Positions 1 through 64,000 of a stretch of 64,000 nt of DNA are shown piece after piece. The translations under genes were made by a program, and so were the position numbers. The stretch spans positions 25,431-89,430 of the forward strand of contig JBGPQP010000001.1 of the NCBI GenBank assembly GCA_041489155.1, in the 5' to 3' direction. The notes beneath the pieces are model-generated. The model did no database searches and was not told the origin of the DNA. It saw only the letters and a program-made list of their open reading frames with translations. This DNA comes from Candidatus Aenigmatarchaeota archaeon. Its GTDB lineage: Archaea > Aenigmatarchaeota > Aenigmatarchaeia > QMZP01 > QMZT01. The stretch's first letter is position 1. Each line of letters starts with the position of its first letter.

Positions 1-404
1 CTTACGGTGTTGTAAAAAACATGCCAGTATATCCACCACATGAACATGACCAGCCTATTGCCTTCAAAAGTGTGCCTAACGATTGGTTCAATTTCCATTT
101 TGAAAGTGCCCTCGTTTTTGGCTTTCGATTTGAAGCCGACCATCTTAACGCTCAACAATATCTTTGAAAACCTGCCGCTTGTCCTCGTGTGCTGGGCGAT
201 CCTCCAGTAGTACATCTGTATCGGGTCGCCGGTCCAGTCCCACATCCACCTTGGCTCGCCGGTGCCTGTCGTCGTCACTTCCCAGACCGAACGCAGAATC
301 GAAGTAGCTTCCCTTGTCCAAGCCAGCGGGTCAGGACCTGAGTAGTCTATCCATCTGTTCCTCCTGGGAGCGAAGCAGTCATCTTCTATAACGAATTTGC
401 CCAT
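1..404 (-). CDS. hypothetical protein, C-terminus truncated by the window edge
   Basis: Translating the reverse complement from the ATG at 404..402 gives MGKFVIEDDCFAPRRNRWIDYSGPDPLAWTREATSILRSVWEVTTTGTGEPRW... with no stop before position 1. Composition is protein-like. It sits 17 nt downstream of the stop of the 421..939 minus-strand ORF. No recognisable motif. Confidence 0.4.
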   Translation of the reverse strand, partial: MGKFVIEDDCFAPRRNRWIDYSGPDPLAWTREATSILRSVWEVTTTGTGEPRWMWDWTGDPIQMYYWRIAQHTRTSGRFSKILLSVKMVGFKSKAKNEGTFKMEIEPIVRHTFEGNRLVMFMWWIYWHVFYNTV

Positions 405-420
405 TGAATACCACCAGGAA

Positions 421-939
421 CTACCCACTCTCTTCCCTAAGCTGCCTCAGAAATTCGTGAATGTTCCTAGTAAATATGGTGCACATGTTCCTGCAGTCTT
501 CGGCGTATTCCTCCCTCTTCCTGTAGTAGAAGGACCTGTGCCAGAAAACTCTGAGCATCTCGTAGAACAGCGAGCGCTGCCATATGGTATCCTGCGGGTA
601 TTCCGTCCTCATCACAGGCTTCAGCCTTATCTCTGCGTTGCCTGTTTTTTCGTCGCCATAGCCTGTGACGTCGACCCTCAGGAAAAGATATGTGTAAACA
701 TCAAGGTCCTTGTGCACATACCAGCGCACCTTGAACTTCTCCTTTTCGCCTTTGCCCCAGCTGAACTTCTCTTCCTGAACGTCGGAATCAGCTGCCCTGA
801 AAACCGCCTTCATGAGCTCGTAAAGCTTGTAGTAAAGTTTCATCGGGTTCGGGCCTACGTAATTTATGTTTATTCTCTCGGGTCTCTCTCTGTAACAATC
901 TTCTTGTATAAGCAATTTCGTTCTCGCAAACTGCGGCAT
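421..939 (-). CDS. hypothetical protein (172 aa)
   Basis: Minus-strand ORF with balanced, charged composition (…VDVTGYGDEKTGNAEIRLKPVMRTEYPQDTIW…). The overlapping plus-strand ORF 397..978 is L/P/V-rich and looks like an antisense artefact. No family assignment possible by eye. Confidence 0.5.
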   Translation of the reverse strand: MPQFARTKLLIQEDCYRERPERININYVGPNPMKLYYKLYELMKAVFRAADSDVQEEKFSWGKGEKEKFKVRWYVHKDLDVYTYLFLRVDVTGYGDEKTGNAEIRLKPVMRTEYPQDTIWQRSLFYEMLRVFWHRSFYYRKREEYAEDCRNMCTIFTRNIHEFLRQLREESG

Positions 940-1001
940 ATTAACACCTATTTATATTTTCCACAAACAAAATTATAAATTGATATGCCCGGCCACGGAC
1001 G

Positions 1002-1208
1002 GTGTTTTTTATGATATGGTGGCTTGCCGCGAAAATAATCGGAGTGGCGATGGTTGCGGTAGGCGTTTTTCTGGTCGTCTTTTTTCCCGGCATACCAGGC
1101 CATCAAGAAGTAGGGATGAGAGGAGGGCAAAGCAAATTCGGTCTGGCTGGAATAGTGATAGGCTTGGTGCTGGCGATAGTCGGCGGTTTCATAATTTTCA
1201 GCCCGTGA
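1002..1208 (+). CDS. small two-helix membrane protein (68 aa)
   Basis: Two hydrophobic helices (WWLAAKIIGVAMVAVGVFLVVFF… and GLAGIVIGLVLAIVGGFIIF). Overlaps the alternative frame ORF 980..1246, so the coding assignment is uncertain. Confidence 0.3.
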   Translation: MFFMIWWLAAKIIGVAMVAVGVFLVVFFPGIPGHQEVGMRGGQSKFGLAGIVIGLVLAIVGGFIIFSP

Positions 1209-1251
1209 GGCACAAAGAAACTTTTATCTCTTTCTATCCCAATTAATTATT

Positions 1252-2958
1252 ATGGCAGATCTGGAGAAGCCTCTGCAGAGGATGAGCATAGAAGAGAAGA
1301 AGCAGCTGATAGAGGAGAAGAAGAAGGCAAAATATGAAAGTCTGATAGCATACTGGAAAAAAGAGCTCAAAGGCTATGACATGGCCCTTGATTATTTTCT
1401 CGACAAGGCAAGGGCTACAGCCGGGATATACGGAGATGTGTGCATAAATCCGGCGCTTATCGACCAGATAGTAAGTCTCAATCCCGTCACGCTCGAAGGC
1501 CAGGCCGAAATAATCTATAATATTTTCATTTACAGGACGGCCAAGTGGCATTACCACGTCGAAAAGGCAGACGAATATCTCAGGGTCACGCCAACCGCTC
1601 CGCCTGCATTCGCTCCGTTGATGGCGCAGAAGGAGAGGCTGGAAGGCCATATAAAGGCCGGCCTCGCCTCAGCCGCGCAGGCCGTCGCAGACTACGAGCT
1701 TCTCAAGCATGACGAAAGGAAGTACAGGGAAATTCTCGACTATTTCGATCTGGGCAAGAAAGACGAGCATGTGCTCCGCGCACTATTCGTCGACAGGGTC
1801 GACGCCTTTGTCGGGGAAGGCTACTCGATGGTCACCATGACGAGGCGCTGGCCTACCATCATAGGCGATTTTCTGAAGATGAAGAGCGAGTGGACGGACA
1901 CCAAAATCATAAGGGAGAAGCTAAGCGTCACCAATGTTGAAGCAAACGTGCTTAAAACGAAGAACGAGCTCTTCAAGGAATGGAAAAAGCTTTTCTTCCC
2001 GGACGTGAGAGAGCGTTATGGCAGGATAAAAAACCTGCTGGACTCGAGGAAAAGGTCCGTCGACGAATACAGGGAATGGCTCAAACCGTATCTCAACAAG
2101 CTCAAGACCATAAAGGAAGAGGCGGAAATAAAGGATGCAGCTTCCGAACTCACGGAAATAACCAAGCTTTCCTTCACCCCGCAGGGCGAGGTCAATGCGA
2201 AACTCTGGTTCTGGAAACCCATAAGGCCGGAGGAAATGGGGAAACCGCTGGTGATACAGGGGTGGGGCGAGATACCGACTTTCGACGACTGGGTGAAGGA
2301 ACATCTGCCGGCGCTCGAAGCGAAGTATGAAGTCACAATGTCCGAGGAGGAGATAAGGAAGTTCCTTGACAAGTGCATAAGAGGCCACTACCGGGGCATG
2401 AAAAGGCCCGAGTTGCACATGATATACCCTGCTCCGTCGATTGACCCGAGATTCTTATATTATTTTTTCATCGATCTTGACTATGTCTGCCAGTACAAGA
2501 AAGGTTCCACTGGCCCGATGGTGGTTGAGGATCAGTACTGGCACTTCCACCCGTTTTTGATTTCAAAAAATTTCCTTCTTTTCGCCCTGCTCGAGCTCGA
2601 ATACAAAAAGAAAAAATTCGCAGAGGATATAGAAAGGCTGATAGGCGTGAAGAAGATAGAAGACGAATACATGGAAGAGGCCAAGAAGAAGTGGCCTGGG
2701 CAGGATAAACGCAAGAAGCAGAGGAAGAATTTTTCAGAAACATGGAACGAATCAAAGGTCAGGTGGATAGCAAGGAGGAGGAAGGTAAAGAAAGCGCTTA
2801 AGCCGATACTCAAATTCTTCATAAAGCCCGGCCCCTACGAGATCAACGCTGCTGAAAGGATTTCGAAAACCTACGGCCTGTATTCGGGAGCGCAGGTAGA
2901 GGAGCTCAGGGATCTCATAAAGGAAACTAGTTATAGGATAAGTGGCCAGAGACCGTGA
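1252..2958 (+). CDS. large uncharacterised protein (568 aa), first gene of a two-gene operon
   Basis: Long ORF with protein-like, K/E/W/Y-rich composition and no recognisable catalytic motif. Its stop overlaps the start of the next gene by 17 nt, implying co-translation. Confidence 0.6.
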   Translation: MADLEKPLQRMSIEEKKQLIEEKKKAKYESLIAYWKKELKGYDMALDYFLDKARATAGIYGDVCINPALIDQIVSLNPVTLEGQAEIIYNIFIYRTAKWHYHVEKADEYLRVTPTAPPAFAPLMAQKERLEGHIKAGLASAAQAVADYELLKHDERKYREILDYFDLGKKDEHVLRALFVDRVDAFVGEGYSMVTMTRRWPTIIGDFLKMKSEWTDTKIIREKLSVTNVEANVLKTKNELFKEWKKLFFPDVRERYGRIKNLLDSRKRSVDEYREWLKPYLNKLKTIKEEAEIKDAASELTEITKLSFTPQGEVNAKLWFWKPIRPEEMGKPLVIQGWGEIPTFDDWVKEHLPALEAKYEVTMSEEEIRKFLDKCIRGHYRGMKRPELHMIYPAPSIDPRFLYYFFIDLDYVCQYKKGSTGPMVVEDQYWHFHPFLISKNFLLFALLELEYKKKKFAEDIERLIGVKKIEDEYMEEAKKKWPGQDKRKKQRKNFSETWNESKVRWIARRRKVKKALKPILKFFIKPGPYEINAAERISKTYGLYSGAQVEELRDLIKETSYRISGQRP

Positions 2959-4768
2959 AACTATGATAAGGGTCGGAGTCACGACGGGTCTGTATTACAT
3001 CGCAAGGGCTGAGGAGCTCGCTACGTCGCTTAAGAAAATAGGCTATGCCCTCTCGAAAGGTTCAAACTCCATCGAAATCTCCGGCGATACGCCGCATGAA
3101 ATAGACTACACACTGGGCAAGGAGATACGCGCCCTCGCTGAAAAACAGGGCATCCACCTGTGTTTCCACGGCTCGCTGACGACGCCTTTCGAAATCCCCG
3201 AGCGCACGGACTGGAGGGACGCGCAGGACCACGTGTGCAAATCCATACGCTCCGCGGTTTTTTCGGGATGCAAATACGTCCTCTTCCATGCATGCCTGCA
3301 TTTCTGGCTCGAGATGATAACTTACACGTCGTCGAAGCTTGAGATAGTCATGTGCGACCATCACGGCAGGTTCATTTCAGAGGTATTCTTCGAGAACAAA
3401 AAAATGAGGGACTGGTTCGCAGTGAAGATGTGGCAATACGAAAGGCAATATCCCCAGCAGATACTGAGCGAAGAGGAATTGCAGGAAGCGAGCGGGAGGG
3501 TCGGAACGGAAATACGTATATGGGAAACCGAGGAAAACAGGAGAAGGCTTTCCGAGCGCCTGAAAAAGTACCCGATAATAATGACGCCCTACGGGCCAGA
3601 ACAGGACATAAAACCCGAGGAACGCAAACGCATAGAGAACGAGGTGGTAAGGGATGTCAGCATGGAAGGAGGCAAGATGTACTCGGAAAAGTACAGGAAG
3701 TACATGGGCGAGATGGTGAGGGAAAGGATGCAGAGGGACCCGATCGGTAACAGGAGATGGAGGGTCGACAACTGGGGCAAGCTGACTGACGCATACGATA
3801 TAATGGCGCATTTCATGTTCTACAACAGAGATCCCATCTGGATCGCGATGGCTGAAATATACAAGGACGTGCTCGCTTCCTACAAGATGGACTACAGCGA
3901 CGACTGGTGGGTCGACAGGGCATGGAGGCGCGCACAGGATCTGAACGACAGGGATTTCAAACAGTTCTGGTATGCCGCGATAGGGGCGAAGTTCCTTGAG
4001 GGCCACATGAGGGATGCGATGGATTTCCTGAACAGAAGGTTGATAGACGAAATTAAAAGTTCCCCGTTCCCTCCTGAGGACATCAAAAAACTGATTGACA
4101 TAACCAAAAACCTGAAGATAACGATAGAGATGCCCGACGCGAGGGAGCCTAGATACGCCGGCCTGTACATTCTCTGGCATCCGAAACAGATTTACACGGC
4201 AATAAAGACCATAAGGAAGACGATCGGGACCGACAGGCTTTTCATGACCGTCGACTGGGAGCACATCGCAGGGCACGGCGTCGATCCTTTGATTGAGAAG
4301 GACTACCTGAAGAAGCTTGCTCCGGACTTTGGCAAATTCGTGCTTTCGGTCCATTCCAACGCGCCAAATCCGCTGCACGCGCATTATCCGATAGAGCTTG
4401 GCGACATGGAAATTTACAGGCTCAACTGGTTCTTGCGCGAAACGGGTTTCGGCAAGCAGAATTTCGACGTTTACCTCTGGTTCGAGCGCGGAGGCGGCGA
4501 CGACCCTTTCAAGCAGTCGGTCGATACGCTGAAACTCTGCGCGAAATTCCTGGAGAAAGACGTCCCTCCAGACCATCTGCCCGAGGAATATTTCGGCATA
4601 AAGATGACGGGCATGGATTACTGGAGGCAGGAACAGATAATGAGGGACCACAGGTTCGAGCCGCTGAAAGACCTCATGGAAGTGCCTGAAGAAGAATGGG
4701 GCCTGCTGTCGAGCTCGGCGACAAAGAAAGGCAAGGCAAAGGAATTCAAGAAAGCCGAAATGAGGTAG
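2942..4768 (+). CDS. xylose-isomerase-like TIM-barrel protein (sugar-phosphate isomerase/epimerase or AP-endonuclease-2-like) with a large internal insertion
   Basis: The N-terminus MIRVGVTTGLYY…AEELATSLKKIGYALSKGSNSIEISGDTPHE…GIHLCFHGSL matches the start of xylose-isomerase-like barrels (hydrophobic beta1, E-I/L-S/W-G-D-H-PHE, then an H-A-P/H-G beta3). The C-terminus …LFMTVDWEHIAGHGVDPLIEKDYL…FVLSVHSNAPNPLHAHYPIELGDMEI…FDVYLWFERGG matches the metal-binding D-x-x-H, H-x-H and E segments. Residues ~130-410 form a charged insertion with no counterpart in canonical members. Inference from pattern only. Confidence 0.55.
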   Translation: MARDRETMIRVGVTTGLYYIARAEELATSLKKIGYALSKGSNSIEISGDTPHEIDYTLGKEIRALAEKQGIHLCFHGSLTTPFEIPERTDWRDAQDHVCKSIRSAVFSGCKYVLFHACLHFWLEMITYTSSKLEIVMCDHHGRFISEVFFENKKMRDWFAVKMWQYERQYPQQILSEEELQEASGRVGTEIRIWETEENRRRLSERLKKYPIIMTPYGPEQDIKPEERKRIENEVVRDVSMEGGKMYSEKYRKYMGEMVRERMQRDPIGNRRWRVDNWGKLTDAYDIMAHFMFYNRDPIWIAMAEIYKDVLASYKMDYSDDWWVDRAWRRAQDLNDRDFKQFWYAAIGAKFLEGHMRDAMDFLNRRLIDEIKSSPFPPEDIKKLIDITKNLKITIEMPDAREPRYAGLYILWHPKQIYTAIKTIRKTIGTDRLFMTVDWEHIAGHGVDPLIEKDYLKKLAPDFGKFVLSVHSNAPNPLHAHYPIELGDMEIYRLNWFLRETGFGKQNFDVYLWFERGGGDDPFKQSVDTLKLCAKFLEKDVPPDHLPEEYFGIKMTGMDYWRQEQIMRDHRFEPLKDLMEVPEEEWGLLSSSATKKGKAKEFKKAEMR

Positions 4769-4853
4769 AGGCGCTGCTAATTTTGAAAATTAGACACAAA
4801 ACCAATGGAAGTAAATAAAAAGATGGAAAAAACGAAAATCGAGGTTCTCGGCT

Positions 4854-5660
4854 TTATTCGGCCGCGCACTCGACCCATGTGCTGTTGAAGAAGGGTTCGA
4901 CAAAGCTCTTTATCGCATGCTGAGACTGCGCCCAGAATGCAATATCTTGCGTCTGGTGGACCTTGGTGTCGTCGGTAAGGGCGAAGACCACATGCTTGTC
5001 GTCGATGGTGTATATCCTGTTCAGCGGTTTCTTTACGTGCTTCATCTCGGCGATTTCCGAGAAAGCCTTTACCGGAACAGTCTCGCTCATGGGTGCAAGT
5101 ATCCTGAGTTTGATGCCTCTCTTGGTGATTCTCTTGAGCGAATTGTAGTGGCTAGAATACAGCTCGTTGAGGCCGCTTTCCGTGGTTATTATCCTTATCT
5201 CCTTCGTTGCCTTCTTGAAAAGCGAGCCAAGGTGCTGGTTTATGGAATGCCTTCCCTTGAGAGTCCCTGTCATTTCGAACGGCTGGACCAGATTCATTCC
5301 CTGTTTGTATATCGCCTCAAGCTCGTTTATGACCGGAGAAGTTTTCATGGTCTCGATTCTCTCAACCATTTCGTCATGCTTTATCTTGAGATTCTCCTTT
5401 GTCCTCTCCAGAGCGTCTCTCGGGGCAAGAGCGACGTATTTTATCGGTTTTGACGGCTGCACGACAACGAAGCCCTTTTCGGCTAAGGATTCTAGAATGT
5501 CGTAGGACCTCGATCTCGGCACGTTCGCTATCTGTGAAAGCTCTCCTGCACTCGCTACTCCTCTTGCTAGCAAAGCCACGAAGATTTTCCTCTCATACAG
5601 GTTCAAACCAATGCTCTTCAGCGCATCCAGGGTTTTTATTGTTGCTACCATTTTTTTCAC
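4854..5660 (-). CDS. TrmB-family transcriptional regulator
   Basis: N-terminal winged HTH (LYERKIFVALLARGVASAGELSQIANVPRSRSYDILESLAEKGFVV) followed by a ~170 aa C-terminal TrmB-type domain; typical length. Confidence 0.8.
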   Translation of the reverse strand: MKKMVATIKTLDALKSIGLNLYERKIFVALLARGVASAGELSQIANVPRSRSYDILESLAEKGFVVVQPSKPIKYVALAPRDALERTKENLKIKHDEMVERIETMKTSPVINELEAIYKQGMNLVQPFEMTGTLKGRHSINQHLGSLFKKATKEIRIITTESGLNELYSSHYNSLKRITKRGIKLRILAPMSETVPVKAFSEIAEMKHVKKPLNRIYTIDDKHVVFALTDDTKVHQTQDIAFWAQSQHAIKSFVEPFFNSTWVECAAE

Positions 5661-5798
5661 CTAACTGATAGTTAATTATGCCTTTTTGTTTATATAAACA
5701 TTTTCTTATACTTTTAATTGAGGCGAAAGCTTTATATATGTTTATTACTTCTCAGTGAATATATTTAAAAGGCATTTGTTCCATAAATTTCGCTATAT

Positions 5799-7517
5799 TC
5801 AGGTTTTCCTGCCCCTCTGCTGGCGGTAAAGGCCTTCTATGCGCTTCGCGTCATCCGCGTCCTCGGCCGCCTTCTCGACCCTTATCCTCAGAAGCCGCGG
5901 GAAGCGCAAGGCAAAGCCCGAAGAATACGTGGGCGACTTCTGTATCTCTTCGTAGGCGACTTCTACGACGATTTTCGGCCTTACCTTGATCTCGTTCCCC
6001 TTCTCGGAAATTATGTAAGGCTTCAGCTGTTTTGTGATCTCATCGAAGGTTATGTCGCCTTCATCCGTCTTCTTCTCCTTTATGCCGGTCCCCATCATGC
6101 CGCATTCGGCGAAGCCGTCGCCTTTTCTGCATGAAAGTATGAATGTCCCGAACCAGCTCGTTCTCTTGCCGGTCCCCCACTCCGCGCCGGTTATCACAAG
6201 GTCGAGCGTCTCCATTATCGGCTTTACCTTGAGCCAGTAGCCGACCCTGCGACCCGGTTGGTAGGATGCGTCGAGGTTCTTGACCATAACGCCTTCCTGC
6301 TTCGCTTTCAGCGCGCGCTCATAGAACTTTTCAGCTTCTTTCAGGTCCTTAGTCGCGAGTTTCTCGGCAAGCTGGAACTTGCCGGGTATTGACTTTATCA
6401 CGCCTTCCAGGAGTTTCCTGCGTTTTTCCAGCGGCTCGTCAAAAAGATCTCTGCCATCAAGATAAACGATATCAAAAAGATTCACTTGTACCGGGATTTC
6501 TTTGGCCATCTGCTCTATATGGTATTTCCTTTTTATCCGCTGTGAAAGTATCTGGAAAGGCAGTGGGTCGCCGCTCCTCGGGTTCGTGCCGAGCATCTCG
6601 CCCTCGATTATGCACTCTCTCGCTTTGATGCCCTTTCTGGCGAGATCGAGCAGATCGGGGAACTGCTTTGTCACGTTTTCCAGTCTTCGCGTATAAAACC
6701 AGAATTGGTCGCCTTTCTTATGCATGCAAACACGTGCGCCGTCGTATTTGAATTCGACAAGCGGGCGTTCAAAGGTCTCAAGCGCTTCCCTGAGGTCCTT
6801 CGCTTTTTCAGCGAGCAGGACCTGGTAAGGCTTTCCAATCTCGACAGTCACATTCTCCAGGCCGCGAAGGCCGCGTTCCTTGGCGATTTGAGCGATTTCA
6901 GCGTAATCTGGCCGCAGAAACCATGCCCATTCGATGGCGCTGATAATTTTCTTCTTCTCCTCCGGGTCTTTCACATCGAAGAAAGCAGAAGCGATCGAAT
7001 CGCGCAGCACGCCTTCCGCAACGCCGACCCTGAGCTGTTCAAGGACAGTTCGCACGATATACTTCGCTTCCTTCGGTTTCGCAAATGATATAAGCTCCTT
7101 GACAAGCGATATTTTCGATTCCTGCGATCCCTTGCCCCCAATGGACGCGAGCTTCCGCAGGTTCTCGAAAACTTTGCCGACTTCAAGTTCCCTTGCCACG
7201 AGGCTTCTCTGTTTTTTCGATGCCATCAGCTTCTCGACTGCAAAGCCTAAATCTCCCGTCCTGTTGAATTCGCTGACCACGTCTTTTTCGGCAAAGCCCG
7301 TCGCCGATGTTATCACCTTTATCATCACCTTGTCGGCGACACCCATCTCTTTTTCAGAGTAACTTGGAAAAACCTTTCCCTGGATAAGCAGCGTTATCTT
7401 GTCAAGCGAATCCGAATCTGCGGCTTTCAGGAAAGTGGCGATGCCCTCGATTTTTTTCAGGCGCGACGACGTCTGTTCGAGATAATCGTAAAGCTCAACG
7501 AGCTTGGAATATTTCAT
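5799..7517 (-). CDS. lig: ATP-dependent DNA ligase
   Basis: Adenylation motif I KYDGARV (…LVEFKYDGARVCMHKKGD…) and downstream ligase motifs (EGEMLG, LFDIVYLDG, EGVMVK…WLKVK); 572 aa is typical of archaeal LigA/Lig1-type enzymes. Confidence 0.9.
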   Translation of the reverse strand: MKYSKLVELYDYLEQTSSRLKKIEGIATFLKAADSDSLDKITLLIQGKVFPSYSEKEMGVADKVMIKVITSATGFAEKDVVSEFNRTGDLGFAVEKLMASKKQRSLVARELEVGKVFENLRKLASIGGKGSQESKISLVKELISFAKPKEAKYIVRTVLEQLRVGVAEGVLRDSIASAFFDVKDPEEKKKIISAIEWAWFLRPDYAEIAQIAKERGLRGLENVTVEIGKPYQVLLAEKAKDLREALETFERPLVEFKYDGARVCMHKKGDQFWFYTRRLENVTKQFPDLLDLARKGIKARECIIEGEMLGTNPRSGDPLPFQILSQRIKRKYHIEQMAKEIPVQVNLFDIVYLDGRDLFDEPLEKRRKLLEGVIKSIPGKFQLAEKLATKDLKEAEKFYERALKAKQEGVMVKNLDASYQPGRRVGYWLKVKPIMETLDLVITGAEWGTGKRTSWFGTFILSCRKGDGFAECGMMGTGIKEKKTDEGDITFDEITKQLKPYIISEKGNEIKVRPKIVVEVAYEEIQKSPTYSSGFALRFPRLLRIRVEKAAEDADDAKRIEGLYRQQRGRKT

Positions 7518-7627
7518 GATAAAATATTGTCTTCCCGATTTTAATTAAAACATCGCTATTTCTTGGGTCAGTATCTATTTAAAAAAATTGTCACGAACAG
7601 TTATTATTAACTTTCAGAGGTGATGAA

Positions 7628-7888
7628 GTGTCAAAAAGCACTAGCTATTTGAGGATAAATGCCCAGTCTATACCCAAATTCCAGTTGCCTTGGCATAATT
7701 ATGGGAACGATATGTTTAAGCCAGAATACTCGGAAAAAAAACTTTTGGAACTTTTAAAAGAAGCCAATCCCGATGTTAATATTAAAAAATTGAAATTAGG
7801 TTCAGATAATAAAGGAACTTTTGTGGAAGTGGTTTATAAAGGACAAACGATACAGGTCCCGGAAAATTTAAAGAAATGTTTCGAATGA
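7628..7888 (+). CDS. small hypothetical protein (86 aa)
   Basis: ORF in a markedly AT-richer stretch (about 7520-7930) directly upstream of the pilin-like glycoprotein gene; no motif. Confidence 0.3.
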   Translation: MSKSTSYLRINAQSIPKFQLPWHNYGNDMFKPEYSEKKLLELLKEANPDVNIKKLKLGSDNKGTFVEVVYKGQTIQVPENLKKCFE

Positions 7889-7928
7889 AATAAAACTCCA
7901 ATTTAATTAAACTCCTCATATTATTTAT

Positions 7929-9122
7929 ATGAGGGGGCAGTTTTATTCTATCATAGCGATATTTGTCACCATACCTATCGTCTTCTTCATATCGCTCTAC
8001 GTCGCCTCGCAAGGAGGCGAGAGCGGCGTCTACGAGAAAATAGTCTCCGACCAGATACATCAGGTGGAGAGGAGCGTGGAAAACGACTTCGGCAAAGCAA
8101 TCGTTACTTCGGGGAAGAGGGCGATGATAGCTGGGGACGATTACGTCGTGATGAACGGCCAGCCCATGAGCAATGCTGTGAGCGGCATGAAAGAGCTTAT
8201 GGAGAACGGGACGATCTACGGCAATGAAAGCATGCTCATGGTAAACAACACTATATCAAACTGGATCGCGAAAATTATCGCGGTTGCCGTGAACTTCGAC
8301 GTCAACATAAGCTATTCTGGCCTACAGATTTCGGGCAATAACTCATTCAACCTGAAAGCGTCGGCAAACATAAACGTGTCCGTTGCCGACGACCTCGGAA
8401 TCGCGAGGGTGGACAGACTAAACCAGTATTACGAAGCCCTTGTTCCAATCGAGGGGGCGGAAGATCCTGTATTCTCTCTCAAGACGAACGGCGTAATAAC
8501 GAGGTCGATAAAGATATCGCCTTACCCCTACAGGGCGAAAAGGCTCGTCACTGGCGGCTTGAATTCGACCGGCAATTGCACCGGCAATGTCACTTTCAAC
8601 AAGACGGACTGCACTTCCAAGATACTTGTTGCGGAAAACATTTCTGGCATCAGTTTCGGCTGCTTTTCCGGCTTCATTATAGAGGAATCGGCCAACCTTA
8701 CCGCCAGTTCAGACTGTTTTGTGACCGGCAATTCCACTGCGTTCGAAAGCATGACGCAGGCCATTGCCAACACAGGATATGCAAGAATTTATCTCGATGG
8801 CAGCACGAAATCGGCGTGGCATCTTCCGATACGGGAAGAAATAGACAACAAATATTATTTCACGGGGAATGGACCGGATTTCCTAAAAAGGCTCGAAGGC
8901 GATTTGAACGCGACAACAGATGGCATTGAGACAATAGTGAATCTCCCGGAACTGGAAAGTTATGGAATTCCGATAGACGACAACGTCATCTCCGTGGATT
9001 ATATATATTTCGGGAACCAAGACTATATTGGGTATCCCGTTAGGGGTTTGCAGGGCTGGCTCAGGCTAAACAGGACTTTTGCTGACAGGTACGGCCTGAC
9101 AGAATTGTGCGAAGGATGTTGA
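7929..9122 (+). CDS. large secreted pilin-like glycoprotein with KGQ-type class III signal peptide
   Basis: The N-terminus MRGQFYSIIAIFVTIPIVFFISLYVAS has a basic residue, then Gly, then Gln(+1), then a hydrophobic helix; this is the EppA-type prepilin signature. More than 15 N-x-S/T sequons (NGT, NES, NNT, NIS, NNS, NVS, NST, NCT, NVT, NKT, NLT, NAT, NRT) indicate an N-glycosylated extracellular protein. 397 aa. Confidence 0.55.
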   Translation: MRGQFYSIIAIFVTIPIVFFISLYVASQGGESGVYEKIVSDQIHQVERSVENDFGKAIVTSGKRAMIAGDDYVVMNGQPMSNAVSGMKELMENGTIYGNESMLMVNNTISNWIAKIIAVAVNFDVNISYSGLQISGNNSFNLKASANINVSVADDLGIARVDRLNQYYEALVPIEGAEDPVFSLKTNGVITRSIKISPYPYRAKRLVTGGLNSTGNCTGNVTFNKTDCTSKILVAENISGISFGCFSGFIIEESANLTASSDCFVTGNSTAFESMTQAIANTGYARIYLDGSTKSAWHLPIREEIDNKYYFTGNGPDFLKRLEGDLNATTDGIETIVNLPELESYGIPIDDNVISVDYIYFGNQDYIGYPVRGLQGWLRLNRTFADRYGLTELCEGC

Positions 9123-9904
9123 TTATGGACGAGGAATATGTAGAGCTGGAAGGAGCGAAGGATGATGAAAAAAAGAAGCCTGCAAAAAGAATGAAACAGC
9201 AACCCCAAGCCGAAAAATCAGATGCTGTTAAAGAAGCATTCGAACCACCCAAGCCAGCCAAACCGGTCAAAGCGGAAACGGCCAAAACCATGAAGAAACT
9301 GCCCGAGGAGCAAAAAGAGGAGGGTCCGGAAAAACCAACAGAAGTGGAAGAAACCAAAAAACCGAAGCCCAAGAGCAAACCAGCAAAACCCAGAGAAGTA
9401 AAGGCTGAAAAAATAATGGATCATGTCGAAACCGATGTTGATAAGCTTTACGAGCTAGTCAGGGATAAAGGCATACTGAAGGTGAAGGAAGCATCCAAAA
9501 TACTGGGCATCGACATGGATCAAGTCGAGGAATGGAGCAGAATCCTCGAGGAACACAAGCTGGTCAGGCTCCGCTATCCACCGGTAGGCGAGCCGGTTCT
9601 GATACTCAAAAGATTCACCACCGATTCAGAAAAATTACAGAAGCTGAAAGGCGGCAAGAAGCTCAAACCGAGAAGAAGGGTCTTCATAATAAACATAATT
9701 ATTCTTGTCTTTTTCCTTGCAGTCATTGCCATATTCAGTGTCAGAATTCCCACAATAAGGATAACTTATATCCAAGCTTATTTAGCCGTTGGAGCAATAA
9801 TTATCATAGGAGCCGTGTTTGTTTTCAGGGTTGTGAGAGGTAGAAAAAATGCAGGCAAAAAAGATGCAAAATCCGAAGAAAAGTCAGGAGAAAAAGCCGA
9901 CTGA
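9107..9904 (+). CDS. Lys/Pro/Glu-rich protein with a central winged-helix-like segment and C-terminal TM helices
   Basis: Low-complexity KPAKP/KEE N-terminal region, then a predicted helical/wH-like block (KLYELVRDKGILKVKEASKILGIDMDQVEEWSRILEEHKLVRL), then two hydrophobic helices (IINIIILVFFLAVIAIFSV…, AVGAIIIIGAVFVF). Sits immediately upstream of, and overlapping, the secretion ATPase gene. Confidence 0.5.
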   Translation: MRRMLIMDEEYVELEGAKDDEKKKPAKRMKQQPQAEKSDAVKEAFEPPKPAKPVKAETAKTMKKLPEEQKEEGPEKPTEVEETKKPKPKSKPAKPREVKAEKIMDHVETDVDKLYELVRDKGILKVKEASKILGIDMDQVEEWSRILEEHKLVRLRYPPVGEPVLILKRFTTDSEKLQKLKGGKKLKPRRRVFIINIIILVFFLAVIAIFSVRIPTIRITYIQAYLAVGAIIIIGAVFVFRVVRGRKNAGKKDAKSEEKSGEKAD

Positions 9905-11402
9905 TAGCAAAGAAAAAGGTATGGATGTTCTGGAGAATTATAATATAGAATACCAGAATGTCATCGCCATAGTAAGGATTTATCACGACCAGAACGAATA
10001 CGTGCCTATTTATGAAATAAAATATCCGAAAATAGAGGAGGCCACCTGGGCGATACTTGACTCAATAAGGGAAAAGATAGTCACCGAGCTTGCCTTCAGA
10101 ACTGACGACATACTGAGCCCGGAAGAAACCGGTGACGTAAGAAAAAAATTCGTGCAGAAGGCAACCAACCTCGTTGAATCTGAATTGCCCAATCTGGCAA
10201 AAAACGACGTCGACATACTTGTAGGAATTCTATCGCAGGAATCGCTCGGGCTGGGACCAATCGAGTTCATGCTTAAAGACAACAGCCTTGAAGAAATAGT
10301 GATAAACAACGCAAAAGAACCGATATGGGTTTACCACAGGACCTATGGCTGGCTGAAAACGAATGTCAAACTCAACGACGAGACAAAAATCTACAACTAC
10401 GCCGCGCAGATAGGCAGGAAAGTTGGGACTCAGATAACCAACCTGAACCCGCTCATGGACGCTTATCTGACGACGGGCGACAGGGCAAACGCCACGCTTT
10501 TCCCGATTTCATCAAAGGGCAACACGCTGACCATAAGGAAATTCGCTAGGAGGCCATGGACCATAACTGATTTCATAGAAACCAAGACCATTTCACCTGA
10601 AGTCGCCGCTTTCCTCTGGCTTGCGATACAGTTCGAAATGAACATCGTCTGCACGGGCGGAACGGCTTCCGGCAAAACGTCTTTCCTCAACGTCCTGTGC
10701 ATGTTCATACCTCCGACGCAGAGGATAATATCGATAGAGGACACTAGGGAAATCCAGCTCCCGCCGTTCCTTCACTGGCTGCCGCTCACGACAAGGCCGC
10801 CCAACATAGAGGGCAGGGGAGAGGTCACGATGCTGCAACTCATGATAAACGCACTTCGCATGAGGCCGGACAGGATGATAGTCGGGGAGATACGACGCTC
10901 GAAAGAGGCCGAGGTCCTCTTTGAAGCGATAAACACGGGCCACTCGGTGTATTCAACGCTCCACGCGAACACCGCGGAAGAAACTCTGAAGAGGCTTATT
11001 AACCCGCCCATCAACATCCCCTTGTCTTTGCTGACCTCGCTCCAGCTCATAGCGGTGATGCACAGGGACAGGAGAAAGAATATAAGAAGGGTTCTGGAGG
11101 TCACCGAACTCATACCATCCGGCGGGATCGACGAGATGAAAATCGAACTGAACAACGTTTTCAGGTGGGTGCCATCGAAGGACCAGATGATAGAATGGGG
11201 CAAATCCAACAGGGTGTGGAACGACATAAAATTGTTCTCGGGCATGGAGGACAACGAAATAAAGAAGAATCTCGAGGAAAAAAAGAGCGTACTTCTCTGG
11301 ATGGTGAAAAACAAGATAAACACGATAGACAAAGTAGGAAGGATAATATCGGACTACTATAAAGATCCTGAAAGCGTGCTAAAAATGGTAAGAAAGGCGT
11401 AG
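9849..11402 (+). CDS. type II/IV secretion-system ATPase (FlaI/TadA/PilB-like) paralog 1
   Basis: Walker A CTGGTASGKTSFLN, aspartate box IISIEDTREIQL, Walker B RMIVGEIR, His box NTGHSVYSTLHAN. An alternative start at the Met of MDVLENYN (9921) would remove the overlap with the upstream gene. Confidence 0.9.
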   Translation: MQAKKMQNPKKSQEKKPTDSKEKGMDVLENYNIEYQNVIAIVRIYHDQNEYVPIYEIKYPKIEEATWAILDSIREKIVTELAFRTDDILSPEETGDVRKKFVQKATNLVESELPNLAKNDVDILVGILSQESLGLGPIEFMLKDNSLEEIVINNAKEPIWVYHRTYGWLKTNVKLNDETKIYNYAAQIGRKVGTQITNLNPLMDAYLTTGDRANATLFPISSKGNTLTIRKFARRPWTITDFIETKTISPEVAAFLWLAIQFEMNIVCTGGTASGKTSFLNVLCMFIPPTQRIISIEDTREIQLPPFLHWLPLTTRPPNIEGRGEVTMLQLMINALRMRPDRMIVGEIRRSKEAEVLFEAINTGHSVYSTLHANTAEETLKRLINPPINIPLSLLTSLQLIAVMHRDRRKNIRRVLEVTELIPSGGIDEMKIELNNVFRWVPSKDQMIEWGKSNRVWNDIKLFSGMEDNEIKKNLEEKKSVLLWMVKNKINTIDKVGRIISDYYKDPESVLKMVRKA

Positions 11403-11407
11403 CGGAT

Positions 11408-11989
11408 TTATCTTTGCATCTGCGTTTTCTCGAACTTCGGAACGAACACCCTGTACTTGTCCTTGTCTTCCATTTCTTCCAGTATCCTCTTTATTATCAT
11501 CTTTTCCGGGTCCGGCAGCATGCTGACCCGCTTTTTCAGGTCATCGAAGCTTTCAAAGGACTTCTCCTTTCTCGCGGAAAGGATTTCCCAGAGATGTTTC
11601 TTGCCTATGCCCGGCAGAAGCTCAAGCTGGTGCAGTCTTGTAGTAATCGGTCCGGCCTTGTTGAAGAACTCAAGGAACTTCTGCTGGTTCACCTTCACTA
11701 TGCCTTCTACGATGTCCGTGACCTCATCCTTGGCTGCAGTTGTCAGGTCCTTGAAGTCTATTCTTCTTTTTATGAATTTGACCTCATCCCTTTTGCCGTC
11801 GCCTATGTAAACCCGTGAACCGACCTTAAGGTAAACGCCGTCCCTCACTATTACCTCGAGCAGTGAGAAATACGCCTCCCCCATTACCTGCGAAACCGGC
11901 TGGGAGATGCGCATGCCGTAATATCCGTGAGGCAGGTAGTCCAAAACTATCGCCCACTCGTCCTTTTTGATTTCTTTATGTTGAAGCAT
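11408..11989 (-). CDS. DUF655-family protein (OB-fold plus HhH), conserved partner of the L21e-Rpo4 operon
   Basis: C-terminal helix-hairpin-helix (LELLPGIGKKHLWEILSARKEK) and the conserved archaeal position downstream of rpoF. Confidence 0.7.
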   Translation of the reverse strand: MLQHKEIKKDEWAIVLDYLPHGYYGMRISQPVSQVMGEAYFSLLEVIVRDGVYLKVGSRVYIGDGKRDEVKFIKRRIDFKDLTTAAKDEVTDIVEGIVKVNQQKFLEFFNKAGPITTRLHQLELLPGIGKKHLWEILSARKEKSFESFDDLKKRVSMLPDPEKMIIKRILEEMEDKDKYRVFVPKFEKTQMQR

Positions 11990-12038
11990 AACCCACCTAT
12001 CTTGTTTTAATAAGATTAAAACAGGGATTTATAAAACG

Positions 12039-12365
12039 CTATTTGTTGTCCTTGACTATCTTCAGTATTTTCCTCTTGTCGTCATCGTTGAGAACTAGTC
12101 TTTCGTTCGCAAACAATACCCTCAGGTCGTTCTGGTTCTCTGGAAGGAAATTGATGATGCTTACAATGTGCCTTTCCTTGAGTTTCTCTATCGCTTTCAA
12201 GTCCTCTACCATCTTCTCGTATTTCTTCTCCGGAAGCTTGCAGAATTTTCTAAGGTGTTCCAGCGCATTCTTCTGCTCATAAACAAGTTCCCTGGTCTTT
12301 TCCTTTTCCGAGAGGATTTTCTTCGCCTCGGCCCAGCTCACGACTTTTTCATCCTTAACGTTCAT
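12039..12365 (-). CDS. rpoF: DNA-directed RNA polymerase subunit Rpo4 (RpoF, Rpb4 homologue)
   Basis: About 108 aa helical protein (…KKILSEKEKTRELVYEQKNALEHLRKF…HIVSIINFLP…) in the canonical L21e-RpoF-DUF655 gene order. Confidence 0.7.
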   Translation of the reverse strand: MNVKDEKVVSWAEAKKILSEKEKTRELVYEQKNALEHLRKFCKLPEKKYEKMVEDLKAIEKLKERHIVSIINFLPENQNDLRVLFANERLVLNDDDKRKILKIVKDNK

Positions 12366-12373
12366 GGAATCAC

Positions 12374-12661
12374 CTATTTCTTAAGCACCAGATGCTCGGG
12401 CCTTGATATGACTTCCTTGTTTTTGTTGCCGACCCTGATGACTACTATATATGCGTCCCCTCTTCTTTCCTTGACCTTGCCAGCAAGACCCTTGAATTTG
12501 GGAAAGGGCATTCCTTTGTGTGACGAGGGGTCCGGTTTTATGACTACCATATCGTGCGGCTTGAATTCCTTTAGATATGGGGTTACCTTGAACTTGTGCC
12601 TCAATTCTCTCTTAAGCTTCCTTCTTGTCGATCTCCTAAAGCCTTTTGTTGCTCTTACCAT
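12374..12661 (-). CDS. rpl21e: 50S ribosomal protein L21e
   Basis: MVRATKGFRRSTRRKLKRELRHKFKVTPYL…KPDPSSHKGMPFPKFKGLAGKVKERRGDAYIVVIRVGNKNKEVISRPEHLVLKK matches the L21e pattern (KGMPH/F..Y/FHGKxGxV..RRGxAYxV…PEHL). The internal Met is at 12661..12659, in the same frame as the upstream Pus10 ORF with no intervening stop. Confidence 0.8.
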   Translation of the reverse strand: MVRATKGFRRSTRRKLKRELRHKFKVTPYLKEFKPHDMVVIKPDPSSHKGMPFPKFKGLAGKVKERRGDAYIVVIRVGNKNKEVISRPEHLVLKK

Positions 12662-13819
12662 ATTATTCAGTCCTTGAAGACCTATCAGGTCGAACTCCTT
12701 TATTTTCGCGCTGTTTTTCAATACCTGCGAGACCGACGGCGTGGTTCTGCCAGCATCGCCGGTTATCAGTTCATGCAGGTATAAGCCGGACTCGACAGAT
12801 ATTTCAATTTGGTATCTTTTAGTATTAATCCTTTTCCATTTTATGCTTTTAACCTTTTTATGCTTTGTTTTGTCCGGTTTGCGACCCAAAACCCTGCTCG
12901 GCGTCCTCTGTTTTATTGTGCCGACCAGTTTTTTAAGTTCGCCTATTTCTGATACGGGATTTTCGAAATCAACTATTGCCCGGAAGATTTTGTAAGGTTT
13001 TTCTGACTTGATTCTGGCTATTTCATCCCTACCGGAAAGGCGGAGACCTGTAACCTTCACCTTCCTGTTCGCATTTATTGTTTTGGCGATTTCTTTCAGG
13101 TTCAGCCTCCTTCTGGCAGGCTGTTTTATTTCTATCACGAATGGTCTCCAGACGAGGCATCTTGCTTCCTTGTCCTCTCTTCCCAAGGCATGGAGCAGGT
13201 GTGTTTCGCCTTGCGTGGCTTTCATCATGGGTTTTGCTATTATATCCTCCACCGAATCCCTGTACCGATGCGAACTTGTCTGTGGGAGACCGCGACTGAA
13301 TTTCTTGTATTTGCCGTACACAAAAACCGGGTTGTATGAAACCTCGAACGCCATTTTCTGGACGTCAAATATTATAAGAACGTCAGGTTTTTCGTGGTCA
13401 ATTTTTGCCCCTGTTTTCTTTTTTATAATCTCAGAAAGCTGCCAGGATATTTCAGCTTTTATTGGCTCGGAATACTTTGCCCCGGTCTTCTCCCAGAGAG
13501 ACTCTTCGTTCATGACTAGCGAGTCGCTCATCCTGACACCAACCATGAAAGTACGTAAATCCATCTTATTCAGGCCTTTTAATTTTTTATTCACCAAACC
13601 GCCAAGACCGGCGAGAAAATTTTCGCAGAGCATGCATTTTTCTGCTCTGTTTTGGGGGAATGACATCCCCTCCCTTTCAAGCATTCTGCGGACAAGGCGG
13701 CCTTTGTCATTATTGTTCTTTCCAATGACCGCTTTCGAGAACTGACGACCGAGGCAGTTGTCGCAAACATATCCCAAGCTGAGAAGTTTTATCGCAGCCT
13801 CTTTTATCGTCTTTTTCAT
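12662..13819 (-). CDS. pus10: tRNA pseudouridine synthase Pus10 (the ORF continues in frame into L21e)
   Basis: N-terminal Zn-ribbon CDNC…C, a THUMP-like middle region, a catalytic block HALGREDKEARCLVWRPFVIE (Pus10 GREDxDxR…RPF motif) and a C-terminal …ELITGDAGRTTPSVSQVL… motif. The six-frame track shows one 481 aa ORF, 12374..13819, with no stop before the L21e Met. Confidence 0.75.
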
Positions 13820-13842
13820 ATTACCATTATGGCCGGCTGGTT

Positions 13843-14598
13843 TTAAACAGTTTTCAGGCGGAAAACGCGGACGGCATTTTCCTTCGCCTTGGCTAGGACC
13901 TCTTCCTGCGTCGTCTTTTTTAGTTCAGCTATCTTCTCCGCGGAAAGCTTTATGTTCCATGGATAGTTTCTCGTGTCCTGTTCCTTGTTTGGCGAGAGGA
14001 AGGGTGAATCGGTTTCAAGAAGAAGCTTGTCAAACGGGAGATCTTTTGCGATCTTTCTTATGTTTTTGGAGAAAAGCACCATTGTCGATATGGAAATGTA
14101 AAAGCCATTTTCTACGATTTTCTTGGCCAGCTCCCTTGTCCCGGAGAAACAGTGGAACACCGCATCAAGATTAGCAGCTCTGACCATTTCAAAACATTCC
14201 TCTTCCGCGTCCCATGAATGTATCACTATTGGTTTTTTCAGCTTCTGGGCAAGCTCGATGAAACTGGAAAATACTTCTTTCTGCGTTCTTTGCTTGTCAG
14301 CATTCTTCTCCCAGTGGTGGTCGAGCCCTACTTCGCCGACACCAACGATTTTCTCCCTGTTGGATTTAATGAGGTCCATTATCCTTTCCGGCCCGTCGCC
14401 TCCCTCTGTGGGGTGGTACCCAAGTGTTGAAAAAAGAAAACCGGGATCTTTTCCGGTGAGATCCAGTGCTTTCAACCCTTCGTCGTACCTTGCTGACGCG
14501 ACTATTACGGCCGAAAGCTCTTGCCTGCATCTCGATATTATCGAAGCCATGTCTTTGTCGTAATCACCGAAACAAAGATGCGCGTGTATGTCTATCAT
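13843..14598 (-). CDS. TatD-family metal-dependent hydrolase/DNase
   Basis: MIDIHAHL start (the HxH motif), internal GEVGLDHH, and the typical ~250 aa TIM-barrel hydrolase layout. Confidence 0.85.
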   Translation of the reverse strand: MIDIHAHLCFGDYDKDMASIISRCRQELSAVIVASARYDEGLKALDLTGKDPGFLFSTLGYHPTEGGDGPERIMDLIKSNREKIVGVGEVGLDHHWEKNADKQRTQKEVFSSFIELAQKLKKPIVIHSWDAEEECFEMVRAANLDAVFHCFSGTRELAKKIVENGFYISISTMVLFSKNIRKIAKDLPFDKLLLETDSPFLSPNKEQDTRNYPWNIKLSAEKIAELKKTTQEEVLAKAKENAVRVFRLKTV

Positions 14599-14599
14599 G

Positions 14600-15433
14600 T
14601 CATGCCTCGGAAAAGAAATACCTAAGCGCTTCCTGTATATCCTTGACTTCGATGACGTCTATTCCCACCTCTTCCGATATGTTGACTTTTTGGGGGACTT
14701 TCTCGTTGGTGCATATCTGGGCAGGACCTATCTGCTCGCAATATTTTCTTGTCTCGTACGTGATTTCCTGCGACTGCATAAGGGGGACAAGAAGCAGGCG
14801 CGCTCCGGCGTCTTTCGCTGCCTTTGCCTTTTCAAGCACCTGGCCGACCGGTCCTATCGTGCCGTCGTGGTTGATGGCGCCGGTTATGAAAACACGCTGG
14901 TCTATGTTCTTTTTCCATATTGCAGCGATGGTAGCGATGGTCAAAGCCGTCCCTGCTGACGGGCCTTCGACCGAGGTGGCGTTTGTGGTAATCGTATATA
15001 TCATGTCATAATTGGACATGTTCACGCCTGTTATGTTCGAAGCAACCTTGCTCGAGGTGCGGATAGAGTTCTGGGTATCGGTCCAGAAAAGCAGCTTGTC
15101 TATGTTCGCGAGGACCCTGCCGTCGCCTGGAACTATCTGGACTGTGATAACAGTCGTCAGGCCGTTGCCTTCCTCGTCCACCGCTGGTATTACTATGGAT
15201 GTGTACGAAACGTTCGCAAAAGAGCCCTGGACAGGGTTGTAGGGGACGTAGTTGACGATATTGATTGGCCTTGTTTCATTGCGATATATGATGACCGTTT
15301 CGTTCATGTTGCCCATGTAATAACCAATCAGAAACACAAGCGTAACAGAAATCAGGGCGGCCAAAAACCTGATTGTTTTTTTCTTTCCGGTCGGTTTGCT
15401 GTGAACCGTTCTTCTGTAGGCGTACATTGGCAC
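14600..15433 (-). CDS. membrane-anchored S16 (Lon-like) serine peptidase domain protein
   Basis: N-terminal TM helix. The catalytic Ser motif EGPSAGTALTIATIA and the Lys region ITGAINHDGTIGPVGQVLEKAKAAKDAGARLLLVP are both typical of the Lon proteolytic domain. Confidence 0.8.
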   Translation of the reverse strand: MPMYAYRRTVHSKPTGKKKTIRFLAALISVTLVFLIGYYMGNMNETVIIYRNETRPINIVNYVPYNPVQGSFANVSYTSIVIPAVDEEGNGLTTVITVQIVPGDGRVLANIDKLLFWTDTQNSIRTSSKVASNITGVNMSNYDMIYTITTNATSVEGPSAGTALTIATIAAIWKKNIDQRVFITGAINHDGTIGPVGQVLEKAKAAKDAGARLLLVPLMQSQEITYETRKYCEQIGPAQICTNEKVPQKVNISEEVGIDVIEVKDIQEALRYFFSEA

Positions 15434-15511
15434 AACCCCGATGCTAGCATGATTTCTATCTTTTTCATTCGCTGTTAAACAATTTAAATATTGACTGTTG
15501 GATTATTAATG

Positions 15512-15815
15512 CAGGGGGCCTCCAACTGCGGGGCTAGGCCTACCGCACCTTCGGGTGGCAAACGGTCTTCATGGCCGGTTGTAGTTTACGGGTGGCTTTG
15601 CGAGGACTGCAAGCCCAGTCCTGCCAACTGAGAAGCCTTGTCCTGCAGGATCATCTTCATAGTGAACCGGGTCAGGGTCGGAAAGTTTCGCACGTTCCGC
15701 GTGCGTGCCCCGAAAGACAGCAGCCCTAAACCGTGTTGGTGGTGCTTGCAGGGTTACAGGGTGGAGAAGGCGGACCGGATAACTTCCAGCTTTTCGTAAA
15801 AGTCTAACGTTAACA
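15512..15815 (+). ncRNA. signal recognition particle RNA (7S/SRP RNA), boundaries approximate
   Basis: A GC-rich non-coding island in an AT-rich genome. It contains GGGGCUAGGCC near the 5' end (common in archaeal 7S RNAs) and the helix-8 region CCGGGUCAGGGUCGGAAAG…GAAAGACAGCAGCCC, which resembles the conserved CCAGGUCAGGUCCGGAAGGAAGCAGCC core of SRP RNAs. The only ORF here (15569..15856, minus) is arginine/proline-rich and looks like an artefact. Confidence 0.6.
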
Positions 15816-15893
15816 CGCCTCCTGCTCTTTGTTATATTTCCGTAAACAAGCAGCAATTCTCGGATTTTTTATAGGCGATGACAATATTTTAAT

Positions 15894-16772
15894 ATGCCTT
15901 CCTTTTACAGAAAATTGTCCCTCGTTCTTTTCGGGGGTCTGGTTGAGAAGAACATCGCTTCGTTCAAGCCGCTGGAGCTGCATATAAGAAATGCCAACAT
16001 GAAAATCCTTCTGAAAACATGGATAAGCATGCTGTTTATGTCGACGTTCATTTCTTTCTTCGTTTCATTCATTCTGATTTACGTGCTCCTGAGCTACATC
16101 GTCCAAGTGGAATTCTACATATACATATTCTGCATTATATTTTTCCCGGTCTTCGTTGCATCACTGGTTTTCATATTTTTTTACCTGTATCCGGTCGAAA
16201 AGGAGAGGTCAAGGCAACGTTCAATAGAAAATAACATGCCCTTTGCCATCACGCATATGGCGGCTATTGCCTCATCTGGAATACCAACCGAATTCATGTT
16301 TGAGTTATTGACTGGCTTCAAGGAGTACGGGGAGATATCACAGGATTCGAAGCTCATAATGAGGAACATAAAAACATTCGGCATGAGTTCGATCGATGCC
16401 TTGAAGGACATCGCCGATAGAACGCCTTCCCAGAGCTTCAGGGAGCTTCTGCTGGGCATAGTCTCAACTACAGAGTCAGGAGGGGACATGGTGGAATACC
16501 TGCATGAGATGTCCGAGAGGGCCTTGTTTGACTACAGGATAAAAAGAGAGAGGTATATGAAAACGCTTTCCACATATGCAGACATATACACCGCGCTTCT
16601 TGTAGCCGCGCCTCTGATGATGCTCTCAATGCTTGCGACCATGAGCATAATAGGGGGAAGCGTGATGGGGCTTACGATAGATGAGATGATAATGCTGATT
16701 ACATGGGTCATGCTGCCGTTCCTCAATGTAGCTTTCATTGTATTCATTCATATCACATATCCCGGTGTGTAA
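15894..16772 (+). CDS. TadC/FlaJ-like pilus-assembly platform protein, half 1 (T2SS-F domain)
   Basis: Polytopic membrane protein with a cytoplasmic T2SS-F-type helical domain (…NMPFAITHMAAIASSGIPTEFMFELLTGFKEYGEISQDSKLIMRNIKTFGMSSIDALKDIADRT…). Confidence 0.7.
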   Translation: MPSFYRKLSLVLFGGLVEKNIASFKPLELHIRNANMKILLKTWISMLFMSTFISFFVSFILIYVLLSYIVQVEFYIYIFCIIFFPVFVASLVFIFFYLYPVEKERSRQRSIENNMPFAITHMAAIASSGIPTEFMFELLTGFKEYGEISQDSKLIMRNIKTFGMSSIDALKDIADRTPSQSFRELLLGIVSTTESGGDMVEYLHEMSERALFDYRIKRERYMKTLSTYADIYTALLVAAPLMMLSMLATMSIIGGSVMGLTIDEMIMLITWVMLPFLNVAFIVFIHITYPGV

Positions 16773-17631
16773 AATGGAAATGAGCAAAAACGTTATGAAC
16801 GAGGTGTTTTTTGTAGCGATAGGCATCTTGATACTGATGCTCAATTTCTTTGTAATAATCAATATATTCCCTTTCATATCACCGCTTTTCAACGTCCTCG
16901 GCGCCATGGTGGCTATAGTGCCGCCGTTCCTTATTTTCTATGGAAGATACAGGGTAAGCAAAGAGATAGAGGAACAATTCATAATATTCATAACCGATCT
17001 GACAGGGGCGATAGATTCCGGTATGACCCTGCCCATCGCCTTGAAGCATGTTTCAAAGAAAGACTACAGATCGCTGACGCCTTACGTAAAGGAGATAGAA
17101 GGCAAGGTCGAGTGGGGCATTCCTTTCGAAAAGGCACTGAACATATTCTCGCATAAAGTGAAGTCAACGCCCATTAGAAGATCTGTCAGCACGATAATAG
17201 AAACGTACAAGGTGGGCGGCAAGATATCAGATACGTTAAAGGCAATAGGTCAGTCGCTTATCGAAATAAACAAGATAAGGCAGGAACGTTCCACTTCTGT
17301 CCAATCGCAACTTGTTACGTCATACATGATATTCTTCGTTTTCATATTCATCCTTCTTATTCTGAAGAGCTTCCTGATCCCGTCACTGGGCAGCATGCAG
17401 ATGTCACCAAGCTTGATGGAGGAACAGGAAGAGACGCAAACTATGCCAACAGAAATCTACAACCAAACTTTCGTGAATTTTATACTTGTTCAGGGCTTTT
17501 TCGCCGGCCTTGCCACGGGGAAGATGGCAGAGGGCTCGGTGGTCGCCGGCATTAAGCACAGCATCGTTTTGATAGTGATAGGTTATACGGTTTTCTCTGT
17601 TCTCGGGCAGTTCCAGCTATCAATGTTTTAA
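16738..17631 (+). CDS. TadC/FlaJ-like pilus-assembly platform protein, half 2 (T2SS-F domain)
   Basis: A second T2SS-F-type domain (…FIIFITDLTGAIDSGMTLPIALKHVSKKDYRSLTPYVKEIEGKVEWGIPFEKALNIF…KVGGKISDTLKAIG…) flanked by TM helices. It overlaps the previous ORF by ~35 nt, i.e. the two-domain FlaJ/TadC is split TadB/TadC-style. Confidence 0.7.
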   Translation: MYSFISHIPVCKMEMSKNVMNEVFFVAIGILILMLNFFVIINIFPFISPLFNVLGAMVAIVPPFLIFYGRYRVSKEIEEQFIIFITDLTGAIDSGMTLPIALKHVSKKDYRSLTPYVKEIEGKVEWGIPFEKALNIFSHKVKSTPIRRSVSTIIETYKVGGKISDTLKAIGQSLIEINKIRQERSTSVQSQLVTSYMIFFVFIFILLILKSFLIPSLGSMQMSPSLMEEQEETQTMPTEIYNQTFVNFILVQGFFAGLATGKMAEGSVVAGIKHSIVLIVIGYTVFSVLGQFQLSMF

Positions 17632-17675
17632 ATATTCATCTGTAGGAATAAGTAATATTACTCAAGTGTGATGTT

Positions 17676-17882
17676 ATGGGAAGAATAAAAACGACCCCGA
17701 TAAAAACGCTCGGCGACCAGCTCATAAGAGAGCACACCGACAAGTTTAGCGTTGACTTTGAAAAGAACAAGGTTGTGCTGGGAGATTTAAAAGAGATAAA
17801 ATCGAAGAAGGTGAGGAACATACTTGCTGGTTACATAACCAAGGAAATGCAAAAGCTGAAGAAGAGCGACGTGAGTGTATGA
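17676..17882 (+). CDS. rps17e: 30S ribosomal protein S17e
   Basis: MGRIKTTPIKTLGDQLIREHTDKFSVDFEKNKVVLGDLKEIKSKKVRNILAGYITKEMQ aligns with S17e (MGRVRTKTVK…NDFxxNKxV…SKKLRNKIAGYVT). Confidence 0.85.
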   Translation: MGRIKTTPIKTLGDQLIREHTDKFSVDFEKNKVVLGDLKEIKSKKVRNILAGYITKEMQKLKKSDVSV

Positions 17883-18973
17883 AGCTTGAAGACGTGATAG
17901 AAAACGCATTCATGGTAAAGCCGGAAGAAGCGTTGTCGCAAGTGGCCTCAAGAATGGCAAACGAAAAGAAATATGAGGCTTTCGTTTTTGACAAAGAACT
18001 GAAGGGCATCGTAACCCTTGACGACATAGTCAAAAAAAGAGTCAGCGAGCCGCAGAAGATGAAGATTTCATATCTCATGAAGCCCGTGACCGTTTTTTCA
18101 GTAGAAGCGCCCGTCGAAGACATAATGAATTACATGTTGGTTAGTGAGCACAGGTCTTTGCCCATCGAGAAAGACGGTAAGATATACGCGATAACAAAAC
18201 CTAAGTTGCTCAAATTCGTAAAAGACGAAATTTTTGCCGGTAAAAAAGCAATAGATGTAATGCAGAAAACATACTGCGCAAGCACCAACGACACGATATC
18301 TACTGTTGCAACAGTAATGCGTGACACGGGCGTTAACAGGATACCCGTTGTAGACGAAGAGGGCAGATTCGCAGGCCTTGTCGACAGCCTCAGCCTGGCA
18401 GGCATGCTTGTAGGCAGGGAGAGATCGCAGTTCGGCGAGAGGGATGGAGAAAAGGTGAAACTCGGCAACGTGGGTGTCAGCACGTTCCTAAGGACTGATA
18501 TACTGAAGGTCTCGCCTGAAACCGACCTCAAACAAATCGTCAAGAAAATATCCAACGAGGATTCATGTACCGCTATAGTAGAGGAAAACGGAAAGCTCAT
18601 GGGCATGATAACAATAAAGGATATTTTCAAGCTGATAGGCAAATCGCTCGAAACCGTGTACATAAGAGTTAGCGGTCTCCATGACGAAGACGAATTCGTA
18701 AGAAATAAGATAGACGAGATGATAGAGAAGACCATAAACAAATTGCTGAAAACAGTCAAGGTGACTTACGTGGCACTCCATGTCGATACCCACAAAAAGA
18801 AGGTGAGGAGAGACGAAAGAATGAAATATTCGGTGCATGGCAGGCTTGTCACAGACAAGGGTAACTTCTACGCGAGCGATTACGAATGGGAGCCGACGAA
18901 GGCAGTTAAGGTTTTTCTTGACAGAATAGAAACCGAAGTTCACAGACAGATAGAAAAGACAAGAGGCTATTAG
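17879..18973 (+). CDS. four-CBS-domain protein fused to a C-terminal HPF/RaiA (ribosomal S30AE)-like domain
   Basis: Four CBS repeats of the form …V..D.L..I.T..D/N… are followed by ~100 aa, YIRVSGLHDEDEFVRNKIDEMIEKTINKLLKTVKVTYVALHVDTHKK…YSVHGRLVTDKGNFYASDYEWEPTKAVKVFLDRIETEVHRQIEK. This block matches the beta-alpha-beta-beta-beta-alpha pattern of HPF/YfiA (…NITGKxMEIT…, …[40 protein letters not shown]). Confidence 0.65.
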   Translation: MKLEDVIENAFMVKPEEALSQVASRMANEKKYEAFVFDKELKGIVTLDDIVKKRVSEPQKMKISYLMKPVTVFSVEAPVEDIMNYMLVSEHRSLPIEKDGKIYAITKPKLLKFVKDEIFAGKKAIDVMQKTYCASTNDTISTVATVMRDTGVNRIPVVDEEGRFAGLVDSLSLAGMLVGRERSQFGERDGEKVKLGNVGVSTFLRTDILKVSPETDLKQIVKKISNEDSCTAIVEENGKLMGMITIKDIFKLIGKSLETVYIRVSGLHDEDEFVRNKIDEMIEKTINKLLKTVKVTYVALHVDTHKKKVRRDERMKYSVHGRLVTDKGNFYASDYEWEPTKAVKVFLDRIETEVHRQIEKTRGY

Positions 18974-20448
18974 AAAATATTTTTACCTTCAAAAAATTCA
19001 TCAATCTTCTGCGGTAAATCCTTTATCTTGATTCTTATCTGCTTCATTGAGTCCCTTTCACGAAGGGTTACATCGTGTTTATCGACCGATTCGTAGTCGA
19101 TGGTTATGGCCAGCGGAATGCCAAGCTGATCATATATTACGTAACGCTTTCCTATCGACTGCTTTTCATCGTATCTAACCTCATATTTGGTTTTTAGCGT
19201 CTCGTATACTTCCCTCGCTTTCACGTCAAGCCCGTCCTTCCTGACTAGCGGAAGTACTACGACGTCGAGCGGTGCAAGGCTGCGCGAAAACTGCAGGACA
19301 GGTTTCCCGTCCCTTTCTGAAAGCGAGTTTTCAAGGATGGAATAAAATATGCGATCGAGTCCCATTGAAAGTTCAAAAACGTGGGGGATGAATTTCTCCT
19401 CATCTTCAACGACCGAAAGATCTGTTCCGGAAACTTTTGAATGCGATGCCATGTCGTAGTCAGTCCTGTAGTTACATGCCACTAGCTCTAGCCATCCCAC
19501 GCTGGTTTTTACCTCGAAGTCCCATGTCTCCTTCGAATAAAACGCCCTCGCATTTTCCTCAAGCTCACGGAAGCGCATGTCCTTCGGATCAAAGCCGCAC
19601 TTCTCGAAAAACTGCTGGGTTACGGCAAGATAATAACCGATGAGTCTGCCGGACACTGTTTTCTTCTCAACGGCTTTTTCAAGCGTGATGGATTGCGTTT
19701 CCTTTCCCATGAGCTTAAGCCTGAGCTCTAAGTTTTTGTATTTTTCAAATTCCGGGACATCATCTATCTTCTTGGGGTTGAAGAAAACTTCGGTCTCCAG
19801 CTGCGTGAATTCCCTCGAGCGAATCAGGCCCTGTCTGGGTGAAATTTCGTTCCTGAAGGATCTCCCGGCCTGTGAAATGCCTAGCGGCAGAGAAACCCTT
19901 GCAGTCTTGTATATCTTCTGGAAATCGGTAAATATGTTTTGGCATGTTTCAGGCCTCAGGTAGGCGTTCTTCTCGGCGGTGAGGGGACCAATAGAAACGC
20001 CGATCATCATGTTGAACTTCTGCACTTTTTCCAGTCTGCCTTTACACTCCGGGCATTTTACAGCGTGCTTTTCTATAAGTCCGTTGAACTCAGAGGGTTC
20101 CATTGCCTCCGGTATTGTTTTTCCGGCAACTTCCTCGATAAGCTTGTCTGCCCTGAATACCTTCCTGCATTTGGAACACTGCACCAGAGGATCAACGAAG
20201 TTCTTCAAGTGACCTGACGCCTCGAAATTTTTTCTGGGGAGAATAAGACACCCGTCAATTTCCAGAGAGTCAGTTCTGCGGACGATTTCCCTTCTCCAGA
20301 GGTCAATGATTTTCCTGCGCATTACTGTCCCAAGGTGGCCGAAATCCAGAAAACCGGCCAGTGCCGAGTGTATTTCAGCGGTGGGAAAAAACAAACCGCG
20401 TTGATCGGCGAGCTCCTGTATACGGGCGAACTTATCCATGAAAATCAC
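18970..20448 (-). CDS. glyS: glycyl-tRNA synthetase (archaeal/eukaryotic-type class II)
   Basis: Motif 2 GISQAGRSFRNEISPRQGLIRSREFTQLETEVF (GlyRS FRNEISPR…REFTxxExExF), an internal Zn-ribbon insertion (CSKC…CPEC) and a C-terminal anticodon-binding domain. Confidence 0.8.
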   Translation of the reverse strand: MIFMDKFARIQELADQRGLFFPTAEIHSALAGFLDFGHLGTVMRRKIIDLWRREIVRRTDSLEIDGCLILPRKNFEASGHLKNFVDPLVQCSKCRKVFRADKLIEEVAGKTIPEAMEPSEFNGLIEKHAVKCPECKGRLEKVQKFNMMIGVSIGPLTAEKNAYLRPETCQNIFTDFQKIYKTARVSLPLGISQAGRSFRNEISPRQGLIRSREFTQLETEVFFNPKKIDDVPEFEKYKNLELRLKLMGKETQSITLEKAVEKKTVSGRLIGYYLAVTQQFFEKCGFDPKDMRFRELEENARAFYSKETWDFEVKTSVGWLELVACNYRTDYDMASHSKVSGTDLSVVEDEEKFIPHVFELSMGLDRIFYSILENSLSERDGKPVLQFSRSLAPLDVVVLPLVRKDGLDVKAREVYETLKTKYEVRYDEKQSIGKRYVIYDQLGIPLAITIDYESVDKHDVTLRERDSMKQIRIKIKDLPQKIDEFFEGKNIF

Positions 20449-20483
20449 ATATAAATTTATTATGATTGTTTAAATAAGATAGT

Positions 20484-21146
20484 ATGCCAAGGAAGAGCTC
20501 TTTGAAAGTCGATTTTCACGTCCACTCCGATGTTTCGAGAGACAGTGATATGACGCCTAGAACCATAATAAGTTCCGCAAGGAAAAACGGGCTCGATGCG
20601 ATAGCCGTCACCGATCATGATACAATAAAAGGCGCGCTAGAGGTTCAGAAAATCTCAGATGGTTTGGTAGTTTTCGTTGGAGCAGAAATCAAAACCAAAA
20701 GCGGCGAGGTCATAGGTCTCAACCTTAAAAAAGACATCGAAGCAGGGCTTTCCCTTGAGGCGACATGCAAAAGGATAAAGGAACAGGGGGGGTTCCTGAT
20801 CGTCCCTCATCCTTTCGATAGATTCAGGAACGGCATCGGCAAGGCTATAGAAAAAATTGTAAATTACATAGACGCGGTCGAAGTTTTCAACGCAAGGGTA
20901 TTGGTAGACCGCTTCAACGAAGAGGCGATGGACTTCGCAAAAAAACACTCCCTCCCGGTTGTCGCAGGCTCTGATTCTCATTTTGTCAATGAAATCGGCT
21001 CTGCCTTCACTCTGGTTAAGGCTAACAAAAGCAGGGATGGCATACTAAGAGCGATAAAAAACGGTTATGCGGAAATAGGCGGCAAGAAAACAGGCGTACT
21101 GCCCCACTGGAAAACCTTTGTCACGAAAATGGGCAAAAAACTTTAG
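20484..21146 (+). CDS. PHP-domain metal-dependent phosphoesterase
   Basis: Start VDFHVHSDVSRDS, then DAIAVTDHDT, and later HxH/D ligands (PHPFD, GSDSHF). Confidence 0.8.
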   Translation: MPRKSSLKVDFHVHSDVSRDSDMTPRTIISSARKNGLDAIAVTDHDTIKGALEVQKISDGLVVFVGAEIKTKSGEVIGLNLKKDIEAGLSLEATCKRIKEQGGFLIVPHPFDRFRNGIGKAIEKIVNYIDAVEVFNARVLVDRFNEEAMDFAKKHSLPVVAGSDSHFVNEIGSAFTLVKANKSRDGILRAIKNGYAEIGGKKTGVLPHWKTFVTKMGKKL

Positions 21147-21152
21147 CTTTGC

Positions 21153-22184
21153 TTACGGTATGTTACTTATATTTTTGGTTATGTTTTCAAGGCCTGCCTC
21201 TAGTTCCTTTTTCAAATCGTCCAGTGTTTTGTACTTCTTTAGTTCTTCTGTCAGGTTGTCCACCGGTTTTTTCAGGTCTTCAGGCATTTCCCTCATGACG
21301 TTTTCCCTGTATTCACCAATCATGTTTGCAATTTGATCATTGGCTTCTCCAACAATCGGTATTATGAGGACCGCGAACGATATAATGACAATCGGCAGCA
21401 GCAGATACTCCAGCACTATCATGTTGCTTATCTTGTGAACCTCTATGTCCATTTTCTTGAAAAGAAGCAGTATAAAAAGCGGTATTAACACCAGAAGCGT
21501 CATGCTGAGCGGGAAACCGTATTGCACGAAGGATATAGCATAAGAAAACGCTCCTACAAGGCAGATAGTCGCGAACAGTTTTTTGTTGCTTTTTATGATG
21601 CTACCTGTAAATTTGAATTTGTATATAAGATAACTGGCAGTGTAAACAATCGAAAAAACGAATACTAGCCAGAAGGGGAATTTGGCTATATCAGACGTCA
21701 GCGCGAACCAGCCGCATGAAAATTTCAGAAATTCGATAGCCGTCATGTTGACAGCGGTTTTTTTCAGACCTCTTTTAAATCTGGTGTATGGGGATGAATG
21801 GAGAAAGTTGAGGAACAGCATTCCGGCAACCATCAAAAAAAACCATTGACTAACAAGCAAGGAAACCGACAAACCGGTGATTACGAAAATGAGGGCAAGT
21901 ATTTTCGCTGCTCTTTCGCTCAGCATCCCTCCTGCCACGAGCTTCCATTTGATCTTTTCAGCATCTTTCTTGTCCTCATGATAATCAACCAAGTCGTTGT
22001 AGACATAGACATAAGAGTAGGCTAATAGAAAGCCTGCAAGCGAAATGATAGCGACAAAAAGATCAGGTATCCCCATTACGAACCAGTAAAGCAAAATACC
22101 CAAAGAGAACTGGACGATGTTTTTGGGTATGCTTATAGTTATGCTGTTGAAAATTATTTTTTTAGCGCGACTCATTATCTGCAC
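21153..22184 (-). CDS. UbiA-family prenyltransferase with a ~80 aa soluble C-terminal extension
   Basis: Multi-TM protein with the first Asp-rich motif [17 protein letters not shown] (NDxxDxxxD). The C-terminal charged, helical tail (…[57 protein letters not shown]) is not part of the canonical UbiA fold. Confidence 0.6.
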
Positions 22185-22187
22185 CCA

Positions 22188-22937
22188 TCATTTCTCTTTA
22201 ACCTTTCTAGCCTTTATTATTATTGTCGAGGCAAACGTTACTTTTCTGGCAAATGCAGAATCAACGCTGTTCCATAGCTTTTCCTTCCATTTCTTGCGCG
22301 AGCCGTCCGCCAGTATAGGGCTGCCTGCGAATTTCTCGACTGAAAACCCATTGAGAGCGAGCAGATCTGAAAGCGAGCGTTTTGTGAAGGCGTGTATGTG
22401 TCCCACGCCTTCTTTCACGAAGGGGTTGCCCGTGTAAGTCCGCAGGGAGGATTCGATCCATGTGGGCATGTAGCCAAGGAAAAGGAAGCCACGGTTGTAC
22501 CAAGAAGCTATGTTCGGGACAGTGATAATTATATAACCGTTGGGCTTCAGCACGTTGCTTATGTTTTCAAGCAGCTTCTCTGTGTCGTACATGTGCTCCA
22601 GCACGTCGCCGCAGAAAGCGGCATCGAACGTGTTTTGGGGGAAGGGGAATTTGCCCCTGTCAAGATTTACCACCTTCGCTTCTATATGCTTCTTCCTTGC
22701 ATCTCTTACTGCGTTTTTGCTTATGTCCAGGCCGCAAACCTTCGCGTTTGTTTTCTTGGTTATAAGACTGGAAATGAAGCCGTCACCGCAACCGATATCG
22801 ATTATCCTTCCGCTGTCGTGCTTTTCGAACATATCCAGAACTTTCTGTATCTTCCTTTCCTGTATTCTGTAGTACCTCTCGGCCTCTTTTACGAATATGT
22901 TAGAATAGAAATACCTGTTGTATTCGTTCGTGTCCAT
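22188..22937 (-). CDS. class I SAM-dependent methyltransferase
   Basis: Motif I IIDIGCGDGFIS, motif post-I KVCGLDIS, motif II AAFCGDVLEHM and motif III LKPNGYIIITVPN. Confidence 0.8.
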   Translation of the reverse strand: MDTNEYNRYFYSNIFVKEAERYYRIQERKIQKVLDMFEKHDSGRIIDIGCGDGFISSLITKKTNAKVCGLDISKNAVRDARKKHIEAKVVNLDRGKFPFPQNTFDAAFCGDVLEHMYDTEKLLENISNVLKPNGYIIITVPNIASWYNRGFLFLGYMPTWIESSLRTYTGNPFVKEGVGHIHAFTKRSLSDLLALNGFSVEKFAGSPILADGSRKKWKEKLWNSVDSAFARKVTFASTIIIKARKVKEK

Positions 22938-22988
22938 GTAAAGATTTGTGGTCTAACAATTATAAAAAAGGAATCTCATTATTAATTT

Positions 22989-24494
22989 ATGGACTTGCAG
23001 AAAATTCTTGAGAGTCTGAGTCCCGTTGAAAGAAAGGTGCTGCCTTTTCTAAAGGATGGGCTTGAGTTGAGAGAAATCTCGAAAGTATCGAAAACCGAAG
23101 GAACAGAAGTTATGCGGGCTCTCCAGTGGCTTGAAAATAAGGGGGCCGTCAGGGTTAAAGCCTCGCCAAAGGAAATCATTGATCTGGGGGATAACGGCAA
23201 AATTTATGCTGACATCGGCCTTCCTGAAAAAAGATTCCTTGAAGTTCTTGCAGGCAAGATGGAGCTGGACGCGATAAAGAAGGCGACCGGCCTCGACGAC
23301 AATGAAATAAGGATCTGCCTTGGCCTGCTTAAAGCAAGGTATGCGATTTCCATAGACGGGAATGAAGTAAAACCGACAAGCGAAAGGGACCGCGTTCTGC
23401 AGCATGGTTTCCCGGAAGAAGCCTTGCTGAAAAAACTCCCGAAGGGTTTTGATGATCTCAGCGAGGATGAAAAATCAATGGTCAGCAGACTTATCAAAAG
23501 AAAGGACATCGTGAAAAAGGACATCGCCAAATTCAGGTATGTGGAACTAACAGAACTCGGCAAGAAGCTGGCAAAAGAAAGGGTGATGAAGGCTGATCTT
23601 ATCGAAAATCTTACGCCACAAATGCTGAGGGAGAGGAAATGGGTCGGTAAGGGGTTCAGAAGGTACGACATAAAAACCAGCGTACCTAGGCTTTACGCCG
23701 GCAACAGGCAGCCTTACAGCGAATTTTTGCAGGGTGTACGAGAGAAACTGGTTTCGCTGGGCTTCAGGGAGATGGATGGCCCCATAATCGAGCTTGAATT
23801 TTTCAACTTCGATTCGCTTTTTCAGCCGCAGAATCACCCGGCAAGGGACTGGAGCGCGACTTACAGGATAAAAGAACCCAGATATGGCATTCTCCCGGAA
23901 AGGGGGCTTGTGCTCGCCGTCAAAAAGGCGCATGAAGGCGGTATTGACGGTTCAACAGGATGGAAATATAAATGGGATGAAAAGATTGCCTCACAACTGA
24001 TGCCGAGGGCGCATGACACTGCAATTTCGCCGAGATTCCTTGCCAAAGGCGTGGAAATACCCGGGAAATACTTCAGCCTAGTACGCTGCTTCAGGCCGGA
24101 CGTTATTGATGCCAAACACGGCGTTGAATTCAACCAGCTGGGAGGCTTCGTAATAGACGAGGATCTTTCATTCCGGCATCTCTTGGGTCTGCTCAAAAAT
24201 TTTGTTTTCGAAATCACGGGCATAGAGGATGTAAAATTCCTCCCTGACTATTTCCCGTTCACCGAGCCTTCGGTTCAGGTGTCAGCGAAACATCCGGAAT
24301 TCGGCTGGATCGAGCTTGCAGGCGCAGGAGTATTCAGGCCTGAACTCACTAAACCGCTTGGTGTCAACGAACCTGTAATAGCATGGGGTTTCGGCCTTGA
24401 CAGGCTTGCAATGATGAGGCTGGGAGTAGGAGACATACGCAATCTCTTCTCCAATGATATGGAATTCCTTAGAAAAGCAAGGAAGGTGCTCTGA
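22989..24494 (+). CDS. pheS: phenylalanyl-tRNA synthetase alpha subunit (archaeal type, N-terminal wH domains)
   Basis: Class II core with motif 2 FRPDVIDAKHGVEFNQLGGFVI and motif 3 GAGVFRPELTKPLGVNEPVIAWGFGLDRLAM. The stop overlaps the pheT start (ATGA at 24491-24494). Confidence 0.9.
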   Translation: MDLQKILESLSPVERKVLPFLKDGLELREISKVSKTEGTEVMRALQWLENKGAVRVKASPKEIIDLGDNGKIYADIGLPEKRFLEVLAGKMELDAIKKATGLDDNEIRICLGLLKARYAISIDGNEVKPTSERDRVLQHGFPEEALLKKLPKGFDDLSEDEKSMVSRLIKRKDIVKKDIAKFRYVELTELGKKLAKERVMKADLIENLTPQMLRERKWVGKGFRRYDIKTSVPRLYAGNRQPYSEFLQGVREKLVSLGFREMDGPIIELEFFNFDSLFQPQNHPARDWSATYRIKEPRYGILPERGLVLAVKKAHEGGIDGSTGWKYKWDEKIASQLMPRAHDTAISPRFLAKGVEIPGKYFSLVRCFRPDVIDAKHGVEFNQLGGFVIDEDLSFRHLLGLLKNFVFEITGIEDVKFLPDYFPFTEPSVQVSAKHPEFGWIELAGAGVFRPELTKPLGVNEPVIAWGFGLDRLAMMRLGVGDIRNLFSNDMEFLRKARKVL

Positions 24495-26164
24495 TGCCGA
24501 CAATTGAAATTTCGCTTGAAGATCTCAGCAAAATGTCAGGTAAAAAATTCACAGAGAAATCACTAGGCAAAGCACTGGAATATGTAAAGGGCGAGATAGA
24601 ATCAGCCGATGGCGACAGGATAAAAATAGAAATGGCAGATACCAATAGGCCGGACCTGTGGTCAACAGAAGGCGTAGCGAGAGAACTGCGGGCAAGATTT
24701 ACGAAAGACAGGGGTCTTCCTAAATTCGCAACCAAGAAATCCGGTTTGATGGTAATAGTCAATAAAAACCTAGCAGACATAAGGCCAAAAACCGTGTGCG
24801 CTGTCGTAAGGGGGCTGAAAATCACCGAAGAATGCCTCTTACAGATGATACAACTGCAGGAGAAGATCTGCGAAAATTTCGGACGCGGACGGAGGGAGGT
24901 TGCGCTTGGGGTGTATGACTACCATAAGCTTTCACCGCCCATATATTACCGTGCTTACGGTCCGCATGAAATAAAATTCGTGCCCCTTGATTTCGACAGG
25001 GAATTATATCTAAATGAAATACTCGAACAGCATCCAAAAGGCAAGGAATATGGCCAATTGCTGAAAGACAATAAAAAATATCCTATTTTCATTGACGCCA
25101 AGGGTAACGTGCTTTCGATGCCACCGGTGATAAATTCAAATTATAGCGGCAAGGTAACGCAAGAGACAAGGGACGTATTCATTGAATGCTCGGGTTTCGA
25201 TATGAAATTCCTGATGCCTTCGCTTAACATAATGGTGGCTGCTCTTGCAGAACATGGCGGGAGGATTGAAACGGTTGACGTGATGTTCCCGAACGGAAAA
25301 ATCGAGACTCCGGATCTCAAGCCGAAAAAAATAAATGTCAGCCTTAACCGCCTGAAAAAACTTTCAGGCCTCAATCTGAAAAAAAACCAGATCAAGAACA
25401 TGCTTCAGAAATCAAGATACGACGTGAAAATCAAGAGGGATAATATGCTGGTATATTATCCTGCATACAGGCAGGATGTGATGCATGAAGTCGATGTGAT
25501 AGAAGATGTGATAATATCGTACGGCTACAACAAGATCGAGCCTATGATGCCAAAAATAGCCAGCACAGGCAGGCTGACGGAAATAAACGAATTTTCCAGG
25601 AAAATAGCTGAAATGATGGTCGGCCTTGGAAGCCAAGAAACAATGTCGTACATACTGACGAACAGGGACAACCTGGTCAATAGAATGAACCTGGAAGATA
25701 TGAGAACGATAGAGGTTGAAAACCCAATATCCAAAAACTGGAGCGTCTTCAGGACATGGTTAACACCATCACTGATCGAATTCCTCTCAAACAACACCAA
25801 CAGAGAATATCCGCAAAACATTTTCGAAATCGGCGAAGTGGTTATATACGATGAAAAAACGGAAACAAAGTCATCAAATCCGACAAGACTCGCGTGGGCT
25901 TATGCTGGTTCTGGTGCGAATTTCACAAAAGCGAAGCAACATCTCGATTTTCTATTCAGAAATCTCGGGCTGGAATACAAAATAGAAGAAACAGAACATG
26001 CCTCATTCATACTTGGTAGATCCGGAAGAATATCGGTATCGGGAAAAAATGTCGCCTACATCGGAGAACTCCATCCAAAGGTTCTTGAAAATTTCGGCAT
26101 CGAACAGCCTGTTTGCGCCTTCGAAATAAACCTGAGCGATATGCTTGGCATTTTGAAAAAATAG
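24494..26164 (+). CDS. pheT: phenylalanyl-tRNA synthetase beta subunit (archaeal type)
   Basis: Translationally coupled to pheS. B3/4 and B5 domain signatures; 556 aa is typical of the archaeal beta subunit. Confidence 0.9.
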   Translation: MPTIEISLEDLSKMSGKKFTEKSLGKALEYVKGEIESADGDRIKIEMADTNRPDLWSTEGVARELRARFTKDRGLPKFATKKSGLMVIVNKNLADIRPKTVCAVVRGLKITEECLLQMIQLQEKICENFGRGRREVALGVYDYHKLSPPIYYRAYGPHEIKFVPLDFDRELYLNEILEQHPKGKEYGQLLKDNKKYPIFIDAKGNVLSMPPVINSNYSGKVTQETRDVFIECSGFDMKFLMPSLNIMVAALAEHGGRIETVDVMFPNGKIETPDLKPKKINVSLNRLKKLSGLNLKKNQIKNMLQKSRYDVKIKRDNMLVYYPAYRQDVMHEVDVIEDVIISYGYNKIEPMMPKIASTGRLTEINEFSRKIAEMMVGLGSQETMSYILTNRDNLVNRMNLEDMRTIEVENPISKNWSVFRTWLTPSLIEFLSNNTNREYPQNIFEIGEVVIYDEKTETKSSNPTRLAWAYAGSGANFTKAKQHLDFLFRNLGLEYKIEETEHASFILGRSGRISVSGKNVAYIGELHPKVLENFGIEQPVCAFEINLSDMLGILKK

Positions 26165-26167
26165 CTT

Positions 26168-26932
26168 TTATCTGGAAGAAAGCCAGTTGAACAGGCGGAA
26201 GCTGAATGGTATTCTAGGTTCATAAACCTCGCCGATCAAAGCTGCCGCCAACGCACGTATGTGCTGGGCGGCAGGCGATTTCGGGTTGTAAGTCATGACT
26301 GGTTCTTTTAGGGCGATGGCTTTCCTCACCTCCCTGTCTTCCGGTATTTTTCCTATCGCCGGAAGGTTCAGCATCTTCTCTATCTGTTCTATTGGAAGTT
26401 CGTGTGTTTCTCCTTTTATCCTGTTGACAACCACTCCGAGATTGTGGGTGGAGTATCTTTTTGCTATAAGGCTTAATTTAAGGGCGTCCGTCACGGCCGG
26501 AAGCTCCGGGTTGGTTACTGTTATCAGCTCGTCTGCAGCCTCTATCGCTGCGAGGGAATCCTTGCCGAGTCCGGCTGGCGAATCTATCAGTATGAAATCA
26601 TTTCCATCAAGCAATTTGTACAGCACATCGATATAATGGTGTGATTTTATGTTCCTCTGCCGTCTTAATGAAATGTCCGCCGGAATTATTTTGAAGCCTG
26701 CTTTGTGCGTATATATAACATCCTTTATTCTTGCCCTGCCTTCGAAAACATCGTGAAGTGTTTTGGGATAAAGATGCATCCCGAGGTGAAGAGCGAGATT
26801 GGAGGTTGTGAGGTTGGCATCAACAGCCAGGACGGATTTCCCGTATTGCGCCAAGGCAGCCGAAAGATTGGAAACAAGCGTTGTCTTGCCAACGCCGCCC
26901 TTGCCAGAAGATATGGCTATTATTCTAGTCAT
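26168..26932 (-). CDS. MinD/ParA-family P-loop ATPase
   Basis: Deviant Walker A ISSGKGGVGKTT, plus the DSPAG and downstream motifs; 254 aa. Confidence 0.85.
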   Translation of the reverse strand: MTRIIAISSGKGGVGKTTLVSNLSAALAQYGKSVLAVDANLTTSNLALHLGMHLYPKTLHDVFEGRARIKDVIYTHKAGFKIIPADISLRRQRNIKSHHYIDVLYKLLDGNDFILIDSPAGLGKDSLAAIEAADELITVTNPELPAVTDALKLSLIAKRYSTHNLGVVVNRIKGETHELPIEQIEKMLNLPAIGKIPEDREVRKAIALKEPVMTYNPKSPAAQHIRALAAALIGEVYEPRIPFSFRLFNWLSSR

Positions 26933-27025
26933 GTTTATAGATTTATCTTCGAAAAGTTATAAATCCATATTGTTTCGATTATGCGGCGGCCTGAATTGCA
27001 AATTCAAGTCGTGATAAATTAATTA

Positions 27026-27139
27026 CGGACCTGGGGGGATTCGAACCCCCGACCTTTAGCTTAGGAGGCTACCGCTCTATTGTCGACCGAAGCAGACTAT
27101 GTCTGCTTACTACGAAGTTTCCAACTGAGCTACAGGTCC
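27026..27139 (-). tRNA. tRNA-Arg (anticodon CCU) with a ~41 nt intron in the D-loop
   Basis: The reverse complement reads GGACCTG-TA-GCTC-AGTTGG-[AAACTTCGTAGTAAGCAGACATAGTCTGCTTCGGTCGACAA]-TAGAGC-G-GTAGC-CTCCTAA-GCTAA-AGGTC-GGGGG-TTCGAAT-CCCCC-CAGGTCC-G. The acceptor (GGACCTG/CAGGTCC), D stem (GCTC/GAGC), T arm (GGGGG-TTCGAAT-CCCCC) and a 7 nt anticodon loop CUCCUAA are all canonical. The insertion sits between G19 and U20 of an otherwise standard AGUUGG-UA D-loop. Confidence 0.75.
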
Positions 27140-27161
27140 ATGGCTGCCATGATGCTTTATT

Positions 27162-28997
27162 CTATAGTTTGAACAGGTTTTTAAAGAAATTCAGTACTCC
27201 GTTTATAGCCGCCGAGAACCAGTTGTCTTCCTTCTTTGAGACCAAGCTGCCGGTTGGGGTTTTTATTTGCTTTTCTTTGGGATTTTCATTTTTATTGTTT
27301 GTAGCATTTTCCTTTTCCAAGGTCTCGTTTGCCTGTTCACTGTCCTGGCCGCCGGTTTTTTGCTGCATTTCTTCTGACGGTTCTTTCACGAGTATGTCCC
27401 GTGTGATATCATGCTCCTTTCCGTCATAGATTATTTTGATACGCAGCTTATACCTGCCGGGCTCGGTATCATTTGAAATTCTGTTATTTAGGGTAACTGT
27501 GGTTGAGTTTCTTGTAGTAACTTCAACTTTATTGGCGTTCCACGTGTTGAGCCATTTCTTTCCGTCAAAACCGAGTGATAGCGGCTTATTGCCATCATAA
27601 ATGTACGAGTATACCGTGAAGTTCTTCTCCTGCGGTGTCTTCAGCAGCAGTTTTATTGCAAGTTCGGCGTTTTTGGCTATTTCATCTGGACACGAAATTA
27701 TTTCGAAATCCTTGGACACTTCATTAGGTTTTTCCGAATTATTGATTTTTTGACAAGGCGGGCAGGCGGAAGAGGAACAGGGTTTCGAGGTTTCAATCGT
27801 CTTTATTTTGCAGAAAGAACCGGAACTTCCTTCTATGTTTATTTGTTTTTCGTTGCTACCGTTAAGGCCTTCAATTTTTATAAAATACGTTCCATTCGGC
27901 AATACACCATCACAATTTGGACTTATCTGCAAAGGCACGGAAATCGTGTAATTCGAGAATTTGGTATATATGTTGAAAGTTGTCTTGCCGGCCTTCCTGC
28001 CTTCGGTATCTTCAATCCGCATTTCAACCGCGTTCTTCGTCGTATCGCCCTTGTAAATATTTATCATGACCTCTATTTCGTCGCCAAACCTCGCCTTCCC
28101 GTCAGAACCAAGTCCAGCATCAATGATGGAGATGCTGGAATCGGAAACCGGCGTGTCGCCTTCAACGACAATGATTTTTTCTGCACGATTGTTCGAAACA
28201 TTGGTGTCATTGCATTTGGCATCGGTTATTATTGCATTTATTTTATATCCTTCTGTTCCTGCCAAGGCGGGCGGAGTCCATGATTTTACAGTGGCCGTGT
28301 TGTTGGTTTTTGTTTTCGGCTTCAGAATATTGTCAAAAAAATCTTCTATCCAGTATTCAACCTCAGCTGCGTTTTCTGTTCCATTTAAATTTTTCACAAC
28401 CAGTCTGAAACTGTTGCCCTTGCCCACCGCAAAAATTTCTTCGCTTTCTATGCTTATTGACATGTCGCACTCACCATCTGTGGCGTTTGTCTGGTTAGCT
28501 GTTTGGTTCGTCTCGCTTACGCAAATATTTGGCAAACCGGGAGTAGAAATATTCTGTCTGACTAGTGTTTTTCCGCAAAGCCCATAAGAAATGTTTTTGG
28601 CAGCATTGAAATATTCGATTCGGCTTGTCTCGTTAGAACCATTAAGAATAGATATGTTGTCAGAGCTGTCTGCAAGCCTCATCCTGCTGTTTTCAAAAAT
28701 CTTTATGTTGGTTGGTTTCCACATGCCTGAGAAAACGCTGGCGTTTTTGGTGATTATTATGAATTCCCCTTGCAGGATTGTGCCATTGAGACGTGTTAAC
28801 GTAGACTCGCCTGTGTCTACACTGATATTTTCTATCACCTCATCTTGATCGCTGGCAAGTTCTATCCACTCTGAGCATTGGGAACAAGTATCGTTGGGAG
28901 CAGGCATAAATTCATTAACAAACAGGGCTTCAGCATCTGAAGGGTATATGAGCAAGATAATAACTAGGCAAAATACAATGCAGCATCTCAAGTCCAT
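27162..28997 (-). CDS. large secreted, heavily N-glycosylation-sequon-rich cell-surface protein
   Basis: N-terminal signal peptide MDLRCCIVFCLVIILLIYPSDAEA and 611 aa with dozens of N-x-S/T sequons (NDT, NIS, NGT, NAS, NET, NQT, NAT, NGS, NNT, NYT, NCS…). Ser/Thr/Asn-rich, beta-rich composition and a C-terminal amphipathic/hydrophobic tail (…NWFSAAINGVLNFFKNLFKL). Confidence 0.5.
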   Translation of the reverse strand: MDLRCCIVFCLVIILLIYPSDAEALFVNEFMPAPNDTCSQCSEWIELASDQDEVIENISVDTGESTLTRLNGTILQGEFIIITKNASVFSGMWKPTNIKIFENSRMRLADSSDNISILNGSNETSRIEYFNAAKNISYGLCGKTLVRQNISTPGLPNICVSETNQTANQTNATDGECDMSISIESEEIFAVGKGNSFRLVVKNLNGTENAAEVEYWIEDFFDNILKPKTKTNNTATVKSWTPPALAGTEGYKINAIITDAKCNDTNVSNNRAEKIIVVEGDTPVSDSSISIIDAGLGSDGKARFGDEIEVMINIYKGDTTKNAVEMRIEDTEGRKAGKTTFNIYTKFSNYTISVPLQISPNCDGVLPNGTYFIKIEGLNGSNEKQINIEGSSGSFCKIKTIETSKPCSSSACPPCQKINNSEKPNEVSKDFEIISCPDEIAKNAELAIKLLLKTPQEKNFTVYSYIYDGNKPLSLGFDGKKWLNTWNANKVEVTTRNSTTVTLNNRISNDTEPGRYKLRIKIIYDGKEHDITRDILVKEPSEEMQQKTGGQDSEQANETLEKENATNNKNENPKEKQIKTPTGSLVSKKEDNWFSAAINGVLNFFKNLFKL

Positions 28998-29060
28998 GAA
29001 ACTAAAATGAAATATATATTAAAATATCTATGTTTAAACATTTGTTTAAACATCGCCGGC

Positions 29061-29597
29061 TCAGAGTTCCCGGCAGTCGTAGCAAATCCATCTGCCATTG
29101 ACGTTTCTAAGATCTTCTGTGAATTCCCCGCATTTCTCGCATATGCCTGAGATGGCCTGATCCGGCCTTGCGACGGCCTCTGCTTTCGCCTTCAATCTCT
29201 CCGAAAGAATTTCGATAAGCTCAGGGGACACTATCAGGACCTCTTTAGTCGAAACTATTCCCTTGAGCTCGTTGTTATAAACTACGGGGAATCTTTTGTA
29301 GCCAGTTTTCAGCATTTTCTTGGCGACTTTCATCAGGCTCTCTTCCGGAGAAACTGTCATGAAAGGTCTTTTAAGGCTCTTCCAGAAATCTCCTGCCCTG
29401 ACTCTTCTCAGATCCTTGTCTTTTGCGACGAGAGTCACTATGTCATTCGTTGTTACTAGACCGTTCGGTTTCTGTCTGTCCACTATAACAACGCAGCCTA
29501 TTTTGTTGTTTGTAAGAATCTTCGCTATCGTCGACATGTTCATTTTTGGATCCACTGTGACAACGTGCTTCTTCATTACGTCTTTTACTCTTATCAT
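29061..29597 (-). CDS. CBS-pair protein with a C-terminal zinc ribbon
   Basis: Two CBS repeats (MIRVKDVMKKHVVTVDP…, …KRPFMTVSPEESLMKVAKKM…) and a C-terminal CEKCGEF…ICYDC Cys4 ribbon. Confidence 0.75.
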   Translation of the reverse strand: MIRVKDVMKKHVVTVDPKMNMSTIAKILTNNKIGCVVIVDRQKPNGLVTTNDIVTLVAKDKDLRRVRAGDFWKSLKRPFMTVSPEESLMKVAKKMLKTGYKRFPVVYNNELKGIVSTKEVLIVSPELIEILSERLKAKAEAVARPDQAISGICEKCGEFTEDLRNVNGRWICYDCREL

Positions 29598-29669
29598 TTT
29601 ATCCCCAGATTATTATTGTACCAGATGTTTTTAAACCTTCTTCGCTGCAGCTACCAATATCGGTTTTCG

Positions 29670-32402
29670 TTATTTCATTTTTTCTTTTATTTTCGCCTGC
29701 GCGGCAGCGAGTCTCGCTATCGGAACCCTGAAAGGCGAGCAGCTTACATAATCCATGCCGACCTTGTGGCAGAATTCTATGGATTTCGGGTCTCCTCCGT
29801 GTTCTCCGCATATTCCGATTTCCAAGTTTTTTCTGGTTTTCCTCCCGCGCTCAATTCCGATTTTTATCAGCTCGCCTATGCCTTCCTGGTCGATGGACTG
29901 GAAAGGATCTTCGGGCAGTATGCCATTTTTTATATACTCCGGAAGGAAGCTGCCTATGTCGTCTCTTGAGAAACCGAAACCCATCTGGGTCAGATCGTTG
30001 GTTCCGAAGGAGAAGAATTCAGACACCTCTGCAAGCCTGTTCGCGAGTATTGATGCCCTGGGTATCTCTATCATGGTTCCGAACATGTGCCTTATGTTTT
30101 TCAGCTTGTATTTAGCAAGCACTTCCTGATAGACTGTTTTTAATATTTCATACTGGTTTTTCAATTCCTTGACATCCGAAACAACTGGTATCATTATTTC
30201 AGGCCAGGGCTTTTTGCCTTCTTTTATAAGCTCGGCAGCTGCCTCAAATATCGCACGTATCTGGGCTTCTGATATCTCTTTGTACGTTATTCCGAGGCGG
30301 ACGCCACGATGGCCCATCATCGGGTTTGATTCGTGAAGATTCTCTGCTCTCTGTTCCAATTCATCAAGAGAGATGTTCAAGTCATTTGCGAGCTGCCGTA
30401 ATTTTTCACTGTCTTTTGGAACGAATTCATGCAGAGGCGGGTCCAACAAACGTATGACCACCGGGAACCCATGCATCGTCTCAAGAGTTCCCTTGATGTC
30501 CTTTTTCATGTAGGGAAAAAGCTCCTGCAACGCTCTCCTCCTTTCATCTTCTGTTTTTGATACTATCATTTTGCGCAGGATGAACAAAGGCTGTTCAGAG
30601 CCTTTTCCGTAAAACATGTGTTCTGTCCTGAAAAGGCCGATGCCCTCTGCCCCGAATAGCCTTGCCTTCGCTGCGTCTTCCGGCGTGTCGGCATTTGTTC
30701 GGACTCCCAGCTTCCTTACAGAATCGCAAAGCCTGAGGAATTCCTTAAGTTTCTTGTTCTCCTCCATCGCATCTATCATGGGAAGCTGTCCTTCGTATAC
30801 AACGCCTTTTGTACCGTTAACCGTGATCCAGTCTCCTTCCTTTACAAGCTTCCCTTCTGCGTGGATTTCTCTTTTTTCCATGTCGATATGAAGCGCGCCA
30901 GCCCCTACTATGCAGGATTTGCCCCACCCTCTTGCAACGAGCGCGGCATGCGAAGTCATGCCGCCGCGGGCTGTAAGGATGGCATGCGCAGCCCTCATGC
31001 CCTCAACGTCCTCCGGATTTGTCTCCTCCCTTACGAGAATAACTTTCTTGCCCTGTCTGGTCCATTCTACAGCGTCCTTTGCGCTGAACACCACTTGGCC
31101 AGAAGCGCCTCCTGGCCCTGCAGGAAGGCCCTTGGCAATTGGTTTTTTGGCGGCCTCTGCCTTCGGGTCGATCACCGGGTGAAGCAATTCGTCAAGCTGG
31201 CTGGGCGTGACGCGCATTATCGCCTCTTCCCTGCTTATCAATCTTTCCCTGAACATATCGAGTGCCATTGCGATTGCAGCGGGGCCATTCCTTTTGCCGA
31301 CCCTGCACTGCAGCATGTAGAACTTGTCTTTCTCTATCGTGAACTCAATGTCCTGCATGTCTCTGTAATGCCTTTCCAGGCGCTTTTGATATTCAAAAAG
31401 CTCCTTGTAAAGTTTAGGCATTGCTTTTTCAAGCGTGACCAGCGACTTGTTTTGCTCTGATTTAGAATATTCGTTTACCGGAGCAGGCGTTCTTATGCCG
31501 GCGACAACGTCCTCGCCTTGGGCGTTTATCAGGTACTCGCCATAGAATCGGTTATCTCCGTTACCAGGGTTTCTGGTAAAGCCCACGCCAGTCGCCGAAT
31601 CACTTCCCATGTTTCCGAAAACCATGGTCTGGACATTAACTGCAGTCCCCCAGTCGTCCGGTATGTTCTCTATGCGGCGATAAGCGACTGCGCGTTTCCC
31701 GTTCCATGAGGCGAACACCGCTCCTACCCCTCCCCACAACTGCTGGTTGTGATCGTCGGGGAAGTCCTTTTTCAGCACTTCTTTCACCTTTTCCTTGAAA
31801 AGGCTGCAAAGTTTTTTGAGATCGTCCGCTGTAAGATCTGTGTCGCTTTTGTATCCCTTCTGCTTTTTCATGTCGTCCATTATCCTGTCGAGCTGCTTGC
31901 GTATTCCGGCCTCGTCGTTCTTGGGTTCAATTCCTGCTGCCTTCTCCATGACGACATCTGAATACATCATTATCAGCCTTCTGTAGGCGTCATACACGAA
32001 GCGCTCATTGCCGCTGTGTTTCACAAGACCGGGAATGGTTTTATCAGTGAGACCGATGTTAAGCACGGTTTCCATCATGCCTGGCATCGAGCGCCTTGCG
32101 CCGGAACGGACAGAAACAAGAAGCGGGTTGTCAGGATCACCGAATTTTTTGTGCGTGAGGGACTCTATCCTTCTCATCGCCTTTTCAACATTTTCCTTGA
32201 GTCCAGTAGGGTATTTTTTGTTTTTATTATAATAGTACATGCAAACCTCAGTTGTAATGGTGAAACCGGGAGGCACCGGGAGGCGAAGATCTTTATGCCC
32301 CGCCATTTCCGCAAGGTTCGCTCCCTTGCCACCGAGGAGCTCTTTCATTTTTTCATTACCATCCGCCTTTCCCCCGCCGAAAAAGTAAACCATCTTCTTC
32401 AT
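29670..32402 (-). CDS. ppdK: pyruvate, phosphate dikinase
   Basis: N-terminal ATP-grasp start LLGGKGANLAEM; the phospho-His domain GGMTSHAALVARGWGKSCIVGAG; the C-terminal PEP-utilising TIM barrel (NPMMGHRGVRLGITY…, FFSFGTNDLTQMGFGFSRDD, ICGEHGGDP). 910 aa fits PPDK rather than PEP synthase. Confidence 0.9.
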   Translation of the reverse strand: MKKMVYFFGGGKADGNEKMKELLGGKGANLAEMAGHKDLRLPVPPGFTITTEVCMYYYNKNKKYPTGLKENVEKAMRRIESLTHKKFGDPDNPLLVSVRSGARRSMPGMMETVLNIGLTDKTIPGLVKHSGNERFVYDAYRRLIMMYSDVVMEKAAGIEPKNDEAGIRKQLDRIMDDMKKQKGYKSDTDLTADDLKKLCSLFKEKVKEVLKKDFPDDHNQQLWGGVGAVFASWNGKRAVAYRRIENIPDDWGTAVNVQTMVFGNMGSDSATGVGFTRNPGNGDNRFYGEYLINAQGEDVVAGIRTPAPVNEYSKSEQNKSLVTLEKAMPKLYKELFEYQKRLERHYRDMQDIEFTIEKDKFYMLQCRVGKRNGPAAIAMALDMFRERLISREEAIMRVTPSQLDELLHPVIDPKAEAAKKPIAKGLPAGPGGASGQVVFSAKDAVEWTRQGKKVILVREETNPEDVEGMRAAHAILTARGGMTSHAALVARGWGKSCIVGAGALHIDMEKREIHAEGKLVKEGDWITVNGTKGVVYEGQLPMIDAMEENKKLKEFLRLCDSVRKLGVRTNADTPEDAAKARLFGAEGIGLFRTEHMFYGKGSEQPLFILRKMIVSKTEDERRRALQELFPYMKKDIKGTLETMHGFPVVIRLLDPPLHEFVPKDSEKLRQLANDLNISLDELEQRAENLHESNPMMGHRGVRLGITYKEISEAQIRAIFEAAAELIKEGKKPWPEIMIPVVSDVKELKNQYEILKTVYQEVLAKYKLKNIRHMFGTMIEIPRASILANRLAEVSEFFSFGTNDLTQMGFGFSRDDIGSFLPEYIKNGILPEDPFQSIDQEGIGELIKIGIERGRKTRKNLEIGICGEHGGDPKSIEFCHKVGMDYVSCSPFRVPIARLAAAQAKIKEKMK

Positions 32403-32465
32403 ATTATCATCCCGCCTTTATCCTTTTTCAATAGTTGTTAAGCATTCCTATAAGGATTAAATCTG

Positions 32466-32496
32466 TGTCTTTTTATTTTAAAATATATATTAAAGC
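32466..32496 (+). promoter_or_regulatory. putative TATA/BRE promoter for the tandem pilin genes
   Basis: The AT-rich element ttttaaaatatatattaaagcc lies ~25-35 nt upstream of the ATG at 32515. That spacing is compatible with a leaderless or short-leader archaeal transcript. Confidence 0.35.
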
Positions 32497-32514
32497 CGGT
32501 CCAAACTTATATAT

Positions 32515-32994
32515 ATGGGCATGAAAGGGGTGTCACCAGTAATAGCCAGCGTGCTGCTAATCGGCATAACCGTCGCGATCGGCGTCATGCTGTCGTCATG
32601 GTTGACGCACTGGGTCTCCACAAGAACGCAACAGGCGAGCAGCGCGTGCGTGACGAGCACGAATTACAGGATCGATACAGCGATCTTCTCTTCAGTGACC
32701 GATAACGCCACAATAATAATAACCAATCTTGGAAGCGTTGAGCTTTACGGCTTCAGCGTGCAGGTGATGAACAAAACGGATGTTTCGGTTTTCAATTCAA
32801 GCGACTCCAGATTCAGGATAAGCCCGAACATAACACAGACTAGTCCCCTGAAAGAGCAGAGGTCTGCCATAATCATACTGGATATGAATGGAGATTATGA
32901 ATCGAATCTCGGAAGCACAGCGGACTTGATAAAGGTCCTCAACAGCGCATGCCCGACGTCTTCGGCCGAGACTTCGAGCATAATAAAGGAGTGA
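32515..32994 (+). CDS. class III signal peptide protein (archaeal type IV pilin-like)
   Basis: MGMKGVSPVIASVLLIGITVAIGVMLSS has the canonical prepilin-peptidase site K-G|V-S-P-V-I-A followed by a hydrophobic helix. A small (159 aa) Ser/Thr/Asn-rich mature domain with sequons (NAT, NKT, NSS, NIT). Confidence 0.75.
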   Translation: MGMKGVSPVIASVLLIGITVAIGVMLSSWLTHWVSTRTQQASSACVTSTNYRIDTAIFSSVTDNATIIITNLGSVELYGFSVQVMNKTDVSVFNSSDSRFRISPNITQTSPLKEQRSAIIILDMNGDYESNLGSTADLIKVLNSACPTSSAETSSIIKE

Positions 32995-33461
32995 TGAAGA
33001 TGAGAAAAGGAATATCCCCGCTGATATCAGTTATAATGTTGATAGCTTTTACGATGATAGTCGCCGGTATTCTGGCAGGATGGGCAACGCAGTTCGTTAC
33101 GCAGAGCCGTTCAGAACTGCAATTCTGTTCCAAGGCACAAGTTTTGATACAAAGGGCATACTATAACAACGATTCCAAGACCCTCAGCCTTGCGTTGTTC
33201 AATACAGGTGATGTCCCTCTGCACGGGTTTTCGGTCAGGATAACTTACAACAATGAATCCTTAATGTCGACGAAGTTTGAAACCCTGAACATATCATTCC
33301 AGGAAATAAAAACAATAAACCTGCCTGCAGATGACCTGCTCAATCAACTCGCTGTCGATGACACGATAAAGCAGGTAGTGGTGCAGTCGATGGAATGCAG
33401 GGGCGCGCAGGACCTAGTTGGCAGGTATGATATACAGGGCCTTGGCTTCAAGGCATACTAA
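32994..33461 (+). CDS. class III signal peptide protein (pilin-like), second of a tandem pair
   Basis: MKMRKGISPLISVIMLIAFTMIVAGILAGW carries the K-G|I-S-P-L-I-S site. The track ORF starts upstream at 32949, but the SD AAGGAG at 32986-32991 followed by ATG at 32994/33000 and the position of the signal peptide argue for the later start. The stop of the first pilin overlaps this start (TGATG). Confidence 0.7.
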   Translation: MKMRKGISPLISVIMLIAFTMIVAGILAGWATQFVTQSRSELQFCSKAQVLIQRAYYNNDSKTLSLALFNTGDVPLHGFSVRITYNNESLMSTKFETLNISFQEIKTINLPADDLLNQLAVDDTIKQVVVQSMECRGAQDLVGRYDIQGLGFKAY

Positions 33462-33463
33462 AC

Positions 33464-33500
33464 CATAGGAGCAAGCTGTTTTTATTTATTTTAAGCGTAA
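33464..33500 (+). terminator. oligo-T terminator-like tract after the pilin pair
   Basis: Sequence gctgtttttatttattttaagcg lies immediately after the stop at 33461. Archaeal intrinsic terminators are T-tracts. Confidence 0.35.
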
Positions 33501-33508
33501 TTCTTTCT

Positions 33509-33919
33509 ATGAAGTTCAAGTTTGTTAGCGATCTGACTTCGGACGTTGTTTTCGAGGCGTACGGGAAGGATCTGAAGGAAGTTTTTGAAAACGCAGCCAT
33601 CGCTCTATTCAGCGTGATATGCGATATCAAGAAAGTGAACCCTCTCATGAGAAAGGATGCCGAAGTCCAAGGCAAAGATGCCAAAGATCTTATGTTCAAC
33701 TGGCTCCAGACCCTGATAAGCATGGTCGACATCGAGTGTGCCTTTTTCTCAAAATTCGAAATAAAAAAAATATCCGAAAAACATTTGAAGGCACAGGTCT
33801 ATGGTGAGGATGCCGAACCGAAAAAGGGCCTTACTGTCGTGAAGGCCGTGACCTATTACAAGTTCAACTTGGAAGAAACAAAAAGCGGGTACAAGGTAAC
33901 AGTGGCGCTGGATATATAG
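33509..33919 (+). CDS. archease (RtcB activator)
   Basis: MKFKFVSDLTSDVVFEAYGKDLKEVFENAAIALFSV… matches the archease N-terminus (M.KFEfLeHTADvkfrAyGktLeEaFenAA.Am); ~136 aa; convergent with rtcB. Confidence 0.8.
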   Translation: MKFKFVSDLTSDVVFEAYGKDLKEVFENAAIALFSVICDIKKVNPLMRKDAEVQGKDAKDLMFNWLQTLISMVDIECAFFSKFEIKKISEKHLKAQVYGEDAEPKKGLTVVKAVTYYKFNLEETKSGYKVTVALDI

Positions 33920-33924
33920 CTTGT

Positions 33925-35331
33925 TTATCCTTTGCATACGCCAACAGGCACCGCTCTTGCAACTTTGAGCGAGATGCCGATGCCGTGCACGCTTTCTATC
34001 ACGTCGTCGACGTTTTTGTAGGCATCAGGCGCTTCCTCAGCTAAGACCATGGGATGGGTTGACTGCGCAATTATGCCCTTCCTAGCAAGGTCTTCCTTGA
34101 CCTTGCCGCCCCAGAACCTCTTTATGGCATCATTCCTCGACATCGCTCTTCCTGCACCGTGCACGGTCGAGCCGAACGCCTTTTCCATCGATTTCTCGGT
34201 TCCCTTGAGCAGATAGCTTGAAGTGCCCATGGTACCGGCAATAAGCACCGGATCGCCGGGAAAGCTCCTTGTCGAGCCTTTACGGTGCACATAAACCTTG
34301 CGCTTCTTTTCCTCGATCTTGTGCTCCTCAACTTTCACGACGTTATGACAGAGGCCGTAAACCGTATGCATATCCATCGCCTCCCAATTCTTATGAAAAA
34401 CTTTTTCAAACGTCTCGCGAATCCACTGGGTCATCACCAAACGGTTTGTAAAGGAATAATTCACGGCGCATTTCATGGCTGAAAAATAATCCAGGCCTTC
34501 CGGCGATTTCGCAGGCGCGCAGGCGAGCTGCCTGTCAGGAAGCCATATCTTGTATTTGTCGACCGCTTCCTCCTGAATTTTTAGGTAATCTGTCGCCACT
34601 TGGTGACCAAGACCGCGCGAACCGCAGTGAAGCATTATCAGTACCTGATCCTGATTTCTAATGCCCCATTTTTTTGCAGTTTCTGCGTCGTAAATATCAG
34701 TGACCCTCTGCACTTCAAGGAAATGGTTTCCTGCACCCAGCGTACCGAGCTGCTGAAGGCCACGCTGCCTTGCAAGAGGCGAAACCTTTTTCGGGTCCCC
34801 GCCGTTCATGCATCCCTTCTCTTCCATGTGTTCCTTGTCATCGGCGATGCCATAACCGTTCTCTATTGCCCAGTTCACGCCGCGCGTCAGGACCTGATCA
34901 AGCTGGTCGCTCGTCAGCTTAAGCGTGCCCTTCGCCCCGACGCCACAGGGTATCTTTTTGAAAAGCGATGATATGAGCTCGTTTAGCTTTGGTTTCAGTT
35001 CGCTGTAAGTCAGATTGGTCCTTATCGAATTGACGCCGCAGTTGATGTCAAAGCCACATAGGCCGGACGATATTATGCCGTCCTCGAAATCAAAAGCGCT
35101 CACCGCTCCCATCGGCAGGCCGTATCCCCAGTGCATGTCCGGCAGGCCGATAACAGGCTCTATCACGCCGGGCAGGCAGGCGACATTCGTAAGCTGTTCT
35201 ACAGCCGCGTTTTCAAGACCATCAATCACCTTTTTGTTGCCTATGATCTTCGCCTTGACGTTCATCCTTGGTCTAACGTTTTTTTCCAGTTCCCATTCGT
35301 AAGGCGAAATCTGCTTCAGTTTTTCTTTCAT
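33925..35331 (-). CDS. rtcB: RNA-splicing ligase RtcB
   Basis: Conserved blocks GLPDMHWGYGLPMGAV, GFDINCGV, HCGSRGLGHQVATDY, AGTMGTSSYLLKGT and HGAGRAMSR; 468 aa. Confidence 0.9.
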   Translation of the reverse strand: MKEKLKQISPYEWELEKNVRPRMNVKAKIIGNKKVIDGLENAAVEQLTNVACLPGVIEPVIGLPDMHWGYGLPMGAVSAFDFEDGIISSGLCGFDINCGVNSIRTNLTYSELKPKLNELISSLFKKIPCGVGAKGTLKLTSDQLDQVLTRGVNWAIENGYGIADDKEHMEEKGCMNGGDPKKVSPLARQRGLQQLGTLGAGNHFLEVQRVTDIYDAETAKKWGIRNQDQVLIMLHCGSRGLGHQVATDYLKIQEEAVDKYKIWLPDRQLACAPAKSPEGLDYFSAMKCAVNYSFTNRLVMTQWIRETFEKVFHKNWEAMDMHTVYGLCHNVVKVEEHKIEEKKRKVYVHRKGSTRSFPGDPVLIAGTMGTSSYLLKGTEKSMEKAFGSTVHGAGRAMSRNDAIKRFWGGKVKEDLARKGIIAQSTHPMVLAEEAPDAYKNVDDVIESVHGIGISLKVARAVPVGVCKG

Positions 35332-35412
35332 CTCTATCCCTCCAAGAACTATCTGTCTATGTTATTAATATTTAAAAATTTTTCTTATATAGGAATAACC
35401 AATATATTATAA

Positions 35413-35685
35413 TTGTTGGCAGGTGAGATGATGTCGAGGAAACAGTTCTACAAAAGGGGTTGGCACCACACGAAGACCAGGGGGAAGGAGACCAATGTAA
35501 CATGCGGTTTTTGCGGAAGAATGGTTCCTAAATACAAAACCTTCGCAGTCTTCAGGGGCTTCTCAATATCAGACCCTTCGCTCAGGAAAGAGCTCGGAGG
35601 GAGAAATTTTTCGCTCTCCTCCACAAAAATTTACGCATGCCCCTCGTGTGCCAGACATAGAAGAATAATAAAAAAGAAAAGATAG
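35413..35685 (+). CDS. rps26e: 30S ribosomal protein S26e
   Basis: Basic N-terminus (…RKQFYKRGWHHTKTRGKE) and the Cys4 pattern VTCGFCGRMVPKYKTFAVFRG…YACPSCARH match S26e (C.NCxRCVPKDKAIK…YCVSCAIH). The true start may be the internal MMSRK Met. Confidence 0.7.
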   Translation: MLAGEMMSRKQFYKRGWHHTKTRGKETNVTCGFCGRMVPKYKTFAVFRGFSISDPSLRKELGGRNFSLSSTKIYACPSCARHRRIIKKKR

Positions 35686-35697
35686 TGGTGTTTTGTA

Positions 35698-37383
35698 ATG
35701 GGTTTCAGGGGGAAGTTGAGGGAAAAAATAGTCAACATAAGAAAATTCAGCAAAATAGAGTATCCGCATTTGGAAATAAGGGAGCCAAAAAATTTCATCA
35801 TATTCCCTTCTTTCAAGAAGCCTTCTGAGATAGACATAAAATATCCTCTCCTCGAGCCATTTGTTTATGCACACATAAGATGGGAGCCACGCAAAAGGGG
35901 CCTTGTTTACGAGGTGGTAGAACCCTGTCTTTCCAATAACGAAAAAGAGATTCTGGAAACAATAAAGAAGGATCTACTCGAGATAATAGACGTGGAGCTT
36001 TCCGCAGTAAAGGAAGGCGGAAAGGTTCTGAAATATGTACAAGAAAAAATTGAGAAAATACTCGAAGAAGAGAACATGGTTTTGCCCAAGGAAACGTATG
36101 TCAAGATGATGTATTACATCTACAGGGATTTTGTCGGGTTCAACGAGATTGAAGGCCTTCTCCATGACCCTTACATTGAAGACATAGGCTGCCCTGGGCT
36201 GGATATACCTGTTTTTGTGGTGCACAGGAAGTTCGGTTCTGTAGAAACTAACATCGTTTTCACAGACAGCGGTTACTTTAACAATTTCGTTATCAAACTT
36301 GCGGAGCGCAGCGGCAGATATATTTCATATGCAAAACCCCTGCTGGACGGCTCCCTGCCAGATGGTTCAAGGGTGCAGGCAACACTCGCGAAGGATGTCA
36401 CTACCAAAGGACCGACGTTCTCGATAAGAAAATTCAGGGTCGAGCCGTTTTCGCCGATAGACGTGATAAACTTCAATACCGCCTCATCTGAAATAATGGC
36501 ATACCTGTGGCTGATGGTGGAATCGAGGACTTCTACGCTGATATGCGGTGGCGTTTCGACTGGAAAGACTACATTTCTGAACGTAATGGGCATGTTCATA
36601 CCTCCGGAGGACAAGATTGTCTCGATAGAAGACACCCGCGAACTGAACCTACAGCATGAAAACTGGATACCAAGCGTTTCCAGGGTGGGCTTCGGCGTGC
36701 CTGAAATAGGCGGCAAAAGATACGGCGAAGTAACGCTTTTCGAGTTGCTCAAGGAATCCTTCAGGCAGAATCCGGATTATGTTATCGTGGGCGAGGTGAG
36801 GGGAAAGGAAGCTTACGTGATGTTCCAGGGGATGGCAAGCGGGCACCCATCGATGGGGACCATACACGCGGGATCTGTCGAAGACGTCATAAAGCGCCTG
36901 GAAATGCCGCCAATCGAGCTTTCTCCTAGCCTCATAGAGACATTGGACATCGTGGTGGTCATGACACATGCAAAGGAAAGGGGCAAGTCCGCGAGAAGGG
37001 TAAAGGAAATCGATGAAATAGAATCCATAGACCCTAAAACAGGGACTGCCCATAACATAAAGATTTTTTCCTGGAACCCGTCCTCAGATACCTACTCCAC
37101 AAATCTTGACGAATCCTATCTGACGAAAAAGATGGCCTTCGAGAAGGGCATAACCTATGAGGAAATGATGAAGGAAATGAGGAAACGCGAGAAAATACTT
37201 GAATGGATGAGAAAATTCGGGGTGACGAATTTCGACGATGTGGCAAAAATGATCAATCTCTATTGCAAGGAGCCTTCCATAGTGATGGAATGGGTTGAAA
37301 AAGGAGTCCCGCCCTACAAGACAAAGGCCAAGGAAGCGAGTAAAATACTACAATCCTTCAGCGGCCTGAGGGTAATCGAGTGA
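35698..37383 (+). CDS. type II/IV secretion-system ATPase (FlaI/TadA/PilB-like) paralog 2
   Basis: Walker A CGGVSTGKTTFLN, Asp box IVSIEDTRELNL, Walker B YVIVGEVRGKEA, His box ASGHPSMGTIHAG. Core identity to paralog 1 is roughly 40% by eye. Confidence 0.9.
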   Translation: MGFRGKLREKIVNIRKFSKIEYPHLEIREPKNFIIFPSFKKPSEIDIKYPLLEPFVYAHIRWEPRKRGLVYEVVEPCLSNNEKEILETIKKDLLEIIDVELSAVKEGGKVLKYVQEKIEKILEEENMVLPKETYVKMMYYIYRDFVGFNEIEGLLHDPYIEDIGCPGLDIPVFVVHRKFGSVETNIVFTDSGYFNNFVIKLAERSGRYISYAKPLLDGSLPDGSRVQATLAKDVTTKGPTFSIRKFRVEPFSPIDVINFNTASSEIMAYLWLMVESRTSTLICGGVSTGKTTFLNVMGMFIPPEDKIVSIEDTRELNLQHENWIPSVSRVGFGVPEIGGKRYGEVTLFELLKESFRQNPDYVIVGEVRGKEAYVMFQGMASGHPSMGTIHAGSVEDVIKRLEMPPIELSPSLIETLDIVVVMTHAKERGKSARRVKEIDEIESIDPKTGTAHNIKIFSWNPSSDTYSTNLDESYLTKKMAFEKGITYEEMMKEMRKREKILEWMRKFGVTNFDDVAKMINLYCKEPSIVMEWVEKGVPPYKTKAKEASKILQSFSGLRVIE

Positions 37384-37438
37384 AGTTTAAACATAGACTT
37401 TTATAACTATTCCTCAATCTTTATTCAGGGGTTTTAAT

Positions 37439-38470
37439 ATGTTTTCCGTGAAAGAGATGGTGAAGGAGATTTCAAAGGCATCAGGCCTTAGTGAAGATGA
37501 CGTGAAACATAAAATAGAGGACAAACAGCTTGAGCTTTCGGGGCTTGTTTCACCGGAGGGGGCGGCCTACATCGTAGGCAAGGAGCTGGGAGCGAATCTC
37601 CTGGGAGAAACGGTTAACAGAAGGCTCAAAATCAAAAATGTCACCCCTGGCCTGAGATCCGCGGACATAACCGGAAGAATCATAAGAATTTCGAACAGGA
37701 GAGATTTCGAAAAAGACGGGAAGACAAAGGGTGTCGTGAATCTCGACATAGGTGACGAGACAGGGACGATAAAGTTCTCTTTGTGGGACAATGAAATAGA
37801 ATTGCTTAGCAGGCTTGGTGTGGGAGAAGGCGATGCCATCGACATAAGGAACGGGTATGTGAAAGAAACGAACACTGGCAATGTTGAAATACGCCTTGGA
37901 AGAAAGGGCAGATTTAGCAAATCAGAACTTAAAATAGCTGAATTGGACGAGATTAAAAAGAGTTTCGAAGCCGTGAAGGCGAAGAAAATAAGCGAACTGA
38001 GGGAAGCCGAATACGATGAAATCAGGGCCTCACTGGTTCAGATTTTCAGGCGCCATCCGTTCTTCGAGGTATGCCCCAAATGCGAATCACGCATCGAGAA
38101 TGTTGATGGGGTCTGGAAATGCAAGGAGCACGATAGTGTTGAACCAAAATACAATCTGGTGCTCTCGGGCGTGCTTGACGATGGTTCGGGTAACATACGC
38201 GTTGTTTTCTTCCGCGAACTTGCCGAAAAGGTTTTCGGCATGGATGCGAATACGCTTCAAAAAATGGCAAAAGGTAAAGGCGGCGATGAGGAAATATACG
38301 AAAAACTTCAATTGGGGAAGGAGCTCGTAATAAGAGGCAGGGTTAAGAAAAACCAGGTTACAGAGAAGCTGGAACTTGTTGCCAGCGACGTGGAAGAAGT
38401 AGATCCGAAAAGAGAATCTGAAAAACTTGTCAAGGAAATAGAGGGATTAAAGATTAAAAATCTAAGATGA
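37439..38470 (+). CDS. replication protein A-like ssDNA-binding protein (OB folds plus zinc ribbon)
   Basis: OB-fold blocks (…ITGRIIRISNRRDFEKDGKTKGVVNLDIGDETGTIKFSLWDNE…) and the ribbon CPKCESRIENVDGVWKCKEHD. Positioned immediately upstream of radA. Confidence 0.75.
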   Translation: MFSVKEMVKEISKASGLSEDDVKHKIEDKQLELSGLVSPEGAAYIVGKELGANLLGETVNRRLKIKNVTPGLRSADITGRIIRISNRRDFEKDGKTKGVVNLDIGDETGTIKFSLWDNEIELLSRLGVGEGDAIDIRNGYVKETNTGNVEIRLGRKGRFSKSELKIAELDEIKKSFEAVKAKKISELREAEYDEIRASLVQIFRRHPFFEVCPKCESRIENVDGVWKCKEHDSVEPKYNLVLSGVLDDGSGNIRVVFFRELAEKVFGMDANTLQKMAKGKGGDEEIYEKLQLGKELVIRGRVKKNQVTEKLELVASDVEEVDPKRESEKLVKEIEGLKIKNLR

Positions 38471-38499
38471 AATATAAATTCCCTGAGTGAGGTGTTGGT

Positions 38500-39444
38500 A
38501 TGACAAAGGATGATATTGAGAGTCTGCCAGGTGTGGGCGAAAAAACTCTTGAAAAATTCATAGAAGCTGGTTATGATAACCTGATGGGCATAGCCGCTGC
38601 TTCTGCGGGCGAGCTTGTGGCCGCGACCGGAATAGGCGTGGACACTGCAAATAAGATAATAACTGCCGCGCGGCAAAGGATGAAAATGGGGTTTGAGACA
38701 GCGAAGGACGTTATGAAGAAGCGAGAGAAGGTAGGGAGGATAACCACGTGTTCGAAGTCTCTTGACACGCTTCTTGGTGGCGGCATCGAAACCCAGGCCA
38801 TAACAGAAATGTACGGTGCTTTTGGTTCCGGTAAATCGCAACTTGCGCACCAGCTTTCCGTTTCGGTCCAGCTTCCGAAGGAAAAGGGTGGTTTGGGGGG
38901 AAAGGCGATATTCATAGACACGGAGCAAACCTTCAGGCCGGAAAGGGTGAAGCAGATGGCAGATGGGCTTGGTTTGGATCCGGAGAAAACCATGGAAAAC
39001 ATATTCGTCGCCAGAGCTTACAACTCTGACCACCAGGTCATTCTTTTGGACAGCGCAGAAGATATAATAAAGAAGGAGGGCAGCATAAAACTGATAGTAA
39101 TCGACTCCCTTACATCATCCTTCAGATCAGAATACGCTGGGAGAGGAACGCTCGCGGACCGCCAGCAAAAGCTTAACAGGCACCTCCACCAGCTTCAAAA
39201 ACTTGCAGACGTTTACAATCTGGCAGTTTACGTTACAAACCAAGTGATGTCTAGGCCGGACGTGCTTTTTGGAGACCCGACTGCTCCAATTGGAGGCCAC
39301 ATCGTGGGTCATCAGGCAACGTATAGGGTATACCTGCGAAAGTCGAAAGAAGACAAGAGGATAGCGAAATTGATAGATTCCCCGAACCTCCCGGAAGGTG
39401 AGACCGTGTTCAGAGTGTTGCTCGAAGGAGTGAGAGATATTTAA
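38500..39444 (+). CDS. radA: DNA repair and recombination protein RadA
   Basis: N-terminal HhH ([20 protein letters not shown]…), Walker [20 protein letters not shown], Walker [13 protein letters not shown]; 314 aa. Confidence 0.9.
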
Positions 39445-39743
39445 AAAGTGAGACTTCGCAGCTTAAGGAACCTCAGAGCCTGCTCTTTTGTCATTTTCGG
39501 ATTCTTCAGCCTCACGAATTTTATCTTGAGACCGACCTCATCGAAACCTTCAGGGATTGAAATTTCGACATACGGAGCCATATAAATGTCCAATGTTCTT
39601 GAAACGGTCCATTTGTGAAGCCCTGTAAGCCTCGAGATTTTTGAAATTGTTAAAATCTCTCCCCCGGCTTCGGCCTCTTTTAGAAGATTGAAGACCTGCA
39701 TAACGTTTTTTAAAGTTTTCTTATAGTAATCCTTCTTTGCCAT
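39441..39743 (-). CDS. small winged-helix DNA-binding protein (100 aa)
   Basis: Predicted HTH in [28 protein letters not shown]. Convergent with radA with a 4 nt overlap. Confidence 0.4.
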
Positions 39744-39810
39744 GATATATATTTGACGGGGTCAAAATTTATATCTATTTTCTTCTAGAAAAGGAGGAAA
39801 ATATAAAGAT

Positions 39811-40074
39811 TTACATTATGTCCTTTTCGGATACTATGACGAAGTCCCCCACGGATTTGACCGCAGAGAATGGTACCAGCGTGCGTCCTTTGTCATCTTC
39901 CTGCAGGTTGAGTTCACCAGCATGCTTCGTTGGTTGAACTAGGACCAGATTGATGAGTTCTCCAGATTCAACAATGTAATCAAGATCGCCTACCACTCCG
40001 AATTTCTTTCCGCTTTCCTCCGAAATGAGTATCTTACCTATAAGGTCCCTGCTTCTTACTCTTTCTTCTGACAT
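39811..40074 (-). CDS. PRC-barrel domain protein
   Basis: 87 aa with the characteristic …LIGKILISEESGKKFGVVGDLDYIVESGELINLVLV… beta-barrel pattern. Confidence 0.65.
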   Translation of the reverse strand: MSEERVRSRDLIGKILISEESGKKFGVVGDLDYIVESGELINLVLVQPTKHAGELNLQEDDKGRTLVPFSAVKSVGDFVIVSEKDIM

Positions 40075-40123
40075 AAAAACCCTCCCTCGATAATGATATT
40101 ATTAAAGTGTGATATTTAAAAAT

Positions 40124-41215
40124 TTATGCATGAACCATAAGGGTTCTTATCTTTTCAGATAATACATACTGGTAGCTTTTGCCTCTTTTCTTTCTTATGA
40201 TAGTTGCGTCTTTCACAAGCCTTTTAAGAATGTTGTTTATGGACCGTATCGCATTATCCTTGCTCTTGTAGTCGCCCATGTCCATTTTCTCAACGATTTC
40301 CGTCGGTGTCAGCTCTCCGTATTTCCATAATATTTCGATTATATTCCTTTGTTTTGACGGCAGAGATTTCAGGGAACCGAATGAGGTTCTTCGAGAATGG
40401 CTAATGTGTGTTTCGAATTCTGCATCTCTCATGAAGTTCATGTCAACAGTAGAGATGTTGTCCACAAGTGCCTTGTTCACCAAATCGTTGCACATCCTTA
40501 TAACTTCACGCGGGAAGCCTCCTGTTTTTTCGTATATCATTTCTACTGTTTCCGAAGTGAACGGCTTTATGTCTTCGCCACCAACGTGTTCTATCCTTCT
40601 TTTTATAAGCTCCCTGATTTCTGATTTTGTAAGATTTATGAGTTCAACCTTTGTGTTGGCCCTTCTCATGAATGTTTCAAGTCTGTCTCTCAGAATAGGT
40701 TCTAGTGTAGGCAGACCTGCAATTACAACAGATAGATTGTCTATCTGGTCGGTAAGAGTTCTAAGCCACTCTAGCGTTTCCGTGCTTGCCTCATGGCCTT
40801 CATCCACGAGAAGAACGGCTTTTTTATTCTTCATTTTTTCGTTCACCCATTCACTGAGATTGTAAATGTTTATGTTTTTGCTGCGTGAAAATAATCTTTC
40901 GAGTGTTCCTACGTGTATGAAGTTGGTGAAAATCTTCACCCAGTCGTCTGGATTGCTCGGTGGTTTCGAAAGGTAAAATATTTTTCTGTGTTTTTCGAAC
41001 CTATTCGTCAAAAACTTCAAGAGCGTTGTTTTTCCTGATCCCGTTGGGCCTATTAATATTGACAATTTGTCATTGTTTTGTATACTGGTTGACAATTTTT
41101 CTGTCTCTCTGCTATATCCTACGATTAAATCCGGAAGTATCTTGAAACTGAAGGGGTTTTCTCTCCAGCTAAATACCTTCATATATTTTTCATCTAACTT
41201 CATTTCCAAATTCAT
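40124..41215 (-). CDS. Orc1/Cdc6-like AAA+ ATPase with C-terminal winged helix
   Basis: The N-terminus …ENPFSFKILPDLIVGYSRETEKLSTSIQ…LSILIGPTGSGKTTLLKFL follows the Orc1/Cdc6 pattern (Lxxd-Y-P..L..RExE…GxxGTGKT). Walker B LLVDEGHE; sensor regions; a C-terminal wH (…KQRNIIEILWKYGELTPTEIVEKMD…). It is shorter (363 aa) than canonical Orc1. Confidence 0.5.
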   Translation of the reverse strand: MNLEMKLDEKYMKVFSWRENPFSFKILPDLIVGYSRETEKLSTSIQNNDKLSILIGPTGSGKTTLLKFLTNRFEKHRKIFYLSKPPSNPDDWVKIFTNFIHVGTLERLFSRSKNINIYNLSEWVNEKMKNKKAVLLVDEGHEASTETLEWLRTLTDQIDNLSVVIAGLPTLEPILRDRLETFMRRANTKVELINLTKSEIRELIKRRIEHVGGEDIKPFTSETVEMIYEKTGGFPREVIRMCNDLVNKALVDNISTVDMNFMRDAEFETHISHSRRTSFGSLKSLPSKQRNIIEILWKYGELTPTEIVEKMDMGDYKSKDNAIRSINNILKRLVKDATIIRKKRGKSYQYVLSEKIRTLMVHA

Positions 41216-41337
41216 AATTTCATATAATTAGGAAAGCTATTTAAATGCTTTTCGTGAAGTTGTGTGAACTTTGACTGAAAAAGGTCTATGTTTATACGTG
41301 ATGAAAACAATTTATATAAGTTCTCCAAATTCATTTC

Positions 41338-41892
41338 ATGAGGTGCTTCATAGCTATAGACGTCGATGAAAAACTTTTTGATAAGATTACAGAACTGCAG
41401 AAAGGAATTAATAAACTGAATGTTGACGTGAAGCTTGTTGAACCTGAAAATCTTCATTTCACGGTTAAATTTCTGGGGGACATGAATGAAGATGAAGTGA
41501 ATGAAATTAAGAATTCGCTTGGCGAATGTCTTAAAAATGAACATGAATTTAAAATCAACATTACAGGCTTTAATTATTTTGGAAACCCGAGCTACATTAG
41601 AACTCTGTGGTTGGATGTGAAAGAAGGCCAAAATGAGCTTAAAAAACTGGTTCAAATGGTTAACGATTGTGTTAAAATAGGCAAACTTGAAGTTTTGCCT
41701 CATCTGACACTTGGAAGAGTGAAAAGTCCCATAAATAAAGATTATTTGATCAAGTTCATAAACGAGAATAAAAACGTGAAGATTGGTGAAATGAACGTGA
41801 ACTACGTGAAATTAAAAGCGAGTACGCTTACGAAAAACGGTCCAGTATACAATAATTTGGCTGTTTTCAACTTGGTGCCTTGTTATGAATGA
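41338..41892 (+). CDS. thpR: RNA 2',3'-cyclic phosphodiesterase / 2'-5' RNA ligase (ThpR/LigT, 2H family)
   Basis: Two H-x-T/S-x motifs of the 2H phosphoesterase fold: LHFTVKFLG and PHLTLGRV. 184 aa. Confidence 0.8.
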   Translation: MRCFIAIDVDEKLFDKITELQKGINKLNVDVKLVEPENLHFTVKFLGDMNEDEVNEIKNSLGECLKNEHEFKINITGFNYFGNPSYIRTLWLDVKEGQNELKKLVQMVNDCVKIGKLEVLPHLTLGRVKSPINKDYLIKFINENKNVKIGEMNVNYVKLKASTLTKNGPVYNNLAVFNLVPCYE

Positions 41893-42268
41893 GAAAAAAC
41901 TAACGAAGATAAGTGCTGTTGGTGTGTGCATAAGCATAATAGCTCTGTATATTGTAACAAATCAAATCTTTTCAGTAAATGTGAATATTGGTGAAATTGA
42001 CAAGTCATTCATCGGAAAGAGCGTTAATATAACAGGTACGGTGGTTGGCATAACAAAAAACAAGGGTAATTTTTTCGTGGACCTTGAAGATGACACGGGC
42101 AAAATAAAATTGATATTGTGGGAGGATACTGCTGAATTGTTGCAATCAAACGGCATTGAAATCAACGAACTGAACAAAGGTAACATTATTAACGTTGTGG
42201 GTGAGGTTCAGGTATACAGGGGCGAATTAGAAATTATACCTATAAGAGGAAATTTGAATTTTTTGTGA
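41885..42268 (+). CDS. membrane-anchored OB-fold nucleic-acid-binding domain protein
   Basis: N-terminal TM helix (ISAVGVCISIIALYIVT), then an OB-fold-like block (KSVNITGTVVGITKNKGNFFVDLEDDTGKIKLILWED…INVVGEVQVYRGELEI), similar to the tRNA_anti/RPA-type OB folds. Translationally coupled to thpR. Confidence 0.5.
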   Translation: MNEKKLTKISAVGVCISIIALYIVTNQIFSVNVNIGEIDKSFIGKSVNITGTVVGITKNKGNFFVDLEDDTGKIKLILWEDTAELLQSNGIEINELNKGNIINVVGEVQVYRGELEIIPIRGNLNFL

Positions 42269-42269
42269 A

Positions 42270-43307
42270 CTAGAAACGTTCATGCGCAGTTTTGATAAGT
42301 TCTGTCACGAGTTTAATTATATCCTTCACATCATTCATATCCGAAACTTCTGTTGGTGTGTGAAGATAACGTGAAGGTGCCAATATCGCTAGTGAGGGTA
42401 TACCTTCTCTTATCATCGGTGTCATTGAAGCGTCAGTTGCACCTCCTGAAACAATGTCGAATTGTATCTTCATGTTGTTCTTTTTTGCAGTATCAACTAC
42501 CCATTGTTTAACCTCATTTTGTATAATACTTATTGCATCTTTTATCATAAGAACCGGTCCTTCTCCAAGTTTTGCAGTGGCCTCATATGGTTTGATTTCA
42601 GGTGTATCGCCGGCTGTTGTTACATCAAGGGATATCACTATGTCAGGGTTTGTTGCAAATACAGAGCCCCTTATGCCTATAAGCCCTATTTCTTCTTTCA
42701 CTGTTCCAACTGCATAAACTGTCCCTTTGAATTTAGTTTTCTTTAAATTTTTCATGACTTCTATTAATTCCAAGCATCCTATGCGATCATCGAATCCATA
42801 TCCCGTTATTCTAGAACCACAAAGTTTGTCGAACTCGCCATAATTTGTTATGAAATCTCCTGTCCTGATACCCATTTTTTCAACTTCTTTTTTGTTCTTT
42901 GCCCCCACATCTATGAACATTTCTGCTAACTTCACGGGCTTGTTCACGTCTTCTTTGTCTTGGAGGTGAATTGGTTTTGAACCAATAACTCCTATGACGG
43001 GTCCCTTGGAGCTATGTATCTTGAATTTTTGCGAAAGAAGGATTTTGGGATCCCATCCTCCTATGGTTTCAAATCTTATGAAACCCTCATCGTCTATATA
43101 TTTCACCATTAAACCTACTTCATCCATGTGGGCACTGAGCATTATTTTAGGAGAACCAGATCCTTTTCTGCATATCAAGTTACCTATTTTGTCAACTTTA
43201 AGTTCTTCAACATATGGTTTCAGTTCTTTAATCAGCACATCTCTTACGTTTTTTTCATCGCCGGAAATTGAAGGAGAATCTACAAGTTTTTTCAATGTTT
43301 CTTCCAT
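42270..43307 (-). CDS. M42-family metallo-aminopeptidase (FrvX/TET-like)
   Basis: Metal-binding blocks SAHMDEVGLMV, GFDDRIGC and later E/D/H ligands; 345 aa typical of M42 peptidases. Confidence 0.85.
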   Translation of the reverse strand: MEETLKKLVDSPSISGDEKNVRDVLIKELKPYVEELKVDKIGNLICRKGSGSPKIMLSAHMDEVGLMVKYIDDEGFIRFETIGGWDPKILLSQKFKIHSSKGPVIGVIGSKPIHLQDKEDVNKPVKLAEMFIDVGAKNKKEVEKMGIRTGDFITNYGEFDKLCGSRITGYGFDDRIGCLELIEVMKNLKKTKFKGTVYAVGTVKEEIGLIGIRGSVFATNPDIVISLDVTTAGDTPEIKPYEATAKLGEGPVLMIKDAISIIQNEVKQWVVDTAKKNNMKIQFDIVSGGATDASMTPMIREGIPSLAILAPSRYLHTPTEVSDMNDVKDIIKLVTELIKTAHERF

Positions 43308-43367
43308 ACGGACACCACCTACCTACTATCGACTAGATATAAAATATTGGTTTTCCGGTCTATAAAT

Positions 43368-44660
43368 TCATTCTATATCTTCTTTTGACAGGATGTTAAC
43401 TGGAGATTTTAAGTTTTCCTTTTCCATTCCAACCAAGAACTTCACGGATTTCCTTCTGGCTATCATGTCAAGTTTGTAGTCAACCCTGCCGTCGAATATG
43501 ACTGCGTACGGGTTGTCAAGCGTTTTCAGCGTATTCTGTAATTCTTTGGTTGGAACCTTACCCAGAATGTTGAAAAAAGAATCGAAAATGCATGCGGCTC
43601 TGGTTCCTATAAGTTCGTCAAGTGTTTTCTTGAATATCTTTTTCTGTTCATCGGTTATCGTTGTTCTCTTGGGAAGAGGTTGCTGCTGTTTAAAATCCTT
43701 ATCTCTCTGGACGAATTCGTTCATTGGTCTTTCTGTCGATGGCGGCCTCTCAAAGGGTTTCTCAATTGGTCTTTCAATGGGCCTTTCTATGGGTCTTTCT
43801 CTTCTTTCATTGTTGTTCTGCCTATCGATCTTGCCTTCGAGTTTAAATTGTGATGCCGATATCTTGTCCCTCAATGCCTTGAAAACCTCTTTTTTGGTGA
43901 GCTCTTCTACCTCTTTGCCTTCTGGAGCAATGGCAACAAAATCAAGGTCTGTCGTTTCCATCAGGCTTTTCAAGTTCAAAAAGCCGCCCCTGTCACCATC
44001 AAAAAATGCAGTGGTTGTTTTTTGTTTTGAAAGGTTGATTATTGTTTGTGGTATCGAGCTGCCTTCTATGGCTATTACGTTCTTGATTCCGTATCTAATC
44101 ATATTTATTACGTCTGCCCTTCCTTCAACTATTATTATTTCTTCCGACTCTAGAACACCTGGGCCGCAAGGCAAACCCTGATAGCTGGTTATTTCATAGG
44201 TCTTTATCTCCTGTCTTATCTCTTCCGCTATCTTGGTTGTGTCCGGTATGCCTTTCTCAAGAAGTTCTCTCAATATCGATTTTGCCTTTTCTATGACGAA
44301 TTTTCTCTTTAATTCCCTAGTGTCCTCGACTGATTTCAGTATTATCTTTGCGATGCAGGGTCCGACCCTCTCTATAGTTTCCAAAGTAGCGGCTATTAGA
44401 GCAGTTTCTGCTGAGTCGAGAGAAGACGGAATTATGACCTCTCCGTGAGATTTACCTCTTTCGGAATTTATGTTAACCTCGATTCTTCCAATTCTTCCAG
44501 TTCTTTGCAGTTCCCTGAGATCGAGATCAGAACCAAGCAGCCCTTCTGTTTGTCCGAATATTGCTCCTATAACATCAGGTTTTTCTATTACTCCCTGAGC
44601 GTCTATTTCTGCCCTTACAACGTATTTTATCGACGTTGGCGCGAGTTTTGACATGAACAT
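43368..44660 (-). CDS. dnaG: archaeal DnaG-type primase (Toprim)
   Basis: Archaeal DnaG N-terminal signature VIGAIFGQTEGLLGSDLDLRELQRTGRIGRIEV. Toprim core IIIVEGRADVINMIRYGIKNVIAIEGS with DxD (FDGDRGG). An internal tandem peptide repeat ERPIERPIERPIEKPFERPP is present. Confidence 0.85.
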   Translation of the reverse strand: MFMSKLAPTSIKYVVRAEIDAQGVIEKPDVIGAIFGQTEGLLGSDLDLRELQRTGRIGRIEVNINSERGKSHGEVIIPSSLDSAETALIAATLETIERVGPCIAKIILKSVEDTRELKRKFVIEKAKSILRELLEKGIPDTTKIAEEIRQEIKTYEITSYQGLPCGPGVLESEEIIIVEGRADVINMIRYGIKNVIAIEGSSIPQTIINLSKQKTTTAFFDGDRGGFLNLKSLMETTDLDFVAIAPEGKEVEELTKKEVFKALRDKISASQFKLEGKIDRQNNNERRERPIERPIERPIEKPFERPPSTERPMNEFVQRDKDFKQQQPLPKRTTITDEQKKIFKKTLDELIGTRAACIFDSFFNILGKVPTKELQNTLKTLDNPYAVIFDGRVDYKLDMIARRKSVKFLVGMEKENLKSPVNILSKEDIE

Positions 44661-45033
44661 CCTCCTCCAATGAAAGAGAATCCGGGCTATTCAGAGCTCC
44701 GAAATCCTCAATTTTATTTTTTCCCAAAGTCATTACCTTCCACCTTAATTCCGAATTTGGACTTTTTCCTTGCCTTTGAAGCAGGTATTTCAATTTTTTT
44801 GCAATCTCCCTGCCTTTTGTGTCGAAATCGGTCAGTATGACTACCTGTTTTTTCGCACTTAATGCGACCTCGGCCACCTCATAAAGCGGCCTGCCGTTGA
44901 TCGCAATAATATCTTTCAGGCCGAGGGTTTTTAAAGCTTTTTTGTCCATTTTCCCCTCGACTATGATCAGTTTGTCCTCCAAGCCCCTTATAACCTCATC
45001 GAGTTGCTCTTCATCGATTTGTTTGTTTTTCAT
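44575..45033 (-). CDS. small Toprim-domain protein
   Basis: LIIVEGKMDKKALKTLGL…VVILTDFDTKGREIAKKL is a Toprim (E…DxD) core. The 3' ~85 nt overlap the dnaG start; the Arg/Ser-rich tail may be out-of-frame read-on. Confidence 0.5.
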   Translation of the reverse strand: MKNKQIDEEQLDEVIRGLEDKLIIVEGKMDKKALKTLGLKDIIAINGRPLYEVAEVALSAKKQVVILTDFDTKGREIAKKLKYLLQRQGKSPNSELRWKVMTLGKNKIEDFGALNSPDSLSLEEDVHVKTRANVDKIRCKGRNRRSGSNRKT

Positions 45034-45860
45034 ATCAATGCGTCCACTATGTCTCTTTTAGTTACAATGCCAATAAGCTCTTCTTCATCAGTGACTGGCA
45101 AGCCACCTATATGCATGCTTTTCATGAGGTTTATTACTGAAAACAAGTCAGCATTGAACTGGATTGTGACCAGATCCTTGTTCATAATTTTTTCTATCTT
45201 CGTCTTATCCGTGACTAGAGTATTCAAACTCTTGTTTTTATATAAATGCTTCAGTATATCGATCGGTGTCACAACACCAAGCAGTATGTTGTCTTCCACG
45301 ACTGGCAGCCTCCTAAAACCACCCCTGCACATCATTTTTGCGACATCGTGTATATTGTTGTCTTTCCGTATGAATATTGGCCTTTCCACCATTATTTCGC
45401 TTACCTCTATGCCCACTGGTCTGTTTATTAGTTTGACTAAATCCAATTCGGAGACCACCGATATTATCTTTTTGGAATCAACTATTGGATAAAGACCACT
45501 TCTTTCCATCTTGAAAATTTCAAGCGCTCTGCCTATACTGGTCATGTAATGTATGGTTCTAACGTGTGTTGTCATGAATTTTTCGACTTTAAGTTCTATG
45601 TTTTCCCTGTTTCTCTTGAAAATCTCGTGTTTTTCGCCGCCACCGAGCAATTCCAACAGATCAATTGTTGTAACCATGCCCTTCAGAGATTCCGAATGAT
45701 CGACTACTGGTATTTTTCTTACCCCTTCCGAGAACATGAGCCTCAAAACATCCAAAAGTTTTGTTTTTTCATCAGAAAACACCAATCTTCTTGATGATAT
45801 CTCTGTTACTGTCTTTTTTGTGTCCACAAAGGCTCCGAGAACAACTTTTCTGTTAAGCAT
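45030..45860 (-). CDS. four-CBS-domain protein
   Basis: Four CBS repeats (…VRKIPVVDHSE…, …GLYPIVDSKKIISVVSELDL…, …FRRLPVVEDNILLGVVTPIDIL…, …IGGLPVTDEEELIGIVTKRDIV…). The track ORF extends to 46055, but the upstream part is hydrophobic junk overlapping the opposite-strand gene. The start was chosen at the MLNRKVV Met. Confidence 0.65.
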   Translation of the reverse strand: MLNRKVVLGAFVDTKKTVTEISSRRLVFSDEKTKLLDVLRLMFSEGVRKIPVVDHSESLKGMVTTIDLLELLGGGEKHEIFKRNRENIELKVEKFMTTHVRTIHYMTSIGRALEIFKMERSGLYPIVDSKKIISVVSELDLVKLINRPVGIEVSEIMVERPIFIRKDNNIHDVAKMMCRGGFRRLPVVEDNILLGVVTPIDILKHLYKNKSLNTLVTDKTKIEKIMNKDLVTIQFNADLFSVINLMKSMHIGGLPVTDEEELIGIVTKRDIVDALI

Positions 45861-45909
45861 AACAATCCATGAACATTTTATTTTAATTGGAATGAAATAA
45901 AAAATTATC

Positions 45910-47010
45910 ATGCCGAATTTTAAAGGAGCGCTGAAAACAAAGCTACCAAAAAAATTAGAGGACAGGGTATCTCTGCTGTTTATAATCATTACGCTGCTTT
46001 TGGCTTTTTTTCTTACGTTTTCCATTTCATTTATAGTAGGTAAACCGATTGGCACAGATTTCTGGTTTCACCTTAAAATAGCAGAATCTTACGCGAGAGG
46101 CGAGAACGCGCTCTTCAATGAAGAATTCATGGCCCCCAACAGAGGTCCATATCCACCGCTTTTTCACCTGATGCTGGCATTGTTTGTTACTTCGGGTTTT
46201 ATTTTGCAGATAGCAACTTTTCTGCAGGTAATGTTTTATCCTTTGGCTTTGTTCACATCTGTTTTTCTGGTTTGGAAAAGGATTAATGCGTCTTCAGCGT
46301 CTTTTGTTTCTATTGCCCTCTTTTCATCGGTCGCCTTCTTTGACAGATCTATGCAAGTAATTCCTCAGGCCTTCGACATGATACTCTTTCCGCTTGCAAT
46401 TTATTTTTTTCTCACAAAGAGACGGATATTCTTCCTGATTTCTATGTCGATAATGATATATTCACACGGTGCGTTTGGTTTTCTCCTATTTAGTTCTCTC
46501 GTCTTATACAATTTAAAATACAAAGTTTCAAAGAAAATGATAATAGATGTTCTTGTTGCAACTATTCCAATACTGGTATTAATACTTGTTTTTCTTCCAT
46601 CACAAATCGGTTTGATCAATGACATAAAAAATCCGCAGGAAAAACTTATCAAGGAAAATCCAATATCTTTATTTGTTTATATGGGTATTTTTCCCACATC
46701 AACATTCATAGTTTCATTGATGCATTTTTTTCATAAAAAGAGGAAATTAAGTAAAACGGAAATAATGTCACTTTTGTGGTTAATAGTATTACTGCCGGTG
46801 ATAGTTTTTTACCCAGACAGATTTTGTACCTATGCAGTCGTTCCCGTGTCAATCTTGGCTTCAAAATTTTTGTCAGATATTTCTTTTGCTCATGGTAGAT
46901 GGTTGGGTCTCTTATTACTCGTATTTTCATTTGCAATATCATTGATTACATATTTGAACTGGTGGCAGGTTTTATATGAAACTTCTTCTGTGAGTTTTGA
47001 TATTCATTAA
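45910..47010 (+). CDS. polytopic membrane protein, possibly GT-C-type glycosyltransferase-like
   Basis: About 10 predicted TM helices with a conserved-looking first periplasmic loop (KPIGTDFWFHLKIAESYARGEN). This resembles PMT/ArnT/AglB-like GT-C N-terminal loops only loosely. Confidence 0.4.
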   Translation: MPNFKGALKTKLPKKLEDRVSLLFIIITLLLAFFLTFSISFIVGKPIGTDFWFHLKIAESYARGENALFNEEFMAPNRGPYPPLFHLMLALFVTSGFILQIATFLQVMFYPLALFTSVFLVWKRINASSASFVSIALFSSVAFFDRSMQVIPQAFDMILFPLAIYFFLTKRRIFFLISMSIMIYSHGAFGFLLFSSLVLYNLKYKVSKKMIIDVLVATIPILVLILVFLPSQIGLINDIKNPQEKLIKENPISLFVYMGIFPTSTFIVSLMHFFHKKRKLSKTEIMSLLWLIVLLPVIVFYPDRFCTYAVVPVSILASKFLSDISFAHGRWLGLLLLVFSFAISLITYLNWWQVLYETSSVSFDIH

Positions 47011-47032
47011 TAAGAATGGATAAATTATAACT

Positions 47033-48412
47033 ATGAAAAATGTACTTGAAAAGGTTCTTAAAAAAATAGTGCCAAGCAAGAATGAGATAGAAGAATTTTC
47101 TAGAATACTGAAAGACGTTCTGCATGCCGCCGACATGGTTTTGAAGCCTCTGAAGCTTGAAAAAACAATCGCCGGTTCATTCATACGTGATACGTGGCTT
47201 GCTGACAAGCGTGAGCTGGATCTTTTCATAATGTTTCCTGTTTCATATTCGCGCGAAAGACTTGAGAAGGTTGGCATAAAGATTGGCAAAAAAATCATGA
47301 AAAAACTAAATGGCAGATACGAGATAGCCTATGCTGAACATCCGTATGTTAAGGGGTGGTTCAGAGGCTTCATGTTAGATATAGTTCCATGTTATAAAGT
47401 CGAATCAGCTTCAAAAATAAAATCTGCTGTCGATAGAACGCCTTTCCATAACAAATACATTATTGAAAATCTGAAACCGAAAATGGCAAACGAGGTCCGT
47501 CTTCTTAAACAATTCTGCAAGGCGATGGGGGTTTATGGCTCTGACGTAAGAACCCAGGGATTTTCGGGTTACCTATGCGAACTGCTGATAATAAAATACA
47601 AAACTTTCAAAAATTTGTTGATTGAAGCTAAAAAATGGGAATTCGGCATTTTTATAGATTTGGAGAACCACTGCAAATTCGACTATCCTACCGAACAATT
47701 TAAAGGCCAGCCATTGATTGTTATAGACCCAACAGACCCAAAAAGAAATGTTGCTGCTGCCCTCTCAGACGATAATTTCATGAAATTCATTGAAACCTCT
47801 GGGGAGTTTATTAAAAACCCATCTACAAAGTTTTTCGAAATAGACAAGACTGCACTTAAAGGAATTCTGTTAAAAAAATATTTGAAAAAAAGAGGTACGG
47901 AGTTTTTTGTGATAGAGTTCAAAAGACCGGAAATTGTTGATGATATATTATGGTCCCAGATGAGGAAAACTTCAGTTAGAATGGCCAATCTTTTGGGAGA
48001 AAACGAATTCGAAATTTTCAAAAAAGAGGTATGGAGTGATGAAAAACGTTCTTATCTATTATTCGAGATGAAGGTGTGGAAACTGCCAGAAATAAGAAAG
48101 GTTATGGGGCCACCCGTCGGTTCGCAGAAACACGCAGATGAATTTAAAAAGAAATATGCAAGTAGTGCTTACATAGAAGGAGATAGATGGGCAGCCGAAG
48201 TTAAGAGAAAAAACAGGGACTGCGCTTTACTTTTTAAAAAATTCCTAAAAAAACCTAGTAAAAAATTGCAGAACGAAGGGGTAAGATCTTATATTGCAAA
48301 GAGCATTTCTAACGGTTTTAAAATTCTTGGAAGCAAAAAAATTGAAGAGTTGATTGCAAAAAATAAAGATTTTGCTGTTTTTCTCAAAAAATATTTTGAG
48401 AGGAAATTATGA
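47033..48412 (+). CDS. cca: CCA-adding enzyme (archaeal class I tRNA nucleotidyltransferase)
   Basis: N-terminal nucleotidyltransferase signature AGSFIRDTWLADKRELDLFIMF (GS…R.T.L…D.D); ~459 aa, typical for archaeal CCA enzymes. Confidence 0.8.
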   Translation: MKNVLEKVLKKIVPSKNEIEEFSRILKDVLHAADMVLKPLKLEKTIAGSFIRDTWLADKRELDLFIMFPVSYSRERLEKVGIKIGKKIMKKLNGRYEIAYAEHPYVKGWFRGFMLDIVPCYKVESASKIKSAVDRTPFHNKYIIENLKPKMANEVRLLKQFCKAMGVYGSDVRTQGFSGYLCELLIIKYKTFKNLLIEAKKWEFGIFIDLENHCKFDYPTEQFKGQPLIVIDPTDPKRNVAAALSDDNFMKFIETSGEFIKNPSTKFFEIDKTALKGILLKKYLKKRGTEFFVIEFKRPEIVDDILWSQMRKTSVRMANLLGENEFEIFKKEVWSDEKRSYLLFEMKVWKLPEIRKVMGPPVGSQKHADEFKKKYASSAYIEGDRWAAEVKRKNRDCALLFKKFLKKPSKKLQNEGVRSYIAKSISNGFKILGSKKIEELIAKNKDFAVFLKKYFERKL

Positions 48413-48876
48413 ATATTCTGTTTCATTTTCTCTTGAATTATCTTTTCGTTGATTTGTTTTTTGGAAATGCCTGGAATTACTTAATTGCCATATTTGTCTT
48501 TTCCGTGCTGATTGATATCACCCATTTGCCATATCTTTTCAAGTTCGGAAAGAACGTCGTTAAAAAAAGATTCGGCTCGGAGGCGAGAACGAGATTTCAT
48601 GAAATATATGGCTTGACTCTGTTTTCAGCGATTGGCTGCCTGCTTTATTTCTTCTTTGATCAGATGATAGTGGAAATGGCCGTATTGTGCGTGATCCTGC
48701 ATTTTGCAGTGGATTTCGTGGCAGGAAAATCCATGCCTTTTTACCCATACTCCAGAACCGAGATTTTTCTTGGCGTATCACCTTATGGGTACAGAAACAA
48801 GATAATTTTTGAAATTGTTTCTACTGTTTTGGTGGGGGTGTTATTCTGGTTCAATACAGCAAGCCTTCTTTTATGA
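48409..48876 (+). CDS. small integral membrane protein (possibly membrane-bound metal-dependent hydrolase-like)
   Basis: Four or five TM helices with conserved-looking His/Asp positions (LIDITHLPY, LHFAVDFVAG). Translationally coupled on both sides (ATGA overlaps with cca and the next gene). Confidence 0.4.
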   Translation: MNILFHFLLNYLFVDLFFGNAWNYLIAIFVFSVLIDITHLPYLFKFGKNVVKKRFGSEARTRFHEIYGLTLFSAIGCLLYFFFDQMIVEMAVLCVILHFAVDFVAGKSMPFYPYSRTEIFLGVSPYGYRNKIIFEIVSTVLVGVLFWFNTASLLL

Positions 48877-49301
48877 AAAAAATGCGAAACTACACGGACA
48901 AAATTGGTTTGAAGCTACCATTGCCAGATGTGAATCCCAATATGCTTTCAGGGCTGTCCGTAATAACTTCTTTTATTTTTCTCTTGACAATAAAATTCTC
49001 GTTTATACTTTCTCTGGTGATTTTACTAACAACGCTTTTGCTCGACTGGTTTGACGGCATAGTTGCAAGAAAATTCGGCCATGCCTCCGAGGGGGGACAT
49101 ATAGTTGATGTTGCGAGCGACAGGTTCTCTGAGGGGCTGTTTTTTGTGGCTCCAGCTTTCTTTTTTCCATGGTTCTACTTGTTCACCCTTAACTGTGCAC
49201 TTTCGCTTCTCTCTATAAAGAGGAAAAGGCATGTGATACTCCCCCTGAGGCACGTTTTTTTCGTGTTTTGCGTGTTTATTCTGCTCTTTGGCGGTAGGTG
49301 A
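48873..49301 (+). CDS. minimal CDP-alcohol phosphatidyltransferase family protein
   Basis: Complete signature D-x2-D-G-x2-A-R-x8-G-x3-D-x3-D in LLLDWFDGIVARKFGHASEGGHIVDVASD. Only 142 aa, shorter than typical family members. Confidence 0.7.
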   Translation: MKKMRNYTDKIGLKLPLPDVNPNMLSGLSVITSFIFLLTIKFSFILSLVILLTTLLLDWFDGIVARKFGHASEGGHIVDVASDRFSEGLFFVAPAFFFPWFYLFTLNCALSLLSIKRKRHVILPLRHVFFVFCVFILLFGGR

Positions 49302-49372
49302 ATATTTAAATACCTTATCTGACAAGAATAAAGAATTACAGCCGTGTACTGCGTAAGCAGGAGGTTGCCATA

Positions 49373-50005
49373 ATGGAAGAATTTTTGAAGGAAATAAAGG
49401 AAGCCAAAGAAAAGGCAAAAAAAAGGAAATTTGTCCAAACTTGGGACCTAATTATCAACCTAAAGAATCTAGACCTGAAAAAACCGGAGAACAAGCTTAA
49501 CCTCGAATTCGCTCTACCAGAAGGTAAGGGCAAAGAATCGAAATTCTTGTTCATAGCCGACATGCTTCTCTCCGAAGCAAATAAGACCGGAGGCATGGTC
49601 ATAGTTAAGAACGATCTTGAGACTTTGGGGAGAGACAAGAAAAGATTGAAAAAATTCGCTGACGAATACGAATGGTGGTTTTGCGAGGCGCCACTTATGC
49701 CTATTGTGGGCAAAACGCTCGGTGTGGTGCTGGGTCCACGCGGCAAGATGCCAAAGCCCATTCCACCGAAGGGAAGTTTACAGCCCTTCGTAGAAATGTC
49801 CAAAAGAATGATTAAAATAAGAATCAAGGATTCGCCGGTAATTCACGTCGCAATTGGAAGGGAGGACATGAAAGAGGAGCAAATAATGAAGAATGCAATT
49901 GCCGTCATGAACTTCGTAAAGGAAAAGCTTCCAAAGGGTAATATGAACATAAAGAATGCTTATGTTAAATTAACGATGGGACCGCCGATTAAACTCAAGG
50001 TGTAA
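49373..50005 (+). CDS. rpl1: 50S ribosomal protein L1
   Basis: …RKFVQTWDLIINLKNLDLKKPENKLNLEFALPEGKG… and the downstream GKTLGVVLGPRGKMP block typical of L1. It is followed by P0 and P1, as in the archaeal L1-L10-L12 operon. Confidence 0.9.
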   Translation: MEEFLKEIKEAKEKAKKRKFVQTWDLIINLKNLDLKKPENKLNLEFALPEGKGKESKFLFIADMLLSEANKTGGMVIVKNDLETLGRDKKRLKKFADEYEWWFCEAPLMPIVGKTLGVVLGPRGKMPKPIPPKGSLQPFVEMSKRMIKIRIKDSPVIHVAIGREDMKEEQIMKNAIAVMNFVKEKLPKGNMNIKNAYVKLTMGPPIKLKV

Positions 50006-50007
50006 AT

Positions 50008-50832
50008 ATGGTTTCGGAAATTAAAAAACAAGCCGTCAAGCAACTGAGCAAAGAAATGAAAGAGTACTCGGTAATAGGATTGCTGGACATGCACAAGTTG
50101 CCCGCCAAGCAGCTTCAGGAATTGAGGGACAGCCTTAGGGGGAAGGCTACAATAAAGGTCACGAAGAAAAATGTGATCAAACTTGCGATAGAAAATTCAG
50201 GCATAGGTGGACTTGGCAAGCTTGAAGACTTGATGAAAAGCCAGCCTGCCTTGTTACTTAGCAATGTTGATCCATTCGAGCTTGCAAGAATCATAGAATC
50301 ATCCAAATCTTCGGCCCCTGCGAAACCGGGTGACATCGCCAACAAAAAAATAATGATTCCGGCAGGTCCGACTAGCCTTAAACCAGGACCGGTAATAGGC
50401 GAATTACAGAGGGTGAAATTACCAGCAGGCGTTGAGGGGGATAAAATAGTGATAAAAAAAGACACTGTGATTGTGAAGGAAGGGGAAACGATAACAAAGC
50501 CAGTTGCTGATGTGCTGATGAAACTCGGTGTCGAGCCAGTGGAAATATCGCTCAATCTCCTTGCAGCATACGACAGAGGGATGATATACAATAAAGAACT
50601 GCTGTTCATACCGAGGGAGAAATACGTAAATGATGTCGTGAATGCTTACAGAAATGCACTGGGTCTAGCCTTGGGTATTGGGCTTTCAACACCCGAAACG
50701 TTGCCGATATTAATAACAAAAGCACAGAGGGAGGCGATGAGCATCGCATCGAAAGTTAATTTGCCGAGCGAGTCGCCTATTATGGCAGAAGAAGCTGATG
50801 TTAATAAAAAACCAGAGGAGGAGTCAGAATGA
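50008..50832 (+). CDS. rplP0: 50S ribosomal stalk protein P0 (L10e)
   Basis: Conserved N-terminal domain (…VIGLLDMHKLPAKQLQELRDSLRG…), L10 core, and an acidic C-terminal tail with …EEADVNKKPEEESE. Confidence 0.9.
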   Translation: MVSEIKKQAVKQLSKEMKEYSVIGLLDMHKLPAKQLQELRDSLRGKATIKVTKKNVIKLAIENSGIGGLGKLEDLMKSQPALLLSNVDPFELARIIESSKSSAPAKPGDIANKKIMIPAGPTSLKPGPVIGELQRVKLPAGVEGDKIVIKKDTVIVKEGETITKPVADVLMKLGVEPVEISLNLLAAYDRGMIYNKELLFIPREKYVNDVVNAYRNALGLALGIGLSTPETLPILITKAQREAMSIASKVNLPSESPIMAEEADVNKKPEEESE

Positions 50833-51131
50833 AAATGATATATGCAGCCTTGCTCCTTCACTCTCTTGGAAAGGAAGTCGACGAAACTGGCATAAAGCAT
50901 GTGATGGAAGCAGCAGGTGCCAGCGTCGATCACGCAGAGCTTAAGGCGCTAGTGTCGAACCTGAAGAGCGTGAACATAGACGAAGCGATAAAAAACGCAT
51001 CGCTCATGCAGGCAGCACCGGTAGCATCTGAAAAACCAGCAGAGGAGAAGGCTGAAGGCAAAAAAGAAGAAAAGGCAGATGAAGAGAAAGCAGAAGAAGC
51101 TGCAGCGGGGCTTAGCGCGCTTTTTGGTTAA
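50829..51131 (+). CDS. rpl12: 50S ribosomal stalk protein P1 (L12e)
   Basis: MKMIYAALLLHSLGKEVDE… N-terminal dimerisation domain, Ala/Glu/Lys-rich hinge, and the C-terminal …AAAGLSALFG. Confidence 0.85.
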   Translation: MKMIYAALLLHSLGKEVDETGIKHVMEAAGASVDHAELKALVSNLKSVNIDEAIKNASLMQAAPVASEKPAEEKAEGKKEEKADEEKAEEAAAGLSALFG

Positions 51132-51263
51132 TTCATTTTGATCTCTTAGGAAAAGCGCGGCCCTTTCCTAATTCTGAAAATGTTAAAAGGTTTGCAGAAG
51201 GAATATTGCATGTGGGTCGGAATTCCACGTTAATTTAAGCAGTCGATTAGAAAATAATAAATT

Positions 51264-54098
51264 ATGAAACCGGATAAGGAAATTAAAAAGGAGTTTCGCC
51301 CGAAGTTCTGGGCGCATCCCGAGAAATATTATGCGACCGAGGTTTTGAAAGATGAAGGTTTTTCGAGAAAAATTTGTGTTAAGTGCAAAAAACCTTTCTG
51401 GTCAACGGATATTGAAAGAAAGGTTTGCGGGGACCCTTCATGCAGCGGTGAAGGCTTCGCCTTCATAGGCAATTCGCCTGCGAAAAGGAAGCTGGGTTAT
51501 GTTGAAGTCTGGCAGGATTTCTCAAGGATGTTCAAAGGCTTAGGATACACGCCGATAAACAGATACCCTGTTGTGGCGAGATGGAATCCGACCATGGATT
51601 ACGTAAATGCTTCCATCGCTGCATTTCAGCCTTACGTTATTTCTGGTGAGGTCGAACCACCGGCGAATCCGCTGGTAATCCCTCAGTTCTGTCTCAGGTT
51701 TAATGATATAGATAATGTAGGTATTACCCAATCGCATAACACCGGCTTCGTTATGATCGGCCAGCACATGTTTGTAAAACCGATGCAGTGGGATCAGAAC
51801 AGGGTATTCAGAGACATACATACATGGCTGAAGAAGGGTCTTGGCTTGCAGAACTCCGATATAATATTTCATGAGGATGCATGGGCAGGAGGGGGAAACT
51901 TCGGGCCCTGCATGGAATTTTTTTCAAAGGGATGCGAGCTGGGAAACCAGGTTTACATGCTCTACGAACAAACGCCTTCTGGCAACAGGGACCTGAGCAT
52001 AAAAGTTCTTGACATGGGAATGGGGCAGGAAAGAAATGCCTGGTTTTCGCAAGGTTGCGAGACGATTTATGATGCATCATTTCCGCACGTAATTGAAAAA
52101 CTTTTATCATTAACTGGCTTGAAAGTCGACAATGACCTTATGAGAAAATACATTCATCATGCTGGCCTTCTGAATCTGGATGAAACTGAAAATATAGAAA
52201 AGGCATGGAAGACCGTGGCGAAATTGGTAGGAGCGGATGTTGATTTTTTGAGGAACTTCATACTTCCCCTATCCGGCGTCTATTCAATTGCAGAGCACAT
52301 GAGAACGCTCCTATTTGCACTGGCTGACGGCGGTCTTCCTAGCAACGTGGGAGGCGGCTATAATCTCAGGGTAGTTGCCAGAAGGGCTATGATGTTCAAA
52401 AGCAGATACGGATGGGAAATCGATTTCACAAAGGTTTGTGAATGGCATGCAAGTTACCTAAAGCCAATTTTCCCAGAACTTTCAGAAAACATAGAAGACG
52501 TTAAAAAAATAATAGAGGTTGAGGAAAGGAAATACGAAAATACGAGAAGGAACTCTATAGCCATCGTCGGCAAACTGATTGAAAAAGGCGTGAACGAGCA
52601 TGACCTTGTAAGACTTTATGACAGTCATGGCATACCACCAGAGATAATAAAAATGGAGTTCGAGGAACGAGGGAAAAAATTGATGGTGCCGGATGACTTC
52701 TATTCAAAAGTCTCGGCACTTCATGAAAAAACGAAACAGGAAACTGAAACTGAAAGATCAGAGAAACTACCGCTTGATGGAATCCCTGATACCATAAATC
52801 TTTATTTTGGCGACTACAAGAAGCTTGGGTTCGAGGCTAAAGTTCTCAAGGCCGGTAGTGATTTTGTAGTTCTTGACCAGACAGCTTTTTATCCGACATC
52901 GGGCGGACAACTGCATGACATCGGTGAAATAAGCGGCAGGGTGGTGGATGACGTATTCAAACAGGGCGGCATCATAGTTCACAAGGTTGAGAAGGGTCAT
53001 GGTTTAAAGGAAGGTGCTGAAGTTGTCGGGAAGGTTAACTTGCAGAGACGATTAAAGCTTTCGCAACAGCACACTGCAGCGCATATAATCAATGCAGCAG
53101 CAAGAAAGGTATTAGGTAATCATGTTAATCAGGCAGGTGCAAAAAAAACCGAGGATAAATCCCATCTGGACATAACCCATTATCAGCCACTGGGCACGGA
53201 AGAAATCAGAAGGATAGAAGAAATCTCCAACAAAATGGTGCAGGATGAAATAAAGGTTGAGAAGCTTCTGATGCCGAGAAACGATGCTGAAAAGAGATTC
53301 GGCATGAGAATATACCAAGGTGGCGCAGTTCCGGGCAAGCTTTTAAGGATAGTTAACATTCCGGGGATAGATGTTGAGGCATGCGGTGGAACCCATTTAA
53401 ACAACACGAAAGAAGTCGGAAATATCAAGATATTAAAAACCACTAAAATACAAGACGGGATCGATAGAATAGAATTCACAGTCGGCGAAGAGGCCGGTAA
53501 AATATCAGAAAGGGAAGGGAGAATTTTCGATGAAGTTGTACTTAATGTGAAAAAATTCGCTGCATTTGATTATGACAAGGCTTCTTCTAAACAATTAAGA
53601 GATTGCGCAGAGTTCTTTTCTGTTCCAGTGGAACAAGTTGGCAAAACAACCAAAAAATTCGCCGAGGAGGCAGAGAATTACAGCAAGAAGACCGGGAAGC
53701 GGATAGTCAAAAGAAAGGCCAAAAACATGAAAGAAGCATGCGAAATTCTGTTTGAAACATGGAAAGACCTGAAGAAGGAATCTGAAAGAATGTCGAAGGA
53801 TATAGCTGATTCCAGAATAGAAGATCTTGTTGGCAAAGCCAAAAATAATGAAATTTTCGAGATTGTTGATATGGGAAGGGAAGATATGATAAATCTCTGC
53901 GATTTGCTCGTCACGCAAGATCCAGAGCTAACCGTGATTCTGGTGAACAAGGGTGGCGATGTAGTTGGCATGAGCGAAAAAAAAGACATATCAAAGGCTG
54001 TCAAACATCTGTGCGAAAAATTCTCCGGATGCGGCGGCGGAAGGGGGAGATTAGCGCAAGGTAAATTGGACCCGGAAAGGCTAGAAAGCAAAGAATAA
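51264..54098 (+). CDS. alaS: alanyl-tRNA synthetase (archaeal type)
   Basis: Class II core (FLNLDE… FHEDAWAGGGNFGPCMEFF, GMGQER), editing-domain zinc motifs HTAAHIINAA and CGGTHL, a C-terminal DHHA1-like region; 944 aa. Confidence 0.9.
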   Translation: MKPDKEIKKEFRPKFWAHPEKYYATEVLKDEGFSRKICVKCKKPFWSTDIERKVCGDPSCSGEGFAFIGNSPAKRKLGYVEVWQDFSRMFKGLGYTPINRYPVVARWNPTMDYVNASIAAFQPYVISGEVEPPANPLVIPQFCLRFNDIDNVGITQSHNTGFVMIGQHMFVKPMQWDQNRVFRDIHTWLKKGLGLQNSDIIFHEDAWAGGGNFGPCMEFFSKGCELGNQVYMLYEQTPSGNRDLSIKVLDMGMGQERNAWFSQGCETIYDASFPHVIEKLLSLTGLKVDNDLMRKYIHHAGLLNLDETENIEKAWKTVAKLVGADVDFLRNFILPLSGVYSIAEHMRTLLFALADGGLPSNVGGGYNLRVVARRAMMFKSRYGWEIDFTKVCEWHASYLKPIFPELSENIEDVKKIIEVEERKYENTRRNSIAIVGKLIEKGVNEHDLVRLYDSHGIPPEIIKMEFEERGKKLMVPDDFYSKVSALHEKTKQETETERSEKLPLDGIPDTINLYFGDYKKLGFEAKVLKAGSDFVVLDQTAFYPTSGGQLHDIGEISGRVVDDVFKQGGIIVHKVEKGHGLKEGAEVVGKVNLQRRLKLSQQHTAAHIINAAARKVLGNHVNQAGAKKTEDKSHLDITHYQPLGTEEIRRIEEISNKMVQDEIKVEKLLMPRNDAEKRFGMRIYQGGAVPGKLLRIVNIPGIDVEACGGTHLNNTKEVGNIKILKTTKIQDGIDRIEFTVGEEAGKISEREGRIFDEVVLNVKKFAAFDYDKASSKQLRDCAEFFSVPVEQVGKTTKKFAEEAENYSKKTGKRIVKRKAKNMKEACEILFETWKDLKKESERMSKDIADSRIEDLVGKAKNNEIFEIVDMGREDMINLCDLLVTQDPELTVILVNKGGDVVGMSEKKDISKAVKHLCEKFSGCGGGRGRLAQGKLDPERLESKE

Positions 54099-54153
54099 TA
54101 GAAATATGTTATTTTTTCAATTAAAATTAAGAAATGCCCAGATGCTTTTTATT

Positions 54154-54594
54154 TTAAGCGCCTGGACAATAGACGCTTATCGACTGTGCTCTGCCTGAAA
54201 CAATCATGTCATATGAGCATGTTCTCGGACAATCAGTTGAGCAGCATGCCGTGTTTATTGTCACTTTTGCATAGCCGCCTGAGTTTATTAACGTTTTTTC
54301 AGTCGTCGTGCATGTTGTTTGGTTCAGCTCACACCAGTCCAGTTGCGTATCGCTCAGGGCGGTACTGCCTAACATCACCAGTATGTCGTTTCTTATGTTT
54401 ATCGACTGCGTCCCTATGTTGTGCAGTATCGCCATTACGTTCTGGCCGTTGGGGCATTTTTGTGTCGGGATTTCCACAACCTTCGCTGTCAGCGACGTGA
54501 AGTAGTTGCTCATGTATGTCCATGCAGCTGATGCCAAGCCGACTGTTATCAGCAAAAGTATTATTACCGATATTATTGGCGTTATACCCTTCAT
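54154..54594 (-). CDS. class III signal peptide protein (pilin-like), Cys-rich mature domain
   Basis: MKGITPIISVIILLLITVGLASAAW has the K-G|I-T-P-I-I-S site. The mature domain carries 10 Cys (…CPNGQ…, DWCELNQTTCTTT…, TACCSTDCPRTCSY…, YCPGA), suggesting disulfide-stabilised folding. Confidence 0.7.
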   Translation of the reverse strand: MKGITPIISVIILLLITVGLASAAWTYMSNYFTSLTAKVVEIPTQKCPNGQNVMAILHNIGTQSINIRNDILVMLGSTALSDTQLDWCELNQTTCTTTEKTLINSGGYAKVTINTACCSTDCPRTCSYDMIVSGRAQSISVYCPGA

Positions 54595-54806
54595 TTTTTT
54601 GACCTCCCTAATTGATCTTGAATCTGGCTTAGTATCGACATTATAGCCAGCAGGATTATGCCTATCACTATTAATATTAGCGATATTATTGTATTCTGCG
54701 GGTCAAGGAAACCGACAGATAGTAGCATAAAAAAGCTTAAGGCTAACACTATGCTTACTACGATCGTCCCTCCCTGTATTATCAGGTATTTCTTCATGCC
54801 AGTCAC
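54591..54806 (-). CDS. small two-TM membrane protein (71 aa)
   Basis: Two hydrophobic helices (TIVVSIVLALSFFMLLSVGFL, IISLILIVIGIILLAIMSIL). 4 nt overlaps with both neighbours (operon). Confidence 0.45.
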   Translation of the reverse strand: MTGMKKYLIIQGGTIVVSIVLALSFFMLLSVGFLDPQNTIISLILIVIGIILLAIMSILSQIQDQLGRSKK

Positions 54807-55312
54807 CTGAGCTCTGTCCTGTATTCAGAAGCTGGTCTCACTGGCCCCATTGCAGGCGAGGGCGCTGGAGCATAGAATCTCTTGAGTCTTTTCTCGATTA
54901 TACCAAGGGTTGTCAGAACTGCCTGGTTGGTCTCAAAGCTTTTCTTGTTCTGCTCTATGAGCTCTGTCATTTTGTCCACAAGCGGTGTCATGACCTCTTT
55001 CGAAATGTTGGAGACTTCATCTTCCTCGGCCGATATTTTCAGCAGCTTCATGAACTCTCTCATCTCGAGTATAAGGTCGTCTATTTTTTTGGGGAGCTTC
55101 GAAACCTCTGTTATCAGGTCATTGTTTGCTCTTATGGTGCTGTCGATTATTTTCTGATTCGCTTTTATGAGGTCAACCACCTGTTCTATGAGCCTGCCGA
55201 CCTCCGAAGAATACGTCCCTCCCTCAACCTTCTCTATCCTTTTTTCAAGCCTTCTTATGGGCGATGTCGGTATTATCTCGAATTCCTCGTCTGGACTAAT
55301 GTCTGGTGTCAT
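54803..55312 (-). CDS. coiled-coil protein (169 aa), first gene of a three-gene pilin operon
   Basis: Heptad-like, highly charged helical sequence (…IEQVVDLIKANQKIIDSTIRANNDLITEVSKLPKKIDDLILEMREFMKLLKIS…). No catalytic motif. Confidence 0.5.
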   Translation of the reverse strand: MTPDISPDEEFEIIPTSPIRRLEKRIEKVEGGTYSSEVGRLIEQVVDLIKANQKIIDSTIRANNDLITEVSKLPKKIDDLILEMREFMKLLKISAEEDEVSNISKEVMTPLVDKMTELIEQNKKSFETNQAVLTTLGIIEKRLKRFYAPAPSPAMGPVRPASEYRTELR

Positions 55313-55377
55313 AATAATAATTGGCTCAAGCCTAATATAAATATTTAAAGGGGGAAGGAACGGGGATATACGTCGCT

Positions 55378-57015
55378 TTAGTATTCTTCCGGCATTCCTC
55401 CGCCTGACGGCATCGGCATGCCTTTCTTCTCGCCTGAGCCGGCGGAAATTATATCGTCAATCCTGAGTATCATTTCCGCTACCTCACTCGCGCTCTTTAT
55501 TGCCTGTATCTTTATTTTCAGCGGCTCTATCACGCCGAGGGCCATCATGTCCTGGACGTTTCCGGTGAAAACGTCAAGGCCGACTGTTATCCTGTTCTTG
55601 TCGTGCTCTGCCCTGAGCTGCGCTATTTTGTCAATAGGGTCTAGACCGGCGTTTTCAGCGAGACTCCTGGGAACGACTTCCATTGCATTCGCAAACGCGT
55701 TTACTGCTAGCTGCTCCCTTCCCTTGAACGAATCGGCGTATTTTCTGAGCTGTCTGGCGACCTGCATTTCTGCTGCTCCGCCTCCGGCTACTATCTTTCC
55801 AAGTTCAAGCGACGCTGCCACTCCTTTAACTGCGTCTACCATTGCCCTTTCTACTTCGTCTATAACATGTTCGCTGCCGCCGCGGATAAGTATCGTGACT
55901 GCCTTCGGCTCCTTGCATTTCTCCACGAACAGCATCTCGTCGCCGGCAATTTTCTTCTCCTCTACGACGCCAGCGAAGCCGAGGTCTGTTTTGTTAAGTT
56001 CTTTGATGCTGCTTACAAGCTTGGCACCAGTCGCCCTTGCCAGCTTCTCCATGTCAGATTTCTTGACTCTTCTGGCGGCAATTATGCCTGCCTTGGCAAG
56101 ATAATGCTGCGCCATGTCATCTATGCCTTTCTGGCAGAAGACGACGTTCGCCCCTGATTTTATAACCATGTCAGCCATTTCTTTAAGAACCCTTTCCTCT
56201 CCGTCAAGGAATGCCTGGAGTTTTTCAGGAGAATCTATGCTTATTTTCGCATCCCCTTCCAGTTCTTTGATTTCGAGGGCGGAATCGAGCAATGCTATTT
56301 TTGCTTTTTCAAGCCTCTTCGGCATTGCTGAATGCACGACTTCCTTGTCAAGGACTATGCCGTCTATCAGTTCGGTCTCGTTCATCGAGCCACCTGACTT
56401 TTTCTCGATTTTCACATTTTCTGTGTCAACATAGACCTTGCCCTCCTTTACCTCTGCTATTTTCTTAACTGCCCTCACTGCAAGGTCGGAGAGCTTTTCT
56501 GACGCCCTATCTGCTGATTTTCCTGTCATTGCGGTTTTGGCTATATTGTGCAGGGTTTCCTCGTTTTCTATGGTAACGTTTTTTGCAAGCTTTTCGACGA
56601 TCTCAAGTGCCTTTAGCTTCGCGAGTCTGAAGCCTTTTGTGACGACGGTCGGGTGTATCTGCTGCTCCAAGAGTTTTTCTGCTTCATGCAGAAGCTCGCC
56701 TGCAATTATGACAGCCGTGGTCGTTCCATCGCCCACTGCCTCGTCCTGCGTTTTAGCTACTTCCACCATCATCTTCGCAGCAGGATGCTCTATCTGCATC
56801 TCGCTGAGTATAGTCGCCCCGTCATTCGTTATCGTCACGTCGCCCAATGAGTCTACCAGCATTTTGTCCATGCCTTTCGGACCCAATGTCGTTCGAACAG
56901 CATCAGCCACCAGCTTTGCTGCGGCTATGTTGTTTTTGTGCGCCTCCCTTCCTTTCGTCCTCAAAGTGCCTTCCGGCAGAATAAATATCGGCTGTATAGT
57001 CTGCGCTCCATTCAT
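55378..57015 (-). CDS. ths: thermosome subunit (group II chaperonin)
   Basis: [18 protein letters not shown]-binding motif, …[10 protein letters not shown]…, a C-terminal GGM-type tail (…[13 protein letters not shown]); 545 aa. Confidence 0.95.
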
Positions 57016-57169
57016 GAAACCACATCTCCTTTGCCTCTATTTATCGATTTATAACTATCTAATGGATATACAGATTATGAATGGGTTATTTATAAGCTTT
57101 TCTCCAATTTTTCTAAGCACCGTCATTAACCAATTAATTTAAGCCTTGACCAATATAGATTATCAAAAC

Positions 57170-57299
57170 GGGCTCGTAGCTCAGCTGGTTAGAGCGCCGG
57201 TCTTATAAGACCGTCAGGCGTCATGCCTGATAGCTTTGAACCGACAATCATCGGTTATAGGAAAGCCGGAGGCCAGGGGTTCGAATCCCCTCGAGCCCA
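57170..57299 (+). tRNA. intron-containing tRNA with anticodon loop CUUAUAA (UAU, Ile/AUA-decoding)
   Basis: GGGCTCG-TA-GCTC-AGCTGGTTA-GAGC-G-CCGGT-CTTATA[AGACCGTCAGGCGTCATGCCTGATAGCTTTGAACCGACAATCATCGGTTATAGGAA]A-GCCGG-AGGCC-AGGGG-TTCGAAT-CCCCT-CGAGCCC-A. Acceptor, D and T arms are canonical. The ~56 nt insert sits at or near the canonical 37/38 site. The anticodon TATA can pair with TATA at the intron 3' end, and ACCG/CGGT can form the outer helix, as a bulge-helix-bulge motif would require. Confidence 0.7.
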
Positions 57300-57301
57300 T
57301 G

Positions 57302-57897
57302 CTACTTTTTGATTTTTAAAAGGCTGAAAAACCACGATAACTTTTCATACAAATTTTCATACAAATAGACTGTTATACTAATGCAGAAACCCTCTGCCAA
57401 CGTCATTGTTACAGGCACGCCATTGAAAAATAGTTTCATGTAAGCTTGTTCCGTGTAGCTATAATATCCCATATTTACCTGAATTATGTCGAAAAGGAAA
57501 CCCGTCAACGCGCCAAAAATGAAGTAAAGAATGAATCTGTAGTCTCTTTCGCGCACCAAAATGTAGGCAAATGATAAGAAAAATACAATGAAACTGGAGG
57601 CCCAGAATAACGGAGCGTCAATCATTTTTAAACCTCCTGAAAACAACATCGGCCAGAAAATATGAAATGCAAATGAACTGAAAATATGCAAAAAGCGTGA
57701 TGATGGAAACCCCCAAAAACTGCGGATATGCATGATATTCCCACAGGCCGAAATAAACACCAATCGGCTCCCACACAGAAGCCAGTAACACGGTAAACAA
57801 CCCCAGAGTTATGTATTTTCCAAGTTTTTTTCTTTCGGCAAACAGTATGAGAATAAGAGGCAGGGACATTATCAGGAAAAAGACAAGTTGCTCCATA
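57302..57897 (-). pseudogene. polytopic membrane protein encoded in two overlapping frames (possible frameshift)
   Basis: ORF 57618..57897 (MEQLVFFLIMSLPLILILF…YHAYPQFLGVSIITLFAYFQF…) and ORF 57302..57763 (…ILYFIFGALTGFLFDIIQVNMGYYSYTEQAYMKLFFNG…) are both hydrophobic membrane-protein-like. They overlap by ~146 nt in different frames, consistent with a single ~240 aa gene interrupted by a frameshift or a sequencing error. Confidence 0.35.
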
Positions 57898-57932
57898 TTT
57901 ATAATTAAAATAACCACATTAAAACTGATTAT

Positions 57933-59192
57933 ATGAAAATCATATCGGATCTGCACATCCATTCCCGTTTTTCCAGGGCGACAAGCAGCGACCTCAGCAT
58001 AGCCAATCTCGTGAAATACGCCAAGATGAAAGGCCTTCATCTTCTCGGTACTGGCGACTTCACCCATCCCGCCTGGCTCCAGGAGCTGAAAAACGAGCTG
58101 AAGGAAGACGGGACGGGAATACTAAAAACAGATGACGGGTTTCCTTTCATCCTTTCGGGCGAGATAGCGAGCATTTACAACCAGAATAATGCTCTGAGGA
58201 GAATACATAACATCCTGCTTTGTCCGGATTTTGCAACAGCCGAGCAGGTACATGAAACTCTGAAAGGGAAGCACGTCAAAATAGACGCTGACGGCAGGCC
58301 GATATGCGGCATCCGCTGCCCTGAATTGGTTGAAACCCTGAAAGGCATAAATCCAAGAATCGAAATTATTCCTGCCCACATATGGACGCCGTGGTTCTCG
58401 CTTTTCGGGTCGAAATCTGGTTTCGACCGTATAGGGGATTGTTTTCAGGATCAGACAAAAAACATACATGCGCTGGAGACAGGCTTGTCTTCGGATCCAG
58501 CCATGAACTGGCGGCTGTCACAGCTTGACGGGTTTTCTCTCGTTTCGTTTTCAGATTCCCATTCATTCTGGCCATGGAGGATCGGGAGAGAGGCGACGGT
58601 ATTTGATCTGAAACATGTCAACTATGACAATCTGATAAAGGCCTTGAGAACCGGGGATGGTTTAGTGGAGACGATAGAAGTCGACCCTTCTTATGGCAAA
58701 TATCATTATGATGGCCACAGGGACTGTAATGTTTCGCTCAGTCCGGAGGAATCGAAAAAATTGCGGAACATCTGCCCGGTGTGCGGGAGGCCGCTGACAA
58801 TAGGTGTTTTGCACCGTGTGGAAGAACTTGCAGACAGGCCGGAAGGCTTCACGCCCAAAGATTCAAGACCCTTTCGTTCCGTTGTCCCGTTATCGGAAAT
58901 AATATCTTTTGCTCTGGGGGCGAGCATGAGTTCTTCGAAGGTCTGGGGGGAATACAGCAGGCTCGTGGGCGCCTTCGGGTCCGAACTTGGAGTGTTGTTT
59001 GACGCAGATGAAGAGAAATTAAGAACTACAACAGAAAGTAAAATTGCAGAACTGATAAACAAGATGGGAAGCAGCAGGATAAAAATAAAGCCCGGATATG
59101 ATGGCGTGTACGGGGAAATCGAAACCGAAAGCGTGAGAAGATCTCAGAAAAAAAGTATAACAAAACCTCAAAAGAGGCTGGTTGATTTCTAA
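57933..59192 (+). CDS. PHP-domain protein (TIGR00375-like archaeal phosphoesterase family) with Cys-rich insert
   Basis: MKIISDLHIHSRFSRATS start (PHP motif I), …LLGTGDFTHP…, further His/Asp ligands (PAHIWTP, SFSDSHSF), and an internal CPVCGRP Zn-binding-like element; 419 aa. Confidence 0.65.
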   Translation: MKIISDLHIHSRFSRATSSDLSIANLVKYAKMKGLHLLGTGDFTHPAWLQELKNELKEDGTGILKTDDGFPFILSGEIASIYNQNNALRRIHNILLCPDFATAEQVHETLKGKHVKIDADGRPICGIRCPELVETLKGINPRIEIIPAHIWTPWFSLFGSKSGFDRIGDCFQDQTKNIHALETGLSSDPAMNWRLSQLDGFSLVSFSDSHSFWPWRIGREATVFDLKHVNYDNLIKALRTGDGLVETIEVDPSYGKYHYDGHRDCNVSLSPEESKKLRNICPVCGRPLTIGVLHRVEELADRPEGFTPKDSRPFRSVVPLSEIISFALGASMSSSKVWGEYSRLVGAFGSELGVLFDADEEKLRTTTESKIAELINKMGSSRIKIKPGYDGVYGEIETESVRRSQKKSITKPQKRLVDF

Positions 59193-60151
59193 ATATATGG
59201 TTTCCTTCCGATTACATTTACTGATGTGGATGCGTCCACGAAATAATCATATTCCAGTTTAAATATTAGGTTTTTCTGTATGTATTTGGCCGTGCTGCCA
59301 GGGGGTACCGGCATCTCAATTTCGCATGTCAGGGTCGCTGCTTGGCTCTTCCATAAATCAACAAGCATGCTTCTCTCGGGAATGCCTGAATTGCATATAA
59401 GATTGACCGAAACGTCACTTTCAAAAAAGAGTTTTGCCTTGTTCCAGTTGTCTGTTTTTTGACAGCCTTGTTGCTCGGGGTTGCAGACAACGCCGCCGCC
59501 TATGTTCTGTATTTTTATATTTATAGGGAAGTTGATCTTCCCCTCACCGCTCCAGTATCTTATGGGGCCGTTGACAACGATCTCCATGCTCACCGGACCG
59601 CTGGTCGTGCTGACATCCTCAAGGGGGAGTGATTCACCGCGTGTTTCAAGTGATATAAGTTCTTCCTGTGAGGCTATATTGACCGCTTTTATCGTGCTGG
59701 TCTTGTACATATAATAAGTTCTCATGCTCGGGTTGAAGGTTACAGAAATGCCTTCTGGTATGTTGGGTGGTGCTATGCAGTCCCATGTGCATGTTTTTGT
59801 TTCCCCCACTGTGCCACTCTCCTGATCAGGGGCCAGCAAAACCTCTTCAGAAGCGCATAAGTCAAAACGTTCTATGCATGAAATTTCTATTTTGTTGCCG
59901 CCAAATACGCTTTCTACATTGTAAAGCTTCATAAAAACATTTTCCGCGTCGGAAGCGCCGATATTTCTTATTTTCGCTCTTAATTCGAATGCTTCGCTGG
60001 CATAGATATCTTTCAGTGGGCTGACCTCAAAATTTTCTATAACAACGCCGCTGCCTGCGGCTATGTTGCCTCCGAAAAAGGTGCAACCTGAAATTAAAAC
60101 TGCTGCTAAAATTACAAGCAATGCCGCAGTAGCTGCCTGTAGCTTGGTCAT
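59189..60151 (-). CDS. secreted lipobox protein, paralog 4 of a tandem family (CARDB/Ig-like N-terminal domain)
   Basis: Signal peptide with the lipobox …VLISGC|T. CARDB-like block GSGVVIENFEVSPLKDIYASEAFELRAKIRNIGASDAENV. Family motifs TCTWDCIAPPN…RTYYMYKTSTIKAV, GESLPLED, IQNIGGGVV, YDYFVDASTSVNV. Confidence 0.6.
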   Translation of the reverse strand: MTKLQAATAALLVILAAVLISGCTFFGGNIAAGSGVVIENFEVSPLKDIYASEAFELRAKIRNIGASDAENVFMKLYNVESVFGGNKIEISCIERFDLCASEEVLLAPDQESGTVGETKTCTWDCIAPPNIPEGISVTFNPSMRTYYMYKTSTIKAVNIASQEELISLETRGESLPLEDVSTTSGPVSMEIVVNGPIRYWSGEGKINFPINIKIQNIGGGVVCNPEQQGCQKTDNWNKAKLFFESDVSVNLICNSGIPERSMLVDLWKSQAATLTCEIEMPVPPGSTAKYIQKNLIFKLEYDYFVDASTSVNVIGRKPYI

Positions 60152-60187
60152 ATTTATAAAATGAGATTCAGCCTTTTATCCTTTCGG

Positions 60188-61201
60188 TCAGCCTGGCATT
60201 GTAGACGGTTTCACGTAAACTTCTGATGCTTTGTCTATGAAATAACCGTATTTTGCATTCAGTTCTATGTTCTTTTGAACAAGGCCTACGTATTGGCTGG
60301 TATCAGCGATTATTTTGCAAGAAATAGTCTGCGGATCTCCGCCGACAAGGAGTATATCTTCTGTGGTACCGCAAGAGCCTTGGGCCGGTTGAAACCCAAT
60401 CGGTAATACTATGTTCAGCTTAAGTTTATAAAGGTCGGGGTTTGTCATCAGGCCGCCTTCTTTTTTGCAGTTGGTGCTTTCTTCTAGGCAGACTGTTCCG
60501 CCGCCCACATTCTTTACCGTAATGACAATCGGAAATTCGACGCTGCTGCTGTACGTTCTTATCGGTGTTGTTGCCTCCATCTCTATGGATATGGGTGAAT
60601 TGGTCTTGCTGTACGCTTCCGTTGGCAGACTCTTGCCCTGATCCTGCAGTGTCTTGAGCTCGTCTTTTGAAACCAGAGTTACTGTTTTTATGGTAGTTGA
60701 CTTGTATGTGTAATAAAATCTTACCCTCGGATTCGCAGTTATGCTTAAACCCGGCAGAACTTCAGGGGCGATGTATCTCCAACTACATGTCGTTTCTCCG
60801 CCAGTTATGCCTGCATTCGTATCTTCTGGCAGAAGTCTTATTTGACGAGTGGTATATCTGCAATAATTTTCGTCCGGGAAGTTCTCGCCTGTGGGGTTTG
60901 AGGTGGTGCCAGCTGCTCTTCTCCATACCTGGTCCAAGCCAAGCAATTCAGCGAAGCCGTTTTCTGCTGTGACCGAGCCGGTGTTTTTCACCTTTAGCTT
61001 GAACGCGACAGTCTCACCTGAATTGACATTCTGGAAATCTGGGCCGAATTCCTCTACTATAACGCCCGTGCCTGGCGGTGTATCGGAATTGAAAGGTGTT
61101 ATCGACGGCAGAGTGCAGCCAGATGCCAGAATAATCGAGAAAATAGACAAAAACAAAATGGGATATTTATTGCTCATGCTATATAATTTGGAAAAAAACA
61201 A
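60188..61201 (-). CDS. secreted lipobox protein, paralog 3 of the tandem family
   Basis: Lipobox ILASGC|T; GTGVIVEEFGPDFQNVNSGETVAFKLKVKNTGSVTAENG; TCSWRYIAPEV…RFYYTYKSTTIKTV; GKSLPTEA; VKNVGGGTV; YGYFIDKASEVYV. Confidence 0.6.
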   Translation of the reverse strand: MFFSKLYSMSNKYPILFLSIFSIILASGCTLPSITPFNSDTPPGTGVIVEEFGPDFQNVNSGETVAFKLKVKNTGSVTAENGFAELLGLDQVWRRAAGTTSNPTGENFPDENYCRYTTRQIRLLPEDTNAGITGGETTCSWRYIAPEVLPGLSITANPRVRFYYTYKSTTIKTVTLVSKDELKTLQDQGKSLPTEAYSKTNSPISIEMEATTPIRTYSSSVEFPIVITVKNVGGGTVCLEESTNCKKEGGLMTNPDLYKLKLNIVLPIGFQPAQGSCGTTEDILLVGGDPQTISCKIIADTSQYVGLVQKNIELNAKYGYFIDKASEVYVKPSTMPG

Positions 61202-61210
61202 ATAAAAGGT

Positions 61211-62191
61211 TTAGAATTCTTCCATGCCTTTGACTGTTATCTGTGTTGAAGCGTCCACTGAGTAGAGGTAGTTGAGATTCACCTTGAAGTTGCCCTGTGT
61301 TCTGCTAGACGGCGGCTGCATTATCTGGAATTCGCATGTGACGTCTGTTGTTCTTCCGTCCCATATGTATACGAAAGTCCCTGTAGGCTGCGGCAGAAGC
61401 GTTGGCACATCAGTGTACAACGGCGTTCCCCATTGCGTCTGTGTCGGGCAATAGCCACCGACTGGCGAAACCCATGTCGGCCATTCGACCGATATCGCGA
61501 CCGGGTAGTTTCTGCCCCTTATCTGCCCTCCGCCTGTGTTATCAATTCTTATTTGCAACTGGAATCTGGCATCTGTGAGTTCTCTTGCCTTAACGAATGG
61601 ACCTGCGTTAACCGTGACCGTCAAAGGACCTGCCGTCTGTGACACGACTTCGCTGGTCAGTGATTCACCGGACTGGACGAGTCTCCTAAGCTCCTCGCTA
61701 GTCACAAACCATACAGGTTTTATTGCCTTGGTTTCATACAGGTAGTAAACTCTCGCCCTCACTGGATAGAGTTTCCTCTCACCCCTCTGAAGGGTCGGAG
61801 CGGTTAGTTCCCATGTTACCTTTCCCAGACCGCCTTCCGTCTGTGACTCTACGTCTGGTGCAAGAAGTGAACCAAGGTCCACGACTGTTGATGGTGTTAC
61901 GATCCATTCTGTGGGATCTATAGCCATTATCTCCGCGACTGCGGGTGCTCCTGATCCCATAAGGCCGTTGTAGTCTCCTCTGTTCCTCACTTCAAGCTGT
62001 AGTCCTACTGGTTCCCCTGATTCTATGGCAGTGTCTAGTGTTGGCAGGAATTTTTCTATCACGAGGCCCTGTCCTATTGCTGTCTGGTTGCCTCCTCCTA
62101 TGCAACCTGAAACTGGCAGTATAGCTAGCACGAATAACAGCGAAAGTAAATTCGTTTTTTTGAATGCGTCGGCCATATTTATTTTATACAC
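61211..62191 (-). CDS. secreted lipobox protein, paralog 2 of the tandem family
   Basis: Lipobox LPVSGC|I; GQGLVIEKFLPTLDTAIESGEPVGLQLEVRNRGD; VTWELTAP…RVYYLYETKAIKPV; GESLTSEV; IDNTGGGQI; YLYSVDASTQITV. Confidence 0.6.
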   Translation of the reverse strand: MYKINMADAFKKTNLLSLLFVLAILPVSGCIGGGNQTAIGQGLVIEKFLPTLDTAIESGEPVGLQLEVRNRGDYNGLMGSGAPAVAEIMAIDPTEWIVTPSTVVDLGSLLAPDVESQTEGGLGKVTWELTAPTLQRGERKLYPVRARVYYLYETKAIKPVWFVTSEELRRLVQSGESLTSEVVSQTAGPLTVTVNAGPFVKARELTDARFQLQIRIDNTGGGQIRGRNYPVAISVEWPTWVSPVGGYCPTQTQWGTPLYTDVPTLLPQPTGTFVYIWDGRTTDVTCEFQIMQPPSSRTQGNFKVNLNYLYSVDASTQITVKGMEEF

Positions 62192-62210
62192 AAATAAGCT
62201 TTTATATCTT

Positions 62211-63311
62211 TCACAGCTTTATTTTAGGCTCGACCGTTATCGACAACTCTTTTGTGAACTTATACCAGTAGCCGATTTCCGCGGTTATCTGGGAGGTGAG
62301 CTCCTGCTTTATTCTTGTTCTGTCTGCGGCTGTTATGGCACAGGAATATTTGGGCGTGGCTTTGCCTATGAAATTTATACTGATGATATCATTCCCGTTC
62401 GCCTTGCTTTTCAGGTGCGTTTCAATGCATCTGATTATTGCATTCTGGTTGCCGTTGGTGTCAATCGCGGTCACGAATTCACTGCTTATCTTAAGGCACA
62501 GCTTCTTCTGGCTTTGGTCCATGTTCTTGCAATCCGTTGTTGATATATCAACATTAGGTGTGGATGAGTCGGAAAGTTCTAATATGCCGCCGCCCTTGTT
62601 CTCTATCCAGAAGCTCATTATGCCTCCGCCCTGGTTTTTGACATCGCCTTCTGCATCAATTACCAGCGGCTGATTAAGCACTTCTATATATGGTTTGACC
62701 GGGCCTTCACCTATTGAAAGGATGCCTGTTTCTGAGAAGCTCTTGCCTTCGGAAATTATCCTTTCAAGCTCTGCCTTATTTACAAAGGTGACTGACGCGG
62801 TCGAAAATGTCCTGTATTTGTATTTGGCCATCACGCCCATTTTGCACGGGGTCTCTACGTTCAGGTTTTCCCTTGCTGTAAGTTTCCATTCGACAAGCGC
62901 CGTCGACTGCGGATGCATTTCTATTGTGCACTCTGACATGCCAGTTGCCGGGTTGTATCTTGGAGCGGTTGTGCCTGAGCAAAACTCACCGCTTACGCCT
63001 TCATTTTTTTCGTCCAAGCCAAAGAGGCCGCAATCGTTGTAAAGACCTATTGTGACTGTTGTTTTGTCGTATTCTGGGCTTTGCAGGTTCTTTACTACCG
63101 CCCTCAGGCGCATTGTCTGGCCTGCCCGGACGGTTGATGAAGGTATCGCCTGCAGGCTTTCTATCGAGATTACGTCATGTCGTTGTTCCTGTACACTAAC
63201 GCCGCCAAAAATGTCCGGCAAAAACGGAATTTCTATGTCAAGCAAAGGAACCGTGCAGCCAGAGCTTAACAACACCAGAAACAGCGCTGATAGGACTAGA
63301 ATCCTTTTCAT
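62211..63311 (-). CDS. secreted lipobox protein, paralog 1 (most divergent) of the tandem family
   Basis: Lipobox LLSSGC|T; the Ig-like block …VRAGQTMRLRAVVKNLQSPEYDKTTVTIGL…; LVEWKLTAREN…AKYKYRTFSTASVTFV; GKSFSETG; VKNQGGGIM. Shares spacing of motifs with the other three but low identity. Confidence 0.55.
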   Translation of the reverse strand: MKRILVLSALFLVLLSSGCTVPLLDIEIPFLPDIFGGVSVQEQRHDVISIESLQAIPSSTVRAGQTMRLRAVVKNLQSPEYDKTTVTIGLYNDCGLFGLDEKNEGVSGEFCSGTTAPRYNPATGMSECTIEMHPQSTALVEWKLTARENLNVETPCKMGVMAKYKYRTFSTASVTFVNKAELERIISEGKSFSETGILSIGEGPVKPYIEVLNQPLVIDAEGDVKNQGGGIMSFWIENKGGGILELSDSSTPNVDISTTDCKNMDQSQKKLCLKISSEFVTAIDTNGNQNAIIRCIETHLKSKANGNDIISINFIGKATPKYSCAITAADRTRIKQELTSQITAEIGYWYKFTKELSITVEPKIKL

Positions 63312-63372
63312 GATAATATATTATTCGACACGTGAGCATTTATTTTTATTGACAGCTCAGAAAGTATAGATT

Positions 63373-63864
63373 ATGAAAGGTCAGCTAATTTTCGAGTTCC
63401 TTATAGCCGGCTTCCTTTTTTTTGCAATTGTTCTCTATGCCATAAATTACATGAACGTGAACGTCACGGATTTCAAGGGCAAATTTTACCAGAGCCGGCT
63501 ACAGAGCAGGGCGGTTCAGATATCAGAGATTTTGATGGGTGGTACATCCTCAATGAGTCTTATGGACAACTCGGAATTTAACATCACGAAAATCCAGAAA
63601 TTTAATTCAACCTACTGTTCTTTCGAGAACTACAATAAACTGGTAAACGACCTGTATCTTTATGAAACGACCGGTTTCGCTATCCTGCCTGATAATATCA
63701 GGATAGAACTCGCTTCAATACAGTCAGGCGTATTGCTTGCCTGCGGACCCAACTTCCCGAGGGGCGCACCTACAGGAAGTGCAAAAGCAGAGATAGGAAG
63801 GGTTGGTATGCTGCAAAACGGGTCTGCAAAAGAAACTATGAAATTGATGGTTGTTGTGTGGTAG
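63373..63864 (+). CDS. KGQ-type class III signal peptide protein (pilin-like, Glu at +5)
   Basis: MKGQLIFEFLIAGFLFFAIVLYAI has K-G|Q, then L-I-F-E(+5), then a hydrophobic helix. This is the EppA/Gln+1 type, with a bacterial-like Glu5. 163 aa mature domain with sequons (NVT, NIT, NST, NGS). Divergently transcribed from the lipoprotein array. Confidence 0.6.
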   Translation: MKGQLIFEFLIAGFLFFAIVLYAINYMNVNVTDFKGKFYQSRLQSRAVQISEILMGGTSSMSLMDNSEFNITKIQKFNSTYCSFENYNKLVNDLYLYETTGFAILPDNIRIELASIQSGVLLACGPNFPRGAPTGSAKAEIGRVGMLQNGSAKETMKLMVVVW

Positions 63865-63929
63865 GCGGATTTCTCGTGGTTTCTGCTCGCACTCGGATGG
63901 AATATTAATTAATGCACCAATATATTTAC

Positions 63930-64000
63930 ATGAAAATAATTGTGGTTGGCGGCGGTAAACTGGGCGAAACGCTTTCGAAAATTCTTGTCAAGGAAAGGCA
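63930..64000 (+). CDS. N-terminal fragment of a Rossmann-fold NAD-binding (TrkA-N-like) protein, truncated by the window end
   Basis: MKIIVVGGGKLGETLSKILVKER: a GxGxxG dinucleotide-binding start running off the window. Confidence 0.35.
   Translation, partial: MKIIVVGGGKLGETLSKILVKER

Follow-up and report, generated by a model that had tools for sequence, protein, structure and literature searches.

Archaea canonically decode AUA with tRNA-Ile2(CAU), whose anticodon is modified to agmatidine by TiaS. A tRNA gene in a 64-kb stretch of DNA from an Aenigmatarchaeota archaeon (the whole stretch that was analysed, referred to here as the window) appears instead to carry the anticodon UAU in the DNA itself, directly followed by an intron, and raises the question of how this organism reads AUA and whether the anticodon has been correctly identified. 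The evidence presented below favours a functional AUA-decoding tRNA-Ile(UAU) of a DPANN archaeon, a reading to which a probability of roughly 0.9 is assigned.

A complete intron-containing tRNA gene

The gene lies at positions 57170-57299 of the window on the forward strand (130 nt) and encodes a mature tRNA of 74 nt before CCA addition. It matches the Rfam tRNA family RF00005 at 62.2 bits (gathering cut-off 29; E = 4.5e-11 for a search of the whole 64-kb window), with an alignment that spans the full model (1-71) and contains a 57-nt insertion directly 3' of CUUAUA, and it is the sole above-threshold Rfam match in the window. The 5' exon (57170-57207; tRNA positions 1-37) is followed by a 56-nt intron at the canonical 37/38 position (57208-57263) and by the 3' exon (57264-57299; positions 38-73), which ends in the discriminator base A73 and does not encode CCA. 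The full-length match, the 37/38 intron and the exact coordinates confirm the preliminary description of this locus as a tRNA with anticodon UAU and an intron of about 56 nt.

As read from the sequence, the acceptor stem (GGGCUCG/CGAGCCC) carries A73 as discriminator, the D arm (GCUC-AGCUGGUUA-GAGC) includes G18G19, and the anticodon stem (CCGGU/GCCGG) contains a U31-G39 pair. A variable loop of 5 nt (AGGCC) precedes a canonical T arm (AGGGG-UUCGAAU-CCCCU), and the bases conserved for tertiary interactions (U8, A14, G18G19, A21, U33 and GUUCGAAUC) are all present. The precursor folds at -56.8 kcal/mol (z = -4.1), a value equalled by none of 200 shuffled sequences.

Candidate expression signals flank the gene on the same strand. 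A TATA-like box, TTAATTTAAG, is located at 57134-57143, approximately 27-36 nt 5' of the tRNA start, where it could serve as the promoter, and the upstream ATTAATTTAAGC box is common to the window gene and three orthologue lineages (four lineages in all). Just 3' of the gene, two T5 runs (57306-57317) likely act as an archaeal transcription stop. Judged from their sequence and placement, the ATTAATTTAAGC box and the T runs are plausible archaeal promoter and stop signals.

Host and conservation of the locus

The window encodes a thermosome, archaeal ribosomal proteins, an archaeal CCA-adding enzyme, RtcB, GlyRS, PheRS and AlaRS, and the best named relatives of its AlaRS are from Aenigmatarchaeota (66-72% identity). 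For two of the window's proteins, a search for identical recorded proteins gave no match. The order AlaRS, two small ORFs, thermosome, tRNA, MJ0043_C protein and four paralogous ORFs is kept in relatives whose AlaRS is 67-75% identical to that of the window. In these syntenic orthologues the tRNA occupies the same gap, and all have CTTATA followed by an intron; the 5' exon of the window gene is identical to that of three syntenic sequences and shares 95% identity with four more, while the 37/38 introns differ in sequence and in length (38-79 nt). Many orthologues carry a second intron in the T loop, which can reach roughly 180-190 nt, and in two orthologues a third intron interrupts the variable region, so that the clade shows one to three introns per gene, with the window gene representing the single-intron form. 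In the complete Aenigmatarchaeota genome CP070809.1, where the gene order differs, no UAU tRNA was found within 10 kb of the AlaRS gene.

Use and meaning of AUA

Across the 14,824 codons of 33 window ORFs, AUA accounted for 714 of the 1199 isoleucine codons (59.5%), making it the majority isoleucine codon, and at 48 per 1000 codons it was more frequent than AUG. Its meaning was assessed from the AlaRS encoded in the window. At its 35 AUA positions, 118 homologues carry predominantly isoleucine (62.5%), with leucine (12%) and valine (10%) next, a profile that is the same as for AUU/AUC positions, whereas the AUG positions align to methionine in 51% of cases; the homologous proteins are themselves conceptual translations under the standard code, which introduces some circularity from very close relatives. 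Because the AUA positions align with isoleucine in the homologues, AUA can be taken to mean isoleucine, as the preliminary description had proposed; they resemble AUU/AUC and do not align to methionine. On the evidence of these comparisons, AUA is the main isoleucine codon of the organism and is read as isoleucine.

Splice motif

An archaeal intron at position 37/38 is typically presented by the anticodon stem, a 3-nt bulge (the last two intron bases and base 38), a 4-bp helix between bases 32-35 and intron bases n-2 to n-5, a second 3-nt bulge on the 5' side (bases 36 and 37 and the first intron base, i1) and an intron-side helix. In the window gene, C32 U33 U34 A35 (57202-57205) pairs with the intron bases U-A-G-G, n-5 to n-2 (57258-57261), through C-G, U-G, U-A and A-U pairs, and the C32-G(n-2) pair is present in 21/21 clade sequences. 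The 3' bulge, A A | A38 (57262-57264, with the 3' splice site between 57263 and 57264), is clean; this bulge reads AAA in 13/26 and AGA in 7/26 archaeal UAU pre-tRNAs. On the other side, the bulge U36 A37 | A(i1) (57206-57208, with the 5' splice site between 57207 and 57208) faces a single unpaired A (57257), which produces a 3x1 loop and not a clean bulge. Beyond it, the outer strand GACCG (57209-57213) pairs with CGGUU (57252-57256) after a 1-nt slip, and the latter strand has an alternative partner at 57240-57244 in an intron-internal hairpin. The slip is needed at the first intron-side pair, which is G.A in the window gene and in only one other of 26 archaeal pre-tRNAs; within this set, 24/26 sequences form the i2:n-6 pair and 22/26 the i3:n-7 pair.

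The arrangement required for splicing is not the most stable one predicted. The splice-competent fold (-47.2 kcal/mol) lies 4.8 kcal/mol above the best fold constrained to the cloverleaf (-52.0 kcal/mol), in which U36 and A37 are paired. Full pairing of UAUA gives the lowest energy and would leave no 5' bulge, so U36 and A37 must bulge out for splicing to occur. The preliminary description had suggested a bulge-helix-bulge-like structure built on the self-complementary UAUA of the anticodon region; such a motif with a 4-bp central helix can indeed be formed, but it does not use the whole of UAUA, as C32-A35 pair while U36 and A37 bulge. Compared with the strict hBHBh' form, the central helix is complete (4/4) and the 3' bulge clean, while an unpaired A lies opposite the 5' bulge and there is a 1-nt slip in the outer helix; the modelled motif appears best described as a slightly relaxed bulge-helix-bulge.

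The register of this helix was compared with alternatives across related genes. In 26 archaeal UAU pre-tRNAs, the canonical register gave 92/104 paired cells in the central helix, against 17-61 when the 3' partner was moved by -2 to +3 positions, and for 21 distinct sequences of the window's clade the corresponding values were 69/84 and at most 48.

Anticodon and splice register

The anticodon bases T34 A35 T36 (UAU) occupy 57204-57206 within the loop segment C32 U33 U34 A35 U36 A37 (57202-57207), and A38 follows only at 57264, across the intron. The loop CUUAUAA had been called unambiguous in the DNA, and to that extent the earlier claim needs correction: the genomic CTTATAA consists of five to six exon bases plus the first intron base or bases, several registers are possible, and the UAU reading stands on structure and comparison. 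Enumeration of registers showed that the 56-nt intron can slide to leave UAU, UAA, UGA or GGA as the anticodon. UAU results only from a 5' exon that extends to loop base 5, 6 or 7, while an exon ending after base 4 gives UAA (Leu), after base 3 gives UGA (Ser) and earlier gives GGA (Ser). As the intron can be slid in this way, calling the anticodon requires a structural and comparative argument, and that argument holds. CTTATA is invariant in 46 related pre-tRNAs while the bases 3' of it vary; the comparison drew on four syntenic lineages, 22 further archaeal genes and 25 metagenome contigs, with CTTATA kept in 26/26 archaeal and 25/25 clade metagenome sequences. Together, the class I body with A73, the 46 pre-tRNAs that keep CTTATA and a splice-site helix that fits only the canonical register establish the 37/38 register and the anticodon UAU, with a predicted spliced junction of ...GGUCUUAUA|AGCCGGAGG... 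(57207/57264; loop ...CUUAUA-AGCCGG...). Judged from sequence, assignment of this tRNA to isoleucine is supported by its UAU anticodon, its class I shape with A73 and the comparison of codons with aligned residues.

Software calls for this gene depend on how the intron is treated. A default ARAGORN run missed it. In intron mode the program placed a 56-nt intron and called tRNA-Ser(tga), for the window gene as well as for two orthologue sequences. Once the introns had been removed, ARAGORN identified both the window gene and the genes of three orthologue lineages as tRNA-Ile(tat).

Distribution of archaeal UAU-encoding tRNA genes

GTDB species genomes were scanned with the pattern GTAGCTCAG..AGAGCG.....CTTATA, which is broad and gave at least 120 matches, many of them to bacterial tRNA-Ile2(UAU) genes. 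At least 30 archaeal UAU loci were recovered, from Woesearchaeota, Micrarchaeota, Iainarchaeota, Aenigmatarchaeota and Nanoarchaeota as well as from MAGs labelled Methanosarcinales and one Promethearchaeota. Among the matches listed, an intron directly follows CTTATA in 23/30 archaeal loci and is missing from 7/30, mostly from Micrarchaeota. An encoded UAU had been described as rare and confined to a few lineages, which is accurate for cultured archaea, where Korarchaeum cryptofilum and Nanoarchaeum equitans were the only 2/167 complete genomes with tRNA-Ile(UAU) in one survey (PMC6000648), but not for DPANN, given its presence in ARMAN-2, -4 and -5 (PMC3239211) and the loci reported here. UAU tRNAs thus appear, from these sequence matches, to be common across DPANN.

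Published tRNA-Ile(UAU) genes with a 37/38 intron include those of ARMAN-2 (PMC3239211) and K. cryptofilum (PMC6000648). Among the closest parallels is ARMAN-2 (Candidatus Micrarchaeum), likewise a DPANN archaeon with an encoded UAU and a single 37/38 bulge-helix-bulge intron, in which the tRNA has been proposed as an AUA decoder replacing the TiaS system (PMC3239211). The intron of the ARMAN-2 precursor is 25 nt long, lies in a strict motif and is cleaved in vitro by an epsilon2 endonuclease (Fujishima et al. 2011, PMC3239211), whereas the predicted intron of the window gene is 56 nt long, with two internal hairpins and a 5' bulge that is slightly relaxed. The K. cryptofilum and N. equitans genes resemble the window gene in being archaeal tRNA-Ile genes with UAU, and the former is also intron-containing (PMC6000648), but they come from different phyla, whereas the window gene belongs to a DPANN-wide population. 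Outside the archaea, Mycoplasma mobile is a prokaryote that similarly uses an encoded UAU for AUA without a cytidine-modifying enzyme, although its tRNA-Ile2(UAU) is bacterial, intronless and shown to have an unmodified U34 (PMC3575796). The window gene is accordingly a new example of an arrangement already documented in related DPANN archaea, and not a new kind. The canonical tRNA-Ile2(CAU) with agmatidine likewise reads AUA as isoleucine without reading AUG, but achieves this with a modified C34 in place of the encoded U34 seen here, and with a dependence on TiaS that a UAU tRNA does not have.

Alternative interpretations

If the intron were spliced three bases further 5', the loop would become CUUGAAA and the product a tRNA-Ser(UGA), with one base less giving a tRNA-Leu(UAA). 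The intron-mode ARAGORN call corresponds to the serine register, and this register would also seem conserved, as G(n-2), A(n-1) and R(n) are kept. Conservation of G(n-2) is, however, accounted for by its pair with C32, and A35, U36 and A37 are invariant in the 46 sequences despite being intron bases in the UGA reading. Archaeal Ser and Leu tRNAs belong to class II, whose variable arm is long, and those for Ser carry G73, whereas the tRNA encoded here has a 5-nt variable loop and A73; in addition, the register comparison of the helix points to cleavage at 37|38, and ARAGORN selects a register without modelling the splice motif. The ARAGORN Ser(UGA) call was rejected on the short variable loop, the A73 discriminator and the splice-register geometry, and a serine or leucine identity is considered highly improbable. 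Equally little weight is given to the view that translation makes no use of this locus and that it is a pseudo-tRNA in decay or the remnant of a mobile element. The slight irregularity of the splice motif and the failure of the default ARAGORN run to detect the gene would fit such decay, but a match of 62 bits with all four arms intact, synteny kept across lineages whose AlaRS is only 67-75% identical, compensatory stem changes, a conserved upstream box and the heavy use of AUA all argue that the gene is maintained.

A functional tRNA-Ile(UAU) could still be a redundant or auxiliary AUA decoder, in a genome that also has TiaS and an agmatidine-modified tRNA-Ile2(CAU) and so keeps the standard system intact. 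Nothing points to this directly, although the UAU matches include the Methanosarcinales-labelled MAGs and the Promethearchaeota locus, from groups generally regarded as TiaS users. Against it, AUA is the dominant isoleucine codon, which fits a dedicated and well-expressed decoder. Neither tiaS nor a CAU tRNA was found in the 64-kb window, and no TiaS-like family was present in the Pfam and NCBIfam annotations of the window or in the annotations of relatives' flanks. All 25 clade metagenome matches to a pattern open to either C or U at position 34 have U, with no CAU form among them at this locus. These results are compatible with TiaS-less decoding. The genomes of ARMAN-2, -4 and -5, also DPANN, contain tRNA-Ile(UAU) and lack both tRNA-Ile(CAU) and TiaS, an absence shown genome-wide (PMC3239211), whereas for the window's organism 64 kb and the flanks of relatives were covered. 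An auxiliary role is therefore regarded as unlikely, and the parallel with ARMAN suggests that TiaS and tRNA-Ile2(CAU) are probably absent from the lineage. A literature search on TiaS together with DPANN yielded no relevant study.

Predicted processing and function

For the tRNA-Ile(UAU), transcription from the TATA-like box about 30 nt upstream would yield a 130-nt precursor. Within it, sequence and comparison indicate that C32-A35 would pair with the 3' end of the intron to form the 4-bp central helix of the slightly relaxed bulge-helix-bulge, and the archaeal splicing endonuclease would cut after A37 and before A38. RtcB would then join the exons and the CCA-adding enzyme would complete the 3' end, in line with the established steps of archaeal tRNA processing (summarised in PMC5829648). 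The latter enzyme is needed because the gene encodes no CCA. Candidates for both trans-acting activities are encoded in the window, the RtcB tRNA-splicing ligase at 33925-35331 on the reverse strand (Pfam PF01139, E = 2e-155, with RtcB-family NCBIfam matches) and the archaeal CCA-adding enzyme at 47033-48412 on the forward strand (NCBIfam TIGR03671, 461 bits versus a cut-off of 281, with a Pfam annotation); no splicing endonuclease gene was found in the 64-kb window. The mature 74-nt class I tRNA, with loop CUUAUAA and A73, would be charged with isoleucine by IleRS and read AUA. Misreading of AUG would most likely be guarded against by a modification of U34, possibly introduced while the anticodon is paired with the intron, as occurs in eukaryotes.

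Conserved features of the intron

The intron contains a hairpin, UCAGGC-GUCAU-GCCUGA (57214-57230), with an equivalent in 15 clade orthologues. A MAFFT/RNAalifold analysis of 15 clade sequences found compensatory changes at 5/6 pairs of this hairpin and also recovered the anticodon stem and the intron-side helix; the anticodon stem itself shows a compensatory change from C27-G43 to U27-A43, on both sides, in five sequences. Downstream of the hairpin, the motif GCUUU (57233-57237) is conserved as [GA][CT]TTT in 19/21 distinct clade introns. One clade metagenome sequence has an intron identical to that of the window gene, and the intron of another differs only by a 2-nt insertion in the loop of the hairpin.

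Complementarity between intron and D arm was clearly above expectation across 26 DPANN introns (mean 6.15 versus 5.22 +/- 0.12 in shuffles), but for the window's own intron it was not significant against shuffles (P about 0.44), and D-arm pairing is consequently not treated as a feature of the window gene. The Haloferax tRNA-Trp intron carries box C/D motifs. Inspection of the present intron by eye found CUGA but no C box, and a box C/D function was rejected.

Eukaryotic tRNA-Ile(UAU) genes, as in yeast and Cyanidioschyzon merolae, share both the UAU anticodon and a 37/38 intron that pairs with it (PMC6582322, PMC9602550), and the C. merolae gene has three introns (PMC6582322, PMC9602550), a number reached by some Aenigmatarchaeota orthologues. 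In yeast, the intron is required for the formation of pseudouridines 34 and 36 by Pus1 and blocks ncm5U34 (PMC6582322). No match to the Pus1 family was found in the window annotations, and the comparison with eukaryotes is best taken as a functional analogy and not as demonstrated intron homology. By that analogy, the intron could have been retained in nearly all tRNA-Ile(UAU) genes of DPANN as a control on anticodon modification, holding U34-A35 in a helix and presenting a conserved single-stranded motif until the modifying enzyme acts, as for pseudouridines 34 and 36 of yeast; we consider this explanation quite improbable as it stands. The single-stranded motif proposed for this role reads GCUUU in the window's clade and, in other clades, CGCUCUA/CGUUCUA; its sequence is complementary to the D-arm 3' strand.

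Implications

Genes of this type illustrate how intron-aware tRNA finders can assign the wrong anticodon, as ARAGORN did in calling serine, or miss the gene entirely, with the consequence that DPANN genomes would seem to have no AUA decoder. The frequency of introns at the archaeal loci (23/30 among the matches listed), the one to three introns per gene in the clade and the conserved intron motif provide a modest lead on why introns are retained in archaeal and eukaryotic tRNA-Ile(UAU), and, should the proposed role in anticodon modification be true, intron-dependent decoding of AUA would be a trait common to archaea and eukaryotes. The tRNA-Ile(UAU) described here adds the Aenigmatarchaeota to the archaea that would decode AUA through a UAU anticodon present in the genome, and in this organism the supposedly 'minor' decoder would serve the isoleucine codon that is used most.

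A conserved motif within tRNA-Ile(UAU) introns

The introns of the tRNA-Ile(UAU) genes evolve rapidly but have one short motif in common, found at positions 57233-57237 of the window and in the related loci L027, L044, L051, L065, L070, L077, L081, L087 and L113. Within the clade of the window gene, this motif takes the form GCUUU (pattern [GA][CT]TTT) and was present in 19 of 21 distinct introns, while introns from other DPANN lineages carried CGCUCUA, CGUUCUA or CGCUCUG, 5-8 nt inside the intron. The motif is complementary to the 3' strand of the D-arm, (U/C)AGAGCG, if G.U pairs are permitted, and there is apparent covariation between the two elements, as tRNAs bearing CAGAGCG have an intron motif ending in CUCUG or CUUUG. 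Across a set of 26 introns, complementarity to the D-arm exceeded that of shuffled sequences (6.15 versus 5.22 ± 0.12), while for the window intron by itself it was not significant (P = 0.44 against shuffles). The 3' splice junction, AAAGC, is a further stretch to which GCUUU is complementary, in this case without covariation.

Additional introns and a second disrupted tRNA

The tRNA-Ile(UAU) gene of the window contains the 37/38 intron only, while further introns were identified in several orthologues (L124, 15721-15890; L130, 15637-15808; L138, L142, L147 and L154). For example, an intron in the T-loop (position 58-60) occurs in many orthologues and ranges in size from ~12 to roughly 180-190 nt, and a third intron, in the variable region, is present in L138 and L147. 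Three introns likewise interrupt the tRNA-Ile(UAU) gene of the red alga C. merolae (PMC9602550).

The window also encodes a second disrupted tRNA on the reverse strand (27025-27140), which looks like a tRNA-Arg(CCU) with an intron of ~40 nt within the D loop, a non-canonical position. The Rfam match to this gene was partial and fell slightly below the cut-off (27.5 versus 29 bits), and ARAGORN in intron mode detected the tRNA but placed the intron wrongly; once the D-loop insert was cut out by hand, ARAGORN returned tRNA-Arg(cct). An intron at this position implies a splicing endonuclease of broad specificity in this lineage.

Genomic context

In every relative, tRNA-Ile(UAU) is directly followed by a gene for an MJ0043_C-domain protein (415-419 aa across relatives; window 57933-59192, forward strand; TIGR00375 family at 204 bits, under the cut-off), which has no evident tie to the adjoining tRNA. 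Downstream of both lies a tandem array of four similarly sized ORFs (320-366 aa; 59189-63311, reverse strand), which recur with the same sizes and positions in all syntenic relatives and are treated here, on size and position, as putative paralogues. None of the four matched Pfam, and neither of the two scanned matched NCBIfam.

Elsewhere in the window, a single 481-aa ORF (12374-13819, reverse strand) encodes a fusion of Pus10, the tRNA pseudouridine(54/55) synthase (aa 9-380, 341 bits), with ribosomal protein L21e (aa 387-478, 94 bits), and the same fusion was called in two independent metagenome contigs. G+C content falls to 0.376-0.378 across ~8 kb (40001-48000), versus 0.44-0.50 in the remainder; this stretch contains a STAND/AAA ATPase gene, together with LigT, M42 peptidase, DnaG-like Toprim and CBS genes assigned via synteny with relatives.

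UAU tRNAs on contigs assigned to other archaeal groups

DPANN-style tRNA-Ile(UAU) genes, with 37/38 and T-loop introns, were also found on three short GTDB contigs labelled Methanosarcinales (L044, L081 and L093). These genes closely resemble the Aenigmatarchaeota orthologues, and the contigs may be mis-binned DPANN sequences rather than Methanosarcinales DNA. Among the Asgard archaea, a Promethearchaeota MAG (L065) encodes a UAU-anticodon tRNA with a 41-nt intron at 37/38 on a 3.7-Mb scaffold, which may have a bearing on eukaryote-like AUA decoding.

What the first reader, a model, noticed from the sequence alone, without database searches (positions are those of the whole stretch)
59189..63864. 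Tandem array of four divergent paralogous lipobox/CARDB-like secreted proteins adjacent to a KGQ-type pilin-like gene
Four consecutive minus-strand genes (320-366 aa) each start with a signal peptide ending in a lipobox ([LI][AS][SG]GC). Each then has an Ig/CARDB-like N-terminal block (G.G[VL]VIE.F.P…GE….L.V.N.G) and a shared set of motifs at conserved spacing (TC.W..IAP, R.YY.YK[ST].TIK.V, G[EK]SL[PT].E, N[IVTQ]GGG, Y.Y[FS][VI]DAS[TE].V.V). Pairwise identity is low. This is an old, diversifying paralog family that is kept in tandem. Immediately upstream and divergently transcribed is a pilin-like gene with an EppA-type K-G|Q signal and Glu+5. On the other flank sits a PHP-domain phosphoesterase. 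The array looks like a variable surface-exposed module, possibly host-contact adhesins for an episymbiont or a pilus-associated tip/anchor set. It does not correspond to a named system.
Basis: partly seen in the sequence, partly recalled or inferred. Interest (0 to 1): 0.7.

Follow-up and report, generated by a model that had tools for sequence, protein, structure and literature searches.

The report
Conserved lipoprotein quartet beside a pilin gene
An Aenigmarchaeota (DPANN archaeon) operon encodes four old, non-interchangeable, probably lipid-anchored surface proteins that have been purged of N-glycosylation sites and sit next to a type-IV-like pilin gene, so it is a good but uncharacterised candidate for a cell-contact module.

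Summary
Four adjacent minus-strand genes (A 59189-60151, B 60188-61177, C 61211-62176, D 62211-63311) are true paralogs. Each has an N-terminal signal ending in x-S-G-C and two CARDB/Ig-like beta-sandwich domains. A KGQ/Glu+5 pilin gene (63373-63864) is transcribed divergently from them.

The family has no Pfam model and no relative in the PDB. It has about 1,600 representatives at 50% clustering, and every named one comes from an Aenigmarchaeota-type MAG.

The array is not variable in copy number. Gene position equals ortholog group in 19 loci: D, then C, then an A/B-type gene that duplicated once. Gene-wide dN/dS is 0.06-0.18.

Close strains are nevertheless mosaic. C is 96% identical, while parts of A, B and D fall to 60-73% nucleotide identity.

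N-x-S/T sequons are depleted about 9-fold in the family (51 observed, about 442 expected). They are enriched 3-fold in the pilin family. This fits proteins that are outside the cell and kept glycan-free.

The pilin is probably genuine. In distant relatives its homolog is the fourth gene of an ATPase-platform-platform-pilin operon. In the window's clade, pilin and D share a 61-bp spacer with an invariant 18-nt A/T-rich block.

Best reading: a fixed, lipid-anchored heteromeric surface set, possibly working with the pilus. Function is untested.

The parts
59189..60151 (-). Paralog A (320 aa), last gene of the operon. Signal MTKLQAATAALLVILAAVLIS-G-C23, then two beta-sandwich domains. It is the fastest-evolving member.
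   Evidence: ORF. AF2 model has pLDDT 89.5, TM helix 3-20, disordered tether 24-32, domains 36-161 and 180-315. Ortholog identity to L006 is 39% against 71% for C. No N-x-S/T sequon, 2.6 expected.
60188..61177 (-). Paralog B (329 aa from ATG 61177; the ORF extends to TTG 61201). Lipobox A-S-G-C. Sister of A by an old duplication.
   Evidence: gene callers give 329 aa. NJ tree. 0 sequons, 3.4 expected.
61211..62176 (-). Paralog C (321 aa from ATG 62176; the ORF extends to GTG 62191). Lipobox V-S-G-C. It is the most conserved member, so the likely core subunit.
   Evidence: 96% amino-acid identity to L022 with dS 0.24. 71% to L006. Always at position 2.
62211..63311 (-). Paralog D (366 aa), first gene of the operon. 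Lipobox S-S-G-C19, followed by the D-type motif C-T-V-P-x-x-x-I-E-I-P-F-L-P-D-I-F-G. It is a deep sister of the A/B/C type.
   Evidence: HHalign against A/B/C type: 99.8%, E = 1.3e-28. Always at position 1 and next to the pilin gene where the pilin is present.
63312..63372 (.). 61-bp divergent spacer between D and the pilin gene. It contains an invariant, centred 18-nt A/T-rich block TCAATAAAAATAAATGCT (window 63335-63352, read on the minus strand). I infer a shared bidirectional TATA-type promoter for two leaderless or short-leader transcripts.
   Evidence: Alignment of nine genomes whose D proteins are only 55-84% identical shows columns 21-38 invariant. The promoter role is inferred, not shown.
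63373..63864 (+). Type-IV-filament (TFF) pilin-like protein (163 aa). Class III signal M-K-G|Q with Glu+5, two conserved Cys, four N-x-S/T sequons.
   Evidence: Invariant M1 K2 G3 Q4 E8. AF2 model: helix 2-55 plus a 4-stranded sheet, pLDDT 82. Homologs in L036-L038 are the fourth gene of an ATPase-platform-platform-pilin operon. Sequons are enriched 3.2-fold in the family.
63930..64000 (+). Start of a TrkA-type gene (MKIIVVGGGKLG...), co-directional with the pilin gene and cut by the window end. Context only.
   Evidence: Sequence. Full gene in L001 with TrkA_N/TrkA_C. The pilin-to-TrkA order is near-universal.
57933..59192 (+). Convergent neighbour: TIGR00375 / MJ0043_C family, PHP-type protein. 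Its stop overlaps A's stop by 4 nt. Syntenic, with no indication of a functional link.
   Evidence: Kept next to the operon in most loci.
59613..60212 (-). Strain-variable segment covering the N-terminal domain of A and the 3' end of B. Nucleotide identity to the close relative L022 is 60-76%, against 90-98% in C and the flanks.
   Evidence: Sliding identity and sliding dN/dS.
60333..60452 (-). Strain-variable segment in the C-terminal part of B. Nucleotide identity to L022 is 64% here, and about 79-82% across the surrounding 60213-60812.
   Evidence: Sliding identity profile. dS is saturated from about codon 106 of B onward.
62373..63092 (-). Strain-variable segment in the middle and C-terminal parts of D, 62-85% nucleotide identity to L022. 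The first ~75 codons and the last ~50 codons of D are conserved.
35698..37383 (+). TFF secretion ATPase (T2SSE, PilB3_C). It is the closest window relative (42% identity) of the ATPase that heads the pilin operon in L037.
15894..17631 (+). Two adjacent TFF platform genes (T2SSF) at 15894-16772 and 16738-17631. They are 32% and 30% identical to the two platform genes of the L037 pilin operon.

Best explanation
This is an operon conserved across Aenigmarchaeota-type genomes. It encodes a fixed set of non-interchangeable paralogs. The ancestral set is a trio (D, C and an A/B-type gene). In this lineage it is four genes, after A and B arose by duplication.

How each protein is probably made (inferred). 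Each is exported with a Sec-type signal. It is probably attached through the invariant lipobox cysteine to archaeol by the archaeal lipoprotein pathway. It then sits on the outer face of the membrane on a short flexible tether, as two CARDB/Ig-like beta-sandwich domains.

Why I think they act together (inferred). Three things point to one heteromeric surface assembly rather than four redundant adhesins. The gene order is strict. The evolutionary rates are unequal, with C conserved and A fastest. N-glycosylation sequons have been almost completely removed.

A glycan-free surface would be needed for tight protein-protein packing or for binding a partner. C would be the core. Parts of A, B and D are outward-facing patches exchanged between strains by recombination. 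That pattern suggests pressure from something external, such as a host cell or a virus.

Link to the pilus (weakest step). In most genomes the operon is transcribed divergently from a glycosylated type-IV-filament pilin gene. In the window's clade the two share a short spacer with a conserved A/T-rich core. The two are therefore probably expressed together and may cooperate in cell contact.

Status of each step. Shown: paralogy, lipobox conservation, fold, orthology by position, purifying selection, mosaic variation, sequon depletion, and the pilin's operon context in relatives. Inferred: lipidation, complex formation, co-regulation, and any contact function.
For: - Paralogy and fold.
- Lipobox x-S-G-C in 193/196 members, and only in these four genes in the window.
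- A disordered tether follows the Cys in the model.
- Lipoproteins and the lipidation enzyme AliA are reported as present in DPANN, with some gaps: PMC12462473.
- Position equals clade in 19 loci.
- The module is found in all 16 GTDB loci retrieved; where both flanks are readable the order is pilin, then D-type, then 2-3 more paralogs. The same holds in metagenome contigs.
- dN/dS is 0.06-0.18.
- Mosaic divergence: background dS is 0.2-0.4 (TrkA, upstream gene, PHP, C), while dS is saturated in parts of A, B and D.
- In the pair L003/L011, C is 97% and A 63% identical.
- Sequons: 51 observed against about 442 expected. The controls D-x-S/T (1.03), Q-x-S/T (1.23) and S/T-x-N (0.92) are neutral, and cytoplasmic proteins give 1.2.
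- By contrast the pilin family is 3.2-fold enriched, and two other secreted window proteins are 2.6-3.4-fold enriched.
- Pilin identity.
- Conserved spacer.
Against: - No direct evidence shows that the four proteins bind each other. No multimer prediction could be run.
- Adjacency to the pilin could simply be inherited synteny. The unrelated PHP-type gene and TrkA are conserved neighbours too.
- L023 and L024 keep D plus two paralogs without a nearby pilin.
- L036-L038 have the pilin in a TFF operon with no family member in the DNA retrieved (6.7-12.4 kb per locus).
- The -3 lipobox position is often S or T rather than L/V/I.
- AliA, a lipoprotein signal peptidase, AglB and a prepilin peptidase were not located for this genome.
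- Sequon depletion might be a general property of this organism's lipoproteins. I found no other lipobox proteins in the DNA at hand to test this.
Confidence: 0.55

Rival explanations
1. A membrane-proximal envelope scaffold unrelated to the pilus. The lipoproteins would form a structural layer or anchor under or within the cell envelope, for example tethering an S-layer. Their position next to the pilin gene would be inherited gene order only.
For: Strong conservation, purifying selection and a fixed subunit set. A glycan-free surface fits lattice packing. The operon occurs without a nearby pilin in L023/L024, and the pilin occurs without the operon in L036-L038. TrkA and the PHP-type gene are equally conserved neighbours.
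Against: The pilin-D adjacency persists where the genes upstream of the pilin differ (L014, L016, L019-L021). The spacer has an invariant centred 18-nt block in nine genomes with saturated synonymous divergence. Allelic replacement in A, B and D points to exposure to outside agents.
Confidence: 0.25
2. One reading: four independent, functionally redundant, diversifying adhesins or variable surface antigens.
For: Beta-sandwich surface proteins in tandem. Strain-level hypervariable segments in A, B and D. Low pairwise identity among the paralogs.
Against: Strict one-to-one orthology by position across 19 loci, with only two duplications seen. Gene-wide dN/dS is 0.06-0.18. C is as conserved as housekeeping neighbours. 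Redundant adhesins would be expected to vary in number and order.
Confidence: 0.1
3. A lipoprotein-derived fibre, analogous to Bacteroidia type V pili. There, tandem paralogous two-domain lipoprotein precursors act as anchor, stalk and tip and polymerise by strand exchange after proteolytic trimming. I recall this mechanism from memory (Xu et al. 2016, Cell); I did not look it up here.
For: Tandem paralogous lipoproteins of 300-370 aa with two beta-sandwich domains. A highly conserved C-terminal strand motif Y-x-Y...V-x-V. A special conserved N-terminal segment only in the first gene, D. The resemblance is by analogy only.
Confidence: 0.05
4. They are not lipoproteins. The N-terminal hydrophobic segment would be an uncleaved membrane anchor or an ordinary signal peptide, and the conserved Cys would serve another purpose, such as a disulfide.
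For: Many members have S or T at lipobox position -3. No lipoprotein biogenesis enzyme was located for this genome. No dedicated signal-peptide predictor was available.
Against: S-G-C lies at a fixed distance after the hydrophobic stretch in 193/196 members spanning deep divergence. A disordered tether follows it. Lipobox proteins and AliA are reported in DPANN (PMC12462473).
Confidence: 0.05

Closest known systems
Archaeal lipobox lipoproteins (AliA/AliB-dependent, thioether-linked archaeol; Haloferax volcanii; PMC12462473)
   Same: An N-terminal signal with positive residues, a hydrophobic core and [x]-S-G-C, with an invariant Cys. The paper reports that lipoproteins are prevalent in DPANN and that AliA is present there with some gaps.
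   Different: Lipidation is untested here. Position -3 is often non-canonical. These are beta-sandwich proteins, and they form a fixed set of paralogs.
CARDB domain proteins (Pfam PF07705; structure 3idu, PF1109 of Pyrococcus furiosus)
Archaeal type IV filament pilins, in particular 'system 1' (Epd-type) loci with two platform genes (bioRxiv 10.64898/2026.04.22.720090). Epd pilins of Methanococcus having Q at +1 is from my memory.
   Same: K-G|Q cleavage motif, hydrophobic N-terminal helix, Glu at +5. Homologs are encoded after an ATPase and two platform genes. The preprint reports system 1 in some DPANN.
Bacteroidia type V pili (FimA/Mfa1 type)
   Same: Tandem paralogous lipoprotein precursors, each with two beta-sandwich domains, playing distinct roles in one structure. 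This is an analogy recalled from memory.
   Different: No structural match was found. No cleavage site or protease was seen. Different domain of life, and no outer membrane.
FlaF/FlaG of the archaellum (membrane-anchored beta-sandwich proteins at the filament base; title of Banerjee et al. 2015 seen in the reference list of PMC4858521)
   Same: Small membrane-tethered beta-sandwich proteins associated with a type IV filament machine.
   Different: FlaF and FlaG are anchored by a transmembrane helix, not a lipobox (from memory). They have one domain, and no sequence or specific fold relationship was found here.

Membership tests
Lipobox (Sec/SPII-type) lipoproteins | N-terminal signal with charged n-region, hydrophobic h-region and lipobox [LVI][ASTVI][GAS]C within about 35 residues | tested here: met
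   All four window proteins. x-S-G-C in 193/196 full-length relatives. Caveat: only 102/196 fit the strict -3 [LVI] rule; the rest have S, T, A, F or M at -3.
Lipobox (Sec/SPII-type) lipoproteins | Invariant Cys at +1 followed by a flexible tether | tested here: met
   S21 G22 C23 are at least 90% conserved in the 50-sequence alignment and invariant in subsets. pLDDT is below 50 for residues 24-32.
Lipobox (Sec/SPII-type) lipoproteins | Lipidation machinery (AliA, arCOG02177) encoded in the genome, and lipid actually attached | not testable with these tools
   Only 64 kb of the genome is available and no AliA reference sequence or model was at hand. The literature says AliA occurs in DPANN with gaps.
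CARDB domain (PF07705) | Score above the Pfam gathering threshold | tested here: not met
   A 16.6 bits and B 12.7 bits against a cut-off of 22.7; C and D have no hit. 6/50 relatives match at E <= 0.01, best 1.2e-5.
CARDB domain (PF07705) | CARDB-like beta-sandwich fold | tested here: inconclusive
Type IV filament pilins (class III signal peptide) | [KR]-G|[QAS] motif before a hydrophobic helix, with Glu at +5 | tested here: met
   M-K-G-Q and E8 are invariant in 17 homologs. Among more distant homologs E8 is Q in one (L019).
Type IV filament pilins (class III signal peptide) | Long N-terminal alpha-helix followed by a globular beta-rich head resembling solved pilins | tested here: inconclusive
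Type IV filament pilins (class III signal peptide) | Genetic association with a TFF ATPase and platform protein(s) | tested here: met
   L036-L038: ATPase, two platform genes, then the pilin homolog with overlapping or abutting genes. The window encodes the orthologous ATPase and platform pair elsewhere.
Type IV filament pilins (class III signal peptide) | Match to a curated pilin N-terminal family, and a prepilin peptidase in the genome | tested here: not met
   No Pfam or NCBIfam pilin family hit. Only DUF7287 in 2/17 homologs at 2.8e-4. No A24 peptidase among the roughly 40 window ORFs scanned. The rest of the genome was not seen.
Diversifying / contingency surface-antigen arrays | Variable copy number and order among relatives | tested here: not met
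   Three or four genes, always in the same order. Position equals clade in 19 loci.
Diversifying / contingency surface-antigen arrays | Elevated dN/dS or localised hypervariability | tested here: inconclusive
   Gene-wide dN/dS is 0.06-0.18. However, segments of A, B and D show allele replacement between close strains, at 60-73% nucleotide identity against 90-98% in the background.
Type V (FimA/Mfa1-type) lipoprotein pilins | Structural similarity to solved type V pilins | tested here: not met

The most novel reading that the evidence does not exclude
The trio or quartet forms a lipid-anchored, glycan-free heteromeric surface machine specific to Aenigmarchaeota. It would be a contact 'foot' or short fibre built from a conserved core (C) and exchangeable outer subunits (A, B, D). 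It would be co-expressed with a glycosylated type IV pilus and would determine which host cell the symbiont attaches to. This would be a new kind of archaeal attachment apparatus built from lipoproteins rather than pilins.
Probability: 0.15. Interest if true: 0.8.

Novelty: new variant of a known kind. Interest (0 to 1): 0.5.

Why it matters
I know of no Aenigmarchaeota in pure or defined culture (from memory, not checked), and I found no molecular account of how they contact partners. The one genomic survey I read infers surface structures from gene content only.

This module gives a concrete, testable candidate. It is a conserved set of surface proteins whose anchoring (lipobox) and partner (TFF pilin) can be probed. 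Its strain-variable patches mark likely interaction surfaces.

The near-total removal of N-glycosylation sequons is unusual, because other surface proteins of the same organism are sequon-rich. It could serve as a general bioinformatic flag for archaeal surface proteins that must stay glycan-free.

It would also extend the recently opened field of archaeal lipoproteins to DPANN, with a family that may be among the main lipoproteins of these small genomes. It was the only lipobox family in the ~400 kb examined, but that sample is mostly one syntenic region.

Tried and rejected
- The search for related loci with the mixed 50-sequence alignment failed for lack of a conserved stretch. I repeated it with a D-type alignment.
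- The afdb50 structure library was unavailable, so I have no view of AlphaFold-database relatives or their taxonomy.
- The third homolog search, with the most divergent members, returned only four proteins. The taxonomic edge of the family (about 1,600 representatives) is therefore not mapped beyond MAGs labelled Aenigmarchaeota or 'Nanoarchaeota archaeon'.
- Foldseek against the PDB gave no whole-chain match.
- Profile searches of PDB sequences found nothing for the lipoproteins or the pilin.
- The truncated D gene in the 'complete' chromosome L021 is a scaffold gap of 100 N, not gene decay.
- I considered that the D-type N-terminal motif co-varies with the presence of the pilin gene. I dropped this because the I-P-F-[LI] core persists in the Cys-rich variants that lack the neighbour.
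- A search for other lipobox proteins in all fetched DNA, to test whether sequon loss is class-wide, found none outside the family.
- Literature searches found nothing describing this family.

Full report
**1. What is there**

The window is archaeal. It encodes a thermosome, RadA, RtcB, Pus10 and a family-A (archaeal/eukaryotic-type) ATP-dependent DNA ligase. All named relatives of the genes in question come from Candidatus Aenigmarchaeota MAGs.

Four consecutive minus-strand genes occupy 59189-63311:
- D: 62211-63311, 366 aa
- C: 61211-62176, 321 aa
- B: 60188-61177, 329 aa
- A: 59189-60151, 320 aa

The spacers between them are 9-36 nt (19-36 nt if the ATG starts of B and C are used). A 163-aa gene at 63373-63864 is transcribed the other way from a 61-bp spacer. 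A TrkA-type gene follows it. A TIGR00375/MJ0043_C PHP-type gene converges on A.

**2. Paralogy and fold**

A, B and C are related at BLASTP E-values of 1e-14 to 6e-41. D is marginal by BLASTP. Profile comparison joins it to the others with 99.8% probability and E = 1.3e-28 over 282 columns.

An AlphaFold2 model of A, built on 50 relatives, has pLDDT 89.5 and pTM 0.81. It shows:
- an N-terminal helix (residues 3-20);
- a disordered tether (24-32) right after the lipobox Cys23;
- two beta-sandwich domains (36-161 and 180-315) joined by one helix.

Pfam CARDB is below threshold for the window proteins and is reached weakly by 6 of 50 relatives. Profile searches of PDB sequences find nothing.

An exhaustive profile search finds 1,603 representatives at 50% clustering with E <= 1e-3, and 994 with E <= 1e-10. 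This is therefore a large but unnamed family.

**3. Export and anchoring**

x-S-G-C follows the hydrophobic segment in 193 of 196 full-length members. Two of the other three are truncated, and the third (P0003) has G-S-G-C. In the window, only these four genes carry such a signal. In about 400 kb of related DNA, all 81 lipobox candidates belong to this family.

Archaeal lipobox proteins are lipidated with archaeol by AliA/AliB in Haloferax. Predicted lipoproteins and AliA are reported for DPANN, with some gaps (PMC12462473). Lipidation here is inferred, not shown.

An independent argument for an extracytoplasmic location came from N-glycosylation sequons:

| Set | Observed N-x-S/T | Expected from shuffles | Ratio |
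|---|---|---|---|
| Lipoprotein family (196 members) | 51 | about 442 | 0.11-0.12 |
| Pilin family | 70 | 22 | 3.2 |
| Window protein 7929-9122 (secreted) | 15 | 4.4 | 3.4 |
| Window protein 27162-28997 (secreted) | 25 | 9.7 | 2.6 |
| Cytoplasmic window proteins | 22 | 18.2 | 1.2 |

In the lipoprotein family, 159 of 196 members have no sequon at all. Control patterns in the same proteins are neutral: D-x-S/T 1.03, Q-x-S/T 1.23, S/T-x-N 0.92.

Only proteins that meet the oligosaccharyltransferase can be selected against sequons. The family is therefore outside the cell and kept glycan-free. Why it must stay glycan-free is unexplained. Tight packing or a binding surface are the obvious options.

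**4. Conservation, order and copy number**

The same module occurs in all 16 loci recovered from GTDB species representatives, and in metagenome contigs. The order is pilin gene (divergent), D-type gene, then two or three A/B/C-type genes. The PHP-type gene usually comes next.

A neighbour-joining tree of 68 mature proteins from 19 loci gives the following:
- Every position-1 gene falls in the D clade.
- Every position-2 gene falls in the C clade.
- The remainder fall in an A/B clade.
- A and B arose by one duplication in the sub-lineage containing the window.
- L014 has an independent duplication.

The ancestral state is thus a trio, and the subunits are not interchangeable.

Evolutionary rates differ between the genes. 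Identity to L006 is C 71%, D 60%, B 57% and A 39%. For comparison, the PHP-type gene is 71% and the thermosome 82%.

**5. Selection**

dN/dS in three close pairs is 0.06-0.18 for all five genes, the same range as the PHP-type neighbour. There is no gene-wide positive selection.

The divergence is mosaic, however. Against L022:
- Nucleotide identity is 90-98% in C, in the 5' part of D, in the 5' two-thirds of the pilin gene and in most of the PHP-type gene.
- It falls to 60-76% in A's N-terminal half (59613-60212) and to 64% in part of B (60333-60452).
- It is 62-85% across the middle and C-terminal part of D (62373-63092).
- Synonymous divergence is saturated in those segments, against a background of 0.2-0.4.

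In the pair L003/L011, C is 97% identical and A is 63%. This is the signature of recombinational allele replacement in exposed parts of A, B and D around a conserved core.

**6. The pilin gene**

The decisive evidence is gene context. In three metagenome loci, a 30-34% identical homolog has the same N-terminus, and in the two with a clean reading frame (L037, L038) the same ...VVVW C-terminus. It is the fourth gene of an ATPase, platform, platform, pilin operon, followed by TrkA.

The window has the corresponding ATPase (35698-37383, 42% identity) and the platform pair (15894-17631) elsewhere. A TFF system with two platform genes is described as 'system 1', found in methanogens and some DPANN (bioRxiv 10.64898/2026.04.22.720090).

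**7. Link between pilin and lipoproteins**

For a link:
- The adjacency holds in every locus where both flanks are readable, apart from the five listed under "Against" below. This includes loci whose genes upstream of the pilin differ.
- In nine genomes of the window's clade the 58-61-bp spacer keeps an invariant, centred 18-nt block, TCAATAAAAATAAATGCT. It lies about 30 nt from both start codons, although D proteins in these genomes are only 55-84% identical.
- I read this as one A/T-rich promoter core serving both directions. That is an inference.

Against a link:
- L023 and L024 have D plus two paralogs but no pilin or TrkA nearby.
- L036-L038 have the pilin without the lipoproteins.
- TrkA and the PHP-type gene are equally faithful neighbours.

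**8. Verdict**

The family is old, secreted and tandem, and it sits beside a real pilin gene. It is a fixed heteromeric-looking set under purifying selection, not a copy-number-variable array, and its variability is confined to recombining patches.

The most likely mechanism is a lipid-anchored, glycan-free surface assembly with a conserved core (C) and exposed, exchangeable parts (A, B, D). It is probably co-expressed with the pilus and possibly used in cell contact.

My confidence that these are extracytoplasmic, membrane-tethered, non-redundant surface proteins is high, about 0.8. For complex formation it is about 0.5. For a functional partnership with the pilus it is about 0.35.

The family is uncharacterised, but it is built from known parts: a lipobox, Ig-like domains and a TFF pilin. 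I therefore rate it a new variant of a known kind, of moderate interest.

Noticed in passing
window 59189-63311 and 196 relatives: N-x-S/T sequons are about 9-fold depleted in the lipoprotein family (51 observed, about 442 expected). They are enriched in the neighbouring pilin family (70 vs 22) and in other secreted window proteins. I know of no described precedent for such a purge in archaeal surface proteins.
   Followed up: partly
window 7929-11402: A second TFF-like locus. It has a 397-aa protein with an M-R-G-Q class-III-like N-terminus and 15 sequons (4.4 expected), a 265-aa ORF with no family match, and a T2SSE ATPase (9849-11402).
   Followed up: partly
window 32521-33461: Two adjacent archaeal pilins matching Pfam Pilin_N (32521-32994 and 32949-33461). 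They lie about 2 kb upstream of the PilB3_C-type ATPase at 35698-37383.
   Followed up: partly
window 27162-28997 (-): A 611-aa protein with a cleavable-looking signal peptide (MDLRCCIVFCLVIILLIYPSDAEA), no Pfam match and 25 sequons (9.7 expected). It is a candidate major glycoprotein, possibly of S-layer type.
   Followed up: no
window 40001-50000: A low-GC stretch (0.36-0.40 against 0.43-0.50 elsewhere). It contains an AAA/STAND-like ATPase with a winged-helix C-terminus (40124-41215), an M42 peptidase, a Toprim protein and the CCA-adding enzyme. It may be an island or simply a compositional shift.
   Followed up: no
window 12374-13819 (-): One ORF carries Pus10 domains (residues 79-379) followed by ribosomal protein L21e (389-478). 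This is either a true fusion or two genes read through by the ORF lister.
   Followed up: no
window 58413-58652: A patch inside the PHP-type gene has 78% nucleotide identity to L022, against 90-97% on both sides. Recombination tracts may extend beyond the lipoprotein genes.
   Followed up: no
L024 11006-13429: The ortholog of the PHP/MJ0043_C gene is 807 aa and carries weak to faint intein/LAGLIDADG matches. It is an intein-containing allele of the conserved neighbour.
   Followed up: no
L037 6535-7179: A 214-aa ORF lies between the pilin and TrkA genes in one locus only. It is absent from L038 and may be a mobile-element remnant.
   Followed up: no
P0050 (584 aa, JGI contig of 2.2 kb): A family member with an F-S-A-C lipobox and a C-terminal extension of about 260 residues that is very rich in Cys (C-x-x-C-C type runs).
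   Followed up: no
D-type relatives such as P0212, P0190, P0156, P0188 and L023/L024 position 1: A D-type subgroup replaces the I-E-I-P-F-L-P-D-I-F-G segment after the lipobox with a Cys-flanked version (for example C-T-T-C-I-P-F-I-G-S-C). This suggests a disulfide-stapled loop around the conserved I-P-F core.
   Followed up: partly
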